From positions 256,001 through 320,000 of the forward strand of contig JBAXKC010000001.1 in assembly GCA_037137535.1 (NCBI GenBank): a stretch of 64,000 bases of DNA, written 5' to 3'. Shown in pieces: positions 1 through 64,000 of this stretch. Every line of letters starts with the position of its first letter. Positions within the stretch are counted from its first letter, which is position 1. Position numbers and translations under genes: made by a program. The notes beneath the pieces were generated by a model, which was not told the DNA's origin, did no database searches, and worked only from the letters and a program-made list of their open reading frames with translations. The stretch comes from a bacterium. Lineage in GTDB: Bacteria; Cyanobacteriota; Vampirovibrionia; Gastranaerophilales; JBAXKC01.

Positions 1-407
1 ATACGCATAAGATCCGCACCAAAAATATTCGCCTCATCACCACCGGCACTTCCTCTGATTTCAAGCATAATATCTTTTTCATCATTAGGATCTTTAGGCA
101 GTAATAGAACTTTCATTCTTTCTTCATATTGTTTTATTTTTTCTTCTGCAGTTTCAATTTCCTTATTGAAAAATTCTTTCATTTCAGGATCAGTTTCTCC
201 TCGAGTAAGAAGAGAGGCTTCTTCTTTACTGTCCATTGAAGCTTGCCAATTATGATAAATTTCTACAGTTTCTTCTATTGATTTTCTTTTTCTTGATAAG
301 TTTCTGAACAGTTCATAATCTTGTATTACTTCAGGATCACTTAATTTTTCACCTAATTCAATATAAGTCTGTTCAATATTTTGAATTTTACCCAGCATAT
401 CTTTCAT
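1..407 (-). CDS. prfA: Peptide chain release factor 1, N-terminal part (runs off the window start)
   Basis: Manual translation from ATG at 407 gives MKDMLGKIQNIEQTYIELGEKLSDPEV...LLLPKDPNDEKDIMLEIRGSAGGDEANIFGADLMR, the typical RF1 N-terminus; downstream of rpmE. Confidence 0.93.
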   Translation of the reverse strand, partial: MKDMLGKIQNIEQTYIELGEKLSDPEVIQDYELFRNLSRKRKSIEETVEIYHNWQASMDSKEEASLLTRGETDPEMKEFFNKEIETAEEKIKQYEERMKVLLLPKDPNDEKDIMLEIRGSAGGDEANIFGADLMR

Positions 408-430
408 TTGAGTTGATTCTCCGGTCTTTA

Positions 431-1138
431 TTATGAAGGAATAATTTCTTTTTTCTGTTTTTTTCTGCCACAGCATTTAATTTCATCACAGTAGCCTAAT
501 GCTTCGCATTTAGGAACAAGATACTCTTTAAGCCATGGTTCTTTTTCAGCAACTAATTTGCACATTTTATCGACAATCATGCGTATTTCAAGTTGTGCAT
601 TTACGCATAATCTTAAATTTGCAAGATGAATAAGTTCTCTCAAATTCAAACTTGCAACCATTGAGCTTGACGCTGCATTTGGCAATACAAATCTGGCATC
701 TTCGGCAGGAATTCCTTCCTCTATCATTTTAGCGTAAAATTCTGATATTTTTTCCATAAACTCATTATATTCATCTAAAAGAGCCGAATTTTTCAATGTT
801 GGAGGAACAATATATTCAAATTGCCCTGTTTCTGTAACATATCTTTGAGATTTCTGAGAAAAAGACATGTGACGATGACGAACAAGTTGATGAGTACAAG
901 CTCTTGATACGCCACTTATTGAAAAAACTACGTAACAATGCTCTATTGTACTGTGATGACCTGATTCAATAACCTTTTTTACCAGCTTTTGCATTTTTTC
1001 GTTATCAGCATCTTTTTCCCATATATGTACGGGATATTCCGAGGAATAACAAGTTCTGCACGCAGTATAAACCGTTTTTAAAATATCTTCAGGTATCGTT
1101 AATATATCAACTTTTGATAATTGAGAATTTTCGTTCAT
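431..1138 (-). CDS. thyX: FAD-dependent thymidylate synthase ThyX
   Basis: ThyX motif RHRHMSFSQKSQR, plus GHHSTIEH and EDARFVLP. Confidence 0.95.
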   Translation of the reverse strand: MNENSQLSKVDILTIPEDILKTVYTACRTCYSSEYPVHIWEKDADNEKMQKLVKKVIESGHHSTIEHCYVVFSISGVSRACTHQLVRHRHMSFSQKSQRYVTETGQFEYIVPPTLKNSALLDEYNEFMEKISEFYAKMIEEGIPAEDARFVLPNAASSSMVASLNLRELIHLANLRLCVNAQLEIRMIVDKMCKLVAEKEPWLKEYLVPKCEALGYCDEIKCCGRKKQKKEIIPS

Positions 1139-1235
1139 TTTTTATCTTGCCAATTATTGTACATAAATTATTTATATACAAGAATAAGCCCGCCATGTAA
1201 AATATAACGGGCTTAAACTTGAAAATTTAATACTT

Positions 1236-1439
1236 TTATTTTTGTGTATTGTAACGCTTGTTGAATCTTTCAACTCTTCCTTCGGTATCAATAATTTTTT
1301 GTGTTCCTGTGAAGAAAGGATGACAGTTGCTGCAAATTTCAACTCTGATATTGTCATGAACTGATCCTGTCTCAATAGAATTACCGCAAACGCAGTTTAT
1401 GTTTATTTCTTTATAATTAGGATGAAGTCCTTCTTTCAT
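1236..1439 (-). CDS. rpmE: 50S ribosomal protein L31 (zinc-binding type)
   Basis: MKEGLHPNY...CVCGN...[11 protein letters not shown]...[10 protein letters not shown]; start moved to ATG 1439, which has an AGGA RBS. Confidence 0.97.
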
Positions 1440-1578
1440 TTTGATTTCCTCTTTTATTCTAACTATGTATGAACAGCATATTAGCATAACCATGAATTTA
1501 GGCAAATATAAAATAATAAATTTGTTTTAATTAAAAGCAAGAAATCGTTTAATATTTCTTGCTTTTAAACATAATTAA

Positions 1579-3870
1579 TTATTTTTTAAATCTGTAAATT
1601 CTATACTCGGAAGGAGCAAGAGTTTTTAAAGAAATACCTGCACCAGCCAAATCTCTTATTTCCGATGTTTCGACAAAAGCTGCTTTATCGGAATCATAGC
1701 AAATTTCAGCAATTATTGAATAACCGCTTGGAATTTCAACTGCTTTATCGACTACAGCTTCATATTCTTTGATATAAGCAACACCGTCTTCTGTTTTTAG
1801 TTTTTCTGTTTCAGGATTTTGATTTGCCGCAATTAAAAGAACTTCATTGCTGCCATCTTTTGAAACTTGCCACATTACAAAACCGTCTTCATCTGTTTTT
1901 AACACTTCTGAACAACCGTTTAAAGTTAATTCATCGTGAAGAGCATAATTAATAATTGCGTTAAATTCTTTGAAAAATTCAAGATTATTTTCTCTTTTCA
2001 TAGCTCCTTCAAAGCCGATAGCCTTTTCAATTCCTGTTTTGTTGAAAGCTTCATCGCCATCAATAAACATAACAGGTCTTTGTGCCAAGTTACCGCCCGG
2101 CATAAACTTGAATTTGAAGAATTTAAACAATGCACCTTTTGCTCCTAATTGAGCAGGATATTGATCAATTGCGGAGAATTCACCGTCTTGATTATTATAA
2201 GTCTTAATTACGGACAATTTAGAGCTGTTTGCAGGAACTGTTGAATTGTACTCTGCAAGATATTTATTATCTGCTGCAATTGCTTTTGGTGTTTTTTGGA
2301 ATTGTGAAATAATATCGTTCCCCCAAAGAATATCAAAAGACATATCCTGATGGTATTCTTTGTAGAAATTATCCCAAAGCATATATTCAGCAAGGGTTGC
2401 AAAGTGCGGGCAAGCTTTTTTTATTGCTCTGTTTGACTCACCTAATACAAGGCTTGGCGCTCTATAACTGATTGGAATACCGGCAGCTGTTTGTGACACT
2501 TCATCAACGATATGGTCAATGTGATCAACTCTAAAACCGTCAAAATTATAATTATTTTGAAGTTTTTTAAGGAAATCCATATAAAAATCTATTACTTTTT
2601 GGTTATATTCACCTTTTTCAAAGTAAACAAAATAATATGGAGTCTGACAATCAAGGTTTGCAAAATGTGTAACATCTTCGCCTTTAACGTCATAATGCTT
2701 GAATATCGGATATCCAGCACCTTCACTCATTTTTTCAAATATTGCAACACCAGAAGAACACCATGCTCCACCCGGAGCAGGCCATAATCCGCTTCCAACA
2801 AGTTCACCTATAACTTCACCCTGACATGTAATATCATCTTCTGTAAGAACAGCATCTACAGATTTATTTATTTTTGAAGCAATAAGTTCTGTAGCTTTAG
2901 CACAAATTATTTCCTGTTGTTCTTTTGTCATCATTTTATTTGATATTTCAGCCCTAAAAGGTTTTAGTAATTCTTGAAAACCTGTATATACTTTAGTTAA
3001 AGACTCTTCAACCTGTAAATATTCGCCTTTTAATTCTTTTGAGATTATTTCTTTTACTTTTGCAATTTCATCAGAAGAATATTCAGATTGAAGTTTATCT
3101 CCAACAATTTCAAGAGTAGCTGTCATTTGTGAAATAAGTTCTTTTACATCAAACCATCTTGCTGCATAAGCATTTGCTAGAACCGTTTTTGAAAATCTTC
3201 CCGTTTGTGGAAGCACATCATACATTGTAGGGTGTCCGCAAAGCTGAGTTAACGCAAAATAAAGCTGAATCTGTTCTTTTGCATTTAATCCTAATTTAGA
3301 ATAAATATTTTTATCTTCAAAAGTCTGACTTACTCCGCTATCTGTCGGAATATATGCACATCCAAAATCTCTTGGATGGAAAGGAATAAAATAAGCGGTA
3401 GTAGAAAGAACTCCCTCTTTTAAATTTCCTGCAGGTAAAGTTAAAGTCTGCTTTAACCAATCAATCAGAAGTCCTGCCTCGTCGGAAACATTGCCGTTTC
3501 CAAGTCCTGCAAGATTCAGAAGTTTAATGTTGTGCTGTTCTCTTTTTATCCATTCAGAGTCAGTAATTCCTGCTCTTGTAACAGGACTTAAACTCTCAAA
3601 TGCAAATTTATCGTCATTATAGACATTATTAATTATAAGTTTTTGTTCAATACCAATTAATGTTTCGGCAGGTGTTAATTCTTCAAGTGCTTGCTGATGA
3701 GAAAATGGTAAGTATCCAAATTCTTTCACAAGGTTTTGAATATATGTTTTTCTTTCGGTTGATACATTCTGAACGTTAAAAATTTCTTTCAAAGATGAAA
3801 AAATTTCAGATAATACTTCTTTTGTCGGAGTAAATTTGATATTTGTAATCATTTCATTGTCCTTTAACAA
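1579..3870 (-). CDS. Divergent alpha-amylase-family (GH13-like) protein
   Basis: FDGFRVDHIDH (region II), TLAEYM (region III) and TYNNQD (region IV-like) occur in the correct order. Confidence 0.6.
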   Translation of the reverse strand: MLKDNEMITNIKFTPTKEVLSEIFSSLKEIFNVQNVSTERKTYIQNLVKEFGYLPFSHQQALEELTPAETLIGIEQKLIINNVYNDDKFAFESLSPVTRAGITDSEWIKREQHNIKLLNLAGLGNGNVSDEAGLLIDWLKQTLTLPAGNLKEGVLSTTAYFIPFHPRDFGCAYIPTDSGVSQTFEDKNIYSKLGLNAKEQIQLYFALTQLCGHPTMYDVLPQTGRFSKTVLANAYAARWFDVKELISQMTATLEIVGDKLQSEYSSDEIAKVKEIISKELKGEYLQVEESLTKVYTGFQELLKPFRAEISNKMMTKEQQEIICAKATELIASKINKSVDAVLTEDDITCQGEVIGELVGSGLWPAPGGAWCSSGVAIFEKMSEGAGYPIFKHYDVKGEDVTHFANLDCQTPYYFVYFEKGEYNQKVIDFYMDFLKKLQNNYNFDGFRVDHIDHIVDEVSQTAAGIPISYRAPSLVLGESNRAIKKACPHFATLAEYMLWDNFYKEYHQDMSFDILWGNDIISQFQKTPKAIAADNKYLAEYNSTVPANSSKLSVIKTYNNQDGEFSAIDQYPAQLGAKGALFKFFKFKFMPGGNLAQRPVMFIDGDEAFNKTGIEKAIGFEGAMKRENNLEFFKEFNAIINYALHDELTLNGCSEVLKTDEDGFVMWQVSKDGSNEVLLIAANQNPETEKLKTEDGVAYIKEYEAVVDKAVEIPSGYSIIAEICYDSDKAAFVETSEIRDLAGAGISLKTLAPSEYRIYRFKK

Positions 3871-4026
3871 CCTCTAAACCACCGTCATTCTAACATAAAC
3901 ACCACAAATGATATAACTAAAAAAATAAATTATGTAAAAAAAAGATTTTTCATGTGTTATATTTTTAATTTAGCGGTTTTCAATCAAAATATGACAGTAT
4001 TATTCTATTTTTTAAGGGGAAGTATA

Positions 4027-5325
4027 ATGCAAAAATTGAGGATGGTTGATTTAATTTCAAAGAAAAAAGCAGGGGAAGCTCACTCAGTTGAAGAAATTAA
4101 ATTTATTGTTGATGGTGTAAAAAACAACTCAATTCCCGATTATCAGTTATCTGCATGGTTAATGGCGGTTTGCTTAAAAGGAATGACTTTTGACGAAAGT
4201 GCAATGCTGACGGAAGCAATGGCAAAATCAGGAGAAATTATTGATTTATCAGCATTAGGCGAATATATTTCAGATAAACACAGCACAGGCGGCGTTGGAG
4301 ATAAAACAACCTTGATTTTAGCCCCTCTTTTAGCGTCTGTTGGTGTTAAGGTAGCTAAACTTTCAGGCAGAGGGCTTGGTTATACAGGCGGAACAATTGA
4401 TAAACTCGAGTCAATTGAAGGCTATAATCCTTCATTAGAACTTGACAAGTTTATTGAGCAAGTCAATACAATAGGAGCAGCTGTTATTTCACAAACTGCA
4501 AAACTAGCTCCTGCGGATAGCAGACTTTACGCTTTAAGAGATGTAACTGCAACTGTTGACAGCATTCCACTTATTGCATCATCTGTATTATCTAAAAAAA
4601 TTGCATCAGGAGCCAATGTTATCGTCCTTGATGTTAAATACGGCAGCGGTGCTTTTATGAAAACACCTGAGCAAGCTGAAGAACTATCTAAAACGATGGT
4701 AGAAATCGGCAAAAAGCTAAACAGATCAATCACAGCAGTTATTACTTCCATGGATCAACCTCTAGGTAATGGCATAGGCAATGCCATTGAAGTACAAGAA
4801 TCAATAGACACCCTAAAAAACATCGGACCAAAAGATTTAACCGATCTTTCTGTCTATCTTGCCGCAGTAATGATGGTTAATACTAAAAATGCCAAAACAA
4901 TAGAAGAAGCAGAAAAAGCATTAAGAGAAAGCCTAGCAAACGGTAAAGCCTACTCTAAATTTATTGAAATGGTAGAGGCTCAAAGTGCCGTTAAAAACTT
5001 TGTATTGCCGACAGCAGAGCATTTAATTGAAGTAAAAGCTGACAGTGAAGGCTTTATAACCGAAACAGACGCTTTGACTATCGCAAAAGCAAGCAAAATC
5101 TTAGGCGCAGGAAGAGAAACAAAAGAAGACCCGATTGATTATGCGGTTGGTGTTGTGCTGACTAAAAAAATCGGTGATAAAGTAGCAAAAGGCGATACAA
5201 TTGCAGTTGTTCACGCAAATTCCCTTGAACTTGGAAAAGATGCTGTTAAAACTTGTAATAAAGCCTTTAAATATTCTTCAACACCAGTTGAAGTGCCACC
5301 AATTGTTCATAAAGTTATTGATTAA
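4027..5325 (+). CDS. pdp: Pyrimidine-nucleoside / thymidine phosphorylase
   Basis: DKHSTGGVGDK, KLSGRGLGYTGGTIDKLESI and LDVKYGSGAFMK; probable start ATG 4027 after AAGGGGA. Confidence 0.95.
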   Translation: MQKLRMVDLISKKKAGEAHSVEEIKFIVDGVKNNSIPDYQLSAWLMAVCLKGMTFDESAMLTEAMAKSGEIIDLSALGEYISDKHSTGGVGDKTTLILAPLLASVGVKVAKLSGRGLGYTGGTIDKLESIEGYNPSLELDKFIEQVNTIGAAVISQTAKLAPADSRLYALRDVTATVDSIPLIASSVLSKKIASGANVIVLDVKYGSGAFMKTPEQAEELSKTMVEIGKKLNRSITAVITSMDQPLGNGIGNAIEVQESIDTLKNIGPKDLTDLSVYLAAVMMVNTKNAKTIEEAEKALRESLANGKAYSKFIEMVEAQSAVKNFVLPTAEHLIEVKADSEGFITETDALTIAKASKILGAGRETKEDPIDYAVGVVLTKKIGDKVAKGDTIAVVHANSLELGKDAVKTCNKAFKYSSTPVEVPPIVHKVID

Positions 5326-5339
5326 TATTTAATAGATTT

Positions 5340-5369
5340 AGAGCGGTTTCTCTGAGGAGAAGCCGCTCT
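5340..5369. terminator. Bidirectional intrinsic terminator
   Basis: AGAGCGGTTTCTC-TGAG-GAGAAGCCGCTCT hairpin between convergent genes. Confidence 0.75.
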
Positions 5370-5390
5370 TTTGATTGACTTTTATTGTTT

Positions 5391-6644
5391 TTAACTCAAC
5401 TCTTCCCTTTTAATTGAATAATAATCAGAATCTCCACCCACGCTACTCTTTGCAATTAACTCTCCGCCTTCGGTTGAATCCATTGCCGCAACATGTAAAA
5501 TCTGGAATTTATCGGAAGAACCAACTAGATTTTGACCTGTTAAATCTAAATTTTCCATCATATGAGCCTTAATTAACTGTTCAGGATTTTGCCCCAAATC
5601 TTTCGACTTTTTCATGACAAACCCAACGAAAGCCCCTGTCAATACAGCTTTATCAGTTTTACCACCATCTACAAAATCAGCGATTACCTGACCTATTCCC
5701 TCATAAAACTGATTAGCAGCCTTATTAAATGCGGTTTCGTGCTGATTTTCTTTAATTGGGTTGCCGTTATTATCGTTAAGAGTCAATTTAACATTATCGC
5801 CATCAACTTTTTCCGTAAAAAGATTCAATAAATTAGCATCTTTTAGTTTTTTATAAGTAGCTTTTTGAGGATTTAAGCTAATTTCATGCTCGGTAACAAT
5901 TTTACCATCGCCAATTTTTCCTAATGCTTCTGCTTTTTCACTATTTATTCCTAAAGCTGTCGCATAATTTTTTATCATTGCTGGAACGGAGGTAGAAACT
6001 TGCTCAATGGGTCTGTCCGTTCCTCTTTTAAACAAATGTCCTTTTTCTCTAGGAACAATTTCAATAGTATCTTTACGTCCTCTTATTTCAGTTACGGCAA
6101 GCCCTCCTCCGGGAGTTATAACAGGCGTTTCTTTCCCATCAGGAAATAATTCATTAAGATCTTTTTTATCCGCAGCTAATCTTAAAAGAACCAGACCACC
6201 CCATGAAGCACCGTCATTACAGAAAATTACATTATTAAAATTTATTCCTTTTAATTCGGGCTGACTGCAAAAAGTTTTCTTATCGATAGGAATTGCACCA
6301 ATAGCTATATTAGTTTCAGGATTTTTTATATTAGGAGGATAACAAAAACCATTTTTTACAGGCCCCGGTAAAGCAATAGCAATATTGTTTCTCTCGGATT
6401 CATGACCTGTTAAGGCTTTGCTTGTGTATAAAGCCAAAGATTTCAACATGCCTGCGGGAGTTACAGGATTTTCACCAAATAAAGGTGTTCCTTTCTGAAT
6501 AACAGCTTCTCCGTTAACAGTCATCCCAATATTGGCAGGCTTCCTGCTTGTTCCTACATCTCCTCCGACATCAGCTCCAAAGGAGGTCTTTTTTATATTT
6601 TTAATTGCAACAACATTCGGGCTTATATTATAAATATTAAGCAT
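5391..6644 (-). CDS. Divergent ROK/glucokinase-like protein with N-terminal extension
   Basis: GADVGG, IALPGPV, CNDG, TPGGGL and EKGH correspond in order to the ROK motifs DxGG, GxPG, NDA, GTGxG and ExGH. Confidence 0.55.
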   Translation of the reverse strand: MLNIYNISPNVVAIKNIKKTSFGADVGGDVGTSRKPANIGMTVNGEAVIQKGTPLFGENPVTPAGMLKSLALYTSKALTGHESERNNIAIALPGPVKNGFCYPPNIKNPETNIAIGAIPIDKKTFCSQPELKGINFNNVIFCNDGASWGGLVLLRLAADKKDLNELFPDGKETPVITPGGGLAVTEIRGRKDTIEIVPREKGHLFKRGTDRPIEQVSTSVPAMIKNYATALGINSEKAEALGKIGDGKIVTEHEISLNPQKATYKKLKDANLLNLFTEKVDGDNVKLTLNDNNGNPIKENQHETAFNKAANQFYEGIGQVIADFVDGGKTDKAVLTGAFVGFVMKKSKDLGQNPEQLIKAHMMENLDLTGQNLVGSSDKFQILHVAAMDSTEGGELIAKSSVGGDSDYYSIKREELS

Positions 6645-7019
6645 ATTATTTTCCTTTTTTTAAAACTTCATCTTATCTTTGATTAATTAAATTTACTAAT
6701 GAATACTAATATAAAAATAAATATTTTTTATTCATCTAAGTTTAAATAAATATCTTCTTAATGGGCAATGATTTAAACTAAATTATGTAAATTCCCCACC
6801 TTCTCTTTATATTTAAAAACAAAAACGATTTAATTGTTATTAAATAAATTTGCGAATACGCTTCCTCCTCTCCCTAATAAGAGGCAGACCTAATCGACTT
6901 TTTTCTTTATATATTGTTATAAATTTTCTTTCTACATTAACAATTTCCATGAAAAAAATTTGTTAATATAAACATAGGGTTTACATGTATTAGAGCAAAA
7001 CAAGAAAGTGGGTTTCTTT

Positions 7020-7694
7020 ATGCTAAAAGGTATCGGTGGAAATAATTTTCAGATACAACAGCAACAAGCATTTGAAAAGGTGCTAACCGATCATGGAACC
7101 AATTCTCAACAAGTAGCATCTATTTTTTCTCAAAAAGGAGATAAAGCTGCTATTGCTTTTATGGCATCAAAAGGAATTGATGTCCCACAATCACCTGATG
7201 GCTCAACTCAAACAGGTTCTGCACAAAAAAACTCTGCCGCTATTGATGCTGCTAAAAATTCCTTCAATCAGCTATTAGCAAGTGCCGGCCTAACTGAAGA
7301 AGAGGTAAAACAAGCTTATGAATCTGGTGGCGATACAGCTGTTAAAGAACTTTTGAACTCTAAAGGCCTCGAGATGGCAGAAGCTCCTGAAGGTACACCT
7401 AAGAATACAGGATCAGAACAAAGAATATTTTCAGGCAACTCCGGTAACAAAGACTTTAAAGAATATACAAAAATATTAAAAGATATAGGCGTAACTGAAG
7501 AAGTTATAAAAAAGGCGGGTCTAACTAAAAAGAATATAGAAGAAGCTTATGATTCCGGCGGAGATACCGCTGTTCGAGGACTGTTACAGTCTAAATCTGT
7601 CGATACTACAAAAGGACCAGAAAGCTTACCAAAGAATGGCTCTGGAATTGTACGCAGTGACCAAATTCCTGGTACATTTGATATGAAATCATAA
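7020..7694 (+). CDS. Hypothetical protein with an internal duplicated module
   Basis: AGLTEEEVKQAYESGGDTAVKELLNSK and AGLTKKNIEEAYDSGGDTAVRGLLQSK; start is either ATG 7020 or GTG 7008. Confidence 0.7.
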   Translation: MLKGIGGNNFQIQQQQAFEKVLTDHGTNSQQVASIFSQKGDKAAIAFMASKGIDVPQSPDGSTQTGSAQKNSAAIDAAKNSFNQLLASAGLTEEEVKQAYESGGDTAVKELLNSKGLEMAEAPEGTPKNTGSEQRIFSGNSGNKDFKEYTKILKDIGVTEEVIKKAGLTKKNIEEAYDSGGDTAVRGLLQSKSVDTTKGPESLPKNGSGIVRSDQIPGTFDMKS

Positions 7695-7711
7695 AATATT
7701 AAAGAATTAAT

Positions 7712-7749
7712 AAAAAATGCTTCAATTGTAATGATTGAAGCATTTTTTT
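7712..7749. terminator. Bidirectional intrinsic terminator
   Basis: AAAAAATGCTTCAAT...ATTGAAGCATTTTTT between convergent genes. Confidence 0.7.
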
Positions 7750-7778
7750 GTTTGAATTTTGTAAAAGGTAAAAAAGAA

Positions 7779-10403
7779 CTAAGAATTTGCTTTACCATCT
7801 AACTTTTTCTTCACCAAAGAATTTAATTCAGAGTTATTATCTATAAATTTACCGTTTACTCTTGCTTCTTCTGTTAAAACAGCTATTTTAGCATTTAAAG
7901 TTTTTAACTCTTCTCTTCTGTTTCCTTTATCAAGCCAACTGTTTAATTCATTTTTGAAAGATTCAGCAGACATGGTATTTCCGCCTTTACCAAGATTTTT
8001 ATAACATTTATCGCCATATTCATTTATAAAATCTTTGTGAAAATCCACTATCATTTCTGCAATTTTAGAAGCGGTTTTTACCATTAAAGTAATATCTTCT
8101 TTATTTTCTTTTACCATCATTTTGTCATCGGTGACAAAACCTGTATGTGGACCTAATCCATATCTATTAACAGCTATTTTAGCACTATTCATAGCCATTT
8201 TTAAATCCATTGACGGACCATAGGTACTTCTACCGCCAAACATCATTCTTTCAACATATATTGAGCCATAATCAACAGCCATCTCATCAATTATAGTATC
8301 GAAGGTTTTACTTCCCCCTTCACCTCTATCAAAGAATACTGCTCCTAAGAAGCCTTCATGCTGATCAAAAGTTATAAAGTTTATTTCATCAGGTCTTAGC
8401 CATTTTTCATTGGCTTGATTAAATAAAGTTTGTCCTGTTATTGCATGTCCAATTTCATGTTTTATTGTAGCTTCATTATCCCACTCAGGAATATCAGCTC
8501 TCATCTTAGGACCTACCACTAACTCTAAATAGGCTTCTGTGAAATCATCAAGACCTAAAGCCTTATTATCTTTTCTTTTTTCTGCGATTGCAGTGGCTTT
8601 ATTCACAATAGTTTTTAAATCAGCTCCGTTAGAATAATTAGTTATTTTTGCAACTTCTTTAATTATTTTTTCTTTATTTGCAGGGTCAAATTTCAAATCT
8701 TTTGTCAGAACATTTAATGTTGCTATTCTTGTCTTCATACTGTTTGCATTATCAGGAACAGGCAGTTGAGTGTCAAATATACCAACTTTACTAAATTCAG
8801 GTTGTAGTGCTTCAGCTTGAGTAACCCCTGCTAAAACAACAAGGTTTACATCGCTATTTTTATTATCAATTTGTTTTATTTGCTTAGACATCTCATCAAA
8901 ACAAGCCGTATTCTCCATTAATTCCTCAAAGTTATCAAGATATAAGAAAGCCGTTTTATTATCGCTATCTTTTGCAGCTAATTTAGCACCTTCAAAAACA
9001 TTAGCGACTTCAAATGACACATCAGATTCGGGATTAATATAATTTAAAAACTCTGTCATGGAAACATTCACAAGCGGTGATTTTGCTTCTCCTGCTATAG
9101 CTTCGGCAAGTAAAGTCTTACCGGCACCTCTTTGCCCTGAAATTAATATACTGCTAGGAGGAACTTGAGCATTTTTTGTTCCTTTTTTACCTATTTTATT
9201 TAATATAGTTTCTTTAATAGTCTCTTCTAAAGGTTCTATTCCTCCGACATCTTTCAAGGACAAAGGAGGTTTTTCTTCATGAACACCCATAGCTAATTCA
9301 GGATAAGCCTTAACAGCTTTTTGAATATTTTTAGGAGTGATTATTGAATATTTTGCATTTGGCTTTGTAGTTTTCTTCATAAGAACAGCAGGAAGTGTAT
9401 CCATAATAAAATCTATAGCTTTACCGGGATATGAGCCCTCTTGCTCTTTTGTTAAATTAACTGCTTTGTCTATGGCTTTATCAGAAATAACAGTATTAGC
9501 AGGAAGATTAGGAGCAATTAAAAAATCTTTATTGGCTTTCAGGAATCTTTTTGTCTCTGGTGCTCCCGGAGTTTCTAATTGCAACTCTTGTAACGCAGGA
9601 TCTCTTTCCATTAATTGCTTAGCTGATTCAGAAAGGTAATTTTCAGGATGCTCATAATCTGTTTCTGCTTCGGTAAAGGATACTGTTTTTACCTTGTCAG
9701 ATAAACCAGGAAAGCTTATCGTCGGATCAGAAATAAATATTATAGTATTTTTATTCTCTTTTTCTGCTTTATCTATCCAATGCTTAACACATTTTTGAAT
9801 TGATGGGTCAGGTTTCATTTGTTCCTCTTGCTGAACCTGAGGAATATTAAGGAAAGGATCATCAGGGTTTAATCTCTCATTGATTCTTGAAACAGTATTT
9901 TCTTGTATTACCTCTTTTGCATAATTAACATCCAGAAAATATACATCAGTATTTTCTTTTGTCATTCCTAAATTTTTAAATTTATTATTAGCCAACATTC
10001 CGACAAAATTATTCGCCACTAACTCGGGCATTGCTCCTCTTTCATGAACCAGCATTGTATTTTGAGAATCAAAACAGTTCATAGCAATAAATTCAGCTGT
10101 TTTATCATATGGCTTAAATTTCATTAAAGTTGAAAGACTGTCAGGCGTCATCAAGTTTACTAAATAAGGAGGTTCAACAAACTTGCTTTCTTTTCTAACT
10201 AATCTGGCATTAAAACTTATAAAATTAGCTTTTAAATGGTCTAGACTCGGAGCGACTGTATTATTTGTCATATTTTGATTATGACTTACTGTTTGAGGAA
10301 TAACTTCCTTTTTCTTTTTTAAATCAATACTCTGATTTTTTTGAAAACTACATACATTTGATAACTTAATCATTACGTTAAAAGCCTTATTCTTCTCTTC
10401 CAC
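7779..10403 (-). CDS. Soluble FtsH-like AAA+/M41 metalloprotease with a Clp-type lid region
   Basis: Walker A GQRGAGKT, altered Walker B LYLDNFE, lid motif SNGADL, and HEIGH zinc motif; no transmembrane segment. The start may be the downstream MIKLSN. Confidence 0.75.
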   Translation of the reverse strand: MEEKNKAFNVMIKLSNVCSFQKNQSIDLKKKKEVIPQTVSHNQNMTNNTVAPSLDHLKANFISFNARLVRKESKFVEPPYLVNLMTPDSLSTLMKFKPYDKTAEFIAMNCFDSQNTMLVHERGAMPELVANNFVGMLANNKFKNLGMTKENTDVYFLDVNYAKEVIQENTVSRINERLNPDDPFLNIPQVQQEEQMKPDPSIQKCVKHWIDKAEKENKNTIIFISDPTISFPGLSDKVKTVSFTEAETDYEHPENYLSESAKQLMERDPALQELQLETPGAPETKRFLKANKDFLIAPNLPANTVISDKAIDKAVNLTKEQEGSYPGKAIDFIMDTLPAVLMKKTTKPNAKYSIITPKNIQKAVKAYPELAMGVHEEKPPLSLKDVGGIEPLEETIKETILNKIGKKGTKNAQVPPSSILISGQRGAGKTLLAEAIAGEAKSPLVNVSMTEFLNYINPESDVSFEVANVFEGAKLAAKDSDNKTAFLYLDNFEELMENTACFDEMSKQIKQIDNKNSDVNLVVLAGVTQAEALQPEFSKVGIFDTQLPVPDNANSMKTRIATLNVLTKDLKFDPANKEKIIKEVAKITNYSNGADLKTIVNKATAIAEKRKDNKALGLDDFTEAYLELVVGPKMRADIPEWDNEATIKHEIGHAITGQTLFNQANEKWLRPDEINFITFDQHEGFLGAVFFDRGEGGSKTFDTIIDEMAVDYGSIYVERMMFGGRSTYGPSMDLKMAMNSAKIAVNRYGLGPHTGFVTDDKMMVKENKEDITLMVKTASKIAEMIVDFHKDFINEYGDKCYKNLGKGGNTMSAESFKNELNSWLDKGNRREELKTLNAKIAVLTEEARVNGKFIDNNSELNSLVKKKLDGKANS

Positions 10404-10510
10404 ATGTGGTTTTAAAACCCGCTAAAAAAAAAGTTTATAATAAATACAAAAAAACTCCCAATATTTGTTAATATCTCGGGAGTCTTTTGTAATGTATTAT
10501 TAAGCTATAT

Positions 10511-10834
10511 TTAAATAACTTTTTCGATACTTTCGATTAATGTTGATTTTTGTAAAAGCCCTACTAATCTTTCAACAGCTTGACCATTTTTGAAGATTAA
10601 TAAACTTGGAATACCGCTAATACTAAATTCTTGAGCAGTTTTAATATTTTCATCGGTATTAAGTTTAACTACTTTCAATCTACCTTCAAATTGACCTGCT
10701 ATTTCATCTATTATCGGGGCGATTTTTCTGCATGGTCCACACCATGGCGCCCAAAAATCAACAAGAACAGGAAGTTCTGATTTTTTAACTTCTTGTTCAA
10801 AATTGGCATCGTTTACTTCTATTGCATTTGACAT
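10511..10834 (-). CDS. trxA: Thioredoxin
   Basis: VDFWAPWCGPC active site; 107 aa. Confidence 0.97.
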   Translation of the reverse strand: MSNAIEVNDANFEQEVKKSELPVLVDFWAPWCGPCRKIAPIIDEIAGQFEGRLKVVKLNTDENIKTAQEFSISGIPSLLIFKNGQAVERLVGLLQKSTLIESIEKVI

Positions 10835-10928
10835 AAATATTTGCTCCTATATAGAAATTTTCTCAAAAGTGTTATTAAATTATATTAATTGTATAACAAT
10901 AAGTCAAAACCTTGATAAAGGAATAAGC

Positions 10929-12056
10929 ATGAATAAATTATCCATTCTTGATAAATATATCTCAAAACAGCTTGTAGAATCATTCTTACTGGGTGTAATC
11001 ATCTTTACTTCTATAATGTTTGCCTCCGAAACATTTATTAATCTAGTTAAACAAATAACAATGTACGGTATTCCGTTTAAGATAGCATTCCTTGCATTCT
11101 TATTAAAATTGCCCTCTATTATAGTTCTTACTATACCAATGGGCTTACTTCTCGCAACAATTTTAACTTTTAATAAATTAAGTCTTAGCTCTGAAATATC
11201 AGTTATGAGAGCTTGTGGAATAAGTCTTGGAAGACTTGCACTCCCTGCAATCATCTTTGGAATTATTGCCTGCATTGGATGCTTCTTTATCAGCGAAATT
11301 ATTGTACCTGCGGCAGATAATCAGTCAAAAAAACTTACTATTTGGGCTTTATCCCAAAGAAATTTATCCGAAGGAAAGAAAAACTTTTCTTTTAAAGAAA
11401 CAAATGATGATCATTCTTTGAAAAGACTTTTTTATGTCAGTGATTATGATAATAAGATAATGAAAGGAATTACAGTACTTGATTTATCTAAAAACGGAGC
11501 AACTCAACTGATTCAGGCAAAAGAATGTACCGCTACAACAAGCGGATGGACTTTTGAAGACGGAATAGCTTACACTATTTCAAAATCAGGTAAATTATTC
11601 AATACAACTGCATTTGAAAAATCCTCCTTATCCGCAGGAATTGCAATCCCTGCAAGCCTGAGGGTTACAGATCCGAATGATTATAACTTTTATCAGCTAA
11701 GTCAAAAAATCAATGCAGTTGAACAAAAAATAAAAATCTCAGGAGATGTTGTCTTTTATCGTAATTTACTGGAAAATCTACAATTACAGCTTTATACAAA
11801 GTTCGCCGCACCTGCCGCAGGTCTATTTCTTGTACTTATAGGTGTTCCACTGGCAATAACTCCACCAAGAGCAAGAGTAAACAGAGGTCTACTTTTCAGC
11901 ATAGGCATTATCTTTGTTTTTTATATGATTAAAGCCTTTTCCATTTCATTAGGAGAAATGGGATTATTTCCTCCTATACTGGCAGCCTGGTCTCCAAATC
12001 TAATAATAGGTCTTTGGGGCTCTCATTTATTTTATAAAAAAGCCTTTAAAATCTAA
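10929..12056 (+). CDS. LptF/LptG family LPS export permease
   Basis: MNKLSILDKYI start, 3+3 TM layout, SEISVMRACGIS, and C-terminal PILAAWSPN. Confidence 0.9.
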   Translation: MNKLSILDKYISKQLVESFLLGVIIFTSIMFASETFINLVKQITMYGIPFKIAFLAFLLKLPSIIVLTIPMGLLLATILTFNKLSLSSEISVMRACGISLGRLALPAIIFGIIACIGCFFISEIIVPAADNQSKKLTIWALSQRNLSEGKKNFSFKETNDDHSLKRLFYVSDYDNKIMKGITVLDLSKNGATQLIQAKECTATTSGWTFEDGIAYTISKSGKLFNTTAFEKSSLSAGIAIPASLRVTDPNDYNFYQLSQKINAVEQKIKISGDVVFYRNLLENLQLQLYTKFAAPAAGLFLVLIGVPLAITPPRARVNRGLLFSIGIIFVFYMIKAFSISLGEMGLFPPILAAWSPNLIIGLWGSHLFYKKAFKI

Positions 12057-12140
12057 TCTTTTAATATGTATCTAACTTAAAAAAAATGCAGTATGATTAT
12101 ATTGCATTTTTTGTATTGCTAAAGGGAGAGTTTTACTAAT

Positions 12141-13805
12141 ATGAGTTTAAAACTGAAAAGTTTAATTTTTATACTGTCTCTATTGATTTCACCTATTTTA
12201 ATATATTTTATTGACTTAAACTTTATTAAAGGTGGATTTACAGGCTGTTGGCTATTTGTCGCTTTAATTATTAGTATTTTCTTTTACACCTACATATATA
12301 AATTCTATCTAGAACCAATTGAGGAAAGCATAAAAATTCTTATGAAGATGAAACATGGTGATTTCAGCGGAAGTGAAAATAACTGCCAAAACATGTCTAA
12401 CGGACTAGAACCTTTAAAAACATCTATCAATGAAGTTCGTTTGAATATAAAAGAGCTTGTACAAAAACTTGAAAAAAATGTATCAGGTCTTAATGCATCA
12501 GGTATAAGCCTTGATAATATTGCAAAAACCTCTGCAAATATTGCTAATGAAGTTGCTACAACAGCAGAACAATTAGCAGCAGGAGCTACTAATCAAGTTC
12601 ACAATATTAATAGTTGCAGTCAAAACGTAGATGAAATAACTGAAGCTTCACAACAAATAAGCTCTCAGATTAACGATATAAATAACATTGCAAATGACTT
12701 CTCAAAAATTGCAAATTCAGGTAAATTAGACATTGAAAATGCACTCTCTAAAGTAAATGAAATCAAAGACTCAAGCGAACTTGTGTCTGATCAAATAGTA
12801 AAACTGGGGACTCTTGGTAAAGAGATTGGCGATATTGTAGACTTAATTAACAGTATTGCGAATCAGACAAACCTTCTTGCCTTAAATGCGTCCATTGAAG
12901 CCGCAAGAGCAGGAGAACATGGGAAAGGCTTTGCGGTAGTTGCGGATGAAGTTAAACAGCTTGCAGAAAAATCAGCAGATGCTGCAAATCAAATTAAGGA
13001 TATGGTTAAAAATATTCAATTAGGTGCTGAAAAAGCCGTTGTTCTCACCGATGACAGCTTAAATAAAGTAGAAGCAGGAGTAAAAGCCTTTGCTCTGATT
13101 AATTCAAATTTTGAAAAGATTTATAGCAATTCTCAAATTATTTACAATGAAACTAATCTGATATGCGATGCAATTCTAACACTATCAGAGAAAAATACCG
13201 AGGTTAATACTTCAATGACTAATGTTGCTGGTATTACAGAAGTTAATGCAGCCGCAGCGCAAGAAATATCAGCCTCTACGCAAGAACATTCAATAACAAC
13301 TCAACAGCTTGAATTAACAACAAAAGAAGTCTTAAAAATGGCTCGTAATTTAACTGTAAGCTCTTTTGTTTTTAAAACAGACGATAAACCTGAAATAATG
13401 TTCTGGAACAAGGATTTCTTTTCTAATAACTTAGACATTGATTATGAGCATTATAAAATAGTCAACTATATTAATACTCTATATCAAATGCATCTCGAGA
13501 AAAGACCGGCCAAAGATCTGGTTAAAGTCTCAAATGAATTGGCTGAATTTACCGTCAATCATTTTGCAAATGAAGAACGTATTATGGAAAAGTATAAATA
13601 TCCTGATTTTAATACTCACAAAAAAATCCATAACGATATGTATGCAAAACTTAAAATGTTCGCTGAAGCCTTAAATTCCGGTAAAGCCAACACGAATGAA
13701 GAATTCCTAGAGTTCTTAACACAATGGCTGACTAAACATATATTAAAAGAAGACATAAGAATGGCTTCGTATCTGAGAAGCAAAGGTGTTATCGAATTAA
13801 CTTAA
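12141..13805 (+). CDS. Methyl-accepting chemotaxis protein with C-terminal hemerythrin domain
   Basis: MCP hairpin [33 protein letters not shown]; hemerythrin ligands H, HFANEE, HKKIH and HILKED. Confidence 0.92.
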
Positions 13806-13818
13806 ATCAACTTAATAG

Positions 13819-13848
13819 AAAGAAAGCTCCTAATTAGGAGCTTTCTTT
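13819..13848. terminator. Intrinsic terminator (perfect palindrome)
   Basis: AAAGAAAGCTCCTAA/TTAGGAGCTTTCTTT directly after the MCP stop. Confidence 0.75.
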
Positions 13849-13890
13849 GTTAAGAAATGTTTCACTTCTTCTAAAATACTCTAAATAGAC

Positions 13891-13917
13891 TAAAGAAAAT
13901 TTTAATATAGCCGATAA
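13891..13917 (+). promoter_or_regulatory. Sigma-28 (FliA/SigD-type) promoter
   Basis: TAAA-N15-GCCGATAA, an exact match to the classical consensus. Confidence 0.8.
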
Positions 13918-13970
13918 CTTATTTGTAAGGCAAATTAAAAGAAGATAAACAAAGACAAGGAGATATAAAA

Positions 13971-14117
13971 ATGAACAGACAACCAGCTACAAACTCATCA
14001 GATGCAGTATTATTCTTATTAAGAGGCGCACAAAAAAGAAGATCACTAGCGGTGGCAAAGGCAAAAATGATTCAAAGTGAAGTTGGTGTTACACCAAGAT
14101 TAGTTGCAATAAAATAG
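13971..14117 (+). CDS. Small basic protein, 48 aa (absent from the ORF track)
   Basis: MNRQPATNSSDAVLFLLRGAQKRRSLAVAKAKMIQSEVGVTPRLVAIK; AAGGAGA RBS, own promoter and own terminator. Confidence 0.75.
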   Translation: MNRQPATNSSDAVLFLLRGAQKRRSLAVAKAKMIQSEVGVTPRLVAIK

Positions 14118-14220
14118 TATTTAAAAAGAATTATTAAAAGTTATAGAGAATAGAAATTAACCAAATGGAGTGTTTGTAAAAAGATTAGATCGTGTCTTGT
14201 CTGAAATATGTAGCTGGTAA

Positions 14221-14258
14221 AAAAACCTGCCCTTGAGTGAAAAGGCAGGATTTTTTTT
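14221..14258. terminator. Intrinsic terminator
   Basis: CCTGCC...GGCAGG stem flanked by A and T runs. Confidence 0.7.
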
Positions 14259-14286
14259 GTTTTAATTTTACGAATTTTTTTTAAAT

Positions 14287-14676
14287 TTATTCTTTATTTT
14301 TTGGTTGTGAATTATGATCCTTTTTTATAACCACCAAGACTTCATTTTTCCCTACCATTTTAAGATTATTCCTAGCTAAAGCTTCAATACCTTTAATAGA
14401 AGTATAACTTTCTAACTGACTTTTCAAGTCGTCATTTTTTTCTTTTGCATCTCTATGTATATATTTTAACTCTGAGCATTGTTTATTGAGAGTTAAAAAC
14501 TTAAATGAATTTAAAGTCGCCCCTCTGACAGCTTGAAAAAGACATAAACCTAAAACAAAACTTATAAATAAATAATAAAGTTGTTTGGGATTAGACTTTA
14601 TTGCTTTTCTTGGCTTTATTGTTTTCTTAGAAGGTCTTAAATCAGTATGAACCTTTTTAGTTTTTTTCAAAATCAT
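14287..14676 (-). CDS. FtsB/DivIC-like septum formation initiator
   Basis: Basic N-terminus, one TM helix, coiled coil, IEALARNNLKMVGKNEV. Confidence 0.8.
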   Translation of the reverse strand: MILKKTKKVHTDLRPSKKTIKPRKAIKSNPKQLYYLFISFVLGLCLFQAVRGATLNSFKFLTLNKQCSELKYIHRDAKEKNDDLKSQLESYTSIKGIEALARNNLKMVGKNEVLVVIKKDHNSQPKNKE

Positions 14677-14888
14677 TACCTCTTGATTTTTTATGAATTT
14701 GATTAAATATGAATATTTCTTCTGTTTACTATATTCTTTAAAAAAATGAATAATTTTAATTGCTAAAATTATTCATTTATTCTTAATATTAAAAAACACA
14801 TTGACGGTTGTCTATAAATATTAAAAATTATAAAATTTTGTAATGAATTATATTAACATTAATTAAACTCATAAAAATAAGGCGAATA

Positions 14889-15863
14889 ATGAAAAAAATA
14901 TTATTTATAACCCCGATAAGCATAGCCGGAGCGTTGATTATAAACGGACTTAACGAAGGATTTAAAAGCCTTGGACATGACACATTAAGCTATGATGTAA
15001 GAGATTTAAACGAGAATGAAATTCTTAACTTTAATCCCGATTTGGTTATAGGCTATGACTATGCGCATTTTGTTGAAGATCAAGCTGAAAATATCATCAA
15101 ACAACTTAATAAACCGATTATTCATTACTTTGGAGATGCTCCGCTTGAAAATTATTCTCACTCAGGAAATTTAAATCTCTTTGATAAACTTTCCACCTCT
15201 GATGGAATAGTATTTTGTTGGGATAAAGAATATATAAAGGCTTTTAAAAACAGAGCCTATTCTTTACCCTTAGCCGTTAATCCCTCGGTTTATATGACAG
15301 AAACACATAAAAAAAATGACAAAATTGTATTTGTCGGCAGACCTCTTACTGAAACAAGACTTGAAATTCTTTGTGAAGTATTAAAACAATATCCCGACAA
15401 TCTTGAAATTTATTCTTATGAAAAACACTTTGAAAAAAGTATTGAACAAATTAAAAAATTTAATTTATTAGATGAGAATCAAATTAACTTATACAAAAAA
15501 ACTTTCAAAGGCTTTTTAAAAACTGAAAAAGAACTGGCAAATATATATGCTCAATCGGCAATCAGTCTTAATATCACTCTTGATCAAGGAATCAGCAGTA
15601 TTAATTACAGAGTATTTGAAGTTTTAGCCTCAAAAGGCTTTTTAATTACAGATTATAAAAAAGATACAGCTATTGAATTTATAGCAGATGTCGAAGCTGT
15701 TTATTATTCAAATATAAATGAACTGATGGAAAAAATAGCCTTTTATTTATATAATCCTGAACAAAGATTAAAAATAGAAGAACAAGGTCATTTAAAAATC
15801 TTAAATAAACATACTTTTAAACATAGAGCAAAAGAAATTATAGAAAATATAAGTTCCATTTAA
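14889..15863 (+). CDS. Glycosyltransferase, CgeB-like GT-B
   Basis: ISLNI...INYRVFEVLASKGFLITD...HTFKHRA. Confidence 0.85.
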   Translation: MKKILFITPISIAGALIINGLNEGFKSLGHDTLSYDVRDLNENEILNFNPDLVIGYDYAHFVEDQAENIIKQLNKPIIHYFGDAPLENYSHSGNLNLFDKLSTSDGIVFCWDKEYIKAFKNRAYSLPLAVNPSVYMTETHKKNDKIVFVGRPLTETRLEILCEVLKQYPDNLEIYSYEKHFEKSIEQIKKFNLLDENQINLYKKTFKGFLKTEKELANIYAQSAISLNITLDQGISSINYRVFEVLASKGFLITDYKKDTAIEFIADVEAVYYSNINELMEKIAFYLYNPEQRLKIEEQGHLKILNKHTFKHRAKEIIENISSI

Positions 15864-16001
15864 AAGAAATTTCATTTATATTAGATTAACAAATATTTTG
15901 AACAATATAAGAAAAAGATTATTTTTTTAATTTTTTTGTTTTAAAATATTCTGATTACATAGGGGTTAAAAAACTAATTAAAAGACATTCGGAGAAAAAA
16001 A

Positions 16002-17192
16002 ATGTTACCTGAAACAAAAAAAATTGTTCCTGCTGAAAGGATCTTAAATCTTCCACCTTACGTTTTTGCTGAGCTTGATGTATGGAAAGAAGAAGCATTG
16101 GCCAACGGTATAAATTATATTGACCTTGGAATGGGCAATCACGATGGTGCCACCCCTGCACCGATAGTTGATGCCGCCGTAAAAAGTCTATATGAAGCTA
16201 AAAACCATGGTTATCCGAGTTTCAAAGGAAAAAAAGAATTCAGAGAAGCTATTTCTCAATGGATGAAAAAAAGATATGACGTTGAAGTATGTCCCGAGCT
16301 TGAAGTTCAAACTCTTCTAGGTGCTAAAGAAGGACTTGCGCACCTTGCTATGGCTTATACCAACCCAGGTGATATAAACATAGTTCCTGATCCATATTAC
16401 CCTGTTCATTCAAGAGGAACATGGCTTGCAAACGGTGAAATATATCATATTAAACTTGAAGAAAAAAATAATTTCCTTCCTGATTTAGATTCAATCCCTG
16501 AAGATGTAGCAAGAAGAGCTAAAATCTTCTTCATAAATTATCCTAATAACCCTACATCAGCAATTGCACCTGTTGAATATCTTGAAAAATTGGTTGCTTA
16601 TTGCAAAAAATATGGTATTTTACTTTGCAGCGACCTTGCGTATGGTGAAATTTGCTTTGATGGATATCGTCCACCAAGTATCTTCAGTATTCCCTGTGCA
16701 AAAGATATTGCGATAGAATTTCACACCTTCTCAAAAACCTTTAATATGGCTGGCTGGAGAATAGGCTTTGCTGTTGGAAATAAAGAGTATATTCATGCAC
16801 TTTATACATTAAAAACCAACGTAGACTACGGAACTTCCTCCATCTGCCAAGAAGCAGCTATAGCCGCTCTTAATGTAGACAGACCTCATATAGATGCCAT
16901 TGTCAATAAATATCAACAAAGAAGAGATTTACTTGTTGATGGATTCAAAAAACTTGGCTGGAATGTTTCAACACCAAAAGCAACAATGTATTTATGGTTG
17001 AAAGTACCGACAGGATTTGACTCAAAAAGCTGGTGCAAAATGGTTCTAAACACAGCAGGTATTGTATTTACTCCAGGTATGGCTTTTGGAGAGCATAGTG
17101 ACGGTTATTTCAGAGTTTCACTTGTTCAACCTGAGGAAAAGCTGTTAGAAGCACTCTCAAGACTTGAAAAAGCGGGCATCAGATACGCATAG
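16002..17192 (+). CDS. Class I/II PLP aminotransferase, LL-diaminopimelate aminotransferase-like
   Basis: LPPYVFAELD, NYPNNPT, DLAY, and SKTFNMAGWRIG. Confidence 0.85.
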   Translation: MLPETKKIVPAERILNLPPYVFAELDVWKEEALANGINYIDLGMGNHDGATPAPIVDAAVKSLYEAKNHGYPSFKGKKEFREAISQWMKKRYDVEVCPELEVQTLLGAKEGLAHLAMAYTNPGDINIVPDPYYPVHSRGTWLANGEIYHIKLEEKNNFLPDLDSIPEDVARRAKIFFINYPNNPTSAIAPVEYLEKLVAYCKKYGILLCSDLAYGEICFDGYRPPSIFSIPCAKDIAIEFHTFSKTFNMAGWRIGFAVGNKEYIHALYTLKTNVDYGTSSICQEAAIAALNVDRPHIDAIVNKYQQRRDLLVDGFKKLGWNVSTPKATMYLWLKVPTGFDSKSWCKMVLNTAGIVFTPGMAFGEHSDGYFRVSLVQPEEKLLEALSRLEKAGIRYA

Positions 17193-17301
17193 TCATGCTT
17201 TTCATGGGTGAGAGAAAAAATCACACTTTAAAGTGATTCCTATTTTATATTTTAAATTGTATTATTAAAATATAGAAAGAGCTTATGGAGATAGATAAAA
17301 A

Positions 17302-17532
17302 ATGAATAATGAAGTTTTAGCAACATTAAAAAAACCTTTAAAAAAAGGCAGACGAGGACAAAGTTTAGTTGAATACGGACTTATCCTTGCTCTTGTTTCA
17401 GTTGTTGCTATTACAGTATTAAATACAATGGGAACTCAAATTAAAAATACTGTGACTAAGGTAAATAATGAACTTACAAACGTCAGTAATACTGTAGGAA
17501 CAACACCAACTACTACTACGCCGACAACTTAA
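17302..17532 (+). CDS. Flp/Tad family pilin
   Basis: Basic leader, GQSLVEYGLILALVSVV, Thr/Pro-rich tail. Confidence 0.92.
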   Translation: MNNEVLATLKKPLKKGRRGQSLVEYGLILALVSVVAITVLNTMGTQIKNTVTKVNNELTNVSNTVGTTPTTTTPTT

Positions 17533-17546
17533 TACCTAAGGTATTT

Positions 17547-17720
17547 ATGAATATAAATAAACTATTAAAGTTTAAAGCATATAAAGCACAAGGCATGGTT
17601 GAATGGGGGCTTGTAGTGCTAACAGTTACTGTTGTGTGTATGACAGTCGTTTTAGCCTTTGGCCCAAAAATGAAAGCTATCCTGCAAATAATTCAAAATG
17701 CACTGAATGCAACATCTTGA
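17547..17720 (+). CDS. Divergent Flp-like pilin, 57 aa (absent from the ORF track)
   Basis: MNINKLLKFKAYKAQGMVEWGLVVLTVTVVCMTVVLAFGPKMKAILQIIQNALNATS. Confidence 0.75.
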   Translation: MNINKLLKFKAYKAQGMVEWGLVVLTVTVVCMTVVLAFGPKMKAILQIIQNALNATS

Positions 17721-17779
17721 ATCTAAAAATATAACAATATGATACATATGAAGATAACTCCATTGGAGAATGATAAAAA

Positions 17780-17998
17780 ATGAAAAATAAAATTATATCA
17801 ATATTTAAAAAAAGTAAAAAGGGACAAAGTTTAGTTGAATACGGACTTATCCTTGCTCTTGTTTCAGTTGTTGCTATTACAGTATTAAACACAATGGGAA
17901 CTCAAATTAAAAATACTGTGACTAAAGTAAATACAGAAATTGATAATGTCAGTCAAAATGTAGGAACAACACCAACTACTACTACACCAACAACTTAA
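17780..17998 (+). CDS. Flp/Tad family pilin (second copy)
   Basis: GQSLVEYGLILALVSVV; nearly identical to 17302-17532. Confidence 0.92.
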   Translation: MKNKIISIFKKSKKGQSLVEYGLILALVSVVAITVLNTMGTQIKNTVTKVNTEIDNVSQNVGTTPTTTTPTT

Positions 17999-18048
17999 TA
18001 CCTAAGTATAATTAAAGGTTGAATAAAACAAGTTAAAGTTATAACATT

Positions 18049-19842
18049 ATGGCAAATATAAAGATAACTCCATTAAATATAGAATTAACTGCCTCAGTTG
18101 ATTCTAATTTAATGGAGTTTTTGACATTAAACGGGATAAATCTTAAAAACAATTGCGGATTTAGAGGAAGCTGCAAAAAATGTACCGTCAAGCTATTAAG
18201 CGGTAATTTAAATAATGATGCGCATTATATCGATAATATTTATTTAGCCTGTCAGTCTAAAATATCTGAAGATATTGAAATTGAATTAATTGAATATTCT
18301 TTGGATAAAGCCTTTAAAATAAATAAAAAATTCGACTTTCATTCCAGTTTGACCTGCTTACAGATGGAAAAAATCAATATTAATGTATTGCCACCGTCAA
18401 AAGAAGATAAAACAGCTGATTTTGAAAGAGTTATGGCTTTATTTCCCGATTACTCAATAGCAGGAGTTGAAGTATTAAAAAAATTACCTTTTGCATTAAG
18501 AGAAAACAATTGGAATATTTCAGTAATTAAAGATAATTTCAAAAAACTCATTGTTGATATTGATAAGCCGTCTGATAAACAGATACTGGGGCTTGCTGTA
18601 GACATTGGAACAACTACTGTTAATATCATTATTACAGATTTAACCAACGGAAAAATTATTGATAGTGCCTCCTCTTATAACGAGCAAATTTCATTTGGAA
18701 CAGATGTAATCAGCCGTATTATTTATTCTCAAAGAGAAAAAGGAATTGAAACGCTTAAAGCAGCTGTTGTTTCAACAATAAATAAACTTATAGACGACAT
18801 TTGCCAAAATAATAATTTAATCCCGAGTAATATTTATCAAGCAGTATTTGCGGGAAATACAACGATGATGCATATTTTGCTTGGTATTGTGCCTAATTTT
18901 TTAAGAATAGAACCTTATGTTCCTGCTTTCTTTAATTATAGTCCTGTTGCAAATGAAATAGGAATAAATATAAATAAATATGCCTCAATATATTGTTATG
19001 AAAGTTTTGGCAGTTATGTAGGCGGCGATATTTCTGCGGGAATATTAGCCTCAAGAATGTATAAAAATGATGAAATAAGTCTTTTAATTGATATTGGAAC
19101 AAACGGTGAAATTGTTCTAGGTAATGCCGACTGGCTAATATCTTGTGCATGCAGTGCAGGACCTGCTTTTGAAGGAGCAGGTGTTAAAAACGGATCCAGA
19201 GCAATAAACGGAGCAATTGACAGCGTAAAAATAAACAACAAGTCTTTAGAGCCAGAAATAACAGTAATAAATAAACAAAAACCCATAGGAATCTGCGGAT
19301 CGGGAATGATTGATGCAATTGCAGAATTATTCAAAGCGGGTATTATTGACAGACAAGGTAAATTTATAAAAAATAGCGAACGCATTAAAGATAAATCTTA
19401 TATTCTTGTAAATATTGGAGAAATAGACTCTGACAAAGAAATAGTTATAAGTGAAAGCGATATTCAAAATATAGTCAGAACAAAAGGGGCTATTTTTGCA
19501 GGAATATATTCGCTTTTAGAATATGCCGGAATAACTCTTGACGAGATTTCAAAAATATATGTGGCAGGCGGACTTGGCGAAAGCATAGACTTTAAAAATG
19601 CTGTTGCTATTGGTCTTTTTCCTGATATTGATCGTAATAAATATGAATACCTGGGAAATACCTCATTAAAAGGGTGTTACCTACGTCTTATTAATTATAA
19701 AGAAGAACAAGATATTAAAAAAATATCCGAAATAATGAATTATTTTGACATATCAGAAGATGAAGAATATATGAACAGATTTATAAGTTCGCTTTTTATT
19801 CCTCATACGGATTTGAGCTTATTTCCCAATATTTTTAAATAA
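18049..19842 (+). CDS. RACo/DUF4445 ASKHA ATPase with 2Fe-2S domain (reductive activator of corrinoid proteins)
   Basis: CGFRGSCKKC, AVDIGTTT, IDIGTNGE, CSAGPAFEG, and GICGSG. Confidence 0.9.
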   Translation: MANIKITPLNIELTASVDSNLMEFLTLNGINLKNNCGFRGSCKKCTVKLLSGNLNNDAHYIDNIYLACQSKISEDIEIELIEYSLDKAFKINKKFDFHSSLTCLQMEKININVLPPSKEDKTADFERVMALFPDYSIAGVEVLKKLPFALRENNWNISVIKDNFKKLIVDIDKPSDKQILGLAVDIGTTTVNIIITDLTNGKIIDSASSYNEQISFGTDVISRIIYSQREKGIETLKAAVVSTINKLIDDICQNNNLIPSNIYQAVFAGNTTMMHILLGIVPNFLRIEPYVPAFFNYSPVANEIGININKYASIYCYESFGSYVGGDISAGILASRMYKNDEISLLIDIGTNGEIVLGNADWLISCACSAGPAFEGAGVKNGSRAINGAIDSVKINNKSLEPEITVINKQKPIGICGSGMIDAIAELFKAGIIDRQGKFIKNSERIKDKSYILVNIGEIDSDKEIVISESDIQNIVRTKGAIFAGIYSLLEYAGITLDEISKIYVAGGLGESIDFKNAVAIGLFPDIDRNKYEYLGNTSLKGCYLRLINYKEEQDIKKISEIMNYFDISEDEEYMNRFISSLFIPHTDLSLFPNIFK

Positions 19843-19907
19843 CTTGAGTCGCTAATTAATCAAAAAGTCTTATTATTATTAAGTTTTAAATTATCAACTC
19901 AAGTTAT
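19839..19907. repeat. Imperfect 19-bp inverted repeat between convergent genes (probable terminator)
   Basis: ATAACTTGAGTCGCTAATT ... AATTATCAACTCAAGTTAT (17/19 complementary). Confidence 0.55.
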
Positions 19908-19913
19908 ATTATC

Positions 19914-21380
19914 TTATTTTTTTATAAGATAGATTATTTTTTTATCTTGATAAGCGATTTTCCATCCATTTGACATTAACAATTTAAGATTAGGTGTGCC
20001 TATTAAATCTTTATTTTGCCTGGCAATATATTTAATATTCTTTTTTATATATAAAGTTTTCCAGTTTTTAGCTTGAGGTAATAAAGTTTCATAATATTCT
20101 TGAACATATTTATCTCCATACATATCAAATCTGGAATCCATAAAGGCTCTGTATTTTGTATAAAATAGCAGTTCCGACCCAATAAATTCATCAGTTAATA
20201 TCAAACTGGTAGGAGGATTTTGGTTTAAATATTTAATAAAACCAGTTGTTAATACTTTTCGTTGAGCTGGAACAGCAAAACTTTTATTGAAAGTAAAAAT
20301 AAGACCTATAACTATTGCAATTAAACTCCATAAAATTACATTATCTTTTTCTTTTGAATAATTTTCTGTATTTATAACTAAATTAATATATTTCGATAAA
20401 TATAACCTACTTGCTTCAGCGAAAAACACAGGAAAAATAATTATTAAAAAACATAAATGTCTTATAGAAAATAAGGACATTGTTAAAGTTATCACCCACA
20501 TAATTCTTTCAGCAGGACGAATAGCCTTTGATTGAGTTGTATAAGCAAAAGTCAAAATACCTAAAATCACTGTAACTAATAATAACTTATTATGAAAATT
20601 AATCGGACTTAATTCCATAATAAAATTATTCATAAATTTACTTGAACCTAGAGTCATTAAATAGGGATATAATTTATACCCATTTGGATTTATAAGAGTT
20701 ACAGCAACAGTAAACAGCAATGGAAGCATAGATTTAAATGACTTGTTTTTTATGGCAGTTAATAAATATTCAATAAAAAGCCATATAATTCCAAAAACAA
20801 AACCCAAATGAATATTTGCCCATAAAACAAACAATAACGGTATTAATACCCATTTCACCTTATTCTTTTCTTTATATACTAAAATAAAATTTAATATTGA
20901 AGCCAATAAAATAGTTACGATAAAAGGTCTAAGATCTTCAAACATTATAAGGCAAGGAATAATTCCAATTATTGCAACCGCAACTTCAGGCATACCTGTA
21001 TATTTTCTTTTATATAATGTAACAGCAATAACTGAAAGCGATAAAATCAATATTGATATAATTAACCATATTAATCCATGAACTCCTAGCAGTTTATAAT
21101 CAAAATAGACAACTAACTTAAATAACCATTGATATACAACATAATTAATATGTTCTATTTGCGGAAAATTAGTTCCTAAAATATTAGTATGTGGAATTCC
21201 ATGATTTTTATATATCCATTCACCAGTTTTAATTATCCAATTATAATCGGGACTGCTGAAAATTCTTTTGCTTGTTGATGCAGTAAAAAGCATATAAAAA
21301 AAACTACACATACATATTATAGAAGTAATTCCGGGAAGAAATTTTAATATAATATTATTTTGATCATGTGGTTGTTTCAT
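19914..21380 (-). CDS. Polytopic membrane protein, probable GT-C glycosyltransferase
   Basis: Many TM helices; DYNWIIKTGEWI in the first loop, LWANIHLGF, and FMDSRFDMYG. Confidence 0.6.
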   Translation of the reverse strand: MKQPHDQNNIILKFLPGITSIICMCSFFYMLFTASTSKRIFSSPDYNWIIKTGEWIYKNHGIPHTNILGTNFPQIEHINYVVYQWLFKLVVYFDYKLLGVHGLIWLIISILILSLSVIAVTLYKRKYTGMPEVAVAIIGIIPCLIMFEDLRPFIVTILLASILNFILVYKEKNKVKWVLIPLLFVLWANIHLGFVFGIIWLFIEYLLTAIKNKSFKSMLPLLFTVAVTLINPNGYKLYPYLMTLGSSKFMNNFIMELSPINFHNKLLLVTVILGILTFAYTTQSKAIRPAERIMWVITLTMSLFSIRHLCFLIIIFPVFFAEASRLYLSKYINLVINTENYSKEKDNVILWSLIAIVIGLIFTFNKSFAVPAQRKVLTTGFIKYLNQNPPTSLILTDEFIGSELLFYTKYRAFMDSRFDMYGDKYVQEYYETLLPQAKNWKTLYIKKNIKYIARQNKDLIGTPNLKLLMSNGWKIAYQDKKIIYLIKK

Positions 21381-21625
21381 TTTATAACTATTTCCTATTC
21401 AAACCAGCTCTATACTTTAAAGTATAACAAACGTATTTAAAACGGTTAAATAAAATTTCTTTTTATTGCTAATAAAAAACTAATTAAAATCTATTATTAT
21501 TTATTTTAATCTATAAGATGTGATTGTATTACGAACTTTTATTATTTTTGCAATTATAAAAAGAAAATTGTAAGATATAAAAAATTTAAAACTAGTTTTA
21601 GTGTAGTTTTTGTGAGGAAGAGAAA

Positions 21626-22180
21626 ATGGTATTAGCTCATCGTAGTGGTTTTACTGCGTCAAATTTTGGTATGCAAATTGGCTTTGGTTATTATTCAGTA
21701 ATGAAAAAAATTGCAACAAAAGAACATGTTCATTGTGCCTATGGAGGAGAAGAACTTAATGAAGATAATCCTGCAACAGCCGAACATGTAGAACCACATA
21801 GTAAGGGTGGAGCAGATGATGATTCTAATTTTTTACCTGTATGCGAAAAACACAATGGAGAAAGAGGATGTAGATCATATAAAAGATTTTTAAGAGAGAA
21901 ACCAAAAGTCTGGAATAATATAAAAAGAACCATTTTAGAAATAAATAAAATTAAAACTGAGAACTTTGATGGACATGAATGGGCTAAAAAAATTATAAAA
22001 GCAGTTGAAATCCAATCAAAACAAAAACTTAACATTGATATTGATAATGAAGAAAATAATATATTAAATAAAGAGGAAGACCATTCTGAAACGGAATACG
22101 ATTTAGATAAGACATTAATTACTACATCAGGTAAAAAAATATATATAAAACGTGAAAAGCCTTTAGATCTATTTGCTTAA
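21626..22180 (+). CDS. HNH-fold endonuclease-like protein
   Basis: TAEHVEPHSKGG...SNFLPVCEKHNGERG. Confidence 0.8.
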   Translation: MVLAHRSGFTASNFGMQIGFGYYSVMKKIATKEHVHCAYGGEELNEDNPATAEHVEPHSKGGADDDSNFLPVCEKHNGERGCRSYKRFLREKPKVWNNIKRTILEINKIKTENFDGHEWAKKIIKAVEIQSKQKLNIDIDNEENNILNKEEDHSETEYDLDKTLITTSGKKIYIKREKPLDLFA

Positions 22181-22776
22181 TATGATTTAAAGGCTTTTAT
22201 TTTTTAGGTGAAAATTTATATAATAAAATAATTTAAAACAATTACCCGAATATGTTTTTTTGTAAAAACATACAGTTTAAATACGCCAAAAGGCTTTATT
22301 TCTTAATAATAAAGCCTTTTGATTAAGAAATGTTAAACTTTTTTAAAAAAATAGCAATTTTTTAATTTTTAAGGTTTTAAGCCTACATCCAAAATAGAGA
22401 AAAAAGTTCATAAGTTACACTTATTATCATCAAGTAGAAAAATTTATAATCTTAAATAGAAGAGGAGGATATCTCTGCATAAAGAGATACAATGATTTTG
22501 TGGGAAAACCATTGTATCAAACCTAATTATAGGACTTTATCGGCTCTGATTTTTGCTGAAAGTGTGGTGCGCTTTTACACAAAATAAACAAAACCCGCCT
22601 TTTAAATAGGTCTATTTTGTTTTGAAAAATTTCATATCACAACCCTTATTTGCATAAAAGTATGTAAAAGATAAGGGGATATCATTATGCAAAAATCTTA
22701 GCCCGAAAGCACGTAATCATCAATACATTATTAAAATTTGTAAATTAGATTTAAAAGATGCTTAGGGGGAAACTAC

Positions 22777-23442
22777 ATGTCTTTATCAAATTACGGTTCT
22801 TTTGGTATGCAAAATTTACACGCTCAAATTGGTTTTGGCTATAACTCAACAATGAAACACGTTGCAACAAAAGAACATGTACATTGCGCTTATGGCGGAG
22901 AAGAGCTTACTAGCGGACATCCTGCAACAGCAGAACATGTAAAAACTCACTCTTCAGGTGGAGCAAACAGCGACTCTAACTTCTTACCAGTATGTCAAGA
23001 ACACAATGGAGAAAGAGCAAGCATTCCATTTCCTAAATTTCTTGCTACTCATCCAAAGGCATGGAATAACATTAAACAAACCATTCTTGAACTAAATGAT
23101 GTAAAAACATCTGACTTTGATGGACATAAATGGGCTCAAAATATTGTTAAAGTTGTTGAAAAAGAATCAGGCCGTCACATGGACATCACGCTGGGAGATG
23201 ATGATGAAGTGACAACAAGAGATTATTCCTCAGAAATAAAAGACTCTTCTGATAATGAAGAAATCGATAAAACTTTAACAACGAGAACAGGTAAAAAAAT
23301 ATATATTGGTCAAAATAAACCACTAGATATTATTGAAAATGGTGAAACAGAAACGGAGCCGGAAATCGATAAAACTTTAACAACCAGATCAGGCAAAAAA
23401 ATATATATTGGAGAAAATAAACCTATAAACTTCTTCGCATAA
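22777..23442 (+). CDS. HNH-fold endonuclease-like protein (paralog) with duplicated C-terminal module
   Basis: TAEHVKTHSSGG...SNFLPVCQEHNGER; EIDKTLTTRxGKKIYIG occurs twice (102-nt period, 23260 and 23362). Confidence 0.8.
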   Translation: MSLSNYGSFGMQNLHAQIGFGYNSTMKHVATKEHVHCAYGGEELTSGHPATAEHVKTHSSGGANSDSNFLPVCQEHNGERASIPFPKFLATHPKAWNNIKQTILELNDVKTSDFDGHKWAQNIVKVVEKESGRHMDITLGDDDEVTTRDYSSEIKDSSDNEEIDKTLTTRTGKKIYIGQNKPLDIIENGETETEPEIDKTLTTRSGKKIYIGENKPINFFA

Positions 23443-23479
23443 AAATTTATATAGGTTTAATAACAGGAGGTTCTTATAC

Positions 23480-24163
23480 ATGTTCAATGCAATTGGACAC
23501 TCGACACAAACAAATATGTTGAGTTTTCAAGCGAGAAAAAAGCACGAAAAGCCACCATTAGATAGAGAACACACAGTCGCAATTCTTGGAACGGGAAAGG
23601 ATCTTGAAACTACTGAAAAATATACACAAATGGCCTATGAAGTTGCAAATAAACTTGCTAAAGACGGTTATAATGTTGTAACAGGAGGTGGTGACGGAAT
23701 TATGTCCGCTGCCAACAAAGGAGCAACCGATGCCGATGCTAAAAAAAGTTTTTCAATTATGGTCAAATACTGGCCAAATAAAATAGGTCAAAAATTTTTT
23801 AACGTTCTAAGCACAGTAATGAGTGGTCCAAAAAGAACTGATATGTTCGCAAAAGATGCAGGAACTTGGATAGTCTTCCCAGGCGGCACAGGAACTCTTG
23901 AAGAAATTGGAGTTGGAACAGAATCCAAATACTATGGTCATAAAGATGATAGAGTAGCACATCCTGATAAAATCATTATGGTTGATCGAGAATTCCAAAA
24001 ACCGCTTAAAGCCTATATTAATGGAATGCAGGAAATGGGATTAGCTCCTTTACCTCAAAATTCTGAAAAAGAAACACTCTTTGAAGAATTATTTGAAGAA
24101 GCTGATACTTCAAAAGAAATAGTTGATAAAGTAGAAAACAAAAAATTATCAACTATTACGTAG
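23480..24163 (+). CDS. LOG/SLOG family protein
   Basis: VVTGGGDGIMSAANKGA and FPGGTGTLEEI. Confidence 0.85.
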   Translation: MFNAIGHSTQTNMLSFQARKKHEKPPLDREHTVAILGTGKDLETTEKYTQMAYEVANKLAKDGYNVVTGGGDGIMSAANKGATDADAKKSFSIMVKYWPNKIGQKFFNVLSTVMSGPKRTDMFAKDAGTWIVFPGGTGTLEEIGVGTESKYYGHKDDRVAHPDKIIMVDREFQKPLKAYINGMQEMGLAPLPQNSEKETLFEELFEEADTSKEIVDKVENKKLSTIT

Positions 24164-24308
24164 TCTCTAACTATACATTGGGCTCAACTTTATGTTGAGC
24201 TCTTTTTTTATATAAATTTTAAAATTTCACTAAACTATTTTCCCAAATAGCGGATTAAATTTCATTAATTTAAGTTTAAATTAATGAATAAAAATAGAGA
24301 GGTGAAAT

Positions 24309-24581
24309 ATGTTAGAAACATTAATAATAATTCGAAATATTTTACTAAGAACTGTTATTATAAGCATAATTTACGTGTTTATCATCTTCATCTGCTATCT
24401 TTCAATGCAAAATTTCATGATCTCAATGATTGACCAAGTATATAAGATTAATGCGGAGCAATCACACATTTTAATAGTTCATTTTATTGCATTGATTAAA
24501 TTCTTTATTTTATTTGTACTACTTTTCCCTGCACTTGCAATCCATTGGACAATTAAAAAAATAGAAACTAAAAAAAAGTAA
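24309..24581 (+). CDS. Small two-TM membrane protein
   Basis: GAGGTG RBS; two hydrophobic helices; basic C-terminus. Confidence 0.7.
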   Translation: MLETLIIIRNILLRTVIISIIYVFIIFICYLSMQNFMISMIDQVYKINAEQSHILIVHFIALIKFFILFVLLFPALAIHWTIKKIETKKK

Positions 24582-24717
24582 ATTTAAATTAATCCAAAAT
24601 AATAACAGACAATAAAAAGCTAAACAAAATCAAAAAATAAAATATTTTTAATATGCAAAAAGAACTCCCAATGGGAGCTCTTTTTGTTGAACCTTTTTAC
24701 GTAGGCTATATAAATTC

Positions 24718-25005
24718 CTAGTAGGAATTTGAATAGCAAGATTTACATAATACAGGTCTGTCGCTTGATGGTTTGAAAGGAACTTGAGCAGCTCCACCAC
24801 AATCGGAACATACAGCATCGTACATTCTTTTTTGTTGGAATCCACCAGCACTTCTTCCGCCACCTTTTCTAGCGCTACGGCAAGGCTTACATCTTTTTGG
24901 TTGGTTTGTTAAACCTTTTGATTCGTAAAATTCTTGCTCGCTTACTGTGAAATCAAATTCACAACCACAGTCTGCACATTGTAAAGTAATGTCTTGATAC
25001 GCCAT
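24718..25005 (-). CDS. Zinc-ribbon + CxxC-x17-CxxC domain protein
   Basis: CADCG...FTVSEQEFY...PKRCKPCR and CSDCG...VPFKP...PVLCKSC. Confidence 0.9.
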   Translation of the reverse strand: MAYQDITLQCADCGCEFDFTVSEQEFYESKGLTNQPKRCKPCRSARKGGGRSAGGFQQKRMYDAVCSDCGGAAQVPFKPSSDRPVLCKSCYSNSY

Positions 25006-25166
25006 TATAGGCCTCCTTTTGTTAATCGATACGCTTTGAATGAGGCCTAGATAATGATATTTAACTGGCTTACTTCAAAAAAGCTATCTTTTTAGTATGT
25101 AACTATCTCACTTGAGATTATAAGAAATCCTGCTTCCAAGCAAATAATTTCTTACAACTAAGACTT

Positions 25167-25197
25167 ATTATATAACAAATAGTTCCACTTATGTCAA
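25167..25197 (-). promoter_or_regulatory. Sigma-70-type promoter ahead of a long structured 5' UTR
   Basis: Minus strand TTGACA-N17-TATATAAT. Confidence 0.6.
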
Positions 25198-25397
25198 CAC
25201 CCAAAATAAAATATTTTTTTAAATAAAACAAAATATCCATAGATAGTTGATATAAAAGGACCTTTAAAAAACATTGAACTTAATAAATTAAAATATACCC
25301 GCCACAGATTCAATAAACTTATCCATAAAATTTCAAACAAAAAGAAACTTCTACTATCCTAAAATAGAGAAGTTTCTTTTTTCAATTTACTTATTAA

Positions 25398-27056
25398 TTA
25401 AAATTTAAATTTTAATCCTGCTTGAGCCGAATAATCACCGTTGTCTAAAACATATGATAAGTTAGCATATGGATTTAATCCGTTATCTTTATTTCCTGAT
25501 AATTCAAGATCAAATTGTGGTGTTACGTTGCGTCCTGACTCAAGAGGTATATTTACAGCTACTCCCGCATTAACATTCACATCAGGAATACTTAAGTTAG
25601 GATATTTTGCTCTGTCCTCAACAGGAATACCAAAAGCATTATTATTGTAGAAAGCTCCTGCTCTTACATAAGGGGTATTACTAAATCCTGTTGTTTGACC
25701 TATAACTCCAAGATCTTTTGAAATTTGAGAACCATCATTAAATTTAGCAACTAAAGAACCTGATGTTTGAGTGTTATAAGGGTTATTTAAATTCAAACCA
25801 AGCCCTAATCCTAATCCATATCTTTCATTAGTAGTCGGATTGTTTTTATCGTCAAAAAGTTTATTTCCAATGTTTAAATTTGCTTGTAAAACTGCTTCAC
25901 CTCTTGCAGGAGTTGTATCCACAGATAAACCTGTTCCAATTGAGCCATCATTATTTAGCTTTTCAGTTCTAAATGAAATAGCAGGATCTGTTGGCAATAA
26001 TTGATTATTTGTTGAAAGTCCTAATCCTGTATTAACTATAATTCCTTCTTTTGTTTTTGGATCAACAGGTGCGTTTGTTAGGGTGCTTGCGACAGGAGAA
26101 CCAAGCCTTTTATTTGAAGTAACTAAACTTATTTGAGGCTGTTCCGGAGGAGTAGGTTTATCTTCGGGCTTTGTAGGCTCTACCGGTTTAGGATCTACGG
26201 GTTTTGTTGCGTCTGGAGTATCATAAGAACTGCTTAAGAGTTCCATTACGTTTTGATTTGTAATTTCTTTTCCATTTACATTTCCACAAAAATTCCAATG
26301 TCCAAAAGCTTCATCTTTTAATACTTGGACAGAATCACCATTTGGCATAAAGATAGCATACATTGTTTCATTATCTCTTTTTATTCTTGCTCCGTTAGGG
26401 AAAGATATTTCTTGCCCCGGCTGAATATCTTTACCATCAACCTTTAATGTATTTGAGCCTTCATTTATTTGAATATTATTTCCGCCGATTTTTATATTGC
26501 CGCTTGTTATGCCTTCATTTCCATTTGGCAATTTTCTTACGTTTACATCGATTGAATAATCTTTATCGCCTAAGTTTTCAGCATTAGCATCATGGTTTAC
26601 AAAATTTGTAGGCTTATTTAGAGTTGATACATCTGAAACTAGACCTGTTGCATCATTATTTCCTTTTACGGTCAAAAGATTTAAATTTTCATATAATCCT
26701 TTTGGAATATCAACAGTAGTCTTGTCATGAGTTGCATTAGGGTCGCTACCTGATCCCCAGAAGAAACCCGGTAACTTTGTTGTTGTAGGCTGAGAGACTG
26801 ACTTTATATCTGTACTAAAATGTCTTGCTGCATTTGCAGCTTCTACTGTTTTTTCAAAATCCGCAAAACCACTTTTAAAATCAGTGCTATTCATCAAGTT
26901 CTCTAAAGAATTTGCAGGAATATTAATACCATCCTTTTTCCAGATACTTGCCTGATCAGCCACAGCCTTTTTCTCAGCTCCGGGAACAAGTCCGGTGTTT
27001 AAAGTTACAGGTGCCTTACCTACGAGCTGACTAGCCTGATTAATGAATTCTCCCAT
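25398..27056 (-). CDS. Hypothetical protein: passenger-like N-domain, Pro-rich linker and beta-barrel-like C-terminus
   Basis: ATG 27056 has an AAGGAG RBS; linker PVDPKPVEPTKPEDKPTPPEQP; amphipathic strands ending YSAQAGLKFKF. Confidence 0.65.
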   Translation of the reverse strand: MGEFINQASQLVGKAPVTLNTGLVPGAEKKAVADQASIWKKDGINIPANSLENLMNSTDFKSGFADFEKTVEAANAARHFSTDIKSVSQPTTTKLPGFFWGSGSDPNATHDKTTVDIPKGLYENLNLLTVKGNNDATGLVSDVSTLNKPTNFVNHDANAENLGDKDYSIDVNVRKLPNGNEGITSGNIKIGGNNIQINEGSNTLKVDGKDIQPGQEISFPNGARIKRDNETMYAIFMPNGDSVQVLKDEAFGHWNFCGNVNGKEITNQNVMELLSSSYDTPDATKPVDPKPVEPTKPEDKPTPPEQPQISLVTSNKRLGSPVASTLTNAPVDPKTKEGIIVNTGLGLSTNNQLLPTDPAISFRTEKLNNDGSIGTGLSVDTTPARGEAVLQANLNIGNKLFDDKNNPTTNERYGLGLGLGLNLNNPYNTQTSGSLVAKFNDGSQISKDLGVIGQTTGFSNTPYVRAGAFYNNNAFGIPVEDRAKYPNLSIPDVNVNAGVAVNIPLESGRNVTPQFDLELSGNKDNGLNPYANLSYVLDNGDYSAQAGLKFKF

Positions 27057-27622
27057 CTTAATACTCCTTTTATAAATTTTACATTTTAAATATTTCGTAT
27101 ATATTTCGTATATATTTATAAAAACATTTCGCATGAAAAAATTGCCTGTTAAAAGCCAATATTCATGTTTTTACCATAATTTTTATAAGAAAATACTACT
27201 AAACACTTTAATTACAGACCATTTGACAAATCTAAAGTTTTGTAACATTTGCTTGCGAATTATTAATTTTTTAGTCAAATAAAGAAATACCTCTTTATTG
27301 TTTGTTTTTTTATAATAAAGCATTAAAATTTAATTAAAATCAAACAATTAATTAAGTTTTAATCTATTTCAATAACCTTAGAGATTAAAATTCAGTTTAA
27401 AAACAAAAAAATAATGCTCTATCAATTAAGAACATATTTTATTCCCCAAAATATATTTATTTTATTTAATCTAAGAATTGACCAATGACAATAAATTCTC
27501 TATAATGAGATATATAGTTGAATCTACATGAATCAAACAAAAGAAATCACAATAAAATCACCATAACATCAGAAACTGACTTTCAAAAATTGTAATATTG
27601 TAAAAAAATAGGGCTGGATTGT

Positions 27623-28507
27623 TTGAAAATTAAAAATAAAAAATTATATTTTAAGACTGGCTTAACTCTTGTAGAGTCTTTATTTGTTATGGTAATAATG
27701 AGTACAGTTTTAATATCCAGTATTCCTATTTTTGCCAATAAAAAAATACTTAGAACAGACACTCCAAATATTGGAATTGTGGCAATTTGGGCAAACCCCG
27801 GAGCCATTCCTTCAAACTTTCTTGAATGTAACGGACAAGCATATAACGTAGCTGACTATCCTGATTTATTCAACATTATTGGAACGTCCTACGGTGGAGC
27901 AGGCTCAACTTTTAATGTCCCAAACTTACAGGGAAGAACTGCAATAGGAGCAGGAACTGGAGCTGGACTTACAAATAAAGTATATCAAACAACAGTAGGC
28001 TCTGAGGAAGAAAGTCTTACATTAGCTCAACTTCCAAACCATGTTCATATCTTTAACGACCCTGGACACAAACACTGGGACTCAGGACATGCTCATGGAA
28101 CAAGCGACCCTGGACACAAACACTGGGACTACGGACATTCTCACACTTTATGGGATGGCTGGCACAGTCATTATTATAGAGATGTTTATTATTCTGAGTT
28201 TGGCTCAACTCCTGTCCCATGGGACATAGGAACAAATGCCAGAAGTGATTATGACAATAAAGGTCTTGAAATTCGCAGAAATACAAACTGGACCGGCTCG
28301 AATATCGGAATATATAATGGTTATGCAAATGTATCCTATCAAAGTAGCAATCTTGCCGCTTCTACTAATAACGGTAATGCTTCCATTCAATCAGCTCTAA
28401 GCAATGTAACCGTACCTGTAAGCGGTGGAAGTGGAACTGCAACAGGAAATCCTCATGAAAATATGCTTCCTTTTAGAGCTTTAAGATATATTATTAGAGC
28501 AAAATAA
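27623..28507 (+). CDS. Type IV prepilin N-terminus fused to phage tail-collar / HxH fibre domain (copy 1)
   Basis: G|LTLVE...P22; collar FLECNGQAY...YPDLFNIIGTSYGG...FNVPNLQGR; six HxH motifs; C-terminal HENMLPFRALRYIIRA. Confidence 0.88.
   Translation: MKIKNKKLYFKTGLTLVESLFVMVIMSTVLISSIPIFANKKILRTDTPNIGIVAIWANPGAIPSNFLECNGQAYNVADYPDLFNIIGTSYGGAGSTFNVPNLQGRTAIGAGTGAGLTNKVYQTTVGSEEESLTLAQLPNHVHIFNDPGHKHWDSGHAHGTSDPGHKHWDYGHSHTLWDGWHSHYYRDVYYSEFGSTPVPWDIGTNARSDYDNKGLEIRRNTNWTGSNIGIYNGYANVSYQSSNLAASTNNGNASIQSALSNVTVPVSGGSGTATGNPHENMLPFRALRYIIRAK
28057..28130 (+). repeat. Intragenic 26-bp direct repeat, 48-bp period
   Basis: CGACCCTGGACACAAACACTGGGACT at 28057 and 28105, encoding DPGHKHWD twice. 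Confidence 0.9.
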
Positions 28508-28548
28508 TAACTGATTAATAATTACGTTTCATAAGAAAAGAGGCTGGA

Positions 28549-29526
28549 TTGACAAGAAATCTTAATACTAAAAAATCACTTAAATTTCCAAGAAATGGTT
28601 TAACTATTTCAGAAGTATTAGTTGTTATGGTTTTATTTGGTGTTATTGCTGTTTCTTCTATACCTGCTTTTACTTCTAATGAAACTCAAAACAGAGATTT
28701 AATAGCAAGTATTGGAAGTATTATGCTATGGGCAGGTAATGGAAATCCTCCGCCTAATTTTGTTGAATGTAATGGACAATCACTCAACAAAGCTGATTAT
28801 CCACTATTATTTGGTGTTATCGGAAATACCTACGGTTCTACAGCAACAAAATTCAACGTTCCTGACATAAGAGGCAGAGCCGTAATAGGGGCAGGACAGG
28901 GAACAGACCCAAGTCCCTATTCAGGAGTAAGCCCAAACCTGACTCTTAGAAATTTTAAAGATATAGGCGGAACTGAAACTGTCACTCTTACAGCCGCTGA
29001 TTTGCCTAATCATGCTCATGGAGTAACAGATCCCGGACATACTCATTCAGATGCGGGGCATGCCCATTCGGTTGCAGACTATGGACATTCTCATGTTGAT
29101 TGGGGGCATGTTCACTCAGTATGGGATGGCGGACATTCTCATTACTATGATGATATTTATTATGCAGAAAGTATGGGTTATGCTAAATGGATATCAGGTG
29201 GTGGAGCAAATCCACATGGATATAATCACCCAAGCCCTAACGGACCTTTTGTTGGTAATGGACAAGGAGATTGGACAGACTTTGACAATGGCGGACATGA
29301 TATGGGACGTTGGACAAATGCTTCACCTTCGAATTTAGCTCTTTATCCAGGCTATGCAAACCTTACCTATAATGGAACAAATGTAACCTTTGGGACAGGC
29401 TATGCTAATCTTACCTCTAATTCGGCAAACCTCACAATAGTTCCCAGCGGAGGAAGTAATCCGGTTACTCCGCATAATAATTTGTCAGCTGCTCTTGTAT
29501 TAAAATATGTAATTAAAGCCCGATAA
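28549..29526 (+). CDS. Type IV prepilin N-terminus fused to phage tail-collar / HxH fibre domain (copy 2)
   Basis: G|LTISE..G14..P22; FVECNGQSL...YPLLFGVIGNTYG...FNVPDIRGR; six HxH motifs; HNNL...LKYVIKAR. Confidence 0.88.
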   Translation: MTRNLNTKKSLKFPRNGLTISEVLVVMVLFGVIAVSSIPAFTSNETQNRDLIASIGSIMLWAGNGNPPPNFVECNGQSLNKADYPLLFGVIGNTYGSTATKFNVPDIRGRAVIGAGQGTDPSPYSGVSPNLTLRNFKDIGGTETVTLTAADLPNHAHGVTDPGHTHSDAGHAHSVADYGHSHVDWGHVHSVWDGGHSHYYDDIYYAESMGYAKWISGGGANPHGYNHPSPNGPFVGNGQGDWTDFDNGGHDMGRWTNASPSNLALYPGYANLTYNGTNVTFGTGYANLTSNSANLTIVPSGGSNPVTPHNNLSAALVLKYVIKAR

Positions 29527-29556
29527 AACATAATACGCTTATAGAAAGAGGACAGG

Positions 29557-30447
29557 ATGTTAAATTCTTTAAAAATTAAAAATAAGAATAAAAGATTTGG
29601 ACTATCTCTTACAGAAGCGTTAGTTGTTTTAATGGTTGCAGGTGTTGCAGTTGCTGCCTCTATGCCAACAATGTCGGTAAAGACATTACTTAAAACTAAT
29701 TCAGATGTAAGTATAGGTGCTATTGTAATATGGGCAAACAATGGAGCTATTCCTGCTAATTACCTTGAATGTAACGGCCAAACCGTAAACAAAGCAGATT
29801 ATATAAACTTATACAGTATTATTAGCGGTACTTATGGACAAACGGCAACTCAATTCAATGTTCCCGATTTAAGAGGCAGGACTGTTATTGGAATGGGAAA
29901 AATAAGTGCCTTGAGCAAACAACGTAATTTTAATGATGTGGGTGGTAAAGAAAAAGTAAGACTTATTGATACAAATTTACCTGCTCATTCCCATATAGTT
30001 AACGACCCGGGTCATACTCATGCAGACCTCGGGCATACTCATCCTGTTTATGATCCGGGGCATAAACACTGGGATTATGGTCATAGCCATGGAGTATGGG
30101 ATGGTGGACATAGCCATGAATATGGCGATATATATTTTTCAGAATCATGGGGCTGGGTTCCGACACCTGATGGTTTTGGACACTGTGCTAAAAGCGATAA
30201 TGACAACTATGGTTTTCAAATGGGACGCTATACTGATCTAGCCACAAGTAATATTGGTGTTTATCCTGGTAATGCAAATTTCACAACAGAACATACAGGT
30301 GTTTCAGCTGCTACAGGTACGGCAAATCTTGGCAATTCAGTCACAGGTGTTAACTTAAACGCACCTGCAACAGGTGGCGACGATAATAATCTTCATGAAA
30401 ATATGCCGCCGTTTTACACATTGAGATATATCATTAGAGCAAGATAA
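29557..30447 (+). CDS. Type IV prepilin N-terminus fused to phage tail-collar / HxH fibre domain (copy 3)
   Basis: G|LSLTE..G14..P22; YLECNGQTV...FNVPDLRGR; six HxH motifs; HENMPPFYTLRYIIRAR. Confidence 0.88.
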   Translation: MLNSLKIKNKNKRFGLSLTEALVVLMVAGVAVAASMPTMSVKTLLKTNSDVSIGAIVIWANNGAIPANYLECNGQTVNKADYINLYSIISGTYGQTATQFNVPDLRGRTVIGMGKISALSKQRNFNDVGGKEKVRLIDTNLPAHSHIVNDPGHTHADLGHTHPVYDPGHKHWDYGHSHGVWDGGHSHEYGDIYFSESWGWVPTPDGFGHCAKSDNDNYGFQMGRYTDLATSNIGVYPGNANFTTEHTGVSAATGTANLGNSVTGVNLNAPATGGDDNNLHENMPPFYTLRYIIRAR

Positions 30448-30471
30448 CTAATTTTTTATATTAAATATATT

Positions 30472-30508
30472 AAAAGAGCTGTTAAACTTAAAAATTAACA
30501 GCTCTTTT
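30472..30508. terminator. Bidirectional intrinsic terminator
   Basis: AAAAGAGCTGTTAA...TTAACAGCTCTTTT closes the three-gene operon. Confidence 0.75.
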
Positions 30509-30532
30509 TGATAAATAATATAATAATGCCTT

Positions 30533-31126
30533 TTAATGCTTTTCCAACTCATTTTTTATAGCCTTTAACGTTGTAGGCAAGGTGTTGTTAAGCCCATAAG
30601 AACGTAAAAAAGACGGTAAATAGAAACCAAGATCAATATACATTGTATAGGTTAATATAGAATTACCCTGATACGGTTCGATTTCCCAAGATCCGTATAA
30701 TTCTTTAAAAGAACCTTCAGTTCTTTTATATATAATTGTTTTAGTTCTTTCATTTTCATCTAAATGCAATGTATATTGAAATACGGGTAAAGCAGGAGCT
30801 GTTTTAAGTGAAACCTGCACCTTTTGGAAATTATGTCCTTTTGCAAGAATTTTATTTTGACGAACCCCAGGGACTATTCGCCCCATTCTTTCCTGATTTT
30901 CAAGTAAAGCCCATACTTTTTCAGGTGATGAATGAATTAATACTTTTCCTTCAGTTCCTTTTAAATCACCCTTGCAATTAAAAAATCTTAAAGCGACTTC
31001 ACCCTTTTGCAATCTTGTAATATTTTCTATTGCCATTGCTTTATTTGGAAATTGCATTGAGAAAATCAAGGATGGGATAATAATAAGACTCATAAGTCCG
31101 TAATGTAGTTTGAGTTTTGTATTCAT
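30533..31126 (-). CDS. SRPBCC/START (cyclase/dehydrase) family protein with signal-like N-terminus
   Basis: IHSSPEKVWALL...EGSFKELYGSWEIEP...LTY. Confidence 0.8.
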   Translation of the reverse strand: MNTKLKLHYGLMSLIIIPSLIFSMQFPNKAMAIENITRLQKGEVALRFFNCKGDLKGTEGKVLIHSSPEKVWALLENQERMGRIVPGVRQNKILAKGHNFQKVQVSLKTAPALPVFQYTLHLDENERTKTIIYKRTEGSFKELYGSWEIEPYQGNSILTYTMYIDLGFYLPSFLRSYGLNNTLPTTLKAIKNELEKH

Positions 31127-31208
31127 ATTTAACCTAGCGTTTTAATAATCTTAAACTACTAGGTTATTGTAAACACTTTTTATAGTCAACAAATAATACA
31201 CTACAAAC

Positions 31209-32093
31209 TTAACAATTATCTATTTTCTTATAATTTGTTAATATCCAACTTTTTGACTTAATTTTTTCCTGTAGAATCAAATCTTGTGTTGTTAAAAACT
31301 CGATATATCTAGGATTTTTAGGATTAAGATCTTTAAATTTACAGGGATGAATAAGCATTTCAGTAATACAATTTTTGTCTTTAATACTGTTTAAGCCTGA
31401 TTCAATAGTTTGTGAGTCCATAAACCCTGTATAAGCTACACCGATTATGTAATCATTTGTTTTAACACCATATTGAGCAGCAGTTTTATGATTTATTGCT
31501 GATAAATGATTAAGCAGAGCCACTTTTATAGTATTTAAAGGATACCAGAGGTTTAAATGCTTTTGCAGTTGCGGGACTACATAAGGTTTTTCATATTGAG
31601 TCCTTACGTAAGTAATATTATATTCTTTAGCAAGTTTACATGTAATTTCAAATATTGGGGGAATAGCATGGATATGAACATGTGAATTCAAATGATCGAC
31701 TTCAACTTGAGAAAGAATAAGTTCTATTTGATTTCTGAAGTCGTGTTCAATTTCTAGCAATAATTTTTTATTTTTTGATTTTGCAAGAAGAGAATGAAAA
31801 CTATTTTGATAAGTTCCATCTGAAGAACATAATAACGAAGAAGCAGAATAATTTTTCAGAGTTGTTTTGCCTTCCATTATATTTAAGTGAACGCCAAGCC
31901 CCATCTCCTCACATTCAGGAAGCACTTCTTTTATAGCATGCTCAAAAGCCTCTCCATTTGCACAAAGACATGCACTTGTGAGAAAACCTTCTTTATATCC
32001 AATTTTTACGCCTTCGTTAAAATCTTTATTTATACCAAAATCATCAGCATTAAAAATAAGTAATTTTTTATTGCCCGAACTCTCCAACTTCAT
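31209..32093 (-). CDS. YdjC/ChbG/HpnK family carbohydrate deacetylase
   Basis: LIFNADDFG, GVHLN, HLNSHVHIH, and EMLIHP. Confidence 0.92.
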   Translation of the reverse strand: MKLESSGNKKLLIFNADDFGINKDFNEGVKIGYKEGFLTSACLCANGEAFEHAIKEVLPECEEMGLGVHLNIMEGKTTLKNYSASSLLCSSDGTYQNSFHSLLAKSKNKKLLLEIEHDFRNQIELILSQVEVDHLNSHVHIHAIPPIFEITCKLAKEYNITYVRTQYEKPYVVPQLQKHLNLWYPLNTIKVALLNHLSAINHKTAAQYGVKTNDYIIGVAYTGFMDSQTIESGLNSIKDKNCITEMLIHPCKFKDLNPKNPRYIEFLTTQDLILQEKIKSKSWILTNYKKIDNC

Positions 32094-32229
32094 TTATAAT
32101 GCTCCAAAATAAGTTTATTAAACTACTTTTATAACTAGGGAATAATTTATTCTTATATTAAACTCAGACTCATTATATTATAATAATTGTAGATTGTAAT
32201 AATTTTTAAATTAATAAAATGGTGGATAT

Positions 32230-33183
32230 ATGCAAAATCCTATTTTGGCGATAGTTATTCCATGTTTTAACGAACAGGATTTAATAAAAAGCACGATTAA
32301 CAGTTTACTTTGTAAAATTAAAGAACTGTCAAATTCAAATATCATAAGTGATGAAAGTTTTTTATATTTTATAGATGATGGTAGTCACGATGAAACGTGG
32401 AATATTTTGCAAAAATCCAACCAAGAAAATTCTAAAGTAAAAGCACTTAAACTTTCAAGAAACTTTGGAAATCAAAATGCTTTACTAGCAGGACTTTTAG
32501 GAGTTCAGGCGCTTAATCCCGATTGTGTAATAACAATGGATGCCGACCTTCAGCAGGATGAAAACAGTATTAAAGAATTCATAGAAAAATACAAAAACGG
32601 TGCGGATATTGTCTGCGGAATAAGAAAAGACAACGAAACTTATTCAATTTTCAAAAATTGCACTTCAGTTTTATTCTATAAATTAATGAACTTAATGGGG
32701 GCAAAAATTGCTGAAAATCATTCTGATTACAGGTTGATAAACAAAAAAGTCCTTAATGTATTAGCCGAATACAAAGAAGTAAATTTATTTCTTAGAGGAA
32801 TTTTTAACGAATTAGGCTTTAAAACAGAACATGTTTATTTTGATGTAAAACCCCGAGCAATAGGTCAATCAAAGTTTGGAATTTTAAAGCTGTTGTCGCT
32901 TGCGTTAAGCGGTATTACTTCCTTCAGTATAGTTCCATTAAGGATAGTCTCAGTTATAGGGTTATTAATGTCATTTTTTAGCTTTTTAATGGGAGTAGAG
33001 GTTATATACGAAAAAGTCTTTGGAACAGGAGTTATTCCTGGTTGGGCAACAATTGTAGTTGCTGTTTGCTTTATAGGCGGTGTTCAAATTTTCTGTACGG
33101 GTATTATCGGTGAATATTTAGGACAAGTCTACAAGGAAACAAAGGCAAGACCTAGATATGTAAAAGATATTGAGCTTTTATAA
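32230..33183 (+). CDS. Polyprenol-phosphate glycosyltransferase, GT2 (GtrB/ArnC-like)
   Basis: IPCFNE, DDGSHD, LSRNFGNQNAL, MDADLQ, two C-terminal TM helices, and ETKARPRY. Confidence 0.92.
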   Translation: MQNPILAIVIPCFNEQDLIKSTINSLLCKIKELSNSNIISDESFLYFIDDGSHDETWNILQKSNQENSKVKALKLSRNFGNQNALLAGLLGVQALNPDCVITMDADLQQDENSIKEFIEKYKNGADIVCGIRKDNETYSIFKNCTSVLFYKLMNLMGAKIAENHSDYRLINKKVLNVLAEYKEVNLFLRGIFNELGFKTEHVYFDVKPRAIGQSKFGILKLLSLALSGITSFSIVPLRIVSVIGLLMSFFSFLMGVEVIYEKVFGTGVIPGWATIVVAVCFIGGVQIFCTGIIGEYLGQVYKETKARPRYVKDIELL

Positions 33184-33255
33184 ATTATCTTACTTTTAAT
33201 ATTAAAAAAACAGCCTGTTTTAAAAAAATAGGCTGTTTTTTATAGTTACTTAATT

Positions 33256-34959
33256 TTAATCGGAAATTATTTCTGACAATAAAGAATATTTTTTTCCTTT
33301 ATTTACTATCTTAAACTTAATATTTTTAGCAGTATCTTCAAGATTTTCTGTCTTTATAATTATTACGGAATTGACAGTTAAATCTCTTTTTAATCTTTGA
33401 TAATCGCAAGTTTTTATAAAATCAACTTGTTTTTCATAATAAAAAAGAGTGCTTGGTCTAACCCCAAAATCAAAAGTTATAAGTTTTTTATTATACTGTT
33501 TTGCAAACTTTGCATAACTTACAAGTTCATTCTCACCACCATTATAAATCATAGGAATTACATAATTTATTGAAATTAATAGAATCCCGACCATAAATAA
33601 AAGCTGTGATGTGAATAAAAGAACTTTTTTATTAAAACGAATGAATATAAAGTTTGCAATAGCTGTAATAAGTGCTAATGCAATAGTATAAGTTTTTAGA
33701 GGAGCTGAAAGAAATACAATTCCTTTATTATTAAGCACAGGCACTATAAAAATTGCAGCAACTCCTGCTAATAAAAGAATTACGCTAAAAATACCTGTTG
33801 ATATTTTAATTCCACTATTATTTTTGCCATTTTCAATAAATTGATACCAATAATAACCTGTTAATAAAGCTGCCGCAGGATATAGAGGCAAGATATAAGT
33901 TGCAAGTTTTGTGCTTGATGCGCTGAAGAATAACATTACTAAAGCAAAATAACAAATCATAAGAACTAATAATTTTTCGGTTCTTTTTTCTTCGTTTACT
34001 GCAAAAATATCTTTTAATTTTGTATATAAGCTCAAAATATTATCTTTGGTGAGATGTTTAATTCCATTAATTGTACTAGCTAAAAAAGAACAAATCCATG
34101 GAAAAAATCCAACTGCAAAGACAGGAAGAAAGAAGTAAAGAGGAGCCTGTCTTCCTATTCCTTTTGAATCAATAAATCTTGAAAAATGCTGTTTTATTAT
34201 ATAATCATTAACAAAAGCCATTCCGTTTTTATGGAATATTGCTAAATGCCATGGAAGAGAAATTGTAAAAAATATGACAAAACCAGGTAAAATATTTTCC
34301 GGCTTAAACATTTTTTTAAGATTACCAGTAATTGTAGCGACAAAACCCATAACCGCAAAAGGTAAAATCAATCCCGGTAGGCCTTTAGCTAAAACAGCCA
34401 AAGCACTAAAAAAATAAGCTGCCCACCAATAATACTTCTGATTTGACTCTTTGCAAAAATAAGTTAAAAATCCCGAATAAATTGAAGACATGATAAATGT
34501 AGAAAGAATCATATCAATTATTGCGACTCTTGCTAAAACCAAAAATTGTATACACGAAAGTAAAATCAACGCACTAATTAAACCAAATACTCTTGATATA
34601 GTCTTTTTACCGAAGTAATAAGTATAAAACACTGCAAAGCTGGCTGTTAAAGCAATTGGAAATCTCGCAGTAAATTCCGAAATTTTACCAAATAACATAT
34701 AAGAAGAAGCAAGCATCCAAAAATACAAAGGTGGTTTTTCATAAAAAATATTAAAATTAAGATGCATTGTTATCCAGTCGGATTTCTGCAATATTTCCCT
34801 TGCCATATCTGCATATCTTGTCTCATCAACGTCAATTAAAGGGTTTAATCCTAATTGATGAAATAGAAAAATATAACAAAAAACAAAAAGACATAGGCAA
34901 GACATAATTTCTGCGTGCTTTTTGCAAAATATTATTAAACTATTTATTGTATTTTTCAA
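33256..34959 (-). CDS. ArnT-like GT-C glycosyltransferase
   Basis: DVDETRY, YEKPPLYFW, LAKG, and TKLATYILPLYP; multiple TM helices. Confidence 0.9.
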   Translation of the reverse strand: MKNTINSLIIFCKKHAEIMSCLCLFVFCYIFLFHQLGLNPLIDVDETRYADMAREILQKSDWITMHLNFNIFYEKPPLYFWMLASSYMLFGKISEFTARFPIALTASFAVFYTYYFGKKTISRVFGLISALILLSCIQFLVLARVAIIDMILSTFIMSSIYSGFLTYFCKESNQKYYWWAAYFFSALAVLAKGLPGLILPFAVMGFVATITGNLKKMFKPENILPGFVIFFTISLPWHLAIFHKNGMAFVNDYIIKQHFSRFIDSKGIGRQAPLYFFLPVFAVGFFPWICSFLASTINGIKHLTKDNILSLYTKLKDIFAVNEEKRTEKLLVLMICYFALVMLFFSASSTKLATYILPLYPAAALLTGYYWYQFIENGKNNSGIKISTGIFSVILLLAGVAAIFIVPVLNNKGIVFLSAPLKTYTIALALITAIANFIFIRFNKKVLLFTSQLLFMVGILLISINYVIPMIYNGGENELVSYAKFAKQYNKKLITFDFGVRPSTLFYYEKQVDFIKTCDYQRLKRDLTVNSVIIIKTENLEDTAKNIKFKIVNKGKKYSLLSEIISD

Positions 34960-34994
34960 AACGGTACTTCCTCCGAAAATATAATTTATTGGCT

Positions 34995-35039
34995 TTTTTA
35001 AGTATAATTTAAGAAACTATATTAAATTATACTTAAAAA
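34995..35039. promoter_or_regulatory. Perfect 18-bp inverted repeat carrying TATAAT in both arms, between divergent arnT-like and gtrA genes
   Basis: TTTTTAAGTATAATTTAA-N9-TTAAATTATACTTAAAAA. Confidence 0.55.
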
Positions 35040-35109
35040 GAGCTTAGTTCTTTAGTAAAAAAAGTTTAAGTAAATTAATTGTTATAAGTTAAAATCACGA
35101 GGAAGTAAC

Positions 35110-35496
35110 TTGAAAAAAATTTTATCTCAATATTACAGATATATAATTGCAGGTTTTTTAGTTGTAGCTATAGACTTCGTTATTTTGGCTTTTTTGACAG
35201 ATTTTATTCATGTATATTACTTAATATCGGCTTGTTGTGCTTATATATTTGCCTCTGTAATTCATTATTTCATAAGTACAAATTATATTTTTGACGAAAG
35301 CTCCATAAAAAATAAATACCATGAATTTTTAATATTTTTCGGCCTGGGGGCTATAGGATTAATATTATTTGAAATACTTATGTATCTTTTCACAGATTAT
35401 TTGGGCATCTATTATCTTGCTTCAAAAATAATAGTTTCAGGAATTATGTTTACTTTTAATTTTGCAACAAGAAAATTAATTTTATTCCGAAATTAA
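35110..35496 (+). CDS. GtrA family flippase
   Basis: 128 aa with four TM helices; RYIIAG...IDF and FNFATRKLILF. Confidence 0.9.
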   Translation: MKKILSQYYRYIIAGFLVVAIDFVILAFLTDFIHVYYLISACCAYIFASVIHYFISTNYIFDESSIKNKYHEFLIFFGLGAIGLILFEILMYLFTDYLGIYYLASKIIVSGIMFTFNFATRKLILFRN

Positions 35497-35558
35497 GCAA
35501 AAAAAAACCGCCTACTCTAGGCGGTAAAGTGTGGGTCATATTGAATTAGTGTGAATGA

Positions 35559-36113
35559 TTACTTTGAACAGGTTGAACATTCTTTTGCTTTTGCAAAATC
35601 AAGCTCAGTTTGAGCAACATTGTTCAATAAATTTGTCAGAATATTCAATGTTACATTTCCAACGATTTCAAGAATTTCTTCTTGATCAAATCCCGCTTCT
35701 CTAGCATTAGCAAGATCAATGTCTTCAACTTTTCCTCTGGTTTCATAAACAGCGTTAGCAAGTTTTAAAGCAGCATCAGCCTTTGCGGATGAAGAAGCTC
35801 CTCTTCTGCTTAGCATAATTTCTTCTTCAGAAAGACCTGTTTTACTTGCAATTAAAGAATGAGCGGCTAAACAATATTCGCAGCTGTTTCTTTGTGCAAT
35901 ATATAATGCAATTCTTTCTGCAATTTTCGCATCTAATTTTCCATTAGACAGCGCACCGCTGAAGCTAAGGTAAGAATCAAGAACAGCAGAGGAATTTGCC
36001 ATCATTTTAAATACATTTGGAACACCGCCAAATTTTTGTTGAACTTTATTTAATAATTCTTTAGTTTCAGCTGAAACTTCATTTTGATTTAATAAATTTA
36101 TACGATTACTCAT
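35559..36113 (-). CDS. Carboxymuconolactone decarboxylase / AhpD-like protein
   Basis: ERIALYIAQRNSCEYCLAAH. Confidence 0.9.
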   Translation of the reverse strand: MSNRINLLNQNEVSAETKELLNKVQQKFGGVPNVFKMMANSSAVLDSYLSFSGALSNGKLDAKIAERIALYIAQRNSCEYCLAAHSLIASKTGLSEEEIMLSRRGASSSAKADAALKLANAVYETRGKVEDIDLANAREAGFDQEEILEIVGNVTLNILTNLLNNVAQTELDFAKAKECSTCSK

Positions 36114-36300
36114 TAATTGTCTCCTTTGAAAGTTAGTGACTAGTTTTTAACAAACTGTACCGATTAAGTATAGTTTACTAAAACTTTTTTAATTTGTAAA
36201 GAGGTTTAATTCTTTTTTTATAAAAATTTTTAATCAAAATAAAAACACCTTTAATTGCATAAATTAAAGATGTTTTTATTTTTAAGATATTAATGCTAAT

Positions 36301-36540
36301 TTATTTTTGAATGGCTAAAACTTCTTCTAGTCGTTCGTCCATATACTTGTAAGCATCCGCAATTCCTTGATTATAAAACTCGGGAGCAAGCTTTTCCGCA
36401 ATAAATCCTAAAATAAGTTCGGCAGCTAAATCTCCCAAATCTTCTTCTCGTTCTTTAATAAAATAGTTTTTAATTTCATAAAGCATATATGCCTTTTTTT
36501 CAGCACTTAATTGTAATGCAGTAGAGTTTTTTCGAGCCAT
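36301..36540 (-). CDS. DUF2164-like small protein
   Basis: IKNYF...DLGDLAAELIL...FYNQGIADA. Confidence 0.8.
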   Translation of the reverse strand: MARKNSTALQLSAEKKAYMLYEIKNYFIKEREEDLGDLAAELILGFIAEKLAPEFYNQGIADAYKYMDERLEEVLAIQK

Positions 36541-36777
36541 TTATTGTAGTTCCTTTATTTTATGAAAAAATTATATACCTTTAATAACCCAAAGTTATAT
36601 AAAACACCATAAATAATATTATTTAGATTTGTCGCGAAGTAATAAAAAATCAGACACTCTCCAAGAAGCTAAAAGTGGAGAGAAGAGATTTAAACTACAT
36701 TATGAAATTTGTTTACGAATTTTGACAATTTTTTGATAGACTAAATGTAAATTTACTTTTAAAATTTGAGGTAAATA

Positions 36778-37665
36778 ATGAAAAAATTGATATTTATTTT
36801 AGCTATATTTATATTTTTCTTTTCTGCATTTGCTTCAGCAAATAATTACTCCCTTCAAAAAAACCCTGATTTAAGACTAAAAGTAAAAACTGAACAAAAT
36901 CAAGAAAAACTTACTGAATATAAAAAATACATTAACACCTTGCCAAAAAACAAAATTGAATCAATAACTAATGCAAAAAATAAATATTTTCAGCTTTTTT
37001 CCGTAAGTGACAGCTTAAATTTAAAAGATAAAGCATTTTTTCTATTTCAAAAAAAATATATGGAAATTATTGACGATCAACAAAGCGCAATAGGTTTTAT
37101 GGATGGATTACATATTTATAAAGAAATAAAAAAAGATTATTGTGATATTGATAAAAAACGTTTAAAACAAAAAGAAGATTATTATAAACAATATGGATTA
37201 AAGTTAAATTATATTTATAAAGGGTATGTCCCAGATATAGATTATAATTATTTAATTAATCAATTTAAAACATATATTAGCCCACAAATGAAGGAATATT
37301 TGAGCTTTTGTTTTAAAAATCCTAATTTAGATGTAATAGATGAAGGAGAAGTGCTAATTAATTGGGACAAATTACGTGAAAGATTAATTTATTTAGAAAA
37401 TTTTATCAATAAAAATCCTGATTTCGCAGCTAAAGATTTTGCAAAAGAATCATTAAATTGGTACTTAGATTTATACACAGGTGAAACAAGCTCTCTTTAT
37501 TCTAATAATTTTGATACACAAGATTATATAAGAGATGATGCAAAGCACAGTTTTGAAATATTTATTAAACAAAATAAAAGTTCAAAATATTATTTAAGAA
37601 TTTATAAAAAATACAATCAGTTGAAAAAATATAACTTTAATATTAGCAAATATAATCAATATTAA
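36778..37665 (+). CDS. Hypothetical secreted protein
   Basis: Sec signal peptide MKKLIFILAIFIFFFSAFASA; GAGG RBS. Confidence 0.7.
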   Translation: MKKLIFILAIFIFFFSAFASANNYSLQKNPDLRLKVKTEQNQEKLTEYKKYINTLPKNKIESITNAKNKYFQLFSVSDSLNLKDKAFFLFQKKYMEIIDDQQSAIGFMDGLHIYKEIKKDYCDIDKKRLKQKEDYYKQYGLKLNYIYKGYVPDIDYNYLINQFKTYISPQMKEYLSFCFKNPNLDVIDEGEVLINWDKLRERLIYLENFINKNPDFAAKDFAKESLNWYLDLYTGETSSLYSNNFDTQDYIRDDAKHSFEIFIKQNKSSKYYLRIYKKYNQLKKYNFNISKYNQY

Positions 37666-37703
37666 ATTATCCATATAATTCTAGTAGCAGGGTTTAAACC
37701 CTA

Positions 37704-37895
37704 CTAAACTTTTTCTACACAAAATAAATTAACATCAGCTTCTCTTGCTCTTAATTCAAATTCCCTACCTGAGCATTTATTTATAAGGTCTAGCCAAATA
37801 AAGAACCCTGTTGGGTATCTTGCAAAAGAAAATCTTTTTAAATTTTCTTTTGCAAGTTCATATCTTTTAACAGCTTCTTTTCTTTTTTTGCAATG
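37704..37895 (-). pseudogene. Frameshifted C-terminal fragment of a MocR-type PLP aminotransferase-family gene
   Basis: KKRKEAVKRYELAKENLKRFSFARYPTGF, then a frame change, then IWLDL...GREFELRAREADVNLFCVEK. Confidence 0.55.
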
Positions 37896-37944
37896 AAATT
37901 ATTTATAGAACTAAACTTGACATCATTTATAAAATGTTTTACTC

Positions 37945-37964
37945 TGGAGTGAATACTCGTTCCA
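37945..37964. promoter_or_regulatory. Putative TetR operator 1, downstream of TTGACA-N17-TACTCT
   Basis: Imperfect palindrome TGGAGTGAATACTCGTTCCA. Confidence 0.55.
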
Positions 37965-37983
37965 ATAATTTGTACAGGTTTTT

Positions 37984-38544
37984 ATGAAGGATAAAAGAGA
38001 AAAAATTCTAAAAGCAGCCTTGGGTGTAATTTGCGAAGTCGGATTGCAATCTGCTTCAGTCTCTCAAATTGTAAAACGGGCTGACGTTGGGATGGGGACA
38101 TTATACAATTATTTCTCCAGTAAAGAAGAACTGGTTAGCGAGTTATACGAAGAGTTAATGAAAAATTTAGCGACTGCAACATATAAAAATATTGACCCAA
38201 ATCTTGACGCCAAAAATAAATTTAATAAAATATTCGCCAGTTTTATTGAATATTCTTTAAATCATCAACTCGAATTTCAATTTATTGAGAACTATGCACA
38301 TTCTCCATATATATCGAAAAAATCTTTAGATATTAAGGAAGAATTAATGAAATTTTTTGATGAATTTTTTATAGAAATTAAAAAATCGTTTGAAGTTAAA
38401 GATACAAAAAGCAGCTTTTATCTAAAATTTGTTTACGGAGCCTTATCAGGAGTCATTAAAGGTCATTTGCTGGGCTATTATACACTAACGGAAAAAGATA
38501 TTAATATAGCCTTAAAATCTTGTTGGGATGCAATTTTAAAATAA
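37984..38544 (+). CDS. TetR/AcrR family regulator
   Basis: ILKAA...SVSQIVKRADVGMGTLYNYFSSKEEL helix-turn-helix. Confidence 0.95.
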   Translation: MKDKREKILKAALGVICEVGLQSASVSQIVKRADVGMGTLYNYFSSKEELVSELYEELMKNLATATYKNIDPNLDAKNKFNKIFASFIEYSLNHQLEFQFIENYAHSPYISKKSLDIKEELMKFFDEFFIEIKKSFEVKDTKSSFYLKFVYGALSGVIKGHLLGYYTLTEKDINIALKSCWDAILK

Positions 38545-38562
38545 TTTTTTTTTATAAACCAC

Positions 38563-38580
38563 TGAATGAACATTCACTCA
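38563..38580. promoter_or_regulatory. Putative TetR operator 2
   Basis: Palindrome TGAATGAACATTCACTCA, similar to operator 1. Confidence 0.55.
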
Positions 38581-38602
38581 AATAATAAGGAGAAGAAATA
38601 AA

Positions 38603-39364
38603 ATGAAAACATTTTACTTTACTGGTACAGGAAACAGCTTATGCGTTGCAAAAAGAATCGGTGGAGAACTATATTCAATTCCTCAAATACTAAAGGAAGG
38701 AAAGTATAAATTTGAAGCTGATGTAATTGGTTTAGTTTTTCCGTGTTATGGCTTTGGACTGCCACGTATTGTCTTGGAATTTTTAAAACAGTCAAAATTA
38801 AAGGCTAACTTCTTTTTTGCAGTTATGACCTATGGAAATATATCAGCATCAGGACTGAAACACATAGAGGACACTGGAAGAGAAATGGGGATTCGGTTTA
38901 ATTATACAAATGAAATACTAATGATTGATAATTATCTGCCTTTGTTTAAGATAGAAGACCAGCTTGAAAAAGAAAGCTCAAAAAAAATTGAAGAAAAACT
39001 GAACCAAATAATAAATGATATTAATAACAGACAAGAAAAGCAAATAAGAAAAGGAATTTTATCGAATTTTATTTCCCGTCCAGTCAATAACTTAACCATC
39101 AAACATCATTGTGATTTCGGAGATAAGGCGTTTAGTGTTAATAACAATTGCAATAGCTGCAAAATATGCGAGAAAGTTTGTCCTACAAATAATATTAAAG
39201 TTAGAGTGAAACCTGAATATATGCATAAATGCGAAAGTTGTTTTGCTTGCATTCACCATTGCCCACAAAACGCAATACATGTAAAATTTGAGAGAAGCAA
39301 AGCCAGATTTATTAATCAGAATGTGAACCTAAAAGAAATAATGGAGGCGAACAATCAATTATGA
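38603..39364 (+). CDS. EFR1-type flavodoxin-ferredoxin fusion
   Basis: YFTGTGNS; CNSCKICEKVCP and CESCFACIHHCP. Confidence 0.9.
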   Translation: MKTFYFTGTGNSLCVAKRIGGELYSIPQILKEGKYKFEADVIGLVFPCYGFGLPRIVLEFLKQSKLKANFFFAVMTYGNISASGLKHIEDTGREMGIRFNYTNEILMIDNYLPLFKIEDQLEKESSKKIEEKLNQIINDINNRQEKQIRKGILSNFISRPVNNLTIKHHCDFGDKAFSVNNNCNSCKICEKVCPTNNIKVRVKPEYMHKCESCFACIHHCPQNAIHVKFERSKARFINQNVNLKEIMEANNQL

Positions 39365-39455
39365 AAAGAATAAACACACAGTTTTTATTACAGGAGCAAA
39401 CTGTGTCATCGGTTACGAATTAAGCAGATTATTTGTAAAAAAAATTTTGATTTAA
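39361..39455 (+). pseudogene. Remnant of a short-chain dehydrogenase N-terminus
   Basis: ATG overlaps the upstream stop; a shifted frame reads KHTVFITGANCVIGYELSRLFVKK* (TGAxxGIG-like). Confidence 0.55.
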
Positions 39456-39491
39456 ATCACTTTACAGAATGCCTAGATATATTATTACTTG

Positions 39492-39532
39492 AGAGAATAT
39501 TGGTGTGGGGTTAAACCCACACCAATATTCTC
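39492..39532. repeat. Long palindrome with REP-like core
   Basis: AGAGAATATTGGTGTGGG...CCCACACCAATATTCTCT (18-bp stem). Confidence 0.7.
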
Positions 39533-39553
39533 TTTTAGGCTTGCCTATATTTT

Positions 39554-39862
39554 TTATTTATTGCTAGACTCTTCATATTCCTTGATAAAATCTTCCACCT
39601 GCTTAATTTGCTTTTCTTTTTTATCTATAACAGCTTGGGCAAATTGTTTTACGCCGTTGGTTTTTATCTTATTCATGTAGCTTTTAGATATTTTAAGCGT
39701 TTTTTTATCCTGTTTTAAAATTTTATTTACATATTCCAAATCATAATCAATTGCCTTTTTCTGCCCATAATCATATGGAGGTGCGGCATGAGATTGACTT
39801 GCAGCTATAAAAAGAATACTGAATGCAACTAATGCAGCTAACTTTGAATTTAATTTTTTCAT
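39554..39862 (-). CDS. Small secreted helical protein
   Basis: Signal peptide ending SQSHA; AGAGGA RBS. Confidence 0.65.
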   Translation of the reverse strand: MKKLNSKLAALVAFSILFIAASQSHAAPPYDYGQKKAIDYDLEYVNKILKQDKKTLKISKSYMNKIKTNGVKQFAQAVIDKKEKQIKQVEDFIKEYEESSNK

Positions 39863-39946
39863 ATTAATAATCCTCTTTGTAAGTAACTTTAAACAAAATA
39901 AAAATCTCCGTTCTAACTAAAGAACAAATTTCACAGTTTCAAGTCT

Positions 39947-40333
39947 CTAAATTACGAGGATTACTGTTTTTAGAAAACTAAGTTGATTATATATTTTTTT
40001 ATTACTATATATATTCCAATTTATTTTATTGTATTTTTCTTCAAAACTTACTCTAAATGAGGAAATTTGGCTCTTTCCAGCGATAAGCCTAGATAAAGTA
40101 TAATTCCTCAAAAGCTGTTGACATTGATTATGAACTATTTCTTGAGCAATACAATTGCATTTTGATTTGTCCGTTGAATAGTCCTTGCAGTGGCAAGACT
40201 CATTTTCGTATATATTTATGCCAACATGTTTAGAATCTTCAGCACCATAGCAAATACTTATTCCGCATAATATATATATACATAAAAAAACACAAGCTAT
40301 GCTTTTTTTTAAAATATTTAAATTTAGCTTCAT
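39947..40333 (-). CDS. Hypothetical Cys-containing exported protein
   Basis: Hydrophobic N-terminus; CHC and CNC motifs. Confidence 0.45.
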   Translation of the reverse strand: MKLNLNILKKSIACVFLCIYILCGISICYGAEDSKHVGINIYENESCHCKDYSTDKSKCNCIAQEIVHNQCQQLLRNYTLSRLIAGKSQISSFRVSFEEKYNKINWNIYSNKKIYNQLSFLKTVILVI

Positions 40334-40430
40334 TTACTATGCACCCTAGTCTTTAATTTGAATTTTATTTTAAAGCATTATAATTGTCAAATATGCTCTT
40401 AAAGAGTTATAGTATGGTTTTAAACCCTAC

Positions 40431-41573
40431 CTATGGGCTCTTTATGTTTAATAAAACTAAATTCTTAATATAATTATCTTGTGACTTTTCAGCATATTTA
40501 ACAGATTTTTCATCTATTTTTGCACCAGAATTTATAAGACATTCAACAATTTCTGCTTGCTTTGTTTTTATAGCATAAGTTAAAGCAGTCTTCCCCCAAT
40601 ATATTACATTAGGATCAGCACCTTTATTAATTAATAATTCTGCTATTTCAGACTGTTTATTAATAATAGCCCAAATTAATGGATAAGTCCCCACCGATTT
40701 TTGATTAGGATTAGCACCGGCCTCAATTAACATTTCTGCTATTTCGGATTGTTTATTCTTAATTGCTAGGGTTAAAAAATATGGCCCCCAATCTTGTTGA
40801 TTAGGATTAGCGCCTGCTTTTAATAAAACATCAACCATTCTAAGATTATTTGCTTTTATTGCCATTCCAAGTAATGAATTAAAACCATAAGTGTCATTTG
40901 GATTCATTCCTGTTTTCATATAAGCTTCAACTAAATCAACATCATTATTTTGAACACAATTAACAATATCTATGTCTTTATATTTGGCATGCTGATAATC
41001 GACGAGACTTTGATAATATTTATCATCTTTTACAATATTAGCAGCAGAGGACTTGATTGTTTTCAAATGATCATTAACTAAAAACTGAAACGCCACAAGA
41101 GGATTTATGTATATCTTTGATAAAAATAATACTCTTGTCGTATCTTTGGCACCGATTAAATAATTAGACGGAAACGGCTGAAATAATTTATCAAGAGCAA
41201 TAACCTTTCCTTCTAGATAAGCAAATGATACCGCGTTTATAAGCAAATCATTTGGGCTATTATAAAACATAAGAGTTGATGTTGTCACCTTATTTATTCT
41301 ATCAGGAGCCGTCATTTCTTTTAATATAATAGGCTTTCCAGTTTTGTTTGTTATTAGATACTCATATATAGCAGCCTTCTTATCTTGAATCATTCCGAAG
41401 CCAGGCTCATATTTATTGCTAGTAATTTTTATGTTATTGTCTTCAAATTCAAGTACAGTATTACCAATTGCTGTATTTGATATAGGTTTTTCATATGACT
41501 GAAAGCTACTTTGAGCGAAAGATGGGCTAGATAATACAACAACAGCAATAAAGACTAAAAATAATTTTTTCAT
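40431..41573 (-). CDS. Secreted ankyrin-repeat protein
   Basis: Signal peptide; repeated LxxAI...SEIAExLIxxGAxPN units. Confidence 0.88.
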   Translation of the reverse strand: MKKLFLVFIAVVVLSSPSFAQSSFQSYEKPISNTAIGNTVLEFEDNNIKITSNKYEPGFGMIQDKKAAIYEYLITNKTGKPIILKEMTAPDRINKVTTSTLMFYNSPNDLLINAVSFAYLEGKVIALDKLFQPFPSNYLIGAKDTTRVLFLSKIYINPLVAFQFLVNDHLKTIKSSAANIVKDDKYYQSLVDYQHAKYKDIDIVNCVQNNDVDLVEAYMKTGMNPNDTYGFNSLLGMAIKANNLRMVDVLLKAGANPNQQDWGPYFLTLAIKNKQSEIAEMLIEAGANPNQKSVGTYPLIWAIINKQSEIAELLINKGADPNVIYWGKTALTYAIKTKQAEIVECLINSGAKIDEKSVKYAEKSQDNYIKNLVLLNIKSP

Positions 41574-41670
41574 TAAACCCCCTTGAATAGGCTTTTAAAA
41601 ACAGAATGAACCAAAATTGCAACAAAAAATCAGCCTCTATAAAATCGGCTGAAGTCTTACAAATAGAAAA

Positions 41671-41744
<74 letters not shown>

Positions 41745-41806
41745 GTATTTGAATTTCTATACAATTATACTAAAACAAATATTATAAGAAATCAAATATT
41801 TTTTAT

Positions 41807-43960
41807 TTATTTTTTTAACAGTTCTAAACCTATTCTTTTTAATTCCTTATCAACGGTTAAAACCTTTACTTTAACGCTATCTCCAGCTGATACGATTTCA
41901 TGAGGGCTTTTAATGTAGGTTTTACCCATGTTTGAAATGTGAATTAATCCGTCCTGATGAACACCTATATCAACGAATGCCCCGAAGTTGGTTACATTTG
42001 TTATACTTCCATCAAGTTCCATACCTTCGATAAGATCTTTAATTTCATTTATATCATTACTGAATTCAACTGACTTAAAGTCTTCTCTAGGGTCTAATCC
42101 CGGTTTTTTAAGCTCTTTAACAATGTCTTGAAGGGTTGGAAGTCCAATTTCTTCGGTGATATATTCTTTTAAACTTATTCCTTCAATTAACTCAACGTTT
42201 CCTATAAGGTTTTTAACATCAGTTTTAAGGTCTTTAGCCATTTTTTGAACTATTTTATAGCTTTCAGGGTGTATGCCTGAATTATCAAGAGGGTTTTCAC
42301 TTTCTCTTATTCTTAAAAAGCCTGCACATTGTTCAAAAGCCTTGTTTCCAAGTTTTGGGACTTTTATTATTTCTTTTCTTTGTTTAAAAGAACCATTTTG
42401 AGCCCTGTATTCAACTATATTTTTTGCAATTGCTTTTCCGATACCTGAAACATGTGAAAGCAATTGAGCTGAAGCTGTGTTTAATTCAACTCCTACAAAG
42501 TTTACGGCTGATTCTACCGATAAATCAAGAGATTTTTTAAGATCACTTTGATTTACATCATGCTGATATTGACCGACACCTATAGACTTAGGGTCGATTT
42601 TAACCAATTCTGCTAAAGGATCTTGAAGCCTTCTTGCAATGCTTATCGCTCCTCTTACAGTAACATCAAGATCAGGAAATTCTTCTATCGCTACATCAGA
42701 TGCAGAGTACACTGAAGCGCCTGCTTCATTCACTACAATAGATTTAATATTTTCAATATTATTTTTTTTGAGAACGTTATTTATAAACTGACTACTTTCT
42801 TTTGAAGCCGTACCATTTCCAATAGAAATAAGCTCAATATCATATTCTTTAATAAATCTTAAAACAGTTCTTTCGGCTTGAGCAACATTTTTTTGCGGCT
42901 CATGTGGGAATATAGCTTCATATTCTTTAAAGTTACCGTTTTTATCTATAATTGCAACCTTACAACCTGTTCTAAAGCCAGGATCAACACCCATAATCAT
43001 TTTATGCCCTGCAGGTGGAGAAAGAAGAAGATTTTTAAGATTTTTTGAAAATACATTTATAGCTTCTTTTTCAGCTTCTTCATTTTTTGAATTAATAACC
43101 TCAGTTTCAATTGAGGGGAATATTAATCTATCAAAACAATCTTCGATTGCATCAAGAATATCTTCATAAAAAAGACTTTTATACTGCTTGATAACCTTAG
43201 AATCAATATATTCAAGTGCTCTTTCATCATCTAAAGTTATTTTATAGCTCAATACATTTTCTTTTGCACCTCTTTTGATTGCCAGAAAACGATGTGAAGG
43301 GATTTTTTTAATTGGTTCATTAAAATCATAGTAATTTTCAAACTTAGACTTTTTACCTTCCCATTCTTTTTTAACTTTAGAGACAAGAAGACCTGTATTA
43401 AAGGTTAAATTACGCAAATATCCTCTTATTTCAGCATTATCAGCAATACTTTCAGCTATAATGTCTTGTGCGCCTTTAAGTGCCTCTTGTGCAGTTTTAA
43501 CACCTTTTTCAACATCTACATATTTATTTAATATTGTTTCTTTTGATTCATTTGTTTTTGATTGTTCTATAATAAAGTCCGCAAGCGGTTCAAGTCCTTT
43601 TTCTCTTGCGATTTGGGCTTTTGTACGTTTTTTAGGCTTATAAGGTAAATATAAATCTTCAAGTTTTTGTTTTTCGGTACAATCTTCTATTTCCTTTTGA
43701 AGATCAGGCGTAATTTTACCTAATTCTATAATAGTTTTAAGAACAGTTTCTTTACGTTTTTGTAATTCTTTATAATATTCTAATCTTTCAGAGACTTGCT
43801 TAACCTTTATTTCGTCAAGCTCGCCTGTTTTTTCTTTTCTATATCTTGAGATAAAAGGAATGGTAGCTCCTTCTTCAAATAATTCAACCGTATTTTCAAC
43901 TTGCCAGTTTTTTACGCCTAATTCTTTTGTTATTTGTTCAGTTATAAAATTGCCGCCCAT
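41807..43960 (-). CDS. tex: Tex family RNA-binding protein
   Basis: TIPFISRYRKE, DPGFRTGCK, VNEAGASVYSAS, and a C-terminal S1 domain (NFGAFVDIGVHQDGLIHIS). Confidence 0.96.
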   Translation of the reverse strand: MGGNFITEQITKELGVKNWQVENTVELFEEGATIPFISRYRKEKTGELDEIKVKQVSERLEYYKELQKRKETVLKTIIELGKITPDLQKEIEDCTEKQKLEDLYLPYKPKKRTKAQIAREKGLEPLADFIIEQSKTNESKETILNKYVDVEKGVKTAQEALKGAQDIIAESIADNAEIRGYLRNLTFNTGLLVSKVKKEWEGKKSKFENYYDFNEPIKKIPSHRFLAIKRGAKENVLSYKITLDDERALEYIDSKVIKQYKSLFYEDILDAIEDCFDRLIFPSIETEVINSKNEEAEKEAINVFSKNLKNLLLSPPAGHKMIMGVDPGFRTGCKVAIIDKNGNFKEYEAIFPHEPQKNVAQAERTVLRFIKEYDIELISIGNGTASKESSQFINNVLKKNNIENIKSIVVNEAGASVYSASDVAIEEFPDLDVTVRGAISIARRLQDPLAELVKIDPKSIGVGQYQHDVNQSDLKKSLDLSVESAVNFVGVELNTASAQLLSHVSGIGKAIAKNIVEYRAQNGSFKQRKEIIKVPKLGNKAFEQCAGFLRIRESENPLDNSGIHPESYKIVQKMAKDLKTDVKNLIGNVELIEGISLKEYITEEIGLPTLQDIVKELKKPGLDPREDFKSVEFSNDINEIKDLIEGMELDGSITNVTNFGAFVDIGVHQDGLIHISNMGKTYIKSPHEIVSAGDSVKVKVLTVDKELKRIGLELLKK

Positions 43961-44073
43961 TATTTTCCCCTCTTTAGATATAAAGGGAGTATACCATAAA
44001 CAAGGGATAATATTAAAACCCAGCGATTTTTACGCACAAAAAAGGAGCTTATCGCTCCTTTTAAGGTTATGTT

Positions 44074-45393
44074 TTATCTTACACTCATACCTTCGTTAAG
44101 ATATTTAATTAGAGGATAGATAAAGAACTCAATAATTCTACGTTTTCCTGTTTTAATTTCGGCGGTAAGACTCATACCGGAGGAAATACCCATTCTTTTT
44201 CCTTCAACTTTAAATTCTTTTTTCTCAGGAACGATATAAACCTCATAAACAGGGCCTAATGTCTTATCATCAATACTATCTTTTGCTATTTGAGTAACTT
44301 TTCCACCTAAAAGGCCATATTTTTGGAAGTCAAAAGTATCAACTTTAATACTTACGTCCATGTTTTTACGAATAAACCCTATATCCTTGTTTAAAACAGT
44401 TGCTTTAATTAATAAAGGTGAATTACTGGGATACATTGAGATTAATTTCTGTGCAGGTGTTACAACACCGCCTTTTGTATGAACAAAAAGCTCATTAATA
44501 TAACCATCATCAGGAGCAGTAAGAACTTGTTTTTTATTTCTATATGCAGATTGATCTAATTGAGCTTTTAACTGAATCGATTGTTTTGTCTTATCTGCAA
44601 GTTCTTTTAATAACTCCGAACGGAAATTTTGACGAAGATAGCCCATTTCTTGAACAATTTGTCTTTTTTGCTGACTTAATTCCGATACTTTATAATTTGA
44701 ACTTTGTATATTTGCCGTATTAGTTGTAATCTCATCAGCAACCTTGTCATAATCATCTTTAGGAATAATATCAATAATCGGCTTTAATCGTTTTTCTTTT
44801 GAACTGGCCGTCCCTAAAAGTTTTCTATATTGATATTTTTGAGAAACAGCAGTTCTTATTTGCTCGTCTGTTTTACTTAATTCAGTATGTTTAGCGGCAA
44901 GTTGACTGCTTATACTTTCCCTTAAGGAGTTATAAACATCTTCCTGTTCGATAATATCATTTAAATCATATTTTTTAAATGATGGAGTAAATGCTCTACC
45001 CTCTGTAAGTGCTTTTAGTCTTTCAATTTCAAGAGAGATATATTTGTAGCTTTTTTCAAGCGATGTAAGTTCTGTTTTTGTTGTAGAAGGATCAATATCA
45101 ATAACAGGTTGACCTTTTTTTACAAAATCGCCTTCTCTTACATGAATAGTTCCAACTACACCTGAATCAAGCGGCTGTATTACCTTTATTTCACCGTCAG
45201 GAATTACTTTACCTCTGGCACTAACAACAATATCAATTTGCCCTACAGACGTCCAGATTATAAAGAAAAATATTATAGTTACAACAATCCAAAAGACAAA
45301 ACGACCTAATGGACTGACGGGTTCATCCTCTATTTCAGCAATAGCGGGTTTGAATTGATAGCTGTCATCTTTTGAAAAGATTTTTTTTAACAT
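44074..45393 (-). CDS. Type I secretion membrane fusion protein (HlyD family)
   Basis: One TM helix, IDIVVSARGK, coiled coil, and GMSLTAEIKTGKRRIIEF. Confidence 0.93.
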   Translation of the reverse strand: MLKKIFSKDDSYQFKPAIAEIEDEPVSPLGRFVFWIVVTIIFFFIIWTSVGQIDIVVSARGKVIPDGEIKVIQPLDSGVVGTIHVREGDFVKKGQPVIDIDPSTTKTELTSLEKSYKYISLEIERLKALTEGRAFTPSFKKYDLNDIIEQEDVYNSLRESISSQLAAKHTELSKTDEQIRTAVSQKYQYRKLLGTASSKEKRLKPIIDIIPKDDYDKVADEITTNTANIQSSNYKVSELSQQKRQIVQEMGYLRQNFRSELLKELADKTKQSIQLKAQLDQSAYRNKKQVLTAPDDGYINELFVHTKGGVVTPAQKLISMYPSNSPLLIKATVLNKDIGFIRKNMDVSIKVDTFDFQKYGLLGGKVTQIAKDSIDDKTLGPVYEVYIVPEKKEFKVEGKRMGISSGMSLTAEIKTGKRRIIEFFIYPLIKYLNEGMSVR

Positions 45394-47495
45394 TCATCGC
45401 TCTCCTGCTGGGTATAAAGATGATGGTAATAACCTTGGGCTTTCAGTAACTCATCATGAGAACCAGCTTCTATAATTTTACCTTTATCCATTGCGATAAT
45501 AATATCACAATCTTTGACGGTAAACAGTCTATGCGCAATTATCAGAGTAGTTCTACCTTTTTTAATTCGGCTCATATTATTTTGAATAATTTTTTCAGAT
45601 TCATAATCCAGTGCTGAGGTTGCCTCATCAAAAATCAATATCTTAGGGTTAGTAATAATAGCTCTTGCAATTGCAACTCTTTGACGTTGTCCACCGGAAA
45701 GAGTTGAACCTCTTTCTCCTACAAGTGTATCATATCCTTCAGGCAATTGCGAAATAAACTCATGAGCTCCTGCGATTCTTGCAGCCTCAATAATTACTTC
45801 CATAGGTGCTCCCGGACGAGCTAATGAAATATTTTCTCTTATAGTTCCGCTGAACAGGTAATTATCTTGTAACACAATTCCCATGTTATTTCTTAACCAT
45901 AAAGGGTTCATATGCTTAATATCTACGTCGTCAACATAGATAGCACCTTCATTTGTAAGATAAAGTCTTTGAATTAACTTAGTAACAGTACTTTTACCGC
46001 TACCACTTCTTCCTACAAGACCAACGGACATACCGGGCTGTACGGTAAAGCAAACTCTATCAAGGATATAAGGGGAACTCATATTGTATTTAAAACATAC
46101 ATTATCAAAACGAATGGATCCCTTAACATCATGGAGGGTAATTGCTTTATCCGTTTGAATTTCCACAGGGTTATTTAAAATATCACCAAGTCTATCAACT
46201 GCAAGTAACGTTTGTTGAAATTCATTCCATAAGTTTACAAGCCTTAAAACAGGGTTAGTAAACTGATTCGCAAACATTTGAAATGCGATTAACTGACCGA
46301 TTGTTAATTTATTCTCGATAACAAGCCTTACACCTATGTAAAGTACGAAAATAGTCATTAATTTTTGCAATCCACTTGAAGTAGCACCTGTTACAGTTGC
46401 CATATTAGAAAGATTGAAACTTGATCTTACATAGTTTGAAAGATAATCTTCCCATTTCTTTTGCATAGTTCCTTCTATGGATAGAGATTTAATGGTTTGA
46501 ATACCTGTTACAGACTCAACAAGATAAGAATTTGATTGAGCTGCCATTTGAAACTTATCATTAAGTCTTTTTCTAAGTTCAGGTGTAATAGTTACATAAA
46601 TTACAGCGACCATAGAAATAAATGCTAATACGATAAATGTAAGTTTAACGCTGTACAAGAACATTACCGCAACAAAAACAAGTGAGAAAAATAAATCAAT
46701 AATTAGAGAAACTGACTTGTTTGTAATAAATTCCCTGATAGAATCAAGCTCTCGAACTCTTGCGATAATATTTCCTACTTTTCTGTTTTCAAAATATACA
46801 AATGGAAGCGAGAATAAGTGCTTGAAAAGTTTTGCTCCTAATTTCGCATCAATTTTATTTGAAGTATGTATGAAAATATAATTTCTGGAAAGATTTAATA
46901 GGAATTCAAAAACGGTTACAGCAACGAAAGCAACTGCAAGCACATCAAGTGTTGTCAAACTGCGATGTACAATAACTTTATCGAGAATTACCTGAGTGAA
47001 CAATGGTGTTATAAGTCCAAAAAGCTGAACAATAAAAGAACCTAACAATACTTCAGCTATAACTGTTTTATAGCGCATAATTTCATTATAAAACCAGATG
47101 AAACCAAAAGTGATCTTAGCTTGATTAACCTTTGGCTTTAATATAATAAAACGACCAGAACCTTCTTCGGCTAAAGCTTGAAAGGTTAACTCTTTTGATA
47201 TTCTTTCAATAGTGTCAAAAATAAGAACCTTTTTATGCTCACTATTCAAACTTAAAATAATTTTATAATTTTTTTCTTTAGTTATATAAATAGCAGGTAA
47301 TGGATATTTTTCCAGCTGTTCCATAGTAATAGATTTGAACTTAGCTTTAAATCCATTATTTTGCATTATTCTAAGTAAATCGTAGTCAAGAATCTCGTTT
47401 TCATTTAAGCCATATTCTTTTATAATGGCTTGAATGTCGACATCAATTTGATTTATTCTTGCAACAACTTCAAAAGCTATTAGCCCAGTTTGCAT
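45387..47495 (-). CDS. Type I secretion ABC transporter (HlyB family, C39-like domain)
   Basis: LITPLFTQVILDKV, GRSGSGKST, LSGGQRQR, and DEATSALD. Confidence 0.95.
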   Translation of the reverse strand: MQTGLIAFEVVARINQIDVDIQAIIKEYGLNENEILDYDLLRIMQNNGFKAKFKSITMEQLEKYPLPAIYITKEKNYKIILSLNSEHKKVLIFDTIERISKELTFQALAEEGSGRFIILKPKVNQAKITFGFIWFYNEIMRYKTVIAEVLLGSFIVQLFGLITPLFTQVILDKVIVHRSLTTLDVLAVAFVAVTVFEFLLNLSRNYIFIHTSNKIDAKLGAKLFKHLFSLPFVYFENRKVGNIIARVRELDSIREFITNKSVSLIIDLFFSLVFVAVMFLYSVKLTFIVLAFISMVAVIYVTITPELRKRLNDKFQMAAQSNSYLVESVTGIQTIKSLSIEGTMQKKWEDYLSNYVRSSFNLSNMATVTGATSSGLQKLMTIFVLYIGVRLVIENKLTIGQLIAFQMFANQFTNPVLRLVNLWNEFQQTLLAVDRLGDILNNPVEIQTDKAITLHDVKGSIRFDNVCFKYNMSSPYILDRVCFTVQPGMSVGLVGRSGSGKSTVTKLIQRLYLTNEGAIYVDDVDIKHMNPLWLRNNMGIVLQDNYLFSGTIRENISLARPGAPMEVIIEAARIAGAHEFISQLPEGYDTLVGERGSTLSGGQRQRVAIARAIITNPKILIFDEATSALDYESEKIIQNNMSRIKKGRTTLIIAHRLFTVKDCDIIIAMDKGKIIEAGSHDELLKAQGYYHHLYTQQESDEC

Positions 47496-47590
47496 CTTTT
47501 ACCCTTTAAATAACTTGTAGTAGATAGATTATAGCTATAAATTTGTTTTTTGCAAATCAACCTACAAGAGGAGTTATTTACAAAATTAAT

Positions 47591-48901
47591 TTATAACGTC
47601 TGAGCAAGAGCCTGAATTTTCTTAGCAGCTGCAACTTTTCTTATAATAGATTCTTCCAACTGTGATTTTAAATCTAATAATTCTGTCTCAATTTGGAATA
47701 ATAATTCTTTTTCAACCATATTTTCACCGGAAAGTCTTTCAATCATAGAAAGTTTTTGATTAACATTTCCTAATAACTGTTGCTTACCTTTTAATTCTGC
47801 ATCCATTGTAAAATAATCAACTTGTATGGATTTTAATTGATTTTTATATTGAGCAACTTTTTTGTTTTTTTCATTTTCAAGCTTTGCCAATTCAAGTCTT
47901 AATTTTTTTACATCATTCATATTTTCAAATCCATCAAATAAAGTCATTTGAGTGGAAAAGCCAAAGTTTAATGCTCTTTGTCTAATATTTTCAAGAGATT
48001 TCATGTAATTATTTTTATCATCTCCATAAAGGTTATATGAAGAGAATAATTGAAACTGAGGTAAGTATTTTTTCTTTGCAATTTCAATTTCATCCTTTTT
48101 TTTGTTTATTTCTAATTGAGCTTGTTGAAATTCAGGGGTTTTTTCCAAATTAACTACTGTAGTGGAAATATCAGGAATTTCTGCATAATCTTCAAGTTTT
48201 GTACTATCATTATACTCTTCATTTGTATAAAAAGACAATTTGTTTAAAGTGTTTTGTAATTTTGCCTGTTCTTTATTTATTTCATCAATAGTTTTTGCCA
48301 TATTAATAGCTGAGTCAGTAAGATCAATTTTTGAGATTTTACCTGCATTATATAGTTTTTCTTTTATTTTAAAAAGACCATTATATGAGTTTAAAACAGC
48401 TTTTTTAGACGTAATAGTTTTATATGAAGACAAAGCTTCTGTATAAATATCAATTATATTTACGGTTAAATCTCTCTTTGTTTTAAATGCCTCAATACTT
48501 TTAATGGTCATATCCTTTTTAGCCATATTTAACTTACCTTTTCGTTGACCAAAATCATAAAGGTCATAATTCAAGCCTAAATAAGCTAAGTTTTGATATT
48601 GGATAGTACCAATAGTAGTCTGACCAACCGAAATTACACTGGCATTCTGACCTTGCAAATTTTTAGAATATTGGGAATTAAATCCTGTTTGCAGTTTAGG
48701 GAAATAAGAGGACTTTGCCTTACCTATTTCCGCTTTGCTTATTCCGATATCCAGCTTAGCAGCTTTAATATCAAAAGAATTACAGATGGCTTTGTCCAAA
48801 GTCTGCTCAAAACTTATTGACTCTGCCATCGTTGAATTTTGGCACAGACAATAAACTAAACCTATTATAAATGAGACAACCCCAGCCTTGAACTTTTTCA
48901 T
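47591..48901 (-). CDS. TolC family outer membrane protein
   Basis: Signal peptide; AKSSYFPKL and AKKKYLPQF repeats; LYDFG and LFDGF. Confidence 0.9.
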   Translation of the reverse strand: MKKFKAGVVSFIIGLVYCLCQNSTMAESISFEQTLDKAICNSFDIKAAKLDIGISKAEIGKAKSSYFPKLQTGFNSQYSKNLQGQNASVISVGQTTIGTIQYQNLAYLGLNYDLYDFGQRKGKLNMAKKDMTIKSIEAFKTKRDLTVNIIDIYTEALSSYKTITSKKAVLNSYNGLFKIKEKLYNAGKISKIDLTDSAINMAKTIDEINKEQAKLQNTLNKLSFYTNEEYNDSTKLEDYAEIPDISTTVVNLEKTPEFQQAQLEINKKKDEIEIAKKKYLPQFQLFSSYNLYGDDKNNYMKSLENIRQRALNFGFSTQMTLFDGFENMNDVKKLRLELAKLENEKNKKVAQYKNQLKSIQVDYFTMDAELKGKQQLLGNVNQKLSMIERLSGENMVEKELLFQIETELLDLKSQLEESIIRKVAAAKKIQALAQTL

Positions 48902-49115
48902 CTTAATTTCAGATCACACGATTATGGATACTAAACATATATTTGACTAAATATACCGAATTTTCAAGTAAATAAATGTATATATATTTAATGATAAGAA
49001 TTAAAAAATACTTGACATATATTCAAATATTACTAAATATTTGCAGGCATTATATTTTTATGACAAAAAGCTCACTATTTTAATGATAGTGAGCCTTTAA
49101 GTATTTTTATATTAA

Positions 49116-50150
49116 TTAAGTTGAGAATAACAAAAGAGAATAAGTTTCTATTATTGCTTTACCAAAAAACATTGCTATTATTGCCCCAAAAACAAGAGCC
49201 GGCCCGAATGGCAAAAATGTAAAACTTTGACGTTTTTTTGCTCCTTCAATAATGACTATTGCACCAATACCCGCAAGGAATAAAGCCACTAACATTGTTA
49301 ATAACGCACCGATAGTAGTATTTGAAATACCCAGTAATTTACTTAAAGAAGGAATAGCAAGAGAAAATAACATTAACGAGGTATAAGCAATTGATTTATA
49401 ATCTTTATCCTTATACATATTAATTACAATGATTGGAATACCGACTATAACCTGAAAAATCAAGCTCAATGCAACAATTAAAAATAATTGTTTAACTCCA
49501 AACCAAGCACCAAGTCCTGCCGCTAAAACAGTATCACCTTCGCCAAATGCTCTTTCTCCGACAAATATTTTTCCCAGTCTGGAAATAACTTCAAATAAAG
49601 CCGCTCCGACTATTGCTCCTAAAACTGAATAAAGAAAGGCTTCTGGCATAAATCCAAATACTGGAACACCAATAGATCCAGAACCATACCCTCCGATGTC
49701 AAAGAAACTATAAAGCAAACCCAATGGGATTAATGGAATTGATACAGCATCATAAATCAACTGTTCTTTTAAATCGGTAACTGTAATTACAATTAATCCT
49801 GCGGTAAGAATCATTAAGAATAAGGTTTTTAATGACATTCCAAAACTGAGGTATAAAAGTATAAATAATAAACAGGAAGCACCTTCAACCAATGGATACT
49901 GTATACTAATTTTTGCTTTACAATGCCTGCATTTAGCTTTCAAAAGAATATAGCTTAATATTGGGACATTATCATACCATGCAATTTTAGTATGACATTT
50001 AGGACATTCTGATCTTGGCCTCGCCATGCTTTCACCTGATAAAAGCCTTAATGCTACAACATTTAAGAAACTTCCGATTATTAAACCTAAAAAACCGGCA
50101 ACAAAAACGAAATAGGATTGGCTAAAAATATTAAAAACTTCTTCTGTCAA
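49116..50150 (-). CDS. pilD: Prepilin peptidase / N-methyltransferase (A24)
   Basis: GSFLNVV...RSECPKC...WYDNVPILSY...CRHC...YPLVE; GEGD; PFGPAL. Confidence 0.93.
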   Translation of the reverse strand: MTEEVFNIFSQSYFVFVAGFLGLIIGSFLNVVALRLLSGESMARPRSECPKCHTKIAWYDNVPILSYILLKAKCRHCKAKISIQYPLVEGASCLLFILLYLSFGMSLKTLFLMILTAGLIVITVTDLKEQLIYDAVSIPLIPLGLLYSFFDIGGYGSGSIGVPVFGFMPEAFLYSVLGAIVGAALFEVISRLGKIFVGERAFGEGDTVLAAGLGAWFGVKQLFLIVALSLIFQVIVGIPIIVINMYKDKDYKSIAYTSLMLFSLAIPSLSKLLGISNTTIGALLTMLVALFLAGIGAIVIIEGAKKRQSFTFLPFGPALVFGAIIAMFFGKAIIETYSLLLFST

Positions 50151-50173
50151 TTTTATATCTCCTATGAAATTAT

Positions 50174-50980
50174 TTATTTTTTAGTAGATTCCTTTTTTGT
50201 AGTTATTATTTTAAGTAATTCGCTTAATGCTTTTTTAAGCCTTCGACTAACTTGCATTTGCGATATACCTAATTGCTTTGCTATTTCATTTTGACTTAGA
50301 TCATTGAAATAGCTTAACTCTATTACTTCTTTTAAACCTTGGCTAAGATTATTTACAGCTTCTGCAAGCATTATTCTATCTTCCTGCGCCGTTAAAAAAT
50401 CCTGATATTTATTATCTATAAGTTTATCTACAAGCGTTTGCTCATTCTCAATATTACCTGAAATTACTTGGTCAAGAGAAACAAGCTGTTTTCTCCTGTC
50501 AATTTCTATAACTTCATTAATTCTATTTATCGGCAATTGAACTTGCTCGGCAATTTCCATATCAGTCGGAGGTCTGCCATATTTTAAACTTAATTGCTGA
50601 ATAATTTGATTAATTCTGAAAGAAAGCTCATGTAATTCTCTCGGAGCTCTTATCATAGTTGATTTATCTCTCAAATAATGCCTTATCTCACCTGTAATAA
50701 GATAAGTAGAATATGTTTTAAAACTTGCACCTGCATTTGCGTCATACTGCTCTATTGCTTTAAGCAATCCAAGACTACCCACTTGAATCAAATCTTCAAT
50801 TGGGTCAGTATTTCTTCTGGCTAAGCCATGTGAAACTTTTTTCACAAATGGTAAGTAATAGCTTACGATAAGATCTCTTATCTGTAACTTTGTTTTTTTA
50901 TCTTCAGCAGCTTTATACTCTTTTAGCCAAATATTTATATCATTTTGTGATGTAATCTCTTGAAGATTCACAGTACGCAT
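50174..50980 (-). CDS. SigB/SigF-type alternative sigma factor
   Basis: EDLIQVGSLGLLKAI, ITGEIRHYLRD, and GISQMQVSR. Confidence 0.92.
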   Translation of the reverse strand: MRTVNLQEITSQNDINIWLKEYKAAEDKKTKLQIRDLIVSYYLPFVKKVSHGLARRNTDPIEDLIQVGSLGLLKAIEQYDANAGASFKTYSTYLITGEIRHYLRDKSTMIRAPRELHELSFRINQIIQQLSLKYGRPPTDMEIAEQVQLPINRINEVIEIDRRKQLVSLDQVISGNIENEQTLVDKLIDNKYQDFLTAQEDRIMLAEAVNNLSQGLKEVIELSYFNDLSQNEIAKQLGISQMQVSRRLKKALSELLKIITTKKESTKK

Positions 50981-51139
50981 TATCCTTTACTTGGGAAATA
51001 TTAAGGCTTTCTGATTATAACATATCATTGGAGGTCATTATAATATATTTTAGAAAATCATATTAGTTATGTATTAAAAAAAGATGATCCCTGTTCAATA
51101 CAGCGATCATCTTTTTGTGACTTAGAGCTTTTTTATTTA

Positions 51140-51508
<369 letters not shown>

Positions 51509-51545
51509 TTAATTATACTACAGAAAAATAATGCCTAATCTTTAA

Positions 51546-52877
51546 TTAAAGGATATAGCCTCTTTCTCCATGCTGACTTAAATCTAATCCTTCAACTTCT
51601 TCTTCTTCACTTACTCTTAATCCTGTTAACCAATCAATACTCTTTAATATTATTGCAGTCATTAAGAATGAATAAGCAATTGCAGCTCCTATACTGATAA
51701 GTTGAATCCATAGTAATGAAGGATTGCCAAAGAATAATCCATTTGCTCCAAGTGCATTAACTGCTTTAGAAGCAAAAAGACCAGTAGCAATAGCTCCCCA
51801 AACTCCGCCAACACCATGAACACCAACAGCATCTAAGGAGTCATCGTATTTGAATTTGTATTTTAAGCTAACTGCTGCATAACATAATACACCGGCCACA
51901 AGACCAATTAAAATAGCAGGCATTACTGAAACATAACCACATGCCGGAGTTATAGCTACAAGACCGGCTACTGCACCAGATGCAACACCTAATACAGTAG
52001 GTTTTCCATGATGTTTCCATTCAATAATAAACCATGAGATAGCTGCTGCAGCTGCAGCTATATGTGTAACAACTACTGAAGAAACAGCCATTTGATTAGC
52101 ACCAAGTGCGCTTCCACCATTAAATCCGAACCATCCAAACCATAATAAGGCTGTACCAAGTAAGGTAAGTCCTAAATTATGAGGAGGCATTGCATTTTGA
52201 GTAAAGCCTTTTCTTTTTCCAACCATAATTGCTGCGGCAAGAGCAGAAAAACCTGAACTGATATGAACTACAAGTCCACCGGCATAATCAAGAGCGCCTA
52301 AATTTCTTATCCAGCCTCCAAGTCCCCATACCCAATGAGCAAGAGGGAAATAAACAAAAGTGCTCCATAATACTAAAAAGATTAAATAAGATTTAAACTT
52401 AAATCGTTCAGCAAATGCTCCTGAAATTAAAGCAGGTGTAATAGCTGCAAACATCATCTGAAAAAGCATAAACTCTTGATGAGGAATAGTTGCTGCATAA
52501 TCTGCATTAGGCTGTAAACCGACATGTTTAAGTCCAAACCAACTTAAATTCCCTATAATATGACCTATATCAGGTCCAAATGATAAACTATAGCCGTAAA
52601 TAACCCATAATAGAGAAACTACGCCAAGAGAGACAAAACTCTGCATAATTGTGCCGAGAATGTTTTTTCTTCTGACCATACCACCATAGTACAAGGCTAG
52701 TGCCGGTGTCATAAGCATTACTAAACCTATTGATACAAGCATCCATGCGGTATCACCCGTGTCAATGACTGCTTTTGTCGTTTCTGCTGCCATTGCACCA
52801 GATGTAAACATAAAAAACGAAATAATAAATACTGCTGAAAGGCTTATTGCTCTTTCAATCCACTTGCTCGCGGTCAT
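51546..52877 (-). CDS. amtB: Ammonium transporter
   Basis: DTGDTAW, FQMMFAAITPAL, LDYAGGLVVH, WFGWFGFNGGS, and DDSLDAVGVHG. Confidence 0.97.
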   Translation of the reverse strand: MTASKWIERAISLSAVFIISFFMFTSGAMAAETTKAVIDTGDTAWMLVSIGLVMLMTPALALYYGGMVRRKNILGTIMQSFVSLGVVSLLWVIYGYSLSFGPDIGHIIGNLSWFGLKHVGLQPNADYAATIPHQEFMLFQMMFAAITPALISGAFAERFKFKSYLIFLVLWSTFVYFPLAHWVWGLGGWIRNLGALDYAGGLVVHISSGFSALAAAIMVGKRKGFTQNAMPPHNLGLTLLGTALLWFGWFGFNGGSALGANQMAVSSVVVTHIAAAAAAISWFIIEWKHHGKPTVLGVASGAVAGLVAITPACGYVSVMPAILIGLVAGVLCYAAVSLKYKFKYDDSLDAVGVHGVGGVWGAIATGLFASKAVNALGANGLFFGNPSLLWIQLISIGAAIAYSFLMTAIILKSIDWLTGLRVSEEEEVEGLDLSQHGERGYIL

Positions 52878-53278
52878 AATGTCCTCCTGTTTTGCGAGTT
52901 TAAATTTTTCTACATGATCTCTTCTTTATTTTAATTATTATAGAGGAATTATTTAAAAATGAAATTTTCTCATTTCCCAAAATAGTTTTATGCTAAACAG
53001 AAATGACTATTTTTTTTGTAATAAACTTAAGTTTTGAAAATAAATAATAATAGTTTTAGATTCAAGAAATAGTGATTTTTTTCTTTATTCATCAAATTTT
53101 CAAAATAATTTAATATAAAAAAAATATTAAACTATATAAACTGCAACCCTCTAGTTAACAAAACTTAATATTTTGTATGTATTTATAAATTTGTTTATCT
53201 CATAATAGGTTTTGCAGTTAAAACATAGCTTTAAAAATACTATAAATTAATAAAAATCGTATAGAGTAGGAGAAAACT

Positions 53279-54622
53279 ATGCAAATATCTCAACCAAAAG
53301 GGATTTCAAACTTTTTTAAAATGATGCTGGATCATCCGAAAGGTCTTTATTTTTTATTCTGTGTAGAGATGTGGGAAAGATTTAGCTATTACGGGATACG
53401 TGCACTTTTATTTCTTTATATGACAGAAAAACTTATCTTTTCAGTGGGTAAAGCAGGCAGCATATACGCATGGTACACAGGACTAATATATACTACACCA
53501 TTAATCGGTGGCTATATAGCTGATAGATACTTAGGAGCAAGAAGAAGTATATTAATCGGTGGAGGATTGATGGCTCTAGGCCAATTCTGCCTTGCAACAG
53601 GATCATTAAATTTATTTTTTGCGGCTTTAGGACTTTTGGTGTTAGGAAATGGATTTTTCAAACCCAATATATCTACAATTGTCGGAAAATTATATCCTGA
53701 AAATGACCATAGAAGAGATGGCGGATTTACTATCTTTTATATGGGAATAAATTTAGGTGCATTTTTAGCTCCATTAGTTTGTGGAACTCTGGCAAAACTA
53801 TACGGTTATAAATATGGATTTATGTTTGCCGGTTTTGGAATGATACTCGGGCTTATAATCTATATACTTGGACAAAATAAGTTTTTAGCTCATTACGGAC
53901 TTGCCCCCATTCACTGTAAAGAACAAAAAGAATGCCCTGCCGATGCAACTGACCTTGATAAACCTTTAACCAAAGAAGATAAACAAAAAATAGCAGTTAT
54001 TTTTACACTGGTATTTTTCAGCATATTTTTCTGGTCTTCTTTTGAACAGGCAGGCTCTTCATTAACGCTTTTTGCAGAACATTCAACCAATAGAATGCTA
54101 CCGATTTTACATAAAAATATTCCTGCGAGCTTTTTTCAGTCAATTAATCCTTTTTTAATTATGATTTTAGCTCCGTTATTTTCTTCATTATGGTTAGGAC
54201 TTTCAAATAAAAAATTAGATCCTTCAGCTCCTATGAAATTTGTTTTAAGCTTGAGCTTTGTTTCATTAGGATTTATAGTTATGTTTTTTGCGGCAAATTT
54301 AGCCGGTTTATCAGGAAAAGTAAGTTTCTTATGGCTTATTAGCGTATATTTTCTTCATACAATAGGTGAATTATGTCTTTCACCTGTTGGATTATCAATG
54401 ATAACCAAACTTGCTCCTTTAAGATTTGCATCAATGCTTATGGGCGTATGGCTAAGCGGAAGTTCTCTTGCTAATTTAACCGCAGGCTTTTTTGCGGGAA
54501 ACTATGACAAAATCAGCCATAATTTTTTCTTCCTTATACCGGCAGTAACTTCAGGAATTGCAGCGGTTATATTATTAGCATTAGTACCTGTTCTTAAAAA
54601 GTGGATGAATGGAGTAGAGTAA
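53279..54622 (+). CDS. POT/PTR family peptide:H+ symporter
   Basis: EMWERFSYYG, GGYIADR, GNGFFKPN, and FYMGINLGA. Confidence 0.95.
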   Translation: MQISQPKGISNFFKMMLDHPKGLYFLFCVEMWERFSYYGIRALLFLYMTEKLIFSVGKAGSIYAWYTGLIYTTPLIGGYIADRYLGARRSILIGGGLMALGQFCLATGSLNLFFAALGLLVLGNGFFKPNISTIVGKLYPENDHRRDGGFTIFYMGINLGAFLAPLVCGTLAKLYGYKYGFMFAGFGMILGLIIYILGQNKFLAHYGLAPIHCKEQKECPADATDLDKPLTKEDKQKIAVIFTLVFFSIFFWSSFEQAGSSLTLFAEHSTNRMLPILHKNIPASFFQSINPFLIMILAPLFSSLWLGLSNKKLDPSAPMKFVLSLSFVSLGFIVMFFAANLAGLSGKVSFLWLISVYFLHTIGELCLSPVGLSMITKLAPLRFASMLMGVWLSGSSLANLTAGFFAGNYDKISHNFFFLIPAVTSGIAAVILLALVPVLKKWMNGVE

Positions 54623-54625
54623 TTC

Positions 54626-55282
54626 TTAAATTTCTTTTGGAATCAGCTCTTCTTGCATAGCTTTTAGAGCTGCCTGAGTTCTATCTTCAACTTCAAGCTT
54701 TTGAAAAATATTTTTAAGGTGGGTTTTAACTGTATTAAGACTTATATAAAGCTGTTGTGATATTTCATTATTGCTACAACCTTTAGCAATAAGGCTTAGC
54801 ACGTCCACTTCTCTTTCAGTTAAGCTATTTTCCTGTAATTTTATATGTTTATTTTTATTGGCCAGATTATTCAACACTATTCTTGCTATTTGAGGATCAA
54901 GCCAGCTTGCTCCGTTATATGTCGTTTTAATTACAGACACAAGTATGTTAGGGTCAATATCTTTTGTGCAGTAGGAATTAGCTCCTGCTGAAAGAGCTTC
55001 AAGCACATCATTTTCACCGTCATGAGATGTTAACATAATTATACCCGGTGGATTTTTAAGCTTTTTTATCTCTTTTACAGCTTGTATTCCATCCATTATA
55101 GGCATACCAATATCTAACAATATTATATCGGGATTAAGTTCTTTAACTGATTCAATAGCTAAAAGTCCATTCTCAGCTACTCCTACAACTTCAATATCAA
55201 TAAAATGCTTAAAAGTAGTTTTAAGTCCTACTACTGTTAATTTAGAGTCATCTGCAATTATTATGCGGATTTTTTTATCCAT
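54626..55282 (-). CDS. NarL/LuxR family response regulator
   Basis: Receiver domain (LLDIGMP) plus LTEREVDVL...TVKTHLKNIFQKL. Confidence 0.95.
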   Translation of the reverse strand: MDKKIRIIIADDSKLTVVGLKTTFKHFIDIEVVGVAENGLLAIESVKELNPDIILLDIGMPIMDGIQAVKEIKKLKNPPGIIMLTSHDGENDVLEALSAGANSYCTKDIDPNILVSVIKTTYNGASWLDPQIARIVLNNLANKNKHIKLQENSLTEREVDVLSLIAKGCSNNEISQQLYISLNTVKTHLKNIFQKLEVEDRTQAALKAMQEELIPKEI

Positions 55283-55302
55283 TTTCTACCCTTTTAAATT
55301 TA

Positions 55303-57066
55303 TTAAGCAACAGGTAATGTAAATTTAAAGACTGAACCTTGCCCTTCGACACTTTCTGCCCAAATATATCCATTATGTTTATTTATAACCTGATAAGAAT
55401 AATATAATCCTAATCCTGTTCCCGCAGGCTTTCTTCCTTTATTTAAAGAAAACCTTTTGAACAACTCGGGCATTTCCTCTCTATTAAGTCCTATTCCATC
55501 ATCTTTAATTGAGACTAAAACCATATCATTTAGAATTAATGGACTTTTTAAGGTAGTATAAGAATCAGATGAAGCAATTGGGTTATATATTGAATCTTTG
55601 TTCTTATAACTTTGTATTTCGCATATTATATGACCTCGATGAACTCCATTAGCAATAGCATTACTTATAAGATTATGTAAAACTCTTTTAATTTCTCTTT
55701 CATCCGCTGATATAACAGCATTTTCTTCTTTTTCCATGTTTATAATAATTTTTTTGTCATTAGCAAGTGACTTTATTTGTCCTATTGATTCATTTACTAA
55801 TTTAACAATATCAAATTCTGATTTAAAAAGTTGAACATTTCCCATATCATATCGATAAACTTCAAGAAGAGTGCTGACCATTTCTAAAGAAGAATTATTT
55901 GTACTTTTAATGAGGCTTAAAACCTCTTCCTGTTCAGAAGTTATAGGGCCGTAATCTTCTTTTAACAGATAATTAATTGTTTGATTTTCTGCAAGCATAG
56001 GAACTTTAAGATCATGAGTCAGCGTAGCTACAAAGTTATCTCGCAATTGCTCCTGAGTTTTAAGTTCTTCTGCCATTTTATTAAAAGTATTTGCAAGTTG
56101 AGCAATCTCGTCCTTACCTTTAATATTCACTTTTAAATCTAAATCCCCTTCTGATAACTTCCTCGCAAAATATACGAGCTTTAAAATAGGTGTTGTGATA
56201 GTGCGTGCAAACAATGCAGCAATAATTATCGCTACTATTAAGCTAATAATTGAAATAACGCTAATAGCTTTAATATTTTGTATTAAAGGATTAATGAATT
56301 TTTCATTATTTACTCTTATAAAAGCATATCCGATTATATTTCCCAAATAACCTTTAATAGGTATTTCTTTAATAATTGAATTAGATTTTATTTCTGCTAA
56401 CGATAATTTTTCACTGTTAGTAGGCTTGATTAATATTGATATATCTTGATTACTAAAATCATAGGAATTAATCATTTTTGTTCCCAAAATAAGAATTCCT
56501 TCAAATTTTTTACCCTTTAAAACAGGGTAAAAAACAATATTATATAATCCAAAAATATTTTTAGCCTTATTATTTTTATAAAACATTCCTTCTGAAATAA
56601 GCTCCGAAGATGTTATAATCTCTCCAGAATTTACAATATTTAAGAGTTTCATCAAATTAGAATCAGGCTTTAAATAAATAAAATTTGAATTAGAAGAAAT
56701 AACCTTTTTATCTTTTGTTATAAAAACAGCTAAGTCCAGTTTTGTACTTTTAGATAATATTGAAAGTTGTTTTTCTATTTCATTATCGGACTTTTTAATA
56801 AAATAATTCATTTTAGACAGATTAGCTATTAATAATAACTTGTTAAATTCTTGAGAAGTTTGTCGGATAAAAAATTCAGAGTTGTATTGAAGTTCATATC
56901 TAGCACTATTAAGCAAACTTTGGTTTAACATTGCATTAGAAAAATTAGTTACAGCAATCATCGGAATTATAGTAATAAATAAAACAAGAGAAAGCAATTT
57001 AGTTGTAATAGTATCGATTGCAGGGATTTTTAAACTTTTAAATATATATTTAAGTCGTTTTATCAT
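55303..57066 (-). CDS. HAMP-domain sensor histidine kinase
   Basis: Two TM helices, HAMP (DEIAQLANTFNKM), THDLKVP, NLISNAI, DDGIG, and GTGLGL. Confidence 0.95.
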   Translation of the reverse strand: MIKRLKYIFKSLKIPAIDTITTKLLSLVLFITIIPMIAVTNFSNAMLNQSLLNSARYELQYNSEFFIRQTSQEFNKLLLIANLSKMNYFIKKSDNEIEKQLSILSKSTKLDLAVFITKDKKVISSNSNFIYLKPDSNLMKLLNIVNSGEIITSSELISEGMFYKNNKAKNIFGLYNIVFYPVLKGKKFEGILILGTKMINSYDFSNQDISILIKPTNSEKLSLAEIKSNSIIKEIPIKGYLGNIIGYAFIRVNNEKFINPLIQNIKAISVISIISLIVAIIIAALFARTITTPILKLVYFARKLSEGDLDLKVNIKGKDEIAQLANTFNKMAEELKTQEQLRDNFVATLTHDLKVPMLAENQTINYLLKEDYGPITSEQEEVLSLIKSTNNSSLEMVSTLLEVYRYDMGNVQLFKSEFDIVKLVNESIGQIKSLANDKKIIINMEKEENAVISADEREIKRVLHNLISNAIANGVHRGHIICEIQSYKNKDSIYNPIASSDSYTTLKSPLILNDMVLVSIKDDGIGLNREEMPELFKRFSLNKGRKPAGTGLGLYYSYQVINKHNGYIWAESVEGQGSVFKFTLPVA

Positions 57067-57260
57067 ATCTTACAGCCTAGTTCAGAATCTCTAATACAAC
57101 ACTAGATTATTATATCTTATTTTTAGAGAAGTTTTAAATCAAATAAAATTATTTTCAAATTATATGATTTAATTTAGTTATTATTGTGATAAAATAACCT
57201 CCATGTCCCATCGGTACTTTAGAGAGTTAATTAATAAAATAGGTCAGCCGGCTATTAAAT

Positions 57261-57896
57261 ATGAAAACTTTAAATGATTATGTAGAGTTAATAGAAACAA
57301 TAGCAAGAATAGAATACAACCGTTTATCAACTTCGTCACATTTGATAGATTTCTCCGAATTGGTTAATATTGGGGCAATAGCGGTTCATGTTCTTATTAC
57401 TTCAAATAAAGATAAGGAATATAATATTTCTTATATGTCTACTGCCATAAAATGGGCGATAAGAAATGAACTTAGACGCCGTTATAAATGGTATGCAATG
57501 AAAAGCACAGCCAAAGATGACAATGATGCACTTATTGATGCAACTGAAGAAAACCTTGATATTGAAAAAAGTAAAATCAGAGAGTCGGTTTATGAGCAAA
57601 TTCTTTCAATTGAAGATATGGAAGAAGCTGATAATCCTACACAAATAAAAGATTCATCCTTAAATCCCGAAGAAAGTCTTGAATTAAGAGAATTAAATAA
57701 AGCAATAAAAGAAGCTATGAAATTTTTACTTCCGAGAGAAAAAATGGTAATAGAGAGTAGATTTTTTAAAGGCAGAAGAATAAAAGACCTTGCCGAAGAG
57801 ATGAATATTTCCTCCTCAAGAGTTTCAAGAATTATTCAATCAGGCTTAGACAAAATAAGAAATGAACTAAAGAAAAAAGATATGTATTTAGACTAA
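57261..57896 (+). CDS. Divergent sigma-70 family (FliA/WhiG-like) sigma factor
   Basis: ELVNIG...IKWAIRNELRR region 2; LLPREKMVI...LAEEMNISSSRVSRI region 4. Confidence 0.85.
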   Translation: MKTLNDYVELIETIARIEYNRLSTSSHLIDFSELVNIGAIAVHVLITSNKDKEYNISYMSTAIKWAIRNELRRRYKWYAMKSTAKDDNDALIDATEENLDIEKSKIRESVYEQILSIEDMEEADNPTQIKDSSLNPEESLELRELNKAIKEAMKFLLPREKMVIESRFFKGRRIKDLAEEMNISSSRVSRIIQSGLDKIRNELKKKDMYLD

Positions 57897-58091
57897 AAAC
57901 AAGTTTTGAAACAATCAATATTATTTATCCAAATTATAAAAGACCTATACTAATAATTCATATATACGTTTTCTTTATCAGAGATTTTATAAAGTTGTCC
58001 ATATAGCTTAATGCCTTTGTAGAAGGGTTTTAATCATTAACTGGTTTATGATTATAGCAATCTATTACTTTGCATTATAAGGATATGACTT

Positions 58092-58982
58092 ATGAAAGTA
58101 TTATTCTGTACAGATGGATCTGAGGCTTCTAATTTTGCAATAAAAAAAGCTTTATCTATCTTAAAAAAAGATATAGAAATTCATCTATTAAATTCAGGGG
58201 ATTGGGGGCTACTTCCAACCTTTATTACTTTTCCATACGAAACAGAAGTTGGCTTTCCTACTGAAAAAAATATTGGTGAAGAAATATTAAATGCCACAGA
58301 AATTTATATTAATCAGCTTGGCTTTAAGGTGGATAAAAAAGATTTTTTGTTCGGACCTGCTGATAAAGTCATATTAGAGCAAATTAACGAAAATAAATAC
58401 AATGTTGTTGTTATGGGTTCACATGGAAAGAAAGGATTTTCTAAGTGGCTTGGCAGTATTAGTAGAAAAGTTGTATTCAAATCACCTATTCCAGTTATTA
58501 TTGCCCGTCCGCCCCATAAAGAAAAAGATAAGATAGAAACTAAAGAAATATTAATTGCTGCTGATGGCTCAGCATGTTCATTTAACGCCATAACAAAAAT
58601 GACTGAGCTTTTAAATATGGAAGATAGCAATATTGAAGTAATAAATGTAATTGCGGGAATTGAAAATTTACCTGTAGAAATATCTATGGATGAAGAGTGG
58701 CTAAAAATGATAACAGAAAGACAAAATAAATTATCCGAAGAAATATTTGACAAAGTAAAAATATTATTGAGCAAAAAAGGTATAACTGTTAAAAACAGTA
58801 TTATTAAAAAAGGAGATGCTGCAAGAGAAATACTGGAATATATTAAAGAAAAGCCCAAATTATTAACAATTTCAGGATCACATGGAAGAGAAGGTTTTTC
58901 TGATATTCTATTGGGAAGTGTAAGCAAAAGAATACTTGACAATGCCCCCAATATGGTATTAATTGTACCTATAAACAGGTAA
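58092..58982 (+). CDS. Tandem universal stress protein
   Basis: Two USP domains: TDGS...MGSHGK and ADGS...GSHGREG...LGSVS. Confidence 0.93.
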   Translation: MKVLFCTDGSEASNFAIKKALSILKKDIEIHLLNSGDWGLLPTFITFPYETEVGFPTEKNIGEEILNATEIYINQLGFKVDKKDFLFGPADKVILEQINENKYNVVVMGSHGKKGFSKWLGSISRKVVFKSPIPVIIARPPHKEKDKIETKEILIAADGSACSFNAITKMTELLNMEDSNIEVINVIAGIENLPVEISMDEEWLKMITERQNKLSEEIFDKVKILLSKKGITVKNSIIKKGDAAREILEYIKEKPKLLTISGSHGREGFSDILLGSVSKRILDNAPNMVLIVPINR

Positions 58983-59370
58983 TAAAAAACAGAAATATAA
59001 TTCTCAATTTTAAAACCAGAGTAGTTTTAAAAACTTAACAAATGGGTAAATAAATACTATAATGCTAAATGGAAAAATTAAAAATAATTTTTGTTAAATA
59101 AATTTTGTTTTTTTATTAAAATATTAATAAGAGTTAAATTAATAAACAGAAAGTTTGACTTGAAATAATAGTTATAGTAATGATATGTTAATATCAAAAA
59201 TATGAAAATATTTTATACATATAAAACTTGAAAAGGAGAAAATAAAAAATTTAATAAAAATAAGCAATTAATTGTCGTTTAATGTTTTTATAAAACAAAG
59301 TTATTGGGTAATATCAATTCAATTTATTTTTTTATTGTGTAATAGGGTTAAAAAAACGAAGAGGGACACC

Positions 59371-59772
59371 ATGTCAAAACTATCAGCTCCAAAGAGCGAA
59401 GCTCCTGCATTAGATGTAGATAAGCCTATGTTTCCAATCAGCGTTGTTGCTGATTTGTTAAAGGTTCATCAAAGAACACTAAGAATTTATGATGATGAAA
59501 ATATTCTTGTGCCAAACAGATCACCAAAAAACAGAAGATTATATTCTTTTAATGATATTGAAAGAGGAAAATTCATTCAGTATCTTACAAGAGAACTGGG
59601 AATTAACCTTGCCGGTATTAAAATAATTTTCTATCTTCTATCTCAACAAAAAATTGATTCCTCACGTTATATTGATTATTTAAGTGAAATTGCAAAAAAC
59701 TTAAATCTAGGAACCGAAGAATCAGAAGAAACTGAAGAACCTGCTCCTAAAAAAGGAAAAAAAGCAGAGTAA
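59371..59772 (+). CDS. MerR-family HspR-like regulator
   Basis: PISVVADLLKVHQRTLRIYD...RRLYS...GINLAGIKII; start ATG 59371 after GAGGG. Confidence 0.85.
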   Translation: MSKLSAPKSEAPALDVDKPMFPISVVADLLKVHQRTLRIYDDENILVPNRSPKNRRLYSFNDIERGKFIQYLTRELGINLAGIKIIFYLLSQQKIDSSRYIDYLSEIAKNLNLGTEESEETEEPAPKKGKKAE

Positions 59773-59793
59773 TCAGTTTTAACAGCAATAATT

Positions 59794-59823
59794 AATAAAC
59801 AGCAGATCAAACTGCTGTTTATT
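59794..59823. terminator. Bidirectional intrinsic terminator
   Basis: AATAAACAGCAG-ATCAAA-CTGCTGTTTATT. Confidence 0.7.
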
Positions 59824-59854
59824 TTTTTGCGATTATAAAAACATATAAATTCCT

Positions 59855-60658
59855 CTAATAAGTTGGCATTAGCTTATTTAAAAACGAATTAACCCCTATT
59901 TGAGCATCATTATGAGAAATAGCCTTTAAAAAGTTTTCTGGCTCAACTTTTTCAGGATCAGCTGTTTTATTATTTTTTAATGTTTTTTTCAACAACATAA
60001 GCGCATTAGGTGAATTATGGGCTAATTTATTACAAATAGCTAAAACTTCCTTATGAAAAGAGTCTATTTCAATCAATTCAGAGACTATACCTATATCATA
60101 AGCCGTTTTTGCCTTAATTAAATCACCAAGTGCCATATAATAATGAGCTTTTTTTGAGCCCATAAGTTCTTCCAATCTGTGAATTCCGCCATATCCTGGA
60201 ATTAATCCTATTTTAACCTCGGATAAAGCAAATTTTGCATCAGTAGAGGCTAAAATAATATCGCAACTGAGTATCATCTCAAATGCTCCGCCGATTGCAA
60301 CTCCATCTACTGCCGCAATTATAGTTTTAGGATGATTTTCAATATAAGATAATATTTTTCTTACTTTTAAGAGTTTTTTTTCAAACTCCGCAATATTTTC
60401 TTTAACTAATTTAAATTTACTTTCATAATCCTTTAGATTGACGCCTGCGGAAAAGATTTTTTTACCGCTTTTAGAAATTATACTTTTTGCATTTATTAAT
60501 ATGATTCTGATTTCATTATTTTCTTCAAAACTTTTCAAGACATGATATATCTCGTCAAAAATCGCATAACATAGCGTATTTAGTTCTTCAGAATTATTTA
60601 GAGAGATTATACCGATTTTGTTCTCTGTTTTAACATCAATATATTTTAAATTCTTCAT
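59855..60658 (-). CDS. Enoyl-CoA hydratase/isomerase family protein
   Basis: FSAGVNL, AIGGAFE, and SEVKIGLIPGYGG. Confidence 0.92.
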   Translation of the reverse strand: MKNLKYIDVKTENKIGIISLNNSEELNTLCYAIFDEIYHVLKSFEENNEIRIILINAKSIISKSGKKIFSAGVNLKDYESKFKLVKENIAEFEKKLLKVRKILSYIENHPKTIIAAVDGVAIGGAFEMILSCDIILASTDAKFALSEVKIGLIPGYGGIHRLEELMGSKKAHYYMALGDLIKAKTAYDIGIVSELIEIDSFHKEVLAICNKLAHNSPNALMLLKKTLKNNKTADPEKVEPENFLKAISHNDAQIGVNSFLNKLMPTY

Positions 60659-60851
60659 TTTATTTCTCCAGTTAAGCATAAGATATTATTAGTCTATTAT
60701 ATAAAGCTGAATTTAGACAAAAATAAATAACAAAGCATTAATATTAATAAATTAATTTGTTATTTTTAGATACTTAAAGCTGATATTGCGTTATAATTTA
60801 ATCAGATCGAATTTATTCAGTTATAGTTAAAACAGGGGTTAAAATTATAAA

Positions 60852-61655
60852 ATGACTAATAACCTTAAAAATCTAATCGAGACAATGCCAAATCTTCCTT
60901 CAATGCCTAATATAGTTTCAGAAGCATTAAATATAATTGAAGACCCTAAATCCAATATAAATAAACTTTCAGAAGTAATTTCAAAAGATATTTCTATTAC
61001 TACAGAAATTCTTAAACTTGTAAACTCAGCCTATTATGGATTTCCGGCTCAAATCACTTCAATAAATAAAGCAATGGCTTTACTTGGGTTTAGTAAAGTT
61101 AAAAGTTTAATAATGAGTGTTGCTGTTAAACCAATGATGATGTCAACAGGCGGAAAATCGCTTTGGGAACATTCGGTAAGATGTGCGGTCGGTAGTGAAA
61201 TTTTAGCAAAAAGCCTTGGAAAATCTGACACCGATGAAGCTTTTATTATGGGCTTATTACATGACATTGGTAAAACAGTTTTAGAAATATACAATAAAGA
61301 CGCATCTAAAGAAATTACAAGACTTGTCGGACTTGGAGCAGATAGACTTGCTGCTGAAAAAATGATCTTTGGCTTTCAGCATACTGAAATAGGCGAACAG
61401 CTTGTTCAAAAGTGGAAATTACCGAGTTTAATAGGTTCTAGCGTAAAATATCATCATGAACCACAAAATTCAGATAATATTACGATGGTAGGGTGTGTAT
61501 ATGTTGCAGATAAAACATGTCAAGACCTATTAAAATATCCTATTCTGGATCCTGATATTACTGAAATATTTGATTTTGAAATTCCTGATCCAATGCAATT
61601 AAGAGATCAGATTTTTGAAAAAAGTCAGCATATTATTGCGGCTCTTTCAAAATAA
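60852..61655 (+). CDS. HDOD domain protein
   Basis: LPSMP, LKLVNSAYYG, LWEHS, GLLHDIGK, and W-LP...HH. Confidence 0.93.
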   Translation: MTNNLKNLIETMPNLPSMPNIVSEALNIIEDPKSNINKLSEVISKDISITTEILKLVNSAYYGFPAQITSINKAMALLGFSKVKSLIMSVAVKPMMMSTGGKSLWEHSVRCAVGSEILAKSLGKSDTDEAFIMGLLHDIGKTVLEIYNKDASKEITRLVGLGADRLAAEKMIFGFQHTEIGEQLVQKWKLPSLIGSSVKYHHEPQNSDNITMVGCVYVADKTCQDLLKYPILDPDITEIFDFEIPDPMQLRDQIFEKSQHIIAALSK

Positions 61656-61664
61656 CTAATCAAA

Positions 61665-62915
61665 ATGATTGTATCAACACTTATTTTAATTATTTCTTTT
61701 ATTTTCATAGCTTTTGAAAAACTTCCTAAAGTGACAGTTGCAATGATAGGTGGAGCTTTAACTTTAGCATTGGGATTAATCCCTAAAGAGCGAGCATTTT
61801 ACCATGTTGATTTCAGCGTGATTTTTTTGCTTGTAAGCATGATGATAATTGTTCATATTGCAAACAGAAGCGGAATGTTTAAATGGTTGGCAATAAATAT
61901 ATTAAAAAAAATAGGGGCAAAACCAAAAATAATTTTACTTGCCCTATGTACTTTAACGGCTGTATTATCTGCCTTTTTAGATAATGTGACAACTGTGTTT
62001 CTGGTAATTCCCGTAACTTTTATAATTGCGAAAGAAATAGAAATAAATCCTGTTCCTTTTTTACTATGTGAAGTTTTAGCTTCAAATATAGGAGGAACAG
62101 CTACTTTGATTGGCGACCCTCCTAACATTATTATAGGAAGTGCGGCTGGTCTTAGTTTTATGGACTTTGTAAAAGAATTAACGCCTGTAATCATCCTTAT
62201 TTATTTAGCGTCTATGGCTTTATTATTGCTCTTATTCAGAAAAGAACTTGTTTGCAAACCTGAATTAAATAAAAATATTGAAAATTTAGATAATTCTAAA
62301 TCAATAAAAGATTCTAATTTAGCAATAAGATCAATAATAGTTTTATCATTGGTAATAATTGGCTTTATTTTGCGTGATGTAATTCACATAGAGGCTTATA
62401 TTGTCGCTTTTTTAGGCGCATCAGTATTACTTCTTTTTGAAAAACCAAAACAAATTCTTCATGATGTTGAATGGATGACAGTCTTTTTCTTTATAGGGCT
62501 TTTTCTTATCATCGGTGGATTCATCGAAACAGGTGGTATTGACTTATTAGCCCACCAACTTATTAAATTAACTAATGGAAACTTAAAGGTTGCAGCCATG
62601 GTTATATTATGGGGGTCTGGATTTTTATCGGCATTAATTGATAATATCCCTTATACTGCAACGATGACTCCATTAATTAAACAGCTTTCAACCAATATGA
62701 ATATACATCCTCTTTGGTGGTGCTTATCTTTGGGAGCATGCCTTGGAGGGAATGCAACTGTTATTGGAGCAGCCGCAAATATTATAGTCGCAGAAGCCTC
62801 AAGAGCGTCAGGCTATCCTATTTCATTCTTTAAATTTATGAAATACGGTGTATTAGTTACTATTGTTTCCCTTGTTATAAGCAGTTTTTATATTTATTTA
62901 AGATTTTTATGCTGA
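61665..62915 (+). CDS. ArsB/NhaD (P-protein/SLC13-like) permease
   Basis: SAFLDNVTT, SNIGGTATLIGDPPNIII, and GGNATVIGAAAN. Confidence 0.92.
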   Translation: MIVSTLILIISFIFIAFEKLPKVTVAMIGGALTLALGLIPKERAFYHVDFSVIFLLVSMMIIVHIANRSGMFKWLAINILKKIGAKPKIILLALCTLTAVLSAFLDNVTTVFLVIPVTFIIAKEIEINPVPFLLCEVLASNIGGTATLIGDPPNIIIGSAAGLSFMDFVKELTPVIILIYLASMALLLLLFRKELVCKPELNKNIENLDNSKSIKDSNLAIRSIIVLSLVIIGFILRDVIHIEAYIVAFLGASVLLLFEKPKQILHDVEWMTVFFFIGLFLIIGGFIETGGIDLLAHQLIKLTNGNLKVAAMVILWGSGFLSALIDNIPYTATMTPLIKQLSTNMNIHPLWWCLSLGACLGGNATVIGAAANIIVAEASRASGYPISFFKFMKYGVLVTIVSLVISSFYIYLRFLC

Positions 62916-62921
62916 TTTTAA

Positions 62922-64000
62922 TTAGCCTTTAAGGACTTCAAGAAAAACTTTACCATATTTTTCCAGTTTATTTTTCCCGACTCCTGAAATAGTACCTAAT
63001 TCCGTTAAACTTTGCGGTTTTATTGTTGCCATCTCAATTAAAGTGCTGTCGTGGAAAATTATAAATGGAGGTATTTTTTGTTCTTGAGCAAGAGAAGCTC
63101 TCAACGCTCTTAATTCTTGGAATAAATCCTCATTTTCTGATTTGAGCGAAGTTGAACGCTTAGTCTTTTTAAGCATTTTCTCCTTAACCTCTTTTTTATC
63201 AAGCACATCACTGCGTAAATATATTTTTTCTTCGCCACGCAATATTTTATTTGATTTAGAGGTTAATTTAGCCGCACCATAGGCTTCCATCTCAATAGCA
63301 GCAAGTCCTGAAGCGACAATCTGCCTGAAAATAGATTTCCATTGGACTTTATTATACTCTTTGCCCACTCCGAAAGTAGTTAATTTATCATGATTAAATC
63401 TTTTAACTTTTTCATCTTCTTTACCTGTAAGCACATTGATTAAATGAGTTATTCCAAATCTTTGGTCTGTTCTGTAAATGCAGGATAACGCTTTTTGTGC
63501 GGCAATTGTCCCATCAAAAGTTGCAACGGGATCAAGACAGCTATCACAGTTATCACAAGATTTTTCTTCGGTTTGTTCTCCAAAATAATCCAAAAGAACT
63601 TGCCTTCTGCATCTTACAGTTTCAACAAAACCTATTACTGAATCCAATTTTTGATACTCAAGCATTTTATGTTCTGTATCAGCATTTGAGCCAGCTATAA
63701 ATTGTTGAAGTTTAACTATATCTTCAAGCCCGTAAACCATCCACGCATCAGAAGGAAGTCCGTCCCTACCTGCTCTACCTGTTTCCTGATAATAGGCTTC
63801 AATACTTTTAGGCAAGTCCAAATGAGCCACAAACCTTACATCGGGCTTATTTATACCCATACCGAAAGCAATTGTCGCAACCATTATTATGCCTTCTTTT
63901 TTAATAAATTTAGCCTGATTTTTCATTCTCACATCCGCACTAAGCCCTGCGTGATATGGCAAGGCCTTAAATCCATTTTCTTTGAGGTATTTTGCAATTT
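62922..64000 (-). CDS. recQ: DNA helicase RecQ, C-terminal part (runs off the window end)
   Basis: YHAGL, ATIAFGMGINKPDVRFV, YYQETGRAGRDG, zinc/RQC region, and HRDC. Confidence 0.96.
   Translation of the reverse strand, partial: IAKYLKENGFKALPYHAGLSADVRMKNQAKFIKKEGIIMVATIAFGMGINKPDVRFVAHLDLPKSIEAYYQETGRAGRDGLPSDAWMVYGLEDIVKLQQFIAGSNADTEHKMLEYQKLDSVIGFVETVRCRRQVLLDYFGEQTEEKSCDNCDSCLDPVATFDGTIAAQKALSCIYRTDQRFGITHLINVLTGKEDEKVKRFNHDKLTTFGVGKEYNKVQWKSIFRQIVASGLAAIEMEAYGAAKLTSKSNKILRGEEKIYLRSDVLDKKEVKEKMLKKTKRSTSLKSENEDLFQELRALRASLAQEQKIPPFIIFHDSTLIEMATIKPQSLTELGTISGVGKNKLEKYGKVFLEVLKG

Follow-up and report, generated by a model that had tools for sequence, protein, structure and literature searches.

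A tandem trio of putative phage-collar needle proteins with pilin-type N-termini on the chromosome of a Melainabacteria-like bacterium

Why does the chromosome of an uncultured Melainabacteria-like bacterium encode, side by side, three proteins that resemble the receptor-binding tips of phage tail fibres, and would their products build one mixed needle or three separate ones? The window, i.e. the whole 64-kb stretch of DNA that was analysed, contains three tandem open reading frames on the + strand, here called A, B and C, which are separated by 41 nt (A-B) and 30 nt (B-C) and share 44–48% pairwise identity. The initial annotation had placed the locus at 28039-30420; this span opens at the first HxH motif of A and leaves out the leader and the Collar domain of that protein. 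The layout is as follows.

27478-27506, + strand: promoter-like site upstream of A (TTGACC, 17 nt, TATAAT; 11/12 consensus matches)
27623-28507, + strand: gene A, 294 aa; in order, leader and helix of prepilin type, Collar domain, shaft with six HxH, tip of 20 residues, return strand and a last strand that belongs to the collar
28549-29526, + strand: gene B, 325 aa; same plan as A, but with 10 residues inserted in the collar region and a tip of 40 residues
29557-30447, + strand: gene C, 296 aa; same plan as A, with a 21-residue tip that contains a Cys

The promoter-like site may drive the three genes as one operon; it is a consensus match only, of a kind found 20 times in the region with 15.4 expected. 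The setting is chromosomal, amid cellular genes. The scan of flanking ORFs in the 64-kb window detected no genes for phage structural proteins, integrase or lysis, and the trio does not belong to any virion or tail cluster within this window. The G+C content peaks in the bin 28001-30000 (0.383 compared to about 0.31). For the neighbouring protein encoded at 25398-27134, the searches gave weak leads only.

A phage-type collar, HxH shaft and variable tip

Within the three proteins, the following parts of the putative needle were delimited.

27770-27940, + strand: A residues 50-106, Phage Tail Collar domain (PF07484, E 2.3e-17, 63.2 bits; pLDDT above 90)
28040-28171, + strand: A residues 140-183, six-HxH shaft (first His at 140/149/156/165/172/181; includes a 48-nt tandem repeat)
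28199-28258, + strand: A residues 193-212, variable tip loop (35–45% identity between paralogs; low pLDDT)
28259-28504, + strand: A residues 213-294, return strand (G.AN at 233), then a C-terminal HENM..LRYIIRAK strand predicted to pack back onto the collar
29011-29142, + strand: B residues 155-198, six-HxH shaft (first His at 155/164/171/180/187/196)
29170-29289, + strand: B residues 208-247, long variable tip loop (19 extra residues)
29986-30117, + strand: C residues 144-187, six-HxH shaft (first His at 144/153/160/169/176/185)
30145-30207, + strand: C residues 197-217, variable tip loop (from the paralog alignment)

The Collar domain was recognised in all members of the trio (63.2, 66.2 and 62.6 bits; cut-off 24) and is 49–56% identical between pairs. 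In the AF2 model of A, residues 50-130 and 280-294 were modelled together with pLDDT above 90 (92–97 for residues 280-294, which include a strand at 288-292). Because the C-terminus is modelled confidently with the collar, the shaft, tip and return strand are predicted to be a hairpin insertion within the collar, with the C-terminal strand rejoining it. The ..N..P...L.YII.. motif at the C-terminus of the trio is common to 61 relatives.

HxH motifs occur exactly six times in each protein and nowhere else, and their spacing is 9/7/9/7/9 in all three, which confirms the matched register described in the initial annotation. The 49-residue shaft aligns without gaps across A, B and C (61–69% identity), and the three do not differ at any conserved shaft position (D, P/x, G, H, H). 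An alignment of 61 family sequences shows no variation at H140 and H142 and a conservation of at least 90% at H149, H151, H156 and H158; the HxH pairs are therefore not due to chance. Confidence of the AF2 monomer model is low in the shaft, as it is in the tip loop of A. The shaft is followed by the previously noted D[VI]Y[YF].E motif (DVYYSE, DIYYAE and DIYFSE). Beyond it, tip and return strand form the region of largest differences between the paralogs (30–45% identity, 19-residue indel); the divergent tip loops quoted earlier are all present, and that of B carries the 19-residue insertion. The repeated G.AN motifs that had been assigned to the return strand were confirmed in part only; they were found twice each in B (268 and 284, in addition to 218 in the tip) and C (238 and 254), while A has one exact copy (233) and a degenerate GNAS (251). 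Paired G.AN motifs are spaced by 16 residues, which equals the period of the 9+7 shaft unit.

The same period is visible in the DNA. The 48-bp repeat reported for A is real, with coordinates (28057/28105) that were off by one: one 24-mer recurs without mismatch (28058-28081 and 28106-28129; 0 expected from 100 shuffles), and the full 48-nt units (28040-28087 and 28088-28135) are 79% identical. Weaker 48-nt copies occur within C (29986-30081), and the return strand of B contains a 48-nt DNA repeat as well (29348-29373 and 29396-29421, 88% identical). Growth of the shaft by unit duplication would be a reasonable reading of the 48-nt repeat. Recent gene conversion among the paralogs was considered and rejected, as no DNA match between the genes is longer than 73 nt (75% identity). 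Likewise rejected was a shufflon or invertible switch, the inverted repeats being short and AT-rich only.

A profile of A, B and C matched the long tail fibre of cyanophage A-1(L) (8kec_A) across the HxH run with an E-value of 3e-10 and T4 gp12 with 4e-8. Foldseek searches with the AF2 model recovered 8kec (1.6e-8), T4 gp12 (1ocy, 3e-6) and the needle tip of T4 gp37 (2xgf, 2.3e-5). Matches in PHROGs were to tail-fibre or collar families only, and 141 phage records had tail-fibre matches that cover up to 79% of A. The Pfam Collar, PDB profile and Foldseek matches back the earlier suggestion that these proteins would adopt a phage-needle structure.

T4 gp37 (2XGF) and gp12 (1OCY) share with the trio a collar, an HxH-lined needle, a specificity-determining tip and a chain that runs back into the collar. 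T4 gp12 contains zinc. For T4 gp37, seven iron ions held on HxH pairs are reported (PMC11705849). Both T4 modules form the C-terminus of a long virion fibre and are homotrimers from a single gene, whereas the trio is a stand-alone module behind a prepilin leader, occurs as three paralogs and lies on a chromosome without phage genes in the flanks scanned. The best match in both sequence and fold is A-1(L) gp34 (8KEC), for which the alignment spans the collar and five successive HxH motifs after it. In contrast to the 9/7 pattern of the trio, its HxH period in the profile alignment is 9 throughout; furthermore, it has an N-terminal baseplate-binding part, no leader and a single gene. In the structure paper, A-1(L) gp34 is described as trimers.

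Pilin-type N-termini and the prepilin peptidase

Two further features bear on how such proteins could reach the cell surface.

27623-27733, + strand: A residues 1-37, basic leader, G/LTLVE cleavage-type motif, Glu at +5, hydrophobic helix (AF2 helix 16-32)
49116-50150, - strand: prepilin peptidase, A24 family (PF06750 E 1.5e-32; PF01478 E 8.2e-14)

Gly at −1, Glu at +5 and the hydrophobic helix are present in A, B and C, although the identity within this N-terminal segment is only 37–40%. The earlier claim of pilin-type N-termini is in line with the Pfam searches, in which N_methyl was the sole match for the N-terminal 60 residues of each protein, above the 21.2-bit cut-off for B (22.5) and below it for C (18.5, E 0.0015) and A (15.7, E 0.011). 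B also exceeded the cut-off of TIGR02532 (17.4 bits; cut-off 16.3), and the N-terminus of the family profile resembles Geobacter pilin chains (E 0.0098). In pilins, the Glu at +5 matters for filament packing and is not needed by a plain anchor. No such leader was found in the 117 relatives listed, and the phage homologs have N-terminal fibre-attachment regions instead. The globular pilin module (alpha/beta roll) that could lie between the helix and a grafted module is absent from the AF2 model of A, in which helix 16-32 is followed by a low-confidence linker and by the collar from residue 50.

The prepilin peptidase gene is located 19 kb from the trio. Its product would be expected to cleave and N-methylate the leaders of A, B and C, and may thus be functionally linked to them. 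Pilus assembly genes, a major pilin and other prepilin-type ORFs were not detected in the 64-kb window.

We take IPR011083 to be the tail collar domain. Modular pilins, a recognised class, join a class III signal peptide to a binding module that is not a pilin and is believed to be exposed at the tip, and their catalogue includes two proteins with IPR011083 among 1,219, one of them with three copies. CofB of ETEC homotrimerises and caps the pilus, so that a trimeric minor pilin at the tip is established. Streptococcus sanguinis PilB, CofB and a PilV-Collar fusion resemble the trio in that a pilin-type N-terminus carries a binding module. They keep the full globular pilin module, whereas A, B and C have the leader and helix only; moreover, they have no HxH needle and do not occur as three paralogs. 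The PilV-Collar fusion belongs to a shufflon and adjoins pilus operons.

Relatives of the trio and three-Collar systems elsewhere

Phylogenetic analysis recovered A, B and C as monophyletic (SH-aLRT 98) and nested in a phage-like HxH-shaft branch (99). They fall outside the clade of bacterial Collar triplets, from which they are separated by branches with support of 99 each. As the trio forms its own clade within a branch of single-gene phage-like proteins, it must have arisen by local triplication; fibres of this type are as a rule homotrimers encoded by a single gene. An orthologous trio was not found among the proteins and genomes searched. The scan of genome contigs, a set that does not include the trio's own genome, gave 13 loci that match in the collar only, none with a leader or an HxH shaft; a word-index search with B residues 1-125 returned B itself only. 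Proteins up to 82% identical to the Tex protein of the trio's genome exist. The ESM Atlas offers as leads a 'Collar + N_methyl' cluster with 75 members (score 0.89) and a 'Gp10_C + N_methyl' cluster with 51 members (score 0.79). Papers combining PF07484 with PF07963 were not found in the literature search.

Groups of three Collar modules are known from other systems. The virophage DSLV2 encodes three consecutive, co-oriented PF07484 proteins that were purified as a 1:1:1 heterotrimer of ~55 kDa, have a gp37-tip-like fold and form needles of ~16 nm; 44 further virophages retain the array, its genes forming positional clades, and the same paper quotes gp37 as a homotrimer (PMC12724248). By this published description, the likeness to the trio lies in the three consecutive co-oriented Collar genes. 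Unlike the trio, the DSLV2 proteins are viral and have no pilin leader, their positional orthology is documented, and neither HxH nor histidine appears in the text of the paper.

Of 13 plasmid loci, 10 carry Collar genes as a tandem of exactly three, each gene with a single HxH, and the gene positions cluster across phyla (3–4 label changes; mean after shuffling 9.3; equalled in 0/500 shuffles). Three Collar modules in a single chain were found in 130 of the 149 best-ranked representatives listed in a search with A residues 1-136; three-Collar chains fill these top ranks because the search was ranked by summed domain scores, and leader-bearing relatives would rank below the 149. One fused three-Collar chain was predicted as a single compact fold (pLDDT 92.9, pTM 0.87), for which Foldseek gave no whole-chain matches (E up to 0.001) and local collar matches to gp12 only. 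Within fused chains, the modules of each triple share one HxH register (P0219, P0121 and P0160). The start of P0121 resembles the second half of a pilin helix. Modules of triplets and fused chains have one HxH, 78–91 residues from the collar, which is the offset of the first HxH in the trio. Bacterial triplets of small Collar genes ('tail fiber protein' or microcystin-dependent protein type) share with the trio the copy number of three and the tandem arrangement on one strand, but form a separate clade (99), are shorter (~170–225 aa) and have a single HxH level, no long shaft and no prepilin leader. We infer that they are heterotrimeric. Their N-termini are lipoprotein-like in a Kosakonia locus (L025), while most others begin directly at the collar. 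A P2-like tail cluster (L020) encodes two different Collar proteins side by side. Judging by title, such triplets are not a subject of the papers found on 'microcystin-dependent protein'.

Assembly and display of the trio

Taken together, we consider the trio to be best explained as domesticated phage tips on pilin-style N-termini that form a 1:1:1 metal needle shown on the surface by type IV filament machinery, and assign a rough probability of 45% to this reading. Each chain would start with a prepilin leader (Gly −1, Glu +5) and one hydrophobic helix, pass through a linker of ~15 residues into the Collar domain, run down the six-HxH shaft to the variable tip and come back up with the same 16-residue period to place its final strand in the collar. 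By homology to T4 gp37, T4 gp12 and A-1(L) gp34, three chains would wind into one needle, in which the HxH pairs of the three chains may enclose one metal ion per level on six levels. The paralogs, if co-transcribed, could co-assemble 1:1:1, have their leaders trimmed by the prepilin peptidase and be presented at the cell surface by the type IV filament machinery, most plausibly as a tip complex anchored by three helices that acts as an adhesin or receptor-binding device. Of this scheme, the order of domains, the register of motifs, the homology with phage tips, the non-phage setting on the chromosome and the existence of the peptidase gene were observed, and we infer trimerisation, metal binding, leader cleavage, stoichiometry, location at a pilus or its tip, and the ligand. 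A more specific version, in which A, B and C form one asymmetric six-metal needle, their pilin-type helices constitute the initiation and tip complex of a type IV filament and the phage tip replaces the minor-pilin cap, is rather doubtful.

Whether the paralogs mix, as the initial annotation had proposed, is the main point of debate. They could instead form three separate homotrimers, AAA, BBB and CCC, each with three identical helices and its own tip, and provide alternative specificities as in phages; this is possible, and we rate the 1:1:1 heterotrimer slightly ahead of it. The trio nests among single-gene phage-like fibres, its solved relatives A-1(L) gp34 and gp37 are homotrimeric, as is the CofB pilus cap, and divergence of tip and return strand is the pattern expected of diversified receptor binding. 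Because the core shaft positions are all identical, homotrimers could be built equally well and nothing in the shaft forces a mixed assembly; the tips, moreover, differ by 19 residues and the collar region of B by 10, which speaks against a heterotrimer, and the two Collar proteins of the P2-like cluster L020 fit separate assemblies. Homotrimers would, however, not need equal shaft lengths, yet the six HxH motifs are free of indels in all three proteins. Among single-Collar relatives (n=85), only 273/2592 pairs with 40–59% collar identity share HxH count and spacing, so that 89% of comparably diverged pairs differ, compared to 3/3 sharing pairs in the window. A common export constraint could instead account for the shared shaft length. 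The gene count of exactly three in co-orientation, as in the DSLV2 array and the bacterial triplets, and the operon-like layout with gaps of 30–41 nt also argue for mixing. By analogy with these systems, and with the fused three-Collar chains and their matched HxH registers, a 1:1:1 heterotrimer may be more credible than the prior that phage fibres are homotrimers would allow. A complex prediction for A+B+C (A residues 45-294, B 50-325 and C 48-296, each with its own alignment; four Fe) scored 0.26 relative to a mark of 0.32, a value that speaks neither for nor against binding.

The route to the surface allows for a different reading as well, in which the pilin-like N-terminus is no more than a membrane anchor or export signal and the needles stay attached to the inner membrane or leave by a route resembling type II secretion, outside any pilus. 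The missing globular pilin module (the collar begins at residue 50, soon after the end of the helix near 32), the lack of pilus assembly genes and of a major pilin in the window, the N_methyl scores of A and C below cut-off and the ordinary signal peptides, or none, of other cellular Collar triplets would all fit such a role. Nevertheless, Gly −1, Glu +5 and the helix have been kept in all three proteins despite the low identity of the segment, modular pilins are thought to be tip-exposed, pilin-Collar architectures have already been catalogued and the PilV-Collar fusion adjoins pilus operons, and we regard a mere anchor or export role as unlikely. That the genes are decaying prophage tail-fibre remnants without cellular function is extremely improbable: their closest characterised relatives are phage fibres and their bin has the highest G+C content of the window, but the three ORFs are intact, of similar length and with conserved motifs, carry added prepilin leaders that none of the 117 listed relatives has, and lie among scanned ORFs without phage structural, integrase or lysis genes.

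The preferred reading of a displayed 1:1:1 needle suggests that the trio is a bacterial surface or pilus fibre derived from a borrowed viral receptor-binding needle. Furthermore, the comparison with triplets and fused chains suggests that three Collar modules per fibre, provided by three genes or by one fused chain, are a general rule in the cellular branch of the family. The locus would link HxH metal-stapled needles, three-gene heterotrimeric Collar fibres and modular pilins, which have so far been described separately. If this is true, a relative of cyanobacteria that lacks photosynthesis and has been little studied employs a receptor-binding device captured from a virus on a surface filament of its own, and, if the phage tip indeed replaces the minor-pilin cap, its pilus would recognise the surfaces of other cells as a phage does.

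Anatomy and genomic setting of three tandem Collar genes

The neighbouring genes A, B and C lie in tandem, separated by only 41 nt (A-B) and 30 nt (B-C), and encode proteins with 44-48% pairwise identity.

27623-28507, + strand: gene A, ORF of 294 aa
28549-29526, + strand: gene B, ORF of 325 aa
29557-30447, + strand: gene C, ORF of 296 aa

As proposed in the initial annotation, each protein contains exactly six HxH motifs (histidine pairs, putative metal ligands) with the common spacing 9/7/9/7/9. The shaft of 49 residues aligns without gaps across all three proteins (61-69% identity); the corresponding values are 48-56% for the collar region, 37-40% for leader and helix, 35-45% for the tip, which carries a 19-residue insertion in B, and 30-41% for the return strand. 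A, B and C all have the motif D[VI]Y[YF].E and the tip loops quoted earlier. The 48-nt DNA repeat was likewise recovered, at 28040-28087 and 28088-28135 (79% identical), with the earlier coordinates shifted by one base; it contains an exact 24-mer at 28058 and 28106, for which the chance expectation is none. Repeated G.AN motifs are present in the return strand, but in smaller number than had been implied (one exact motif in A, two in B and two in C). The pairs in B and C are 16 residues apart, corresponding to the 9+7 shaft unit, and the 48-nt period is also visible in the DNA of the B return strand.

The window is chromosomal, with a G+C content of about 31%, and encodes LptF/G and a TolC-type OEP, indicating a diderm source. 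No phage genes were found in it. Its Tex protein is 68-69% identical to Melainabacteria and Gastranaerophilales MAG proteins and up to 82% identical to other relatives. In a search of 5.8 billion proteins, A, B and C each formed a single-member cluster, the next best match reaching 170 bits versus 536-555 for the window proteins themselves.

Several features of the surroundings were recorded as well. The bin 28001-30000 has the highest G+C content in the window (0.383 versus about 0.26-0.37 elsewhere), which could reflect a foreign (phage) origin or just a composition rich in His, Gly, Asp and Pro. A divergently transcribed 578-aa protein (25398-27134, - strand) has no Pfam or NCBIfam match; its linker is rich in Pro and Lys, its C-terminal half ends in GLKFKF and resembles an outer-membrane beta-barrel, and the protein is represented in the Atlas from residue 27 onward and gave only weak structural leads (TM 0.32-0.40). 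Two paralogous ORFs (21626-22180 and 22777-23442, + strand; 184 and 221 aa) show weak similarity to the HNH region of IscB/Cas9d (E 3.5e-9 and 1.6e-6, well short of the family cut-offs) and may, judged by sequence, be stand-alone HNH-type proteins. A chemoreceptor with a C-terminal hemerythrin domain (12141-13805, + strand) and an ankyrin-repeat protein (40431-41573, - strand) are unconnected to the trio.

Collar and needle relatives

The Collar domain (PF07484) scores far over the Pfam cut-off in all three proteins. A profile of A, B and C matches the long tail fibre of cyanophage A-1(L) (8kec_A, E 3e-10), from the collar through that chain's own HxH run, and also T4 gp12, while PHROGs matches comprise tail-fibre and tail-collar families only. 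AF2 modelled residues 50-130 and 280-294 of A with confidence and the shaft and tip poorly, which is what taking one chain of an intertwined fibre by itself should give. Given its confident C-terminal strand, this model shows shaft, tip and return strand as a hairpin inserted into the collar. A Foldseek search with the same model retrieved 8kec (1.6e-8), T4 gp12 (1ocy, 3e-6) and the T4 gp37 needle tip (2xgf, 2.3e-5); in gp37, seven iron ions are held by HxH pairs, according to passages of PMC11705849. Tail-fibre genes were matched by tblastn in 141 phage records, none of which covers 80% of A (best coverage 79%, identity 32%). Across an alignment of 61 sequences, no variation occurs in the first HxH, and conservation of the second and third is at least 90%. 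The 117 relatives listed divide into 54 with at least four HxH and a period of 9 throughout, three with 9/7 alternation, six with mixed spacing and 54 with fewer than four in-register motifs. The needle is thus common and the 9/7 pattern a minority form.

An exhaustive search with residues 1-136 of A gave 29,056 matches at E ≤0.001. Three Collar modules per chain were present in 130 of the 149 best-listed non-self representatives, in a ranking that favours multi-domain proteins because domain scores are summed; the others have two (4 proteins), four (5), five (2), six (7) or ten modules (1). Exactly three HxH, one in each module, occur in 77 of these 130 chains, and the three-Collar chain P0127 is predicted with confidence as a single-unit fold (pLDDT 92.9, pTM 0.87). 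Where fused chains carry several HxH, the register is common to the three modules of a set: 7/64/31, 7/64/30 and 7/64/34 in P0219, 6/9 throughout modules 1-3 and 7/7 throughout modules 8-10 of P0121, and a matched register in modules 4-6 of P0160. All three are giant proteins whose single chain carries its Collar modules, from 3 to at least 10 in number, in sets of three. The N-terminus of P0121 (4832 aa) resembles the second half of a pilin helix, and its sequence suggests a truncated gene call.

Triplets and the assembly of the trio

A tblastn search with B against plasmids returned 73 records. Of 13 loci sampled from the first 14, one duplicate species being left out, ten contain exactly three tandem co-oriented Collar ORFs (166-225 aa, one HxH each): L015, L016, L017, L018 and L021-L026. 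Their hosts are Rhizobium, Ensifer, Spirosoma, Deinococcus, Phyllobacterium, Azospirillum, Tritonibacter, Pontibrevibacter, Kosakonia and Pseudoalteromonas, spanning Alphaproteobacteria, Gammaproteobacteria, Bacteroidota and Deinococcota. Two further loci have one small Collar ORF, and one is a P2-like tail cluster with two different ones. The gene immediately after the triplet encodes a GNAT/N-acetyltransferase in L015, L021, L022 and L024; in L018 such a gene is the second one after the triplet, and in L017 the triplet is followed by a formyltransferase gene. Lipoprotein-like signal peptides are present on all three Collar proteins of L025 (Kosakonia cowanii plasmid, 2607-4714), whose genes are immediately preceded by two of the HlyD family. 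Our literature searches found no description of a three-gene Collar array in bacteria. A likeness exists in the virophage DSLV2, which also has three consecutive PF07484 proteins; by its published description in sections of PMC12724248, they co-purify as a heterotrimer of ~55 kDa forming 16-nm fibres, AlphaFold3 favoured the heterotrimer, and the array is retained in 44 further virophages in positional clades.

A quick tree search with IQ-TREE, on 46 rows and 178 columns and with SH-aLRT as the only support measure, gave two starred branches: a phage-like HxH-shaft branch (99), in which A, B and C stand with 12 comparison proteins, and a triplet branch (99; 30 triplet proteins and one single-copy gene). 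Triplet proteins cluster by gene position across genera (3-4 changes versus a shuffled mean of 9.3; 0 of 500 shuffles match), except that the three of Kosakonia (L025) cluster with one another (95). Within the phage-like branch, A, B and C are monophyletic (98), which points to an independent lineage-specific triplication outside the old triplet lineage.

We give a heterotrimer of A, B and C a probability of about 0.45-0.5. In its favour are the copy number of three, the operon-like array and the precedents within the family, namely DSLV2, the plasmid triplets and the fused three-Collar chains. A comparison of 85 single-Collar relatives that have three or more HxH gave 2592 pairs at 40-59% collar identity, of which 516 (20%) had equal HxH counts and 273 (10.5%) had equal counts and equal spacing; the window proteins, at 49-56% collar identity, match in both respects in all three pairs. 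This retained common shaft length is suggestive, although a shared export constraint could act alike. Three separate homotrimers are a slightly less probable alternative: the trio descends from a single-gene fibre type, its core shaft positions are all identical and would leave self-assembly unhindered, tips and collar loops vary in length, and a homotrimer, CofB, can cap a pilus.

N-termini and a possible pilus-borne needle

Each N-terminus consists of a basic leader, Gly, L-[TS]-[LI]-x-E and ~20 hydrophobic residues, and in a motif scan of the window A, B and C were the sole ORFs of this prepilin type. N_methyl is the only Pfam match to their N-terminal 60 residues (B 22.5, C 18.5 and A 15.7 bits), and B alone passes the cut-off of 21.2; it also passes TIGR02532. 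The N-terminus of the A/B/C profile weakly matches Geobacter pilin chains. No prepilin leader was present in the 117 non-window relatives among the matches listed. The AF2 model of A places the end of the helix near residue 32 and the first collar residue at 50, and so has no globular pilin domain between them. We take IPR011083 to be the tail collar domain. PMC8179133 describes modular pilins, which combine a class III signal peptide with a grafted module, as widespread and probably tip-exposed; its Dataset S1 holds 1,219 of them, with IPR011083 in two architectures of one protein each (pilin + IPR003961 + three IPR011083; pilin + IPR007001 + IPR011083). Furthermore, an excerpt of PMC9881135 describes a PilV-Collar fusion adjoining pilus operons. 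In contrast to modular pilins, A, B and C lack a globular pilin module, and no pilus assembly genes occur near the trio; display of the needle at a pilus tip is a plausible hypothesis.

The separate ingredients, i.e. prepilin leader, HxH needle and three paralogs, are all known already. Neither the literature searches made nor the relatives listed from sequence searches showed them combined, with a six-level HxH needle, on a Melainabacteria-type chromosome. Beyond the domain anatomy, we infer each step of the following mechanism, which would begin with a peptidase encoded in the window.

49116-50150: A24 prepilin peptidase

This enzyme would cleave the leaders of A, B and C, after which the three chains would intertwine to form the collar and a needle held together by six metal ions. 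Flexible linkers of ~15 residues would connect this needle to the three helices, which would secure it first in the membrane and later on the end of a type IV filament. Binding of a surface ligand would fall to the variable tip and the outer return strands; by analogy with gp37 and DSLV2, the ligand may be another cell's LPS or one of its outer-membrane proteins.

Follow-up and report, generated by a model that had tools for sequence, protein, structure and literature searches.

Three tandem genes encoding candidate minimal modular pilins with phage-type fibre tips

Three tandem genes in a chromosomal setting

The window, a 64,000-nucleotide stretch of bacterial DNA, contains three co-oriented open reading frames (ORF1 to ORF3) that are separated by gaps of 41 and 30 bp (Table 1). 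The encoded proteins share one architecture, with ORF2 carrying a 10-amino-acid insert after its Collar domain and inserts of 15 and 4 amino acids within a variable head. Shine–Dalgarno sites of the AAGAGG type lie ahead of ORF2 and ORF3. The promoter-like sequence located upstream of ORF1 is regarded as a candidate only, because the region holds 21 such sites compared with 17.5 in shuffled sequences (s.d. 3.9), which is no excess. A terminator that was said to close the operon was recovered by folding positions 30448–30520, having been missed by a simple pattern scan, and this hairpin sits between ORF3 and a convergent SRPBCC-like gene (30533–31126, minus strand). The grouping of ORF1 to ORF3 into one operon is part of the best explanation developed below, which as a whole we judge to be moderately probable.

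Table 1 Features of the three-gene locus and the prepilin peptidase gene, with positions counted from the first letter of the window
Feature	Positions	Strand	Details
Candidate sigma-70-type promoter	27478..27506	+	TTGACC, 17-nt spacer, TATAAT; 11/12 consensus; ~115 bp upstream of ORF1
ORF1	27623..28507	+	TTG start, 294 aa; class III-type signal, Collar, HxH needle, variable head, C-terminal strand
ORF1 leader and alpha1-N stem	27623..27736	+	Leader aa 1-13 ending in Gly; Leu+1, Glu5, Pro22
ORF1 Collar (aa 51-106)	27773..27940	+	PF07484, E 2.3e-17
ORF1 needle	28040..28171	+	Six HxH motifs, 16-aa (48-nt) period
ORF2	28549..29526	+	TTG start, 325 aa; architecture as ORF1
ORF2 leader and alpha1-N stem	28549..28674	+	Leader aa 1-17; Leu+1, Glu5, Gly14, Pro22
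ORF2 Collar (aa 56-111)	28714..28881	+	PF07484, E 2.5e-18
ORF2 needle	29011..29142	+	Six HxH motifs
ORF3	29557..30447	+	ATG start, 296 aa; architecture as ORF1
ORF3 leader and alpha1-N stem	29557..29676	+	Leader aa 1-15; Leu+1, Glu5, Gly14, Pro22
ORF3 Collar (aa 54-110)	29716..29886	+	PF07484, E 3.3e-17; pLDDT > 90
ORF3 needle	29986..30117	+	Six HxH motifs
Bidirectional hairpin terminator	30468..30513	.	18 pairs, then T-run; -17.3 kcal/mol, z = -4.6 versus shuffles
Prepilin peptidase (PilD/GspO type)	49116..50150	-	A24_N_bact E 1.5e-32, Peptidase_A24 E 8.2e-14

The gene originally annotated as pilD is confirmed as such by two Pfam domains, and no NCBIfam equivalog matches it at E < 0.01. It resides 18.7 kb from the trio in a separate operon, and its product is a candidate processing enzyme for the three proteins. 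Of 48 other window ORFs scanned with Pfam, 39 have matches. Apart from pilD, these 48 ORFs include no gene for filament assembly (ATPase, platform, secretin or other pilins) and none for type II secretion within the 64 kb. Capsid, portal, terminase, sheath, baseplate and integrase genes are likewise absent from the 48, and lysis genes were found neither there nor among 13 neighbouring or unknown ORFs searched against PHROGs. Four of these 13 matched PHROG families (two HNH, one DprA-like and one of unknown function), none of them structural. The setting of the trio is chromosomal and non-phage, as had been claimed from the lack of capsid, baseplate, sheath and integrase genes nearby.

LptF/G and a TolC-like protein encoded in the window indicate a diderm host. 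The Tex protein encoded in the window shares about 69% identity with named proteins of Melainabacteria, and sequence comparison assigns the host lineage to an uncultured melainabacterium. Melainabacteria, which lack photosynthesis and about which little is known, are a sister group of cyanobacteria, and the complete gene set for a type IV pilus is present in one cultured member (PMC4451040). Shufflon or phase variation was rejected for the trio on the ground that positions 27100–30600 lack long inverted or identical direct repeats, the only repeats there being the 48-nt needle period and matches between the diverged paralogues.

The N-terminal signal and its possible readings

Each protein begins with a basic leader followed by a class III-type signal, in line with the original prediction. 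The leaders (13, 17 and 15 residues) carry five Lys or Arg residues each and end in Gly in all three proteins, after which Leu+1, Glu5 and Pro22 are present throughout and position 14 is occupied by Ser, Gly and Gly in ORF1, ORF2 and ORF3, respectively. A hydrophobic tract of about 20 residues is found in all three, and the 16 residues after Glu5 are all hydrophobic or small. The available part of PMC10191384 describes class III signals as having a hydrophilic leader whose last residue is Gly or Ala, 20–25 hydrophobic residues and often Glu5, and the trio N-termini display the published leader, hydrophobic helix and Glu5. A six-frame regular-expression scan of the whole window for prepilin signals yields four matches, three of which are ORF1 to ORF3. 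The fourth lies inside a P-II gene and is without the hydrophobic tract (9 of 16 residues, compared with 16 of 16 in the trio). Other secreted proteins encoded in the window have ordinary short Sec signals that lack the Glu.

Profile models score these N-termini near their thresholds. The co-occurrence of N_methyl and Collar in the same protein, proposed earlier as a check, was borne out for Collar in all three proteins and fell short for N_methyl (PF07963), which gives 13.2, 19.8 and 14.7 bits for ORF1, ORF2 and ORF3 against a cut-off of 21.2. Scores for TIGR02532 are 12.2, 17.4 and 9.7 against a cut-off of 16.3, such that ORF2 alone passes. P0055, a relative from outside the window, exceeds both curated cut-offs (21.4 versus 21.2 for N_methyl, and 18.4 versus 16.3 for TIGR02532). 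Furthermore, Gly-1, Glu5, Leu7, Val9 and Pro22 are invariant across the trio and P0055 (four of four), with identity of 28–48% elsewhere in the stem and 0–27% in the linker.

A four-protein profile compared with 177,635 PDB sequences matches Geobacter PilA-N (Geopilin domain 1) with an E value of 0.007. Searches of PDB with the N-termini alone give a type IV pilin as the best match in three of three cases, all of them weak (E from 0.0075 to 0.26). Specifically, Geopilin domain 1 is the best match for ORF1 residues 1–50 (E 0.26) and for ORF3 residues 1–53 (E 0.14), and all seven matches to ORF2 residues 1–55 at E ≤ 10 are type IV pilins, again weak. The N-termini are best read as class III (prepilin) signals of borderline HMM score, with predicted cleavage. 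Three other leader types were rejected: a double-glycine (C39 exporter) leader because the cut is preceded by a single Gly, a twin-arginine leader because the motif is absent from the trio N-termini, and a lipoprotein leader because these have no lipobox Cys.

The Collar domains start at residues 51, 56 and 54, about 16 residues after Pro22, and therefore leave no room for a globular pilin head (alpha1-C on a beta-sheet), which is absent from all three proteins. An AF2 model of ORF3 has a helix at residues 18–35, then a linker, then the Collar domain. The description of the proteins as chimaeras of pilins and phage fibres is apt for the prepilin N-terminus and the fibre module and overstated for the pilin, of which only leader and stem are present. 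Classic type IVa pilins have a short leader and Phe+1. The assignment to type IVa was not sustained, as leaders of 13–17 residues and Leu+1 are a misfit, and leader length is in any case not discriminatory according to the available text of PMC10191384.

All four proteins retain, within the hydrophobic tract, a charged Glu at the fifth position after the invariant Gly, and the Sec signals of other window ORFs are shorter than this tract. Both features argue against an alternative in which the N-termini are ordinary Sec signals or uncleaved anchors and the products are periplasmic, envelope or exported Collar proteins of the 'MdpB' kind with no filament link. This alternative, which we consider unlikely, draws on the borderline prepilin scores, on the absence of nearby assembly genes among the 48 Pfam-scanned ORFs and on the Collar proteins P0018 and P0214, which have plain basic-plus-transmembrane anchors. 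Pro22 and the adjoining small residues could also be read as a Sec c-region, but the would-be -1 residue is Thr in two of the four proteins. Thr at -1 is disfavoured by signal peptidase I. The pilin identity of the best PDB matches and the passing of both curated prepilin models by P0055 also speak against it.

Somewhat less likely still is a real class III signal that leads to no long pilus, the products forming a short pseudopilus-like stub or a surface fibre layer or serving as cargo of a T2S-like system. A comparable arrangement is the archaeal 'bindosome', in which sugar-binding proteins bear class III signals. Such a scheme would fit the missing pilin head, which would be needed to build a filament surface, as well as the Glu5 kept in all three proteins and the lack of linkage between the trio and pilus genes. 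In a diderm, however, an inner-membrane stub bearing a fibre of about 180 Å, which is the length of the homologous arm domain of A-1(L) gp34 in the available part of its description, would not clearly reach the outside. P0107 and P0171, two canonical pilins among the best 147 non-window representatives that combine N_methyl, fn3 and three Collar modules, argue in turn that filaments carry this module.

The fibre part and its relatives

The tail-collar domain claimed for the three proteins is matched by PF07484 with scores of 63.2, 66.2 and 62.6 bits (ORF1 to ORF3), compared with a cut-off of 24. The HxH-rich shaft reported with it corresponds to a needle of six HxH motifs in each protein, spaced 9-7-9-7-9 and identical in register across the trio, and the C-terminal H-x-N...L-x-Y-x-I motif is found in three of three. 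A sequence-variable head occupies residues 195–270 or so, and the fibre parts are 47–51% identical in pairwise comparisons. The four-protein profile matches the long tail fibre of cyanophage A-1(L) (8kec, E 5.8e-11) over the collar/needle and the C terminus, and it matches T4 gp12 in PDB with an E value of about 1e-10.

The AF2 model of ORF3, built on a 110-sequence alignment, has a pLDDT of 72.9 overall and above 90 in the collar and C-terminal strand; an alignment of the three paralogues only gave an unusable value of 29.7. Foldseek searches with this model found 8kec, T4 gp12 (1ocy), the T4 gp37 tip (2xgf) and the JUB59 fibre tip (6ov6), as well as viral tail-collar proteins in BFVD. By sequence and predicted fold, the fibre part shares homology with the receptor-binding tips, of collar-needle-head type, that are found on trimeric phage fibres (A-1(L) gp34, T4 gp12 and gp37). 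The matching phage fibres are trimers whose HxH pairs bind metal, according to the available parts of the structural reports, and metal binding by the HxH motifs of the trio is predicted by analogy only.

The Collar module family comprises 54,389 cluster representatives at E ≤ 1e-3, and many members are cellular proteins named 'microcystin-dependent protein'. With a family this large and this often cellular, the direction of transfer implied by the term 'domesticated phage' could not be upheld. P0055 is the sole relative with the compact stem-Collar architecture among 116 further proteins listed and the best 147 representatives, and the prepilin-type N-terminus is absent from the other 115 of the 116. 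Three or six Collar modules are carried by 125 of the 147 best representatives. Among 119 single-chain three-Collar proteins, identity between modules has a median of 46%, in the same range as that within the trio. In public data, the majority of the top-scoring relatives consist of one chain bearing exactly three fibre modules, and this suggests that single-chain, pseudo-trimeric 'tail fibres' are a common and unexplored class of cellular protein.

In an ESM Atlas cluster with 75 members, 100% have Collar and 99% have N_methyl; with a query score of 0.89, the connection of this cluster to the query is treated as a lead only. Fourteen GTDB loci, retrieved with two narrow peptide patterns, contain Collar genes only; none of the 14 has a prepilin-type N-terminus and none has more than one Collar ORF, and the genome that contains the window is not represented in this set. 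A plasmid tblastn search returned 42 records, all of them matched by Collar alone and none with a fusion of the PilV type. On one Azospirillum replicon, two genes annotated 'tail fiber protein' lie outside a phage context.

In a phylogenetic tree, the trio and P0055 form their own clade (ultrafast bootstrap/SH-aLRT 100/94, with the bootstrap not fully settled at a correlation of 0.939), and the nearest neighbours of the trio are single-module Collar proteins of the cellular 'microcystin-dependent protein' kind. Fission of a single-chain three-module protein was rejected because this clade is nested among single-module proteins, and the tree identifies the trio as a lineage-specific triplication. 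That the trio is a remnant of the tail-fibre module of a prophage, tailocin or contractile injection system with accidental N-termini is very improbable: PHROG tail-fibre or tail-collar families with matches to the three proteins number 15, 18 and 20, and 353 phage records also match (up to about 31% identity among the 20 matches listed), but phage structural, lysis and integration genes are missing from the 48 Pfam-scanned and 13 PHROG-scanned ORFs, GC content is only mildly raised (0.38 versus about 0.31), the clade with P0055 stands on its own, and the copies are old and maintained, given their 47–51% identity, intact frames and conserved signal.

The pilin-Collar architecture itself is precedented by a 2021 InterPro census, a 2023 shufflon paper, the ESM Atlas cluster, and P0107 and P0171. 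The earlier statement that no characterised system of this kind is known holds for experimental characterisation and fails for pilin-Collar fusions as such, which are already on record. Similarly, a survey of the architecture finds recorded fusions, with the compact form in P0055 only among the proteins listed and in none of the 14 GTDB loci. Our literature search brought up no functional study of a fusion between pilin and tail fibre and yielded only the shufflon paper (PMC9881135). The novel features are the reduction of the pilin part to a bare stem, the tandem arrangement of three such genes and their occurrence in Melainabacteria.

Candidate modular pilins and known systems

We lean towards the explanation that the trio encodes minimal modular pilins, produced from one operon, whose stems bear a trimeric phage-fibre receptor-binding tip on a type IV filament. 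Each protein would consist of a class III signal with an alpha1-N stem of about 25 residues, a flexible linker of about 15 residues and a complete collar-needle-head tip. The signal would place the protein in the inner membrane with its leader on the cytoplasmic side, and the PilD-type peptidase would cut after the leader Gly and probably N-methylate Leu+1. The fibre parts would trimerise in parallel, with metal ions in the HxH layers as in T4 gp37, and the three stems would become part of the hydrophobic core of a pilus or pseudopilus, a type IV filament whose machinery is encoded elsewhere. The tip is the most plausible position, by comparison with the trimeric tip pilin CofB, and the variable head would be displayed as an adhesin. 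The most likely role is to provide a phage-style adhesive end for a pilus-like filament. We infer the cleavage, trimerisation, filament incorporation and ligand of the trio proteins, and tip display and prey or host recognition are presumed in the same way.

Several findings count against modular pilins. N_methyl falls below its cut-off in all three proteins and TIGR02532 does so in ORF1 and ORF3, the globular domain that is a defining part of pilins is missing, pilD is distant with no other assembly gene in 64 kb, and the compact architecture is rare, with one relative (P0055) among the proteins listed. The retention of Glu5 by all three counts against a tip complex of known type. In addition, a trimer with three equal-length linkers must fit a helical filament of staggered subunits. 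Of the parts that characterize a modular pilin, the functional module and linker are present, the pilin module is cut to signal and stem, and IPR012902-type models are borderline. We take IPR012902 and IPR011083 to denote the prepilin N-terminus and the Collar domain, which fits the Pfam matches.

A more specific arrangement, which we regard as doubtful, is that the paralogues co-assemble 1:1:1 as a heterotrimeric fibre whose stems serve as the priming and capping complex of a type IV filament. Hints in this direction are the exactly three tandem genes with identical needle register, the resemblance between identity within the trio and that between modules of the 119 single-chain three-Collar proteins, and the three or six modules in 125 of the 147 best representatives. 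The lineage-specific triplication nested among single-module proteins counts against a heterotrimer, as do the absence of a second Collar gene from all 14 other loci and the homotrimeric state of every solved relative of the fibre part, as given in the available parts of the structural accounts. If heterotrimers do form, a single operon would replace a minor-pilin tip complex plus adhesin by a phage-style receptor-binding tip, and the family would illustrate how homotrimers repeatedly gave way first to three genes and then to single-chain pseudo-trimers.

Type IV filaments are thought to gain binding functions through modules grafted onto pilins. Minimal modular pilins would extend this idea to a graft that is an obligately trimeric phage receptor-binding tip, and they would raise the structural question of how a three-fold symmetric fibre joins a helical filament. 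With the carrier cut to a bare stem, this stem would therefore represent the minimum needed to ride the pilus machinery. For Melainabacteria, the trio would supply a candidate adhesin, to which the nearest relative of solved structure is a fibre from a cyanophage.

Known modular pilins include PilB and PilC of Streptococcus sanguinis, which carry a vWA module and a lectin module, respectively (Raynaud et al. 2021, PMC8179133). On the available text of that study, the trio resembles them in joining a class III signal and stem to a grafted binding module that is not pilus-specific, with tip display proposed. PilB and PilC link their module to a complete pilin fold, whereas the module of the trio follows the stem directly and is not a monomeric domain but an obligately trimeric fibre tip. 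The accompanying census (Dataset S1 of PMC8179133) covers 1,219 proteins in 264 architectures, two of which have a Collar entry, and the combination 'IPR012902 - IPR011083' alone does not appear in the 2021 architecture list as far as it was available.

A second comparison is with the trimeric tip pilin CofB of type IVb pili and the heterotrimeric GspIJK tip complex of type II secretion (available parts of PMC8179133 and PMC10191384), in which, as proposed for the trio, three stems are joined via distal domains at a filament tip for binding. Unlike the trio, CofB and GspIJK retain pilin heads, and their distal domains are unrelated to those of the trio. Type IVb pili are described in the available part of PMC10191384 as confined to Proteobacteria, and the same text notes that Glu5 is missing from the cap subunit of known tip complexes, in contrast to its presence in three of three trio proteins.

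The PilV(shufflon)-Collar fusion UCP91044.1 sits in pilus operons and has been likened to Mu tail-fibre variation in the accessible part of Milman et al. (2023, PMC9881135). Like this fusion and like P0107 and P0171, the trio proteins unite a prepilin N-terminus and Collar module(s) in one protein. The fusion, P0107 and P0171 retain full pilin or PilV domains, which the trio does not, and P0107 and P0171 carry all three Collar modules on one chain, unlike the trio. The PilV fusion is varied by inversions, whereas the trio locus has no shufflon-like inverted repeats.

Among phage proteins, A-1(L) gp34 (8kec), T4 gp12 (1ocy), T4 gp37 (2xgf) and prophage JUB59 C24 (6ov6) share with the trio the Collar, HxH needle, head and returning C-terminal strand, although identity to these fibre tips is only about 20–31%. 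Phage fibres have N-terminal shafts that dock to baseplates, and their genes lie in tail modules, whereas the trio proteins have membrane stems. The same module occurs in non-phage genomes in 'microcystin-dependent protein' (MdpB) and in single-chain three-Collar proteins. Its prepilin-type N-terminus sets the trio apart from 115 of the 116 further proteins listed, P0055 being the exception. Finally, the trio resembles Geobacter PilA-N (Geopilin domain 1; 7tgg, 9egp and 2m7g) in reducing the pilin to an alpha1 stem. PilA-N pairs with a separate PilA-C head protein, whereas the stem of each trio protein is covalently continued by a fibre.

Prepilin-type signals on fibre proteins

The three proteins of the fibre operon (ORF1, ORF2 and ORF3) are best read as stem-only modular pilins that would be processed by a PilD-type peptidase, trimerize through a phage-type receptor-binding tip and be incorporated, probably at the tip, into a type IV filament assembled by machinery that would be encoded elsewhere. 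We rate this reading at slightly better than an even chance. Counting against it are prepilin model scores below threshold, the absence of a pilin head, the lack of linked assembly genes and the Glu5 kept in all three proteins.

The translated ORFs agree exactly with the original prediction of a basic leader and G|L signal, with Glu5 and Pro22 in all three proteins and Gly14 in two. Each leader comprises 13–17 residues, including five Lys or Arg and a final Gly, and is followed by Leu+1, Glu5, a tract of some 20 hydrophobic or small residues, and Pro22; at position 14, ORF1 has Ser, and ORF2 and ORF3 have Gly. When all six frames of the entire window were scanned with a regular expression, the signal with its hydrophobic tract appeared in these ORFs only, a fourth match in the P-II gene lacking the tract. 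Scores for the curated prepilin models are borderline: 13.2, 19.8 and 14.7 bits for ORF1, ORF2 and ORF3 with N_methyl (PF07963; cut-off 21.2), and 12.2, 17.4 and 9.7 bits with TIGR02532 (cut-off 16.3). Of the two models named in the original check, Collar (PF07484) exceeds its cut-off in all three proteins and N_methyl in none.

A database protein of 251 amino acids, P0055, shares 37–41% overall identity with the trio and, alone among the outside relatives surveyed, has the same compact signal and fibre build. It retains Gly-1, Glu5, Leu7, Val9 and Pro22 while the remaining stem and linker drift, and it passes both curated prepilin models. When a profile of the trio and P0055 was compared with PDB sequences, it matched Geobacter PilA-N (E = 0.007), a stem-only pilin. 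Each N-terminus alone had a type IV pilin as its top PDB match, with weak E values of 0.0075–0.26, and all seven matches for ORF2 were pilins. The other exported ORFs of the window carry short Sec signals that differ in appearance, and the trio features fit the class III signal definition published in PMC10191384. On this combined evidence from sequence, we read the N-termini as true class III signals. That they are ordinary Sec signals or anchors, an alternative for which the low scores leave some room, is unlikely.

Collar begins at residues 51, 56 and 54 of ORF1, ORF2 and ORF3, respectively, and an AF2 model of ORF3 places a helix at residues 18–35, then a low-confidence linker and then Collar, so that a globular pilin head would not fit. 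Membrane anchoring of the Collar module apparently arose in more than one way. Two further database Collar proteins, P0018 and P0214, are Arg-rich at the N-terminus and then have a plain transmembrane segment.

Operon and genomic setting

The fibre genes are separated by gaps of 41 bp (ORF1–ORF2) and 30 bp (ORF2–ORF3), with AAGAGG-type ribosome-binding sites upstream of ORF2 and ORF3, and an AT-rich gap of 488 bp precedes ORF1. The one good sigma-70-like site in this gap is a candidate promoter only, because such sites are no commoner in the region than in shuffled sequence. The predicted closing terminator is present between ORF3 and the next, convergent gene; it was found by folding and missed by a pattern-based scan.

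Features of the fibre operon and its surroundings (window positions)
Feature	Position	Strand	Details
Methyl-accepting chemotaxis protein	12141-13805	+	C-terminal hemerythrin domain (Pfam)
RACo-type corrinoid activation protein	18049-19842	+	Pfam
HNH-endonuclease-like ORF	21626-22180	+	Pfam/PHROGs
HNH-endonuclease-like ORF	22777-23442	+	Pfam/PHROGs; close to the preceding one
SLOG/DprA-like protein	23480-24163		After the two HNH-like ORFs
578-aa ORF	25398-27134	-	Divergent from fibre operon; no Pfam, NCBIfam or PHROG match
Candidate sigma-70-like promoter	27478-27506		In 488-bp gap; frequency not above shuffles
Fibre operon	27623-30447	+	Three ORFs in the same orientation (294, 325 and 296 aa)
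Hairpin terminator	30468-30513		18 pairs and T-run; -17.3 kcal/mol, z = -4.6
Ankyrin-repeat protein	40431-41573	-	Pfam
TolC-like outer-membrane protein, ABC exporter, HlyD-type adaptor	44074-48901	-	Pfam; directly downstream of pilD
Prepilin peptidase (pilD)	49116-50150	-	Both domains of bifunctional enzyme (Pfam)
SigF/SigB-type group-3 sigma factor	50174-50980	-	NF005644, 215 bits (cut-off 261)

The prepilin peptidase gene that the original prediction named is confirmed, and the Pfam scan turned up no further genes for pili or type II secretion in the window. The sigma factor gene shares its strand with pilD and is 23 bp upstream of it; in Synechocystis, pilus formation is under SigF control. 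The one cultured member of the Melainabacteria is reported to encode all the genes of a type IV pilus (PMC4451040). A real class III signal might instead serve a short membrane-proximal assembly, which we consider somewhat less likely than the Sec reading. The original observation is confirmed, and its interpretation as pilin-anchored fibres finds partial support.

LptF/G and the TolC-like protein indicate a diderm envelope. Tex is 79–82% identical to metagenome proteins, 68–69% to those of Candidatus Melainabacteria/Gastranaerophilales and at most 63% to those of other phyla, and on this basis we assign the window to the Melainabacteria. The ABC exporter bears an N-terminal C39 peptidase domain and is of the bacteriocin/peptide type; a double-glycine leader is absent from the trio. 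The 578-aa ORF may encode an outer-membrane protein: it has an aromatic last residue, and its Atlas structure matches are outer-membrane beta-barrels, all with TM below 0.5 by query.

Among 48 further window ORFs, Pfam matched 39, with housekeeping, regulatory, envelope and transport functions. Capsid, portal, terminase, sheath, baseplate and integrase genes are absent among them, in line with the original observation for capsid, baseplate, sheath and integrase. PHROGs matches for 13 neighbouring or unknown ORFs were limited to the two HNH endonucleases, the DprA-like protein and one family of unknown function. The HNH-like ORFs and the SLOG/DprA-like protein are the sole mobile-element-like signals near the locus, and that the trio is a prophage remnant is very improbable.

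Fibre module and its trimers

The predicted order of Collar, HxH shaft and C-terminal strand after the signal was borne out. Collar scores 63–66 bits (cut-off 24) and is followed by six HxH motifs, spaced 9-7-9-7-9 throughout the trio; at the DNA level they show up as a periodicity of 48 nt. The middle region is poorly conserved (36–43% identity within the trio, with inserts in ORF2), and the C-terminal strand after it is conserved. The profile matched gp34, the cyanophage A-1(L) long tail fibre (8kec; E = 5.8e-11), over both residues 54–178 and 238–297, and T4 gp12 (E about 1e-10).

The AF2 model of ORF3, built on a 110-sequence alignment (pLDDT 72.9), exceeds 90 in the collar and last 17 residues and falls below 55 in the middle. 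Foldseek matched it to 8kec, T4 gp12, the needle tip of T4 gp37 and the fibre tip of prophage JUB59, with low TM-scores (0.23–0.34), as should result when a trimeric fibre is modelled from one chain. A BFVD search gave 100 viral proteins at E<=1e-3; the named ones among the 50 listed are tail-collar, tail-fibre or related virion proteins. Published accounts of solved relatives describe metal binding by HxH pairs and a gp34 arm domain of 180 Å. By analogy, the variable middle may form a distal ligand-binding head from which the C-terminus returns to the collar.

Whether the trio forms one heterotrimer or three homotrimers stands at roughly even odds. Using a purpose-built HMM, we counted Collar domains per chain in the 147 best non-window cluster representatives from the fibre-module profile search (P0037–P0183): three in 119, six in 6, two in 11, four in 3 and five in 3. 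Among the chains with three modules, module length ranges from 120 to 397, yet in 77 of these 119 the first and second modules differ by at most 10 residues in length (r = 0.60). Within-chain identity has a median of 46% (IQR 41–51). These chains look like single-chain pseudo-trimers and, with the three modules of P0043, P0044 and P0070 each forming one clade, such fibres look to have evolved repeatedly. The trio (44–48% pairwise identity) resembles a set of this kind distributed among three genes, its fibre parts being 47–51% identical with the needle register identical. This resemblance, together with the commonness and similar lengths and identities of three-module chains, favours a heterotrimer.

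Against a heterotrimer stands a tree of 88 rows and 190 columns, its bootstrap not fully settled, that comprises the trio and P0055, all three modules from every one of the 25 best triple chains, and nine hand-picked single-module proteins. The trio is monophyletic (ultrafast bootstrap/SH-aLRT 100/98) with P0055 as sister (100/94), and the clade lies among single-module proteins, which argues for a local triplication postdating signal fusion. Fission of a three-module chain is ruled out by this position. Moreover, the solved relatives are all homotrimers, and no second Collar ORF occurs at any of 14 other loci.

Pilin–Collar fusions elsewhere

The module family is very large, with 54,389 cluster representatives at E<=1e-3, many of them cellular and annotated 'microcystin-dependent protein' or 'phage tail protein'. 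All 353 phage records matching the trio are below 60% identity, the 20 listed at 27–31%. Another non-phage Collar cluster, not a prophage, occurs on Azospirillum brasilense plasmid p2 (NZ_CP032347.1; L015 3818-5684), where two 'tail fiber protein' genes enclose a small hypothetical gene and are surrounded by hydrolase genes and genes for Ig-like or DUF4347 proteins.

The compact signal and fibre build is rare among the relatives surveyed. A prepilin-type N-terminus occurs in three of the 147 representatives (P0055, P0107 and P0171), in P0055 only among other relatives in a further protein listing, and in none of 14 GTDB loci with Collar genes. Both P0107 (896 aa) and P0171 (712 aa) belong to the canonical pilins, with GFT-type signals and N_methyl above cut-off, and each combines three Collar modules with an fn3 domain in a single chain. 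No functional study of pilin–Collar or pilin–tail-fibre fusions emerged from the literature searched.

Pilins bearing a Collar module are a recurring theme, and the original view that the architecture lacks precedent was too strong. Raynaud et al. 2021 (PMC8179133) catalogue 1,219 modular pilins in their Dataset S1, with one entry for a pilin-fn3-3xCollar type and one for a PilV-Collar type, and Milman et al. 2023 (PMC9881135) place a PilV-Collar fusion among pilus genes. An ESM Atlas cluster of 75 members has Collar in 100% and N_methyl in 99%, and a second has 51 Gp10_C/N_methyl members; with query scores of 0.89 and 0.79, respectively, their kinship to the trio is a lead only. We assume a mapping of the Dataset S1 IPR numbers to domain names that fits the P0107 and P0171 domains and the published PilV-Collar fusion. 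Tip complexes with three stems, as proposed here, are likewise already known, the CofB trimer and the GspIJK heterotrimer being examples.

Follow-up and report, generated by a model that had tools for sequence, protein, structure and literature searches.

The modular pilins PilB and PilC of S. sanguinis combine a class III signal with a grafted binding module foreign to the pilus (PMC8179133). Such signals consist of a hydrophilic leader up to a Gly or Ala and a stretch of 20-25 hydrophobic residues in which Glu5 is frequent (PMC10191384). In TcpB and CofB (type IVb) and in GspIJK (T2SS), three pilin helices start a filament beneath one trimeric head; the former two are homotrimers, GspIJK is a heterotrimer, they are thought to enter the filament tip, and CofB and TcpB carry a secreted partner (PMC9565799, PMC8179133). 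Trimeric adhesins resembling phage fibres are found in the MATs of Bdellovibrio, where tips are swapped on a common, beta-rich N-terminal base of ~130 aa that is exported by an ordinary signal peptide; the words "pilin" and "collar" do not occur in the main text of that paper (PMC10769870). Among phages, A-1(L) gp34 and the tips of T4 gp12 and gp37 have a collar and an HxH needle. In gp37, paired HxH motifs bind metal.

Fusions of a pilin to a phage collar domain have themselves been catalogued already. For the collar, FN3 and shufflon rows of Dataset S1 we use what we take to be the InterPro names. This dataset (Raynaud 2021) lists one pilin-FN3-collar protein with three collar units, one pilin-shufflon-collar protein and 29 pilin-S74 proteins, and the direct pilin-collar architecture is missing among its 4 collar occurrences (PMC8179133). 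Milman 2023 describes a PilV-PF07484 fusion, proposed to be a phage domain repurposed for target-cell specificity in conjugation; it has a PilV_N domain, is set among pilus operons and varies by DNA inversion (PMC9881135). Outside subscription journals and bioRxiv supplements, our search found no literature on this architecture in Gastranaerophilales, Milman 2023 alone being relevant. An earlier note on this DNA knew of no characterised system of the kind; as a claim of novelty for the fusion this does not stand, since both papers list it, and what remains of it is that neither tests the fusion in its accessible text.

The locus reported here, three adjacent genes (A, B and C) of a Gastranaerophilales genome, is a new variant of the modular pilins and not a new kind of system. 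What is new is its headless three-gene form, together with a split form in a relative. It shares the class III signal and the grafted module with S. sanguinis PilB and PilC, but PilB keeps a complete pilin module, whereas the trio retains only alpha1N and its graft would be an obligate trimer. The arrangement we propose for it resembles that of TcpB, CofB and GspIJK, which differ in having other head folds, full pilin domains and genes inside the pilus operon. Compared with phage fibres, a pilin helix replaces the N-terminal baseplate-binding domain; the MATs are functional analogues that have no pilin part. The PilV-collar of Milman 2023 has in common with the trio a pilin fused to PF07484; the trio has no PF04917 (PilV_N) match, no recombinase among 47 scanned proteins of the window (the whole stretch of DNA analysed, 64,000 nucleotides) and no inversion-type repeats within its genes.

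Organisation of the locus

The features of the locus, in window coordinates, are as follows.

27478..27506, + strand: sigma-70-like promoter candidate TTGACC-17-TATAAT, 11/12 consensus match, 117 nt 5' of gene A
27623..28507, + strand: gene A, headless pilin, collar and HxH needle; 294 aa, TTG start
27623..27727, + strand: class III signal of A; 13-aa basic leader with terminal Gly, alpha1N helix up to P22; N_methyl under cut-off
27773..27940, + strand: phage tail collar domain of A, aa 51-106; PF07484 E 2.3e-17
28549..29526, + strand: gene B, architecture as in A plus a 10-aa insert past the collar and a longer tip loop; 325 aa, TTG start
28549..28665, + strand: class III signal of B; 17-aa leader, alpha1N with E5, G14 and P22
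28714..28881, + strand: collar domain of B, aa 56-111; PF07484 E 2.5e-18
29557..30447, + strand: gene C, architecture as in A and B; 296 aa
29557..29667, + strand: class III signal of C; 15-aa leader, alpha1N with E5, G14 and P22
29716..29886, + strand: collar domain of C, aa 54-110; PF07484 E 3.3e-17
30468..30513, strand not assigned: terminator-like hairpin with A and T runs at its flanks, between gene C and a convergent SRPBCC gene
49116..50150, - strand: unlinked prepilin peptidase PilD, the likely processing enzyme; PF06750 and PF01478, CxxC pairs and Asp motifs in the translation

The three genes are co-oriented, with spacers of 41 nt (A-B) and 30 nt (B-C), and encode intact paralogues of 40-47% pairwise identity whose tip loops are their most divergent part. 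The promoter is a candidate only, because 26 such sites were found against 19.3 expected. The terminator with which the earlier note closed the operon is borne out by the energy of the hairpin at 30468-30513 (-17.3 kcal/mol, z -4.6, with 1/200 shuffles equally good); it is absent from the output of a consensus terminator scan, and from its flanking runs it probably works in both directions.

A prepilin signal without a pilin head

Each leader holds 5 K/R and no D/E and ends in Gly. All three helices have E5 and P22, with Leu rather than Phe at +1; G14 is found in B and C, and A has Ser at 14. The mean hydropathy over residues 1-21 is 2.0-2.4. The hydrophilic leader ending in Gly/Ala, the hydrophobic stretch and the Glu5 of class III signals are thus all present in A, B and C. 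The profile searches that the earlier note had proposed gave a mixed answer, since the collar model matches all three proteins and N_methyl only B. Against a cut-off of 21.2 bits, N_methyl (PF07963) scores 13.2 in A, 19.8 in B and 14.7 in C in the protein scan; in a six-frame search B passes it (23.3 bits) and also passes TIGR02532, while A and C stay under both. Judged from these residues and scores, the pilin signal of the trio is real but atypical.

Only 15-16 residues link P22 to the collar. In the predicted structure of C, a single helix (18-34) leads into the collar. Neither the linker length in A, B and C nor the model of C leaves an alpha1C or a globular pilin head, a lack that the earlier note had missed; the domain foreign to pili that marks modular pilins (here PF07484) is present in all three, and the complete pilin module is absent. 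In the model the collar and the last strand (290-294) are confident and the needle is of low confidence, as expected of a single chain taken from a trimer.

With the collar model PF07484 the three proteins reach 62.6-66.2 bits (cut-off 24, E about 1e-17), there are PHROG tail-fibre matches, and six HxH motifs per protein are spaced identically (9,7,9,7,9) in A, B and C. By sequence, the nearest solved structure is the long tail fibre of cyanophage A-1(L), residues 168-360, at E 1e-10. The predicted structure of C has the collar-needle fold, with Z 10.5-10.9 to 8KEC (the A-1(L) fibre), 1OCY (T4 gp12) and 2XGF (T4 gp37 tip); the matches to 8KEC (rmsd 2.4, 115 aligned) and 1OCY (rmsd 2.2, 99 aligned), with Z 10.9, both extend to the C-terminus. 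C therefore has the two marks of gp12/gp37-type fibres, a collar fold closed by a C-terminal strand and HxH repeats in the needle. The prepilin features, collar, HxH-rich shaft and C-terminal fibre motif that had been read from the letters in the earlier note were all recovered at their positions. The matching arm of A-1(L) is a trimer component 180 A long that binds the Anabaena surface and is reported to target O antigen (PMC10966104). Scaled by length from this arm, the needle of A, B and C would measure about 20 nm.

Genome context and expression

The sequencing runs that contain the locus are freshwater metagenomes, which points to a freshwater host. Its placement in Gastranaerophilales follows from relatives: genomes with pilin-collar proteins belong to the order of this genome, and one such protein carries the name Candidatus Galligastranaerophilus. 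The host genome encodes PilB/PilT/PilC, PilMNOPQ, a short major-type pilin, a minor-pilin operon and PilD, as well as a Tad cluster and a second secretin/ATPase/platform cluster about 39-44 kb upstream of the trio on the same contig; subunit names beyond the Pfam matches are our reading of the sequences. The trio accounts for 3 of the 19 N-methyl matches that a six-frame search finds genome-wide. No pilus gene adjoins it: the pilD that had been noticed is a genuine peptidase gene (A24_N and Peptidase_A24 domains), yet it lies 18.7 kb away.

As had been remarked before, phage genes are lacking nearby. Among the 47 window proteins scanned there is no phage structural or integrase family, and in the window we found no baseplate, sheath, tube or fibre-assembly genes and no fibre chaperone gene near the trio. 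In GC3 (0.21-0.25) the trio matches six host genes. The same genome has, on contig C35, a Mu-like prophage that encodes baseplate J, sheath and a collar fibre of its own; at E 0.01, tblastn with A, B or C does not detect this fibre.

A, B and C are each partly covered by RNA contigs of one freshwater sample; at 31423-33500, which a DNA run does cover, the RNA cover is zero. One of these contigs begins within A, spans the spacer and ends 23 nt into B. The RNA contigs are consistent with expression of the trio; they carry no strand or level and are no proof of a single transcript. In a single RNA contig of depth 2.35 the A7 run at 27740 is 2 bases shorter, a difference that we treat as an error. 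Matches in the Atlas were all below 0.9 and added nothing.

Distribution of pilin-collar fusions

Homologues of the fusion form a family that, on its sequence features, extends beyond this genome. When 1.84 billion representatives were searched, 3 of the 147 non-self top matches bore a pilin motif (P0138, P0170 and P0263); P0138 has the direct pilin-collar architecture of A, B and C. Two giant matches resemble pilins with a clipped N-terminus; one of them has a cluster mate with the name prepilin-type. A survey across genomes, which the earlier note had called for, finds the architecture in the order: 19 of 400 other genomes have full-span pilin-plus-collar matches at E<1e-30 (among the best <=11 candidates per genome). 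All 19 belong to one family, and 7 of them seeded the pilin-plus-collar model. In 18 of the 19 a single full-span copy is listed at this threshold. Most have a pilin-collar protein of ~115 aa without needle, and the genes of this type that were inspected lie in conserved housekeeping synteny; the homologues are thus not always embedded in phage modules, the case that the earlier note had set against its own reading. Needle-bearing forms occur in G162 and G184, each with several full-length pilin-collar fibres whose genes stand singly and apart. In relatives' fusions the scores of both Pfam domains exceed their cut-offs. Of 23 database matches, 2 are N-terminal fragments and the other 21 all conserve G/A-1, F+1, E5 and P22, a conservation that is partly circular because the search model itself held those columns; the remaining helix positions vary among the 21. 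Three further candidates (G179, G128 and G155) turned out to be ordinary pilins.

In a class-wide sample of 250 genomes we found no full-span fusion outside the trio genome at E 1e-11 (best <=18 candidates per genome); four collar matches in another family of that sample are prophage tail genes, and the collar-only homologues of the class are located in prophage tail modules. None of the 80 metagenome loci listed has a pilin fusion, and in a word-based search with C the pilin motif is found only in A, B and C among the best 120 of 177 matches. In Saccharibacteria, P0263-like proteins join a pilin, FN3 and three collar units in one chain; a near full-length match of the P0263 type is found in 4 of 151 genomes of one family and, in pieces, in 3 more. 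In a tree of the collar (71 columns, quick method), A, B and C cluster with P0138 (SH-aLRT 86) and the pilin label requires 4 changes; by its topology the label may have had a single origin. A pilin with three collar units also occurs in the host-attached Saccharibacteria, so that pili seem to have acquired phage receptor-binding fibres on more than one occasion.

Collar units come in threes

Counted with an iterated model, collar units number exactly three in 120 of the 147 top library matches, two in 10 and four in 3, and 125 of 175 tandem collar clusters have three. Because the list of 147 is ordered by summed score, multi-unit proteins are favoured and single-unit ones drop out, a bias that does not account for the excess of three over four or more. 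The model of P0263 (pTM 0.63) has three collar units at high confidence and about 220 residues that it does not resolve; it suggests that the units pack together. Foldseek with this single-chain model returned nothing at E 0.001, the best match being 8KEC at E 0.013. Given that collar modules come in threes and that Saccharibacteria have single-chain triplets, three adjacent single-unit genes read most simply as one heterotrimer.

Other evidence on composition is less telling. Identical HxH spacing arises in 1% of random trios of homologues, and the equal register of A, B and C is weak evidence for a heterotrimer because they share descent; the counts are unequal in all five single-chain triplets that have at least three HxH. 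Many relatives have single-copy or scattered genes, which implies homotrimers or other partners there. Complex prediction with mature A, B and C scored 0.34 against 0.21 for a control and favours neither trimer type.

How the trio may work

The data support the view that A, B and C are domesticated phage receptor-binding fibres on pilin anchors, and the trio is real, domesticated and probably functional. Here the central proposal of the earlier note, a phage module grafted onto a pilin anchor, has gained ground: the signal is conserved in relatives, GC3 is host-like, the genes lie outside prophage and pilus machinery is present. Its suggestion that the fibres recognise prey has not, and we rejected a role in predation as unsupported for this order. 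Vampirovibrio chlorellavorus, a known predator for which attachment through a T4SS has been proposed, belongs to another order.

Display at a pilus tip, by a heterotrimer or by homotrimers, appears likely. We tentatively favour, at slightly less than an even chance, the reading of A, B and C as minor pilins cut to alpha1N and fused directly to a collar-needle, which together make one heterotrimeric pilus-tip adhesin; the threefold occurrence of cell-surface collar modules is what inclines us to it. The process would involve 1) insertion of the three prepilins in the inner membrane and cleavage of the basic leader after Gly by PilD; 2) assembly of one A, one B and one C into a single gp12/gp37-type trimer; 3) metal held by the paired HxH motifs along a needle of roughly 20 nm; 4) entry of three staggered alpha1N helices into the tip of a type IV filament, like trimeric tip pilins, the stagger being taken up by the linkers of 15-16 residues; and 5) binding by the variable tip loop of a surface glycan, most likely LPS, of neighbouring cells or aggregates. 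A glycan target would fit by analogy with the minor-pilin adhesins of Saccharibacteria, which act on host cell-wall glycans in a report whose accessible text mentions no collar (bioRxiv 10.64898/2026.10.06.756255).

Several observations count against the heterotrimeric tip: A and C fall under the N_methyl cut-offs and have Leu at +1, the alpha1C and head that characterised modular pilins use for packing are missing, pilus genes are not adjacent, and minor pilins are already encoded by another operon of the genome. The trio could instead encode alternative homotrimeric pilus tips whose differing tip loops widen the range of surfaces, like the MAT repertoire of Bdellovibrio. Phage fibres with the collar-needle fold are homotrimers, as are TcpB and CofB; G162 and G184 have separate single genes, 18 of 19 genomes list a single full-span copy, and the tip loops are where A, B and C diverge most. 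We still hold this to be rather unlikely, as it leaves aside the exact number of three genes, all in one orientation with spacers of 41 and 30 nt behind one promoter candidate, the occurrence of cell-surface collar modules in threes and a shaft register that is identical despite 40-47% identity.

The other readings do without a pilus tip. That the pilin-like helix is only a membrane anchor or targeting signal, with fibres that stay in the inner membrane or go to the second, T2SS-like machine, would agree with the missing head and alpha1C, the weak N_methyl scores, the lack of linked pilus genes and the second secretin/ATPase/platform cluster upstream; but a plain anchor does not need invariant G/A-1, E5 and P22, a receptor-binding needle has no obvious target in the periplasm, and Geobacter has headless pilin sticks (PMC10191384), all of which makes it improbable. 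Highly improbable is the reading of the trio as relic or spare tail fibres left by a prophage or by a contractile injection system. The PHROG matches, the prophage setting of the collar-only homologues in the class and the Mu-like prophage on C35 speak for such an origin, but the window holds zero phage genes among its 47 scanned proteins, the C35 fibre escapes tblastn, a membrane helix replaces the baseplate-binding domain, the three frames are intact with the GC3 of host genes, and relatives' fusions lie in housekeeping synteny.

If correct, the heterotrimeric tip would show that alpha1N alone suffices to mount an obligate trimer on a type IV filament, a point that matters for the priming of pilus tips. 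In this uncultured order, whose members are relatives of cyanobacteria from gut and freshwater, the trio would then supply the first candidate adhesins. For specialists, the parts of interest are the proposed headless heterotrimer and, as described below, the split form. The proteins of the trio are small and could be tested in E. coli or Synechocystis.

Other heads and a split form

In other relatives the short pilin stalk bears YadA-head plus S74, S74, glycine-rich or fibrinogen-like heads, so that from these architectures the fibre of the trio would be one head among several on a headless pilin stalk used across the order. The many pilin-like genes of the order are otherwise unexplained.

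A different solution is suggested by G301, where at least 11 genes for pilin-collars of about 118-137 aa stop short of the last strand. Downstream DNA is assembled at 9 of these loci (2 others reach the contig end), and at all 9 the gene that follows specifies a protein that starts with an ordinary signal peptide, has two conserved Cys and a variable middle, and carries VN[YF]IIKA after a Gly run at its C-terminal end. This motif is the closing strand of the collar that the pilin-collars of G301 are missing. The pilin-collar base may thus take its last strand from a secreted partner, by strand complementation in trans. A general scheme, in which Gastranaerophilales use the headless pilin helix as a stalk for trimeric fibres, with an ABC heterotrimer starting the tip and the tips of G301 loaded in trans, is possible but doubtful.

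No run of G/C >=6, looked for as a sign of phase variation, occurs within the trio, which also lacks the longer runs of its relatives, where G9-G11 lie at or near several pilin-collar genes.

Pilin-based fibres in related genomes

The headless pilin stalk of genes A, B and C, which in the window bears a phage collar (PF07484) and an HxH needle, recurs with different heads at seven loci in other genomes of the order (L014, L094, L091, L075, L089, L090 and L092), where the head is a YadA-head with S74, S74, or glycine-rich or fibrinogen-like. Two protein-library matches to the trio, P0121 and P0125, are pilin-like FN3 giants of 4,600-4,800 aa that contain 6-11 collar-needle units, grouping mostly by threes. 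The pilin-collar genes of the relative G301 (L076, L077, L080, L193-L198) lack the last collar strand; at all visible loci (9/9) the next gene encodes a secreted variable protein, and its C-terminus is the closing strand of the collar. This two-gene arrangement is a putative split fibre; many copies lie at contig ends. Genomes of family f3 (L046-L065) encode a single pilin-collar of ~115 aa without needle, in conserved chromosomal synteny at the loci inspected. Because it has no obvious binding tip, this short protein is possibly an adaptor or cap.

In some relatives (L192, L199, L073, L191), pilin-like genes have G9-G11 runs at their 5' ends or close by, which suggests slippage phase variation; there are none in A, B or C. 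On contig C35 of the window's genome lies a Mu-like prophage that encodes a collar-type tail fibre of its own, interrupted by the contig end.

Filament and secretion machinery

G000:C1:239003-245108, ~11-17 kb upstream of the window: a second cluster for a type IV filament, with secretin, ATPase and platform
44074-48901, -: type I secretion trio (HlyD-family protein, C39-peptidase ABC transporter, outer-membrane efflux protein), adjoining pilD

The filament cluster may be the machine that carries the many pilin-like proteins.

Genes near the trio

25398-27134, -: divergent gene, 552-578 aa, no Pfam match
24718-25005, -: small Cys-rich gene, zinc-ribbon-like
21626-22180 and 22777-23442, +: two tandem paralogues

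The divergent gene, covered by RNA contigs, encodes a protein with a Pro-rich linker and no evident signal peptide. Its C-terminal end, of alternating residues and Phe, looks like that of an outer-membrane barrel, and its Atlas structure matches are barrel-like and weak. In both RNA runs the contig depth of the Cys-rich gene, 176 and 51, far exceeds that of the genes around it; such depth is an unreliable gauge of expression. The paralogues combine a weak HNH-like motif with a C-terminal 'DKTLxTxSGKKIYI' repeat.
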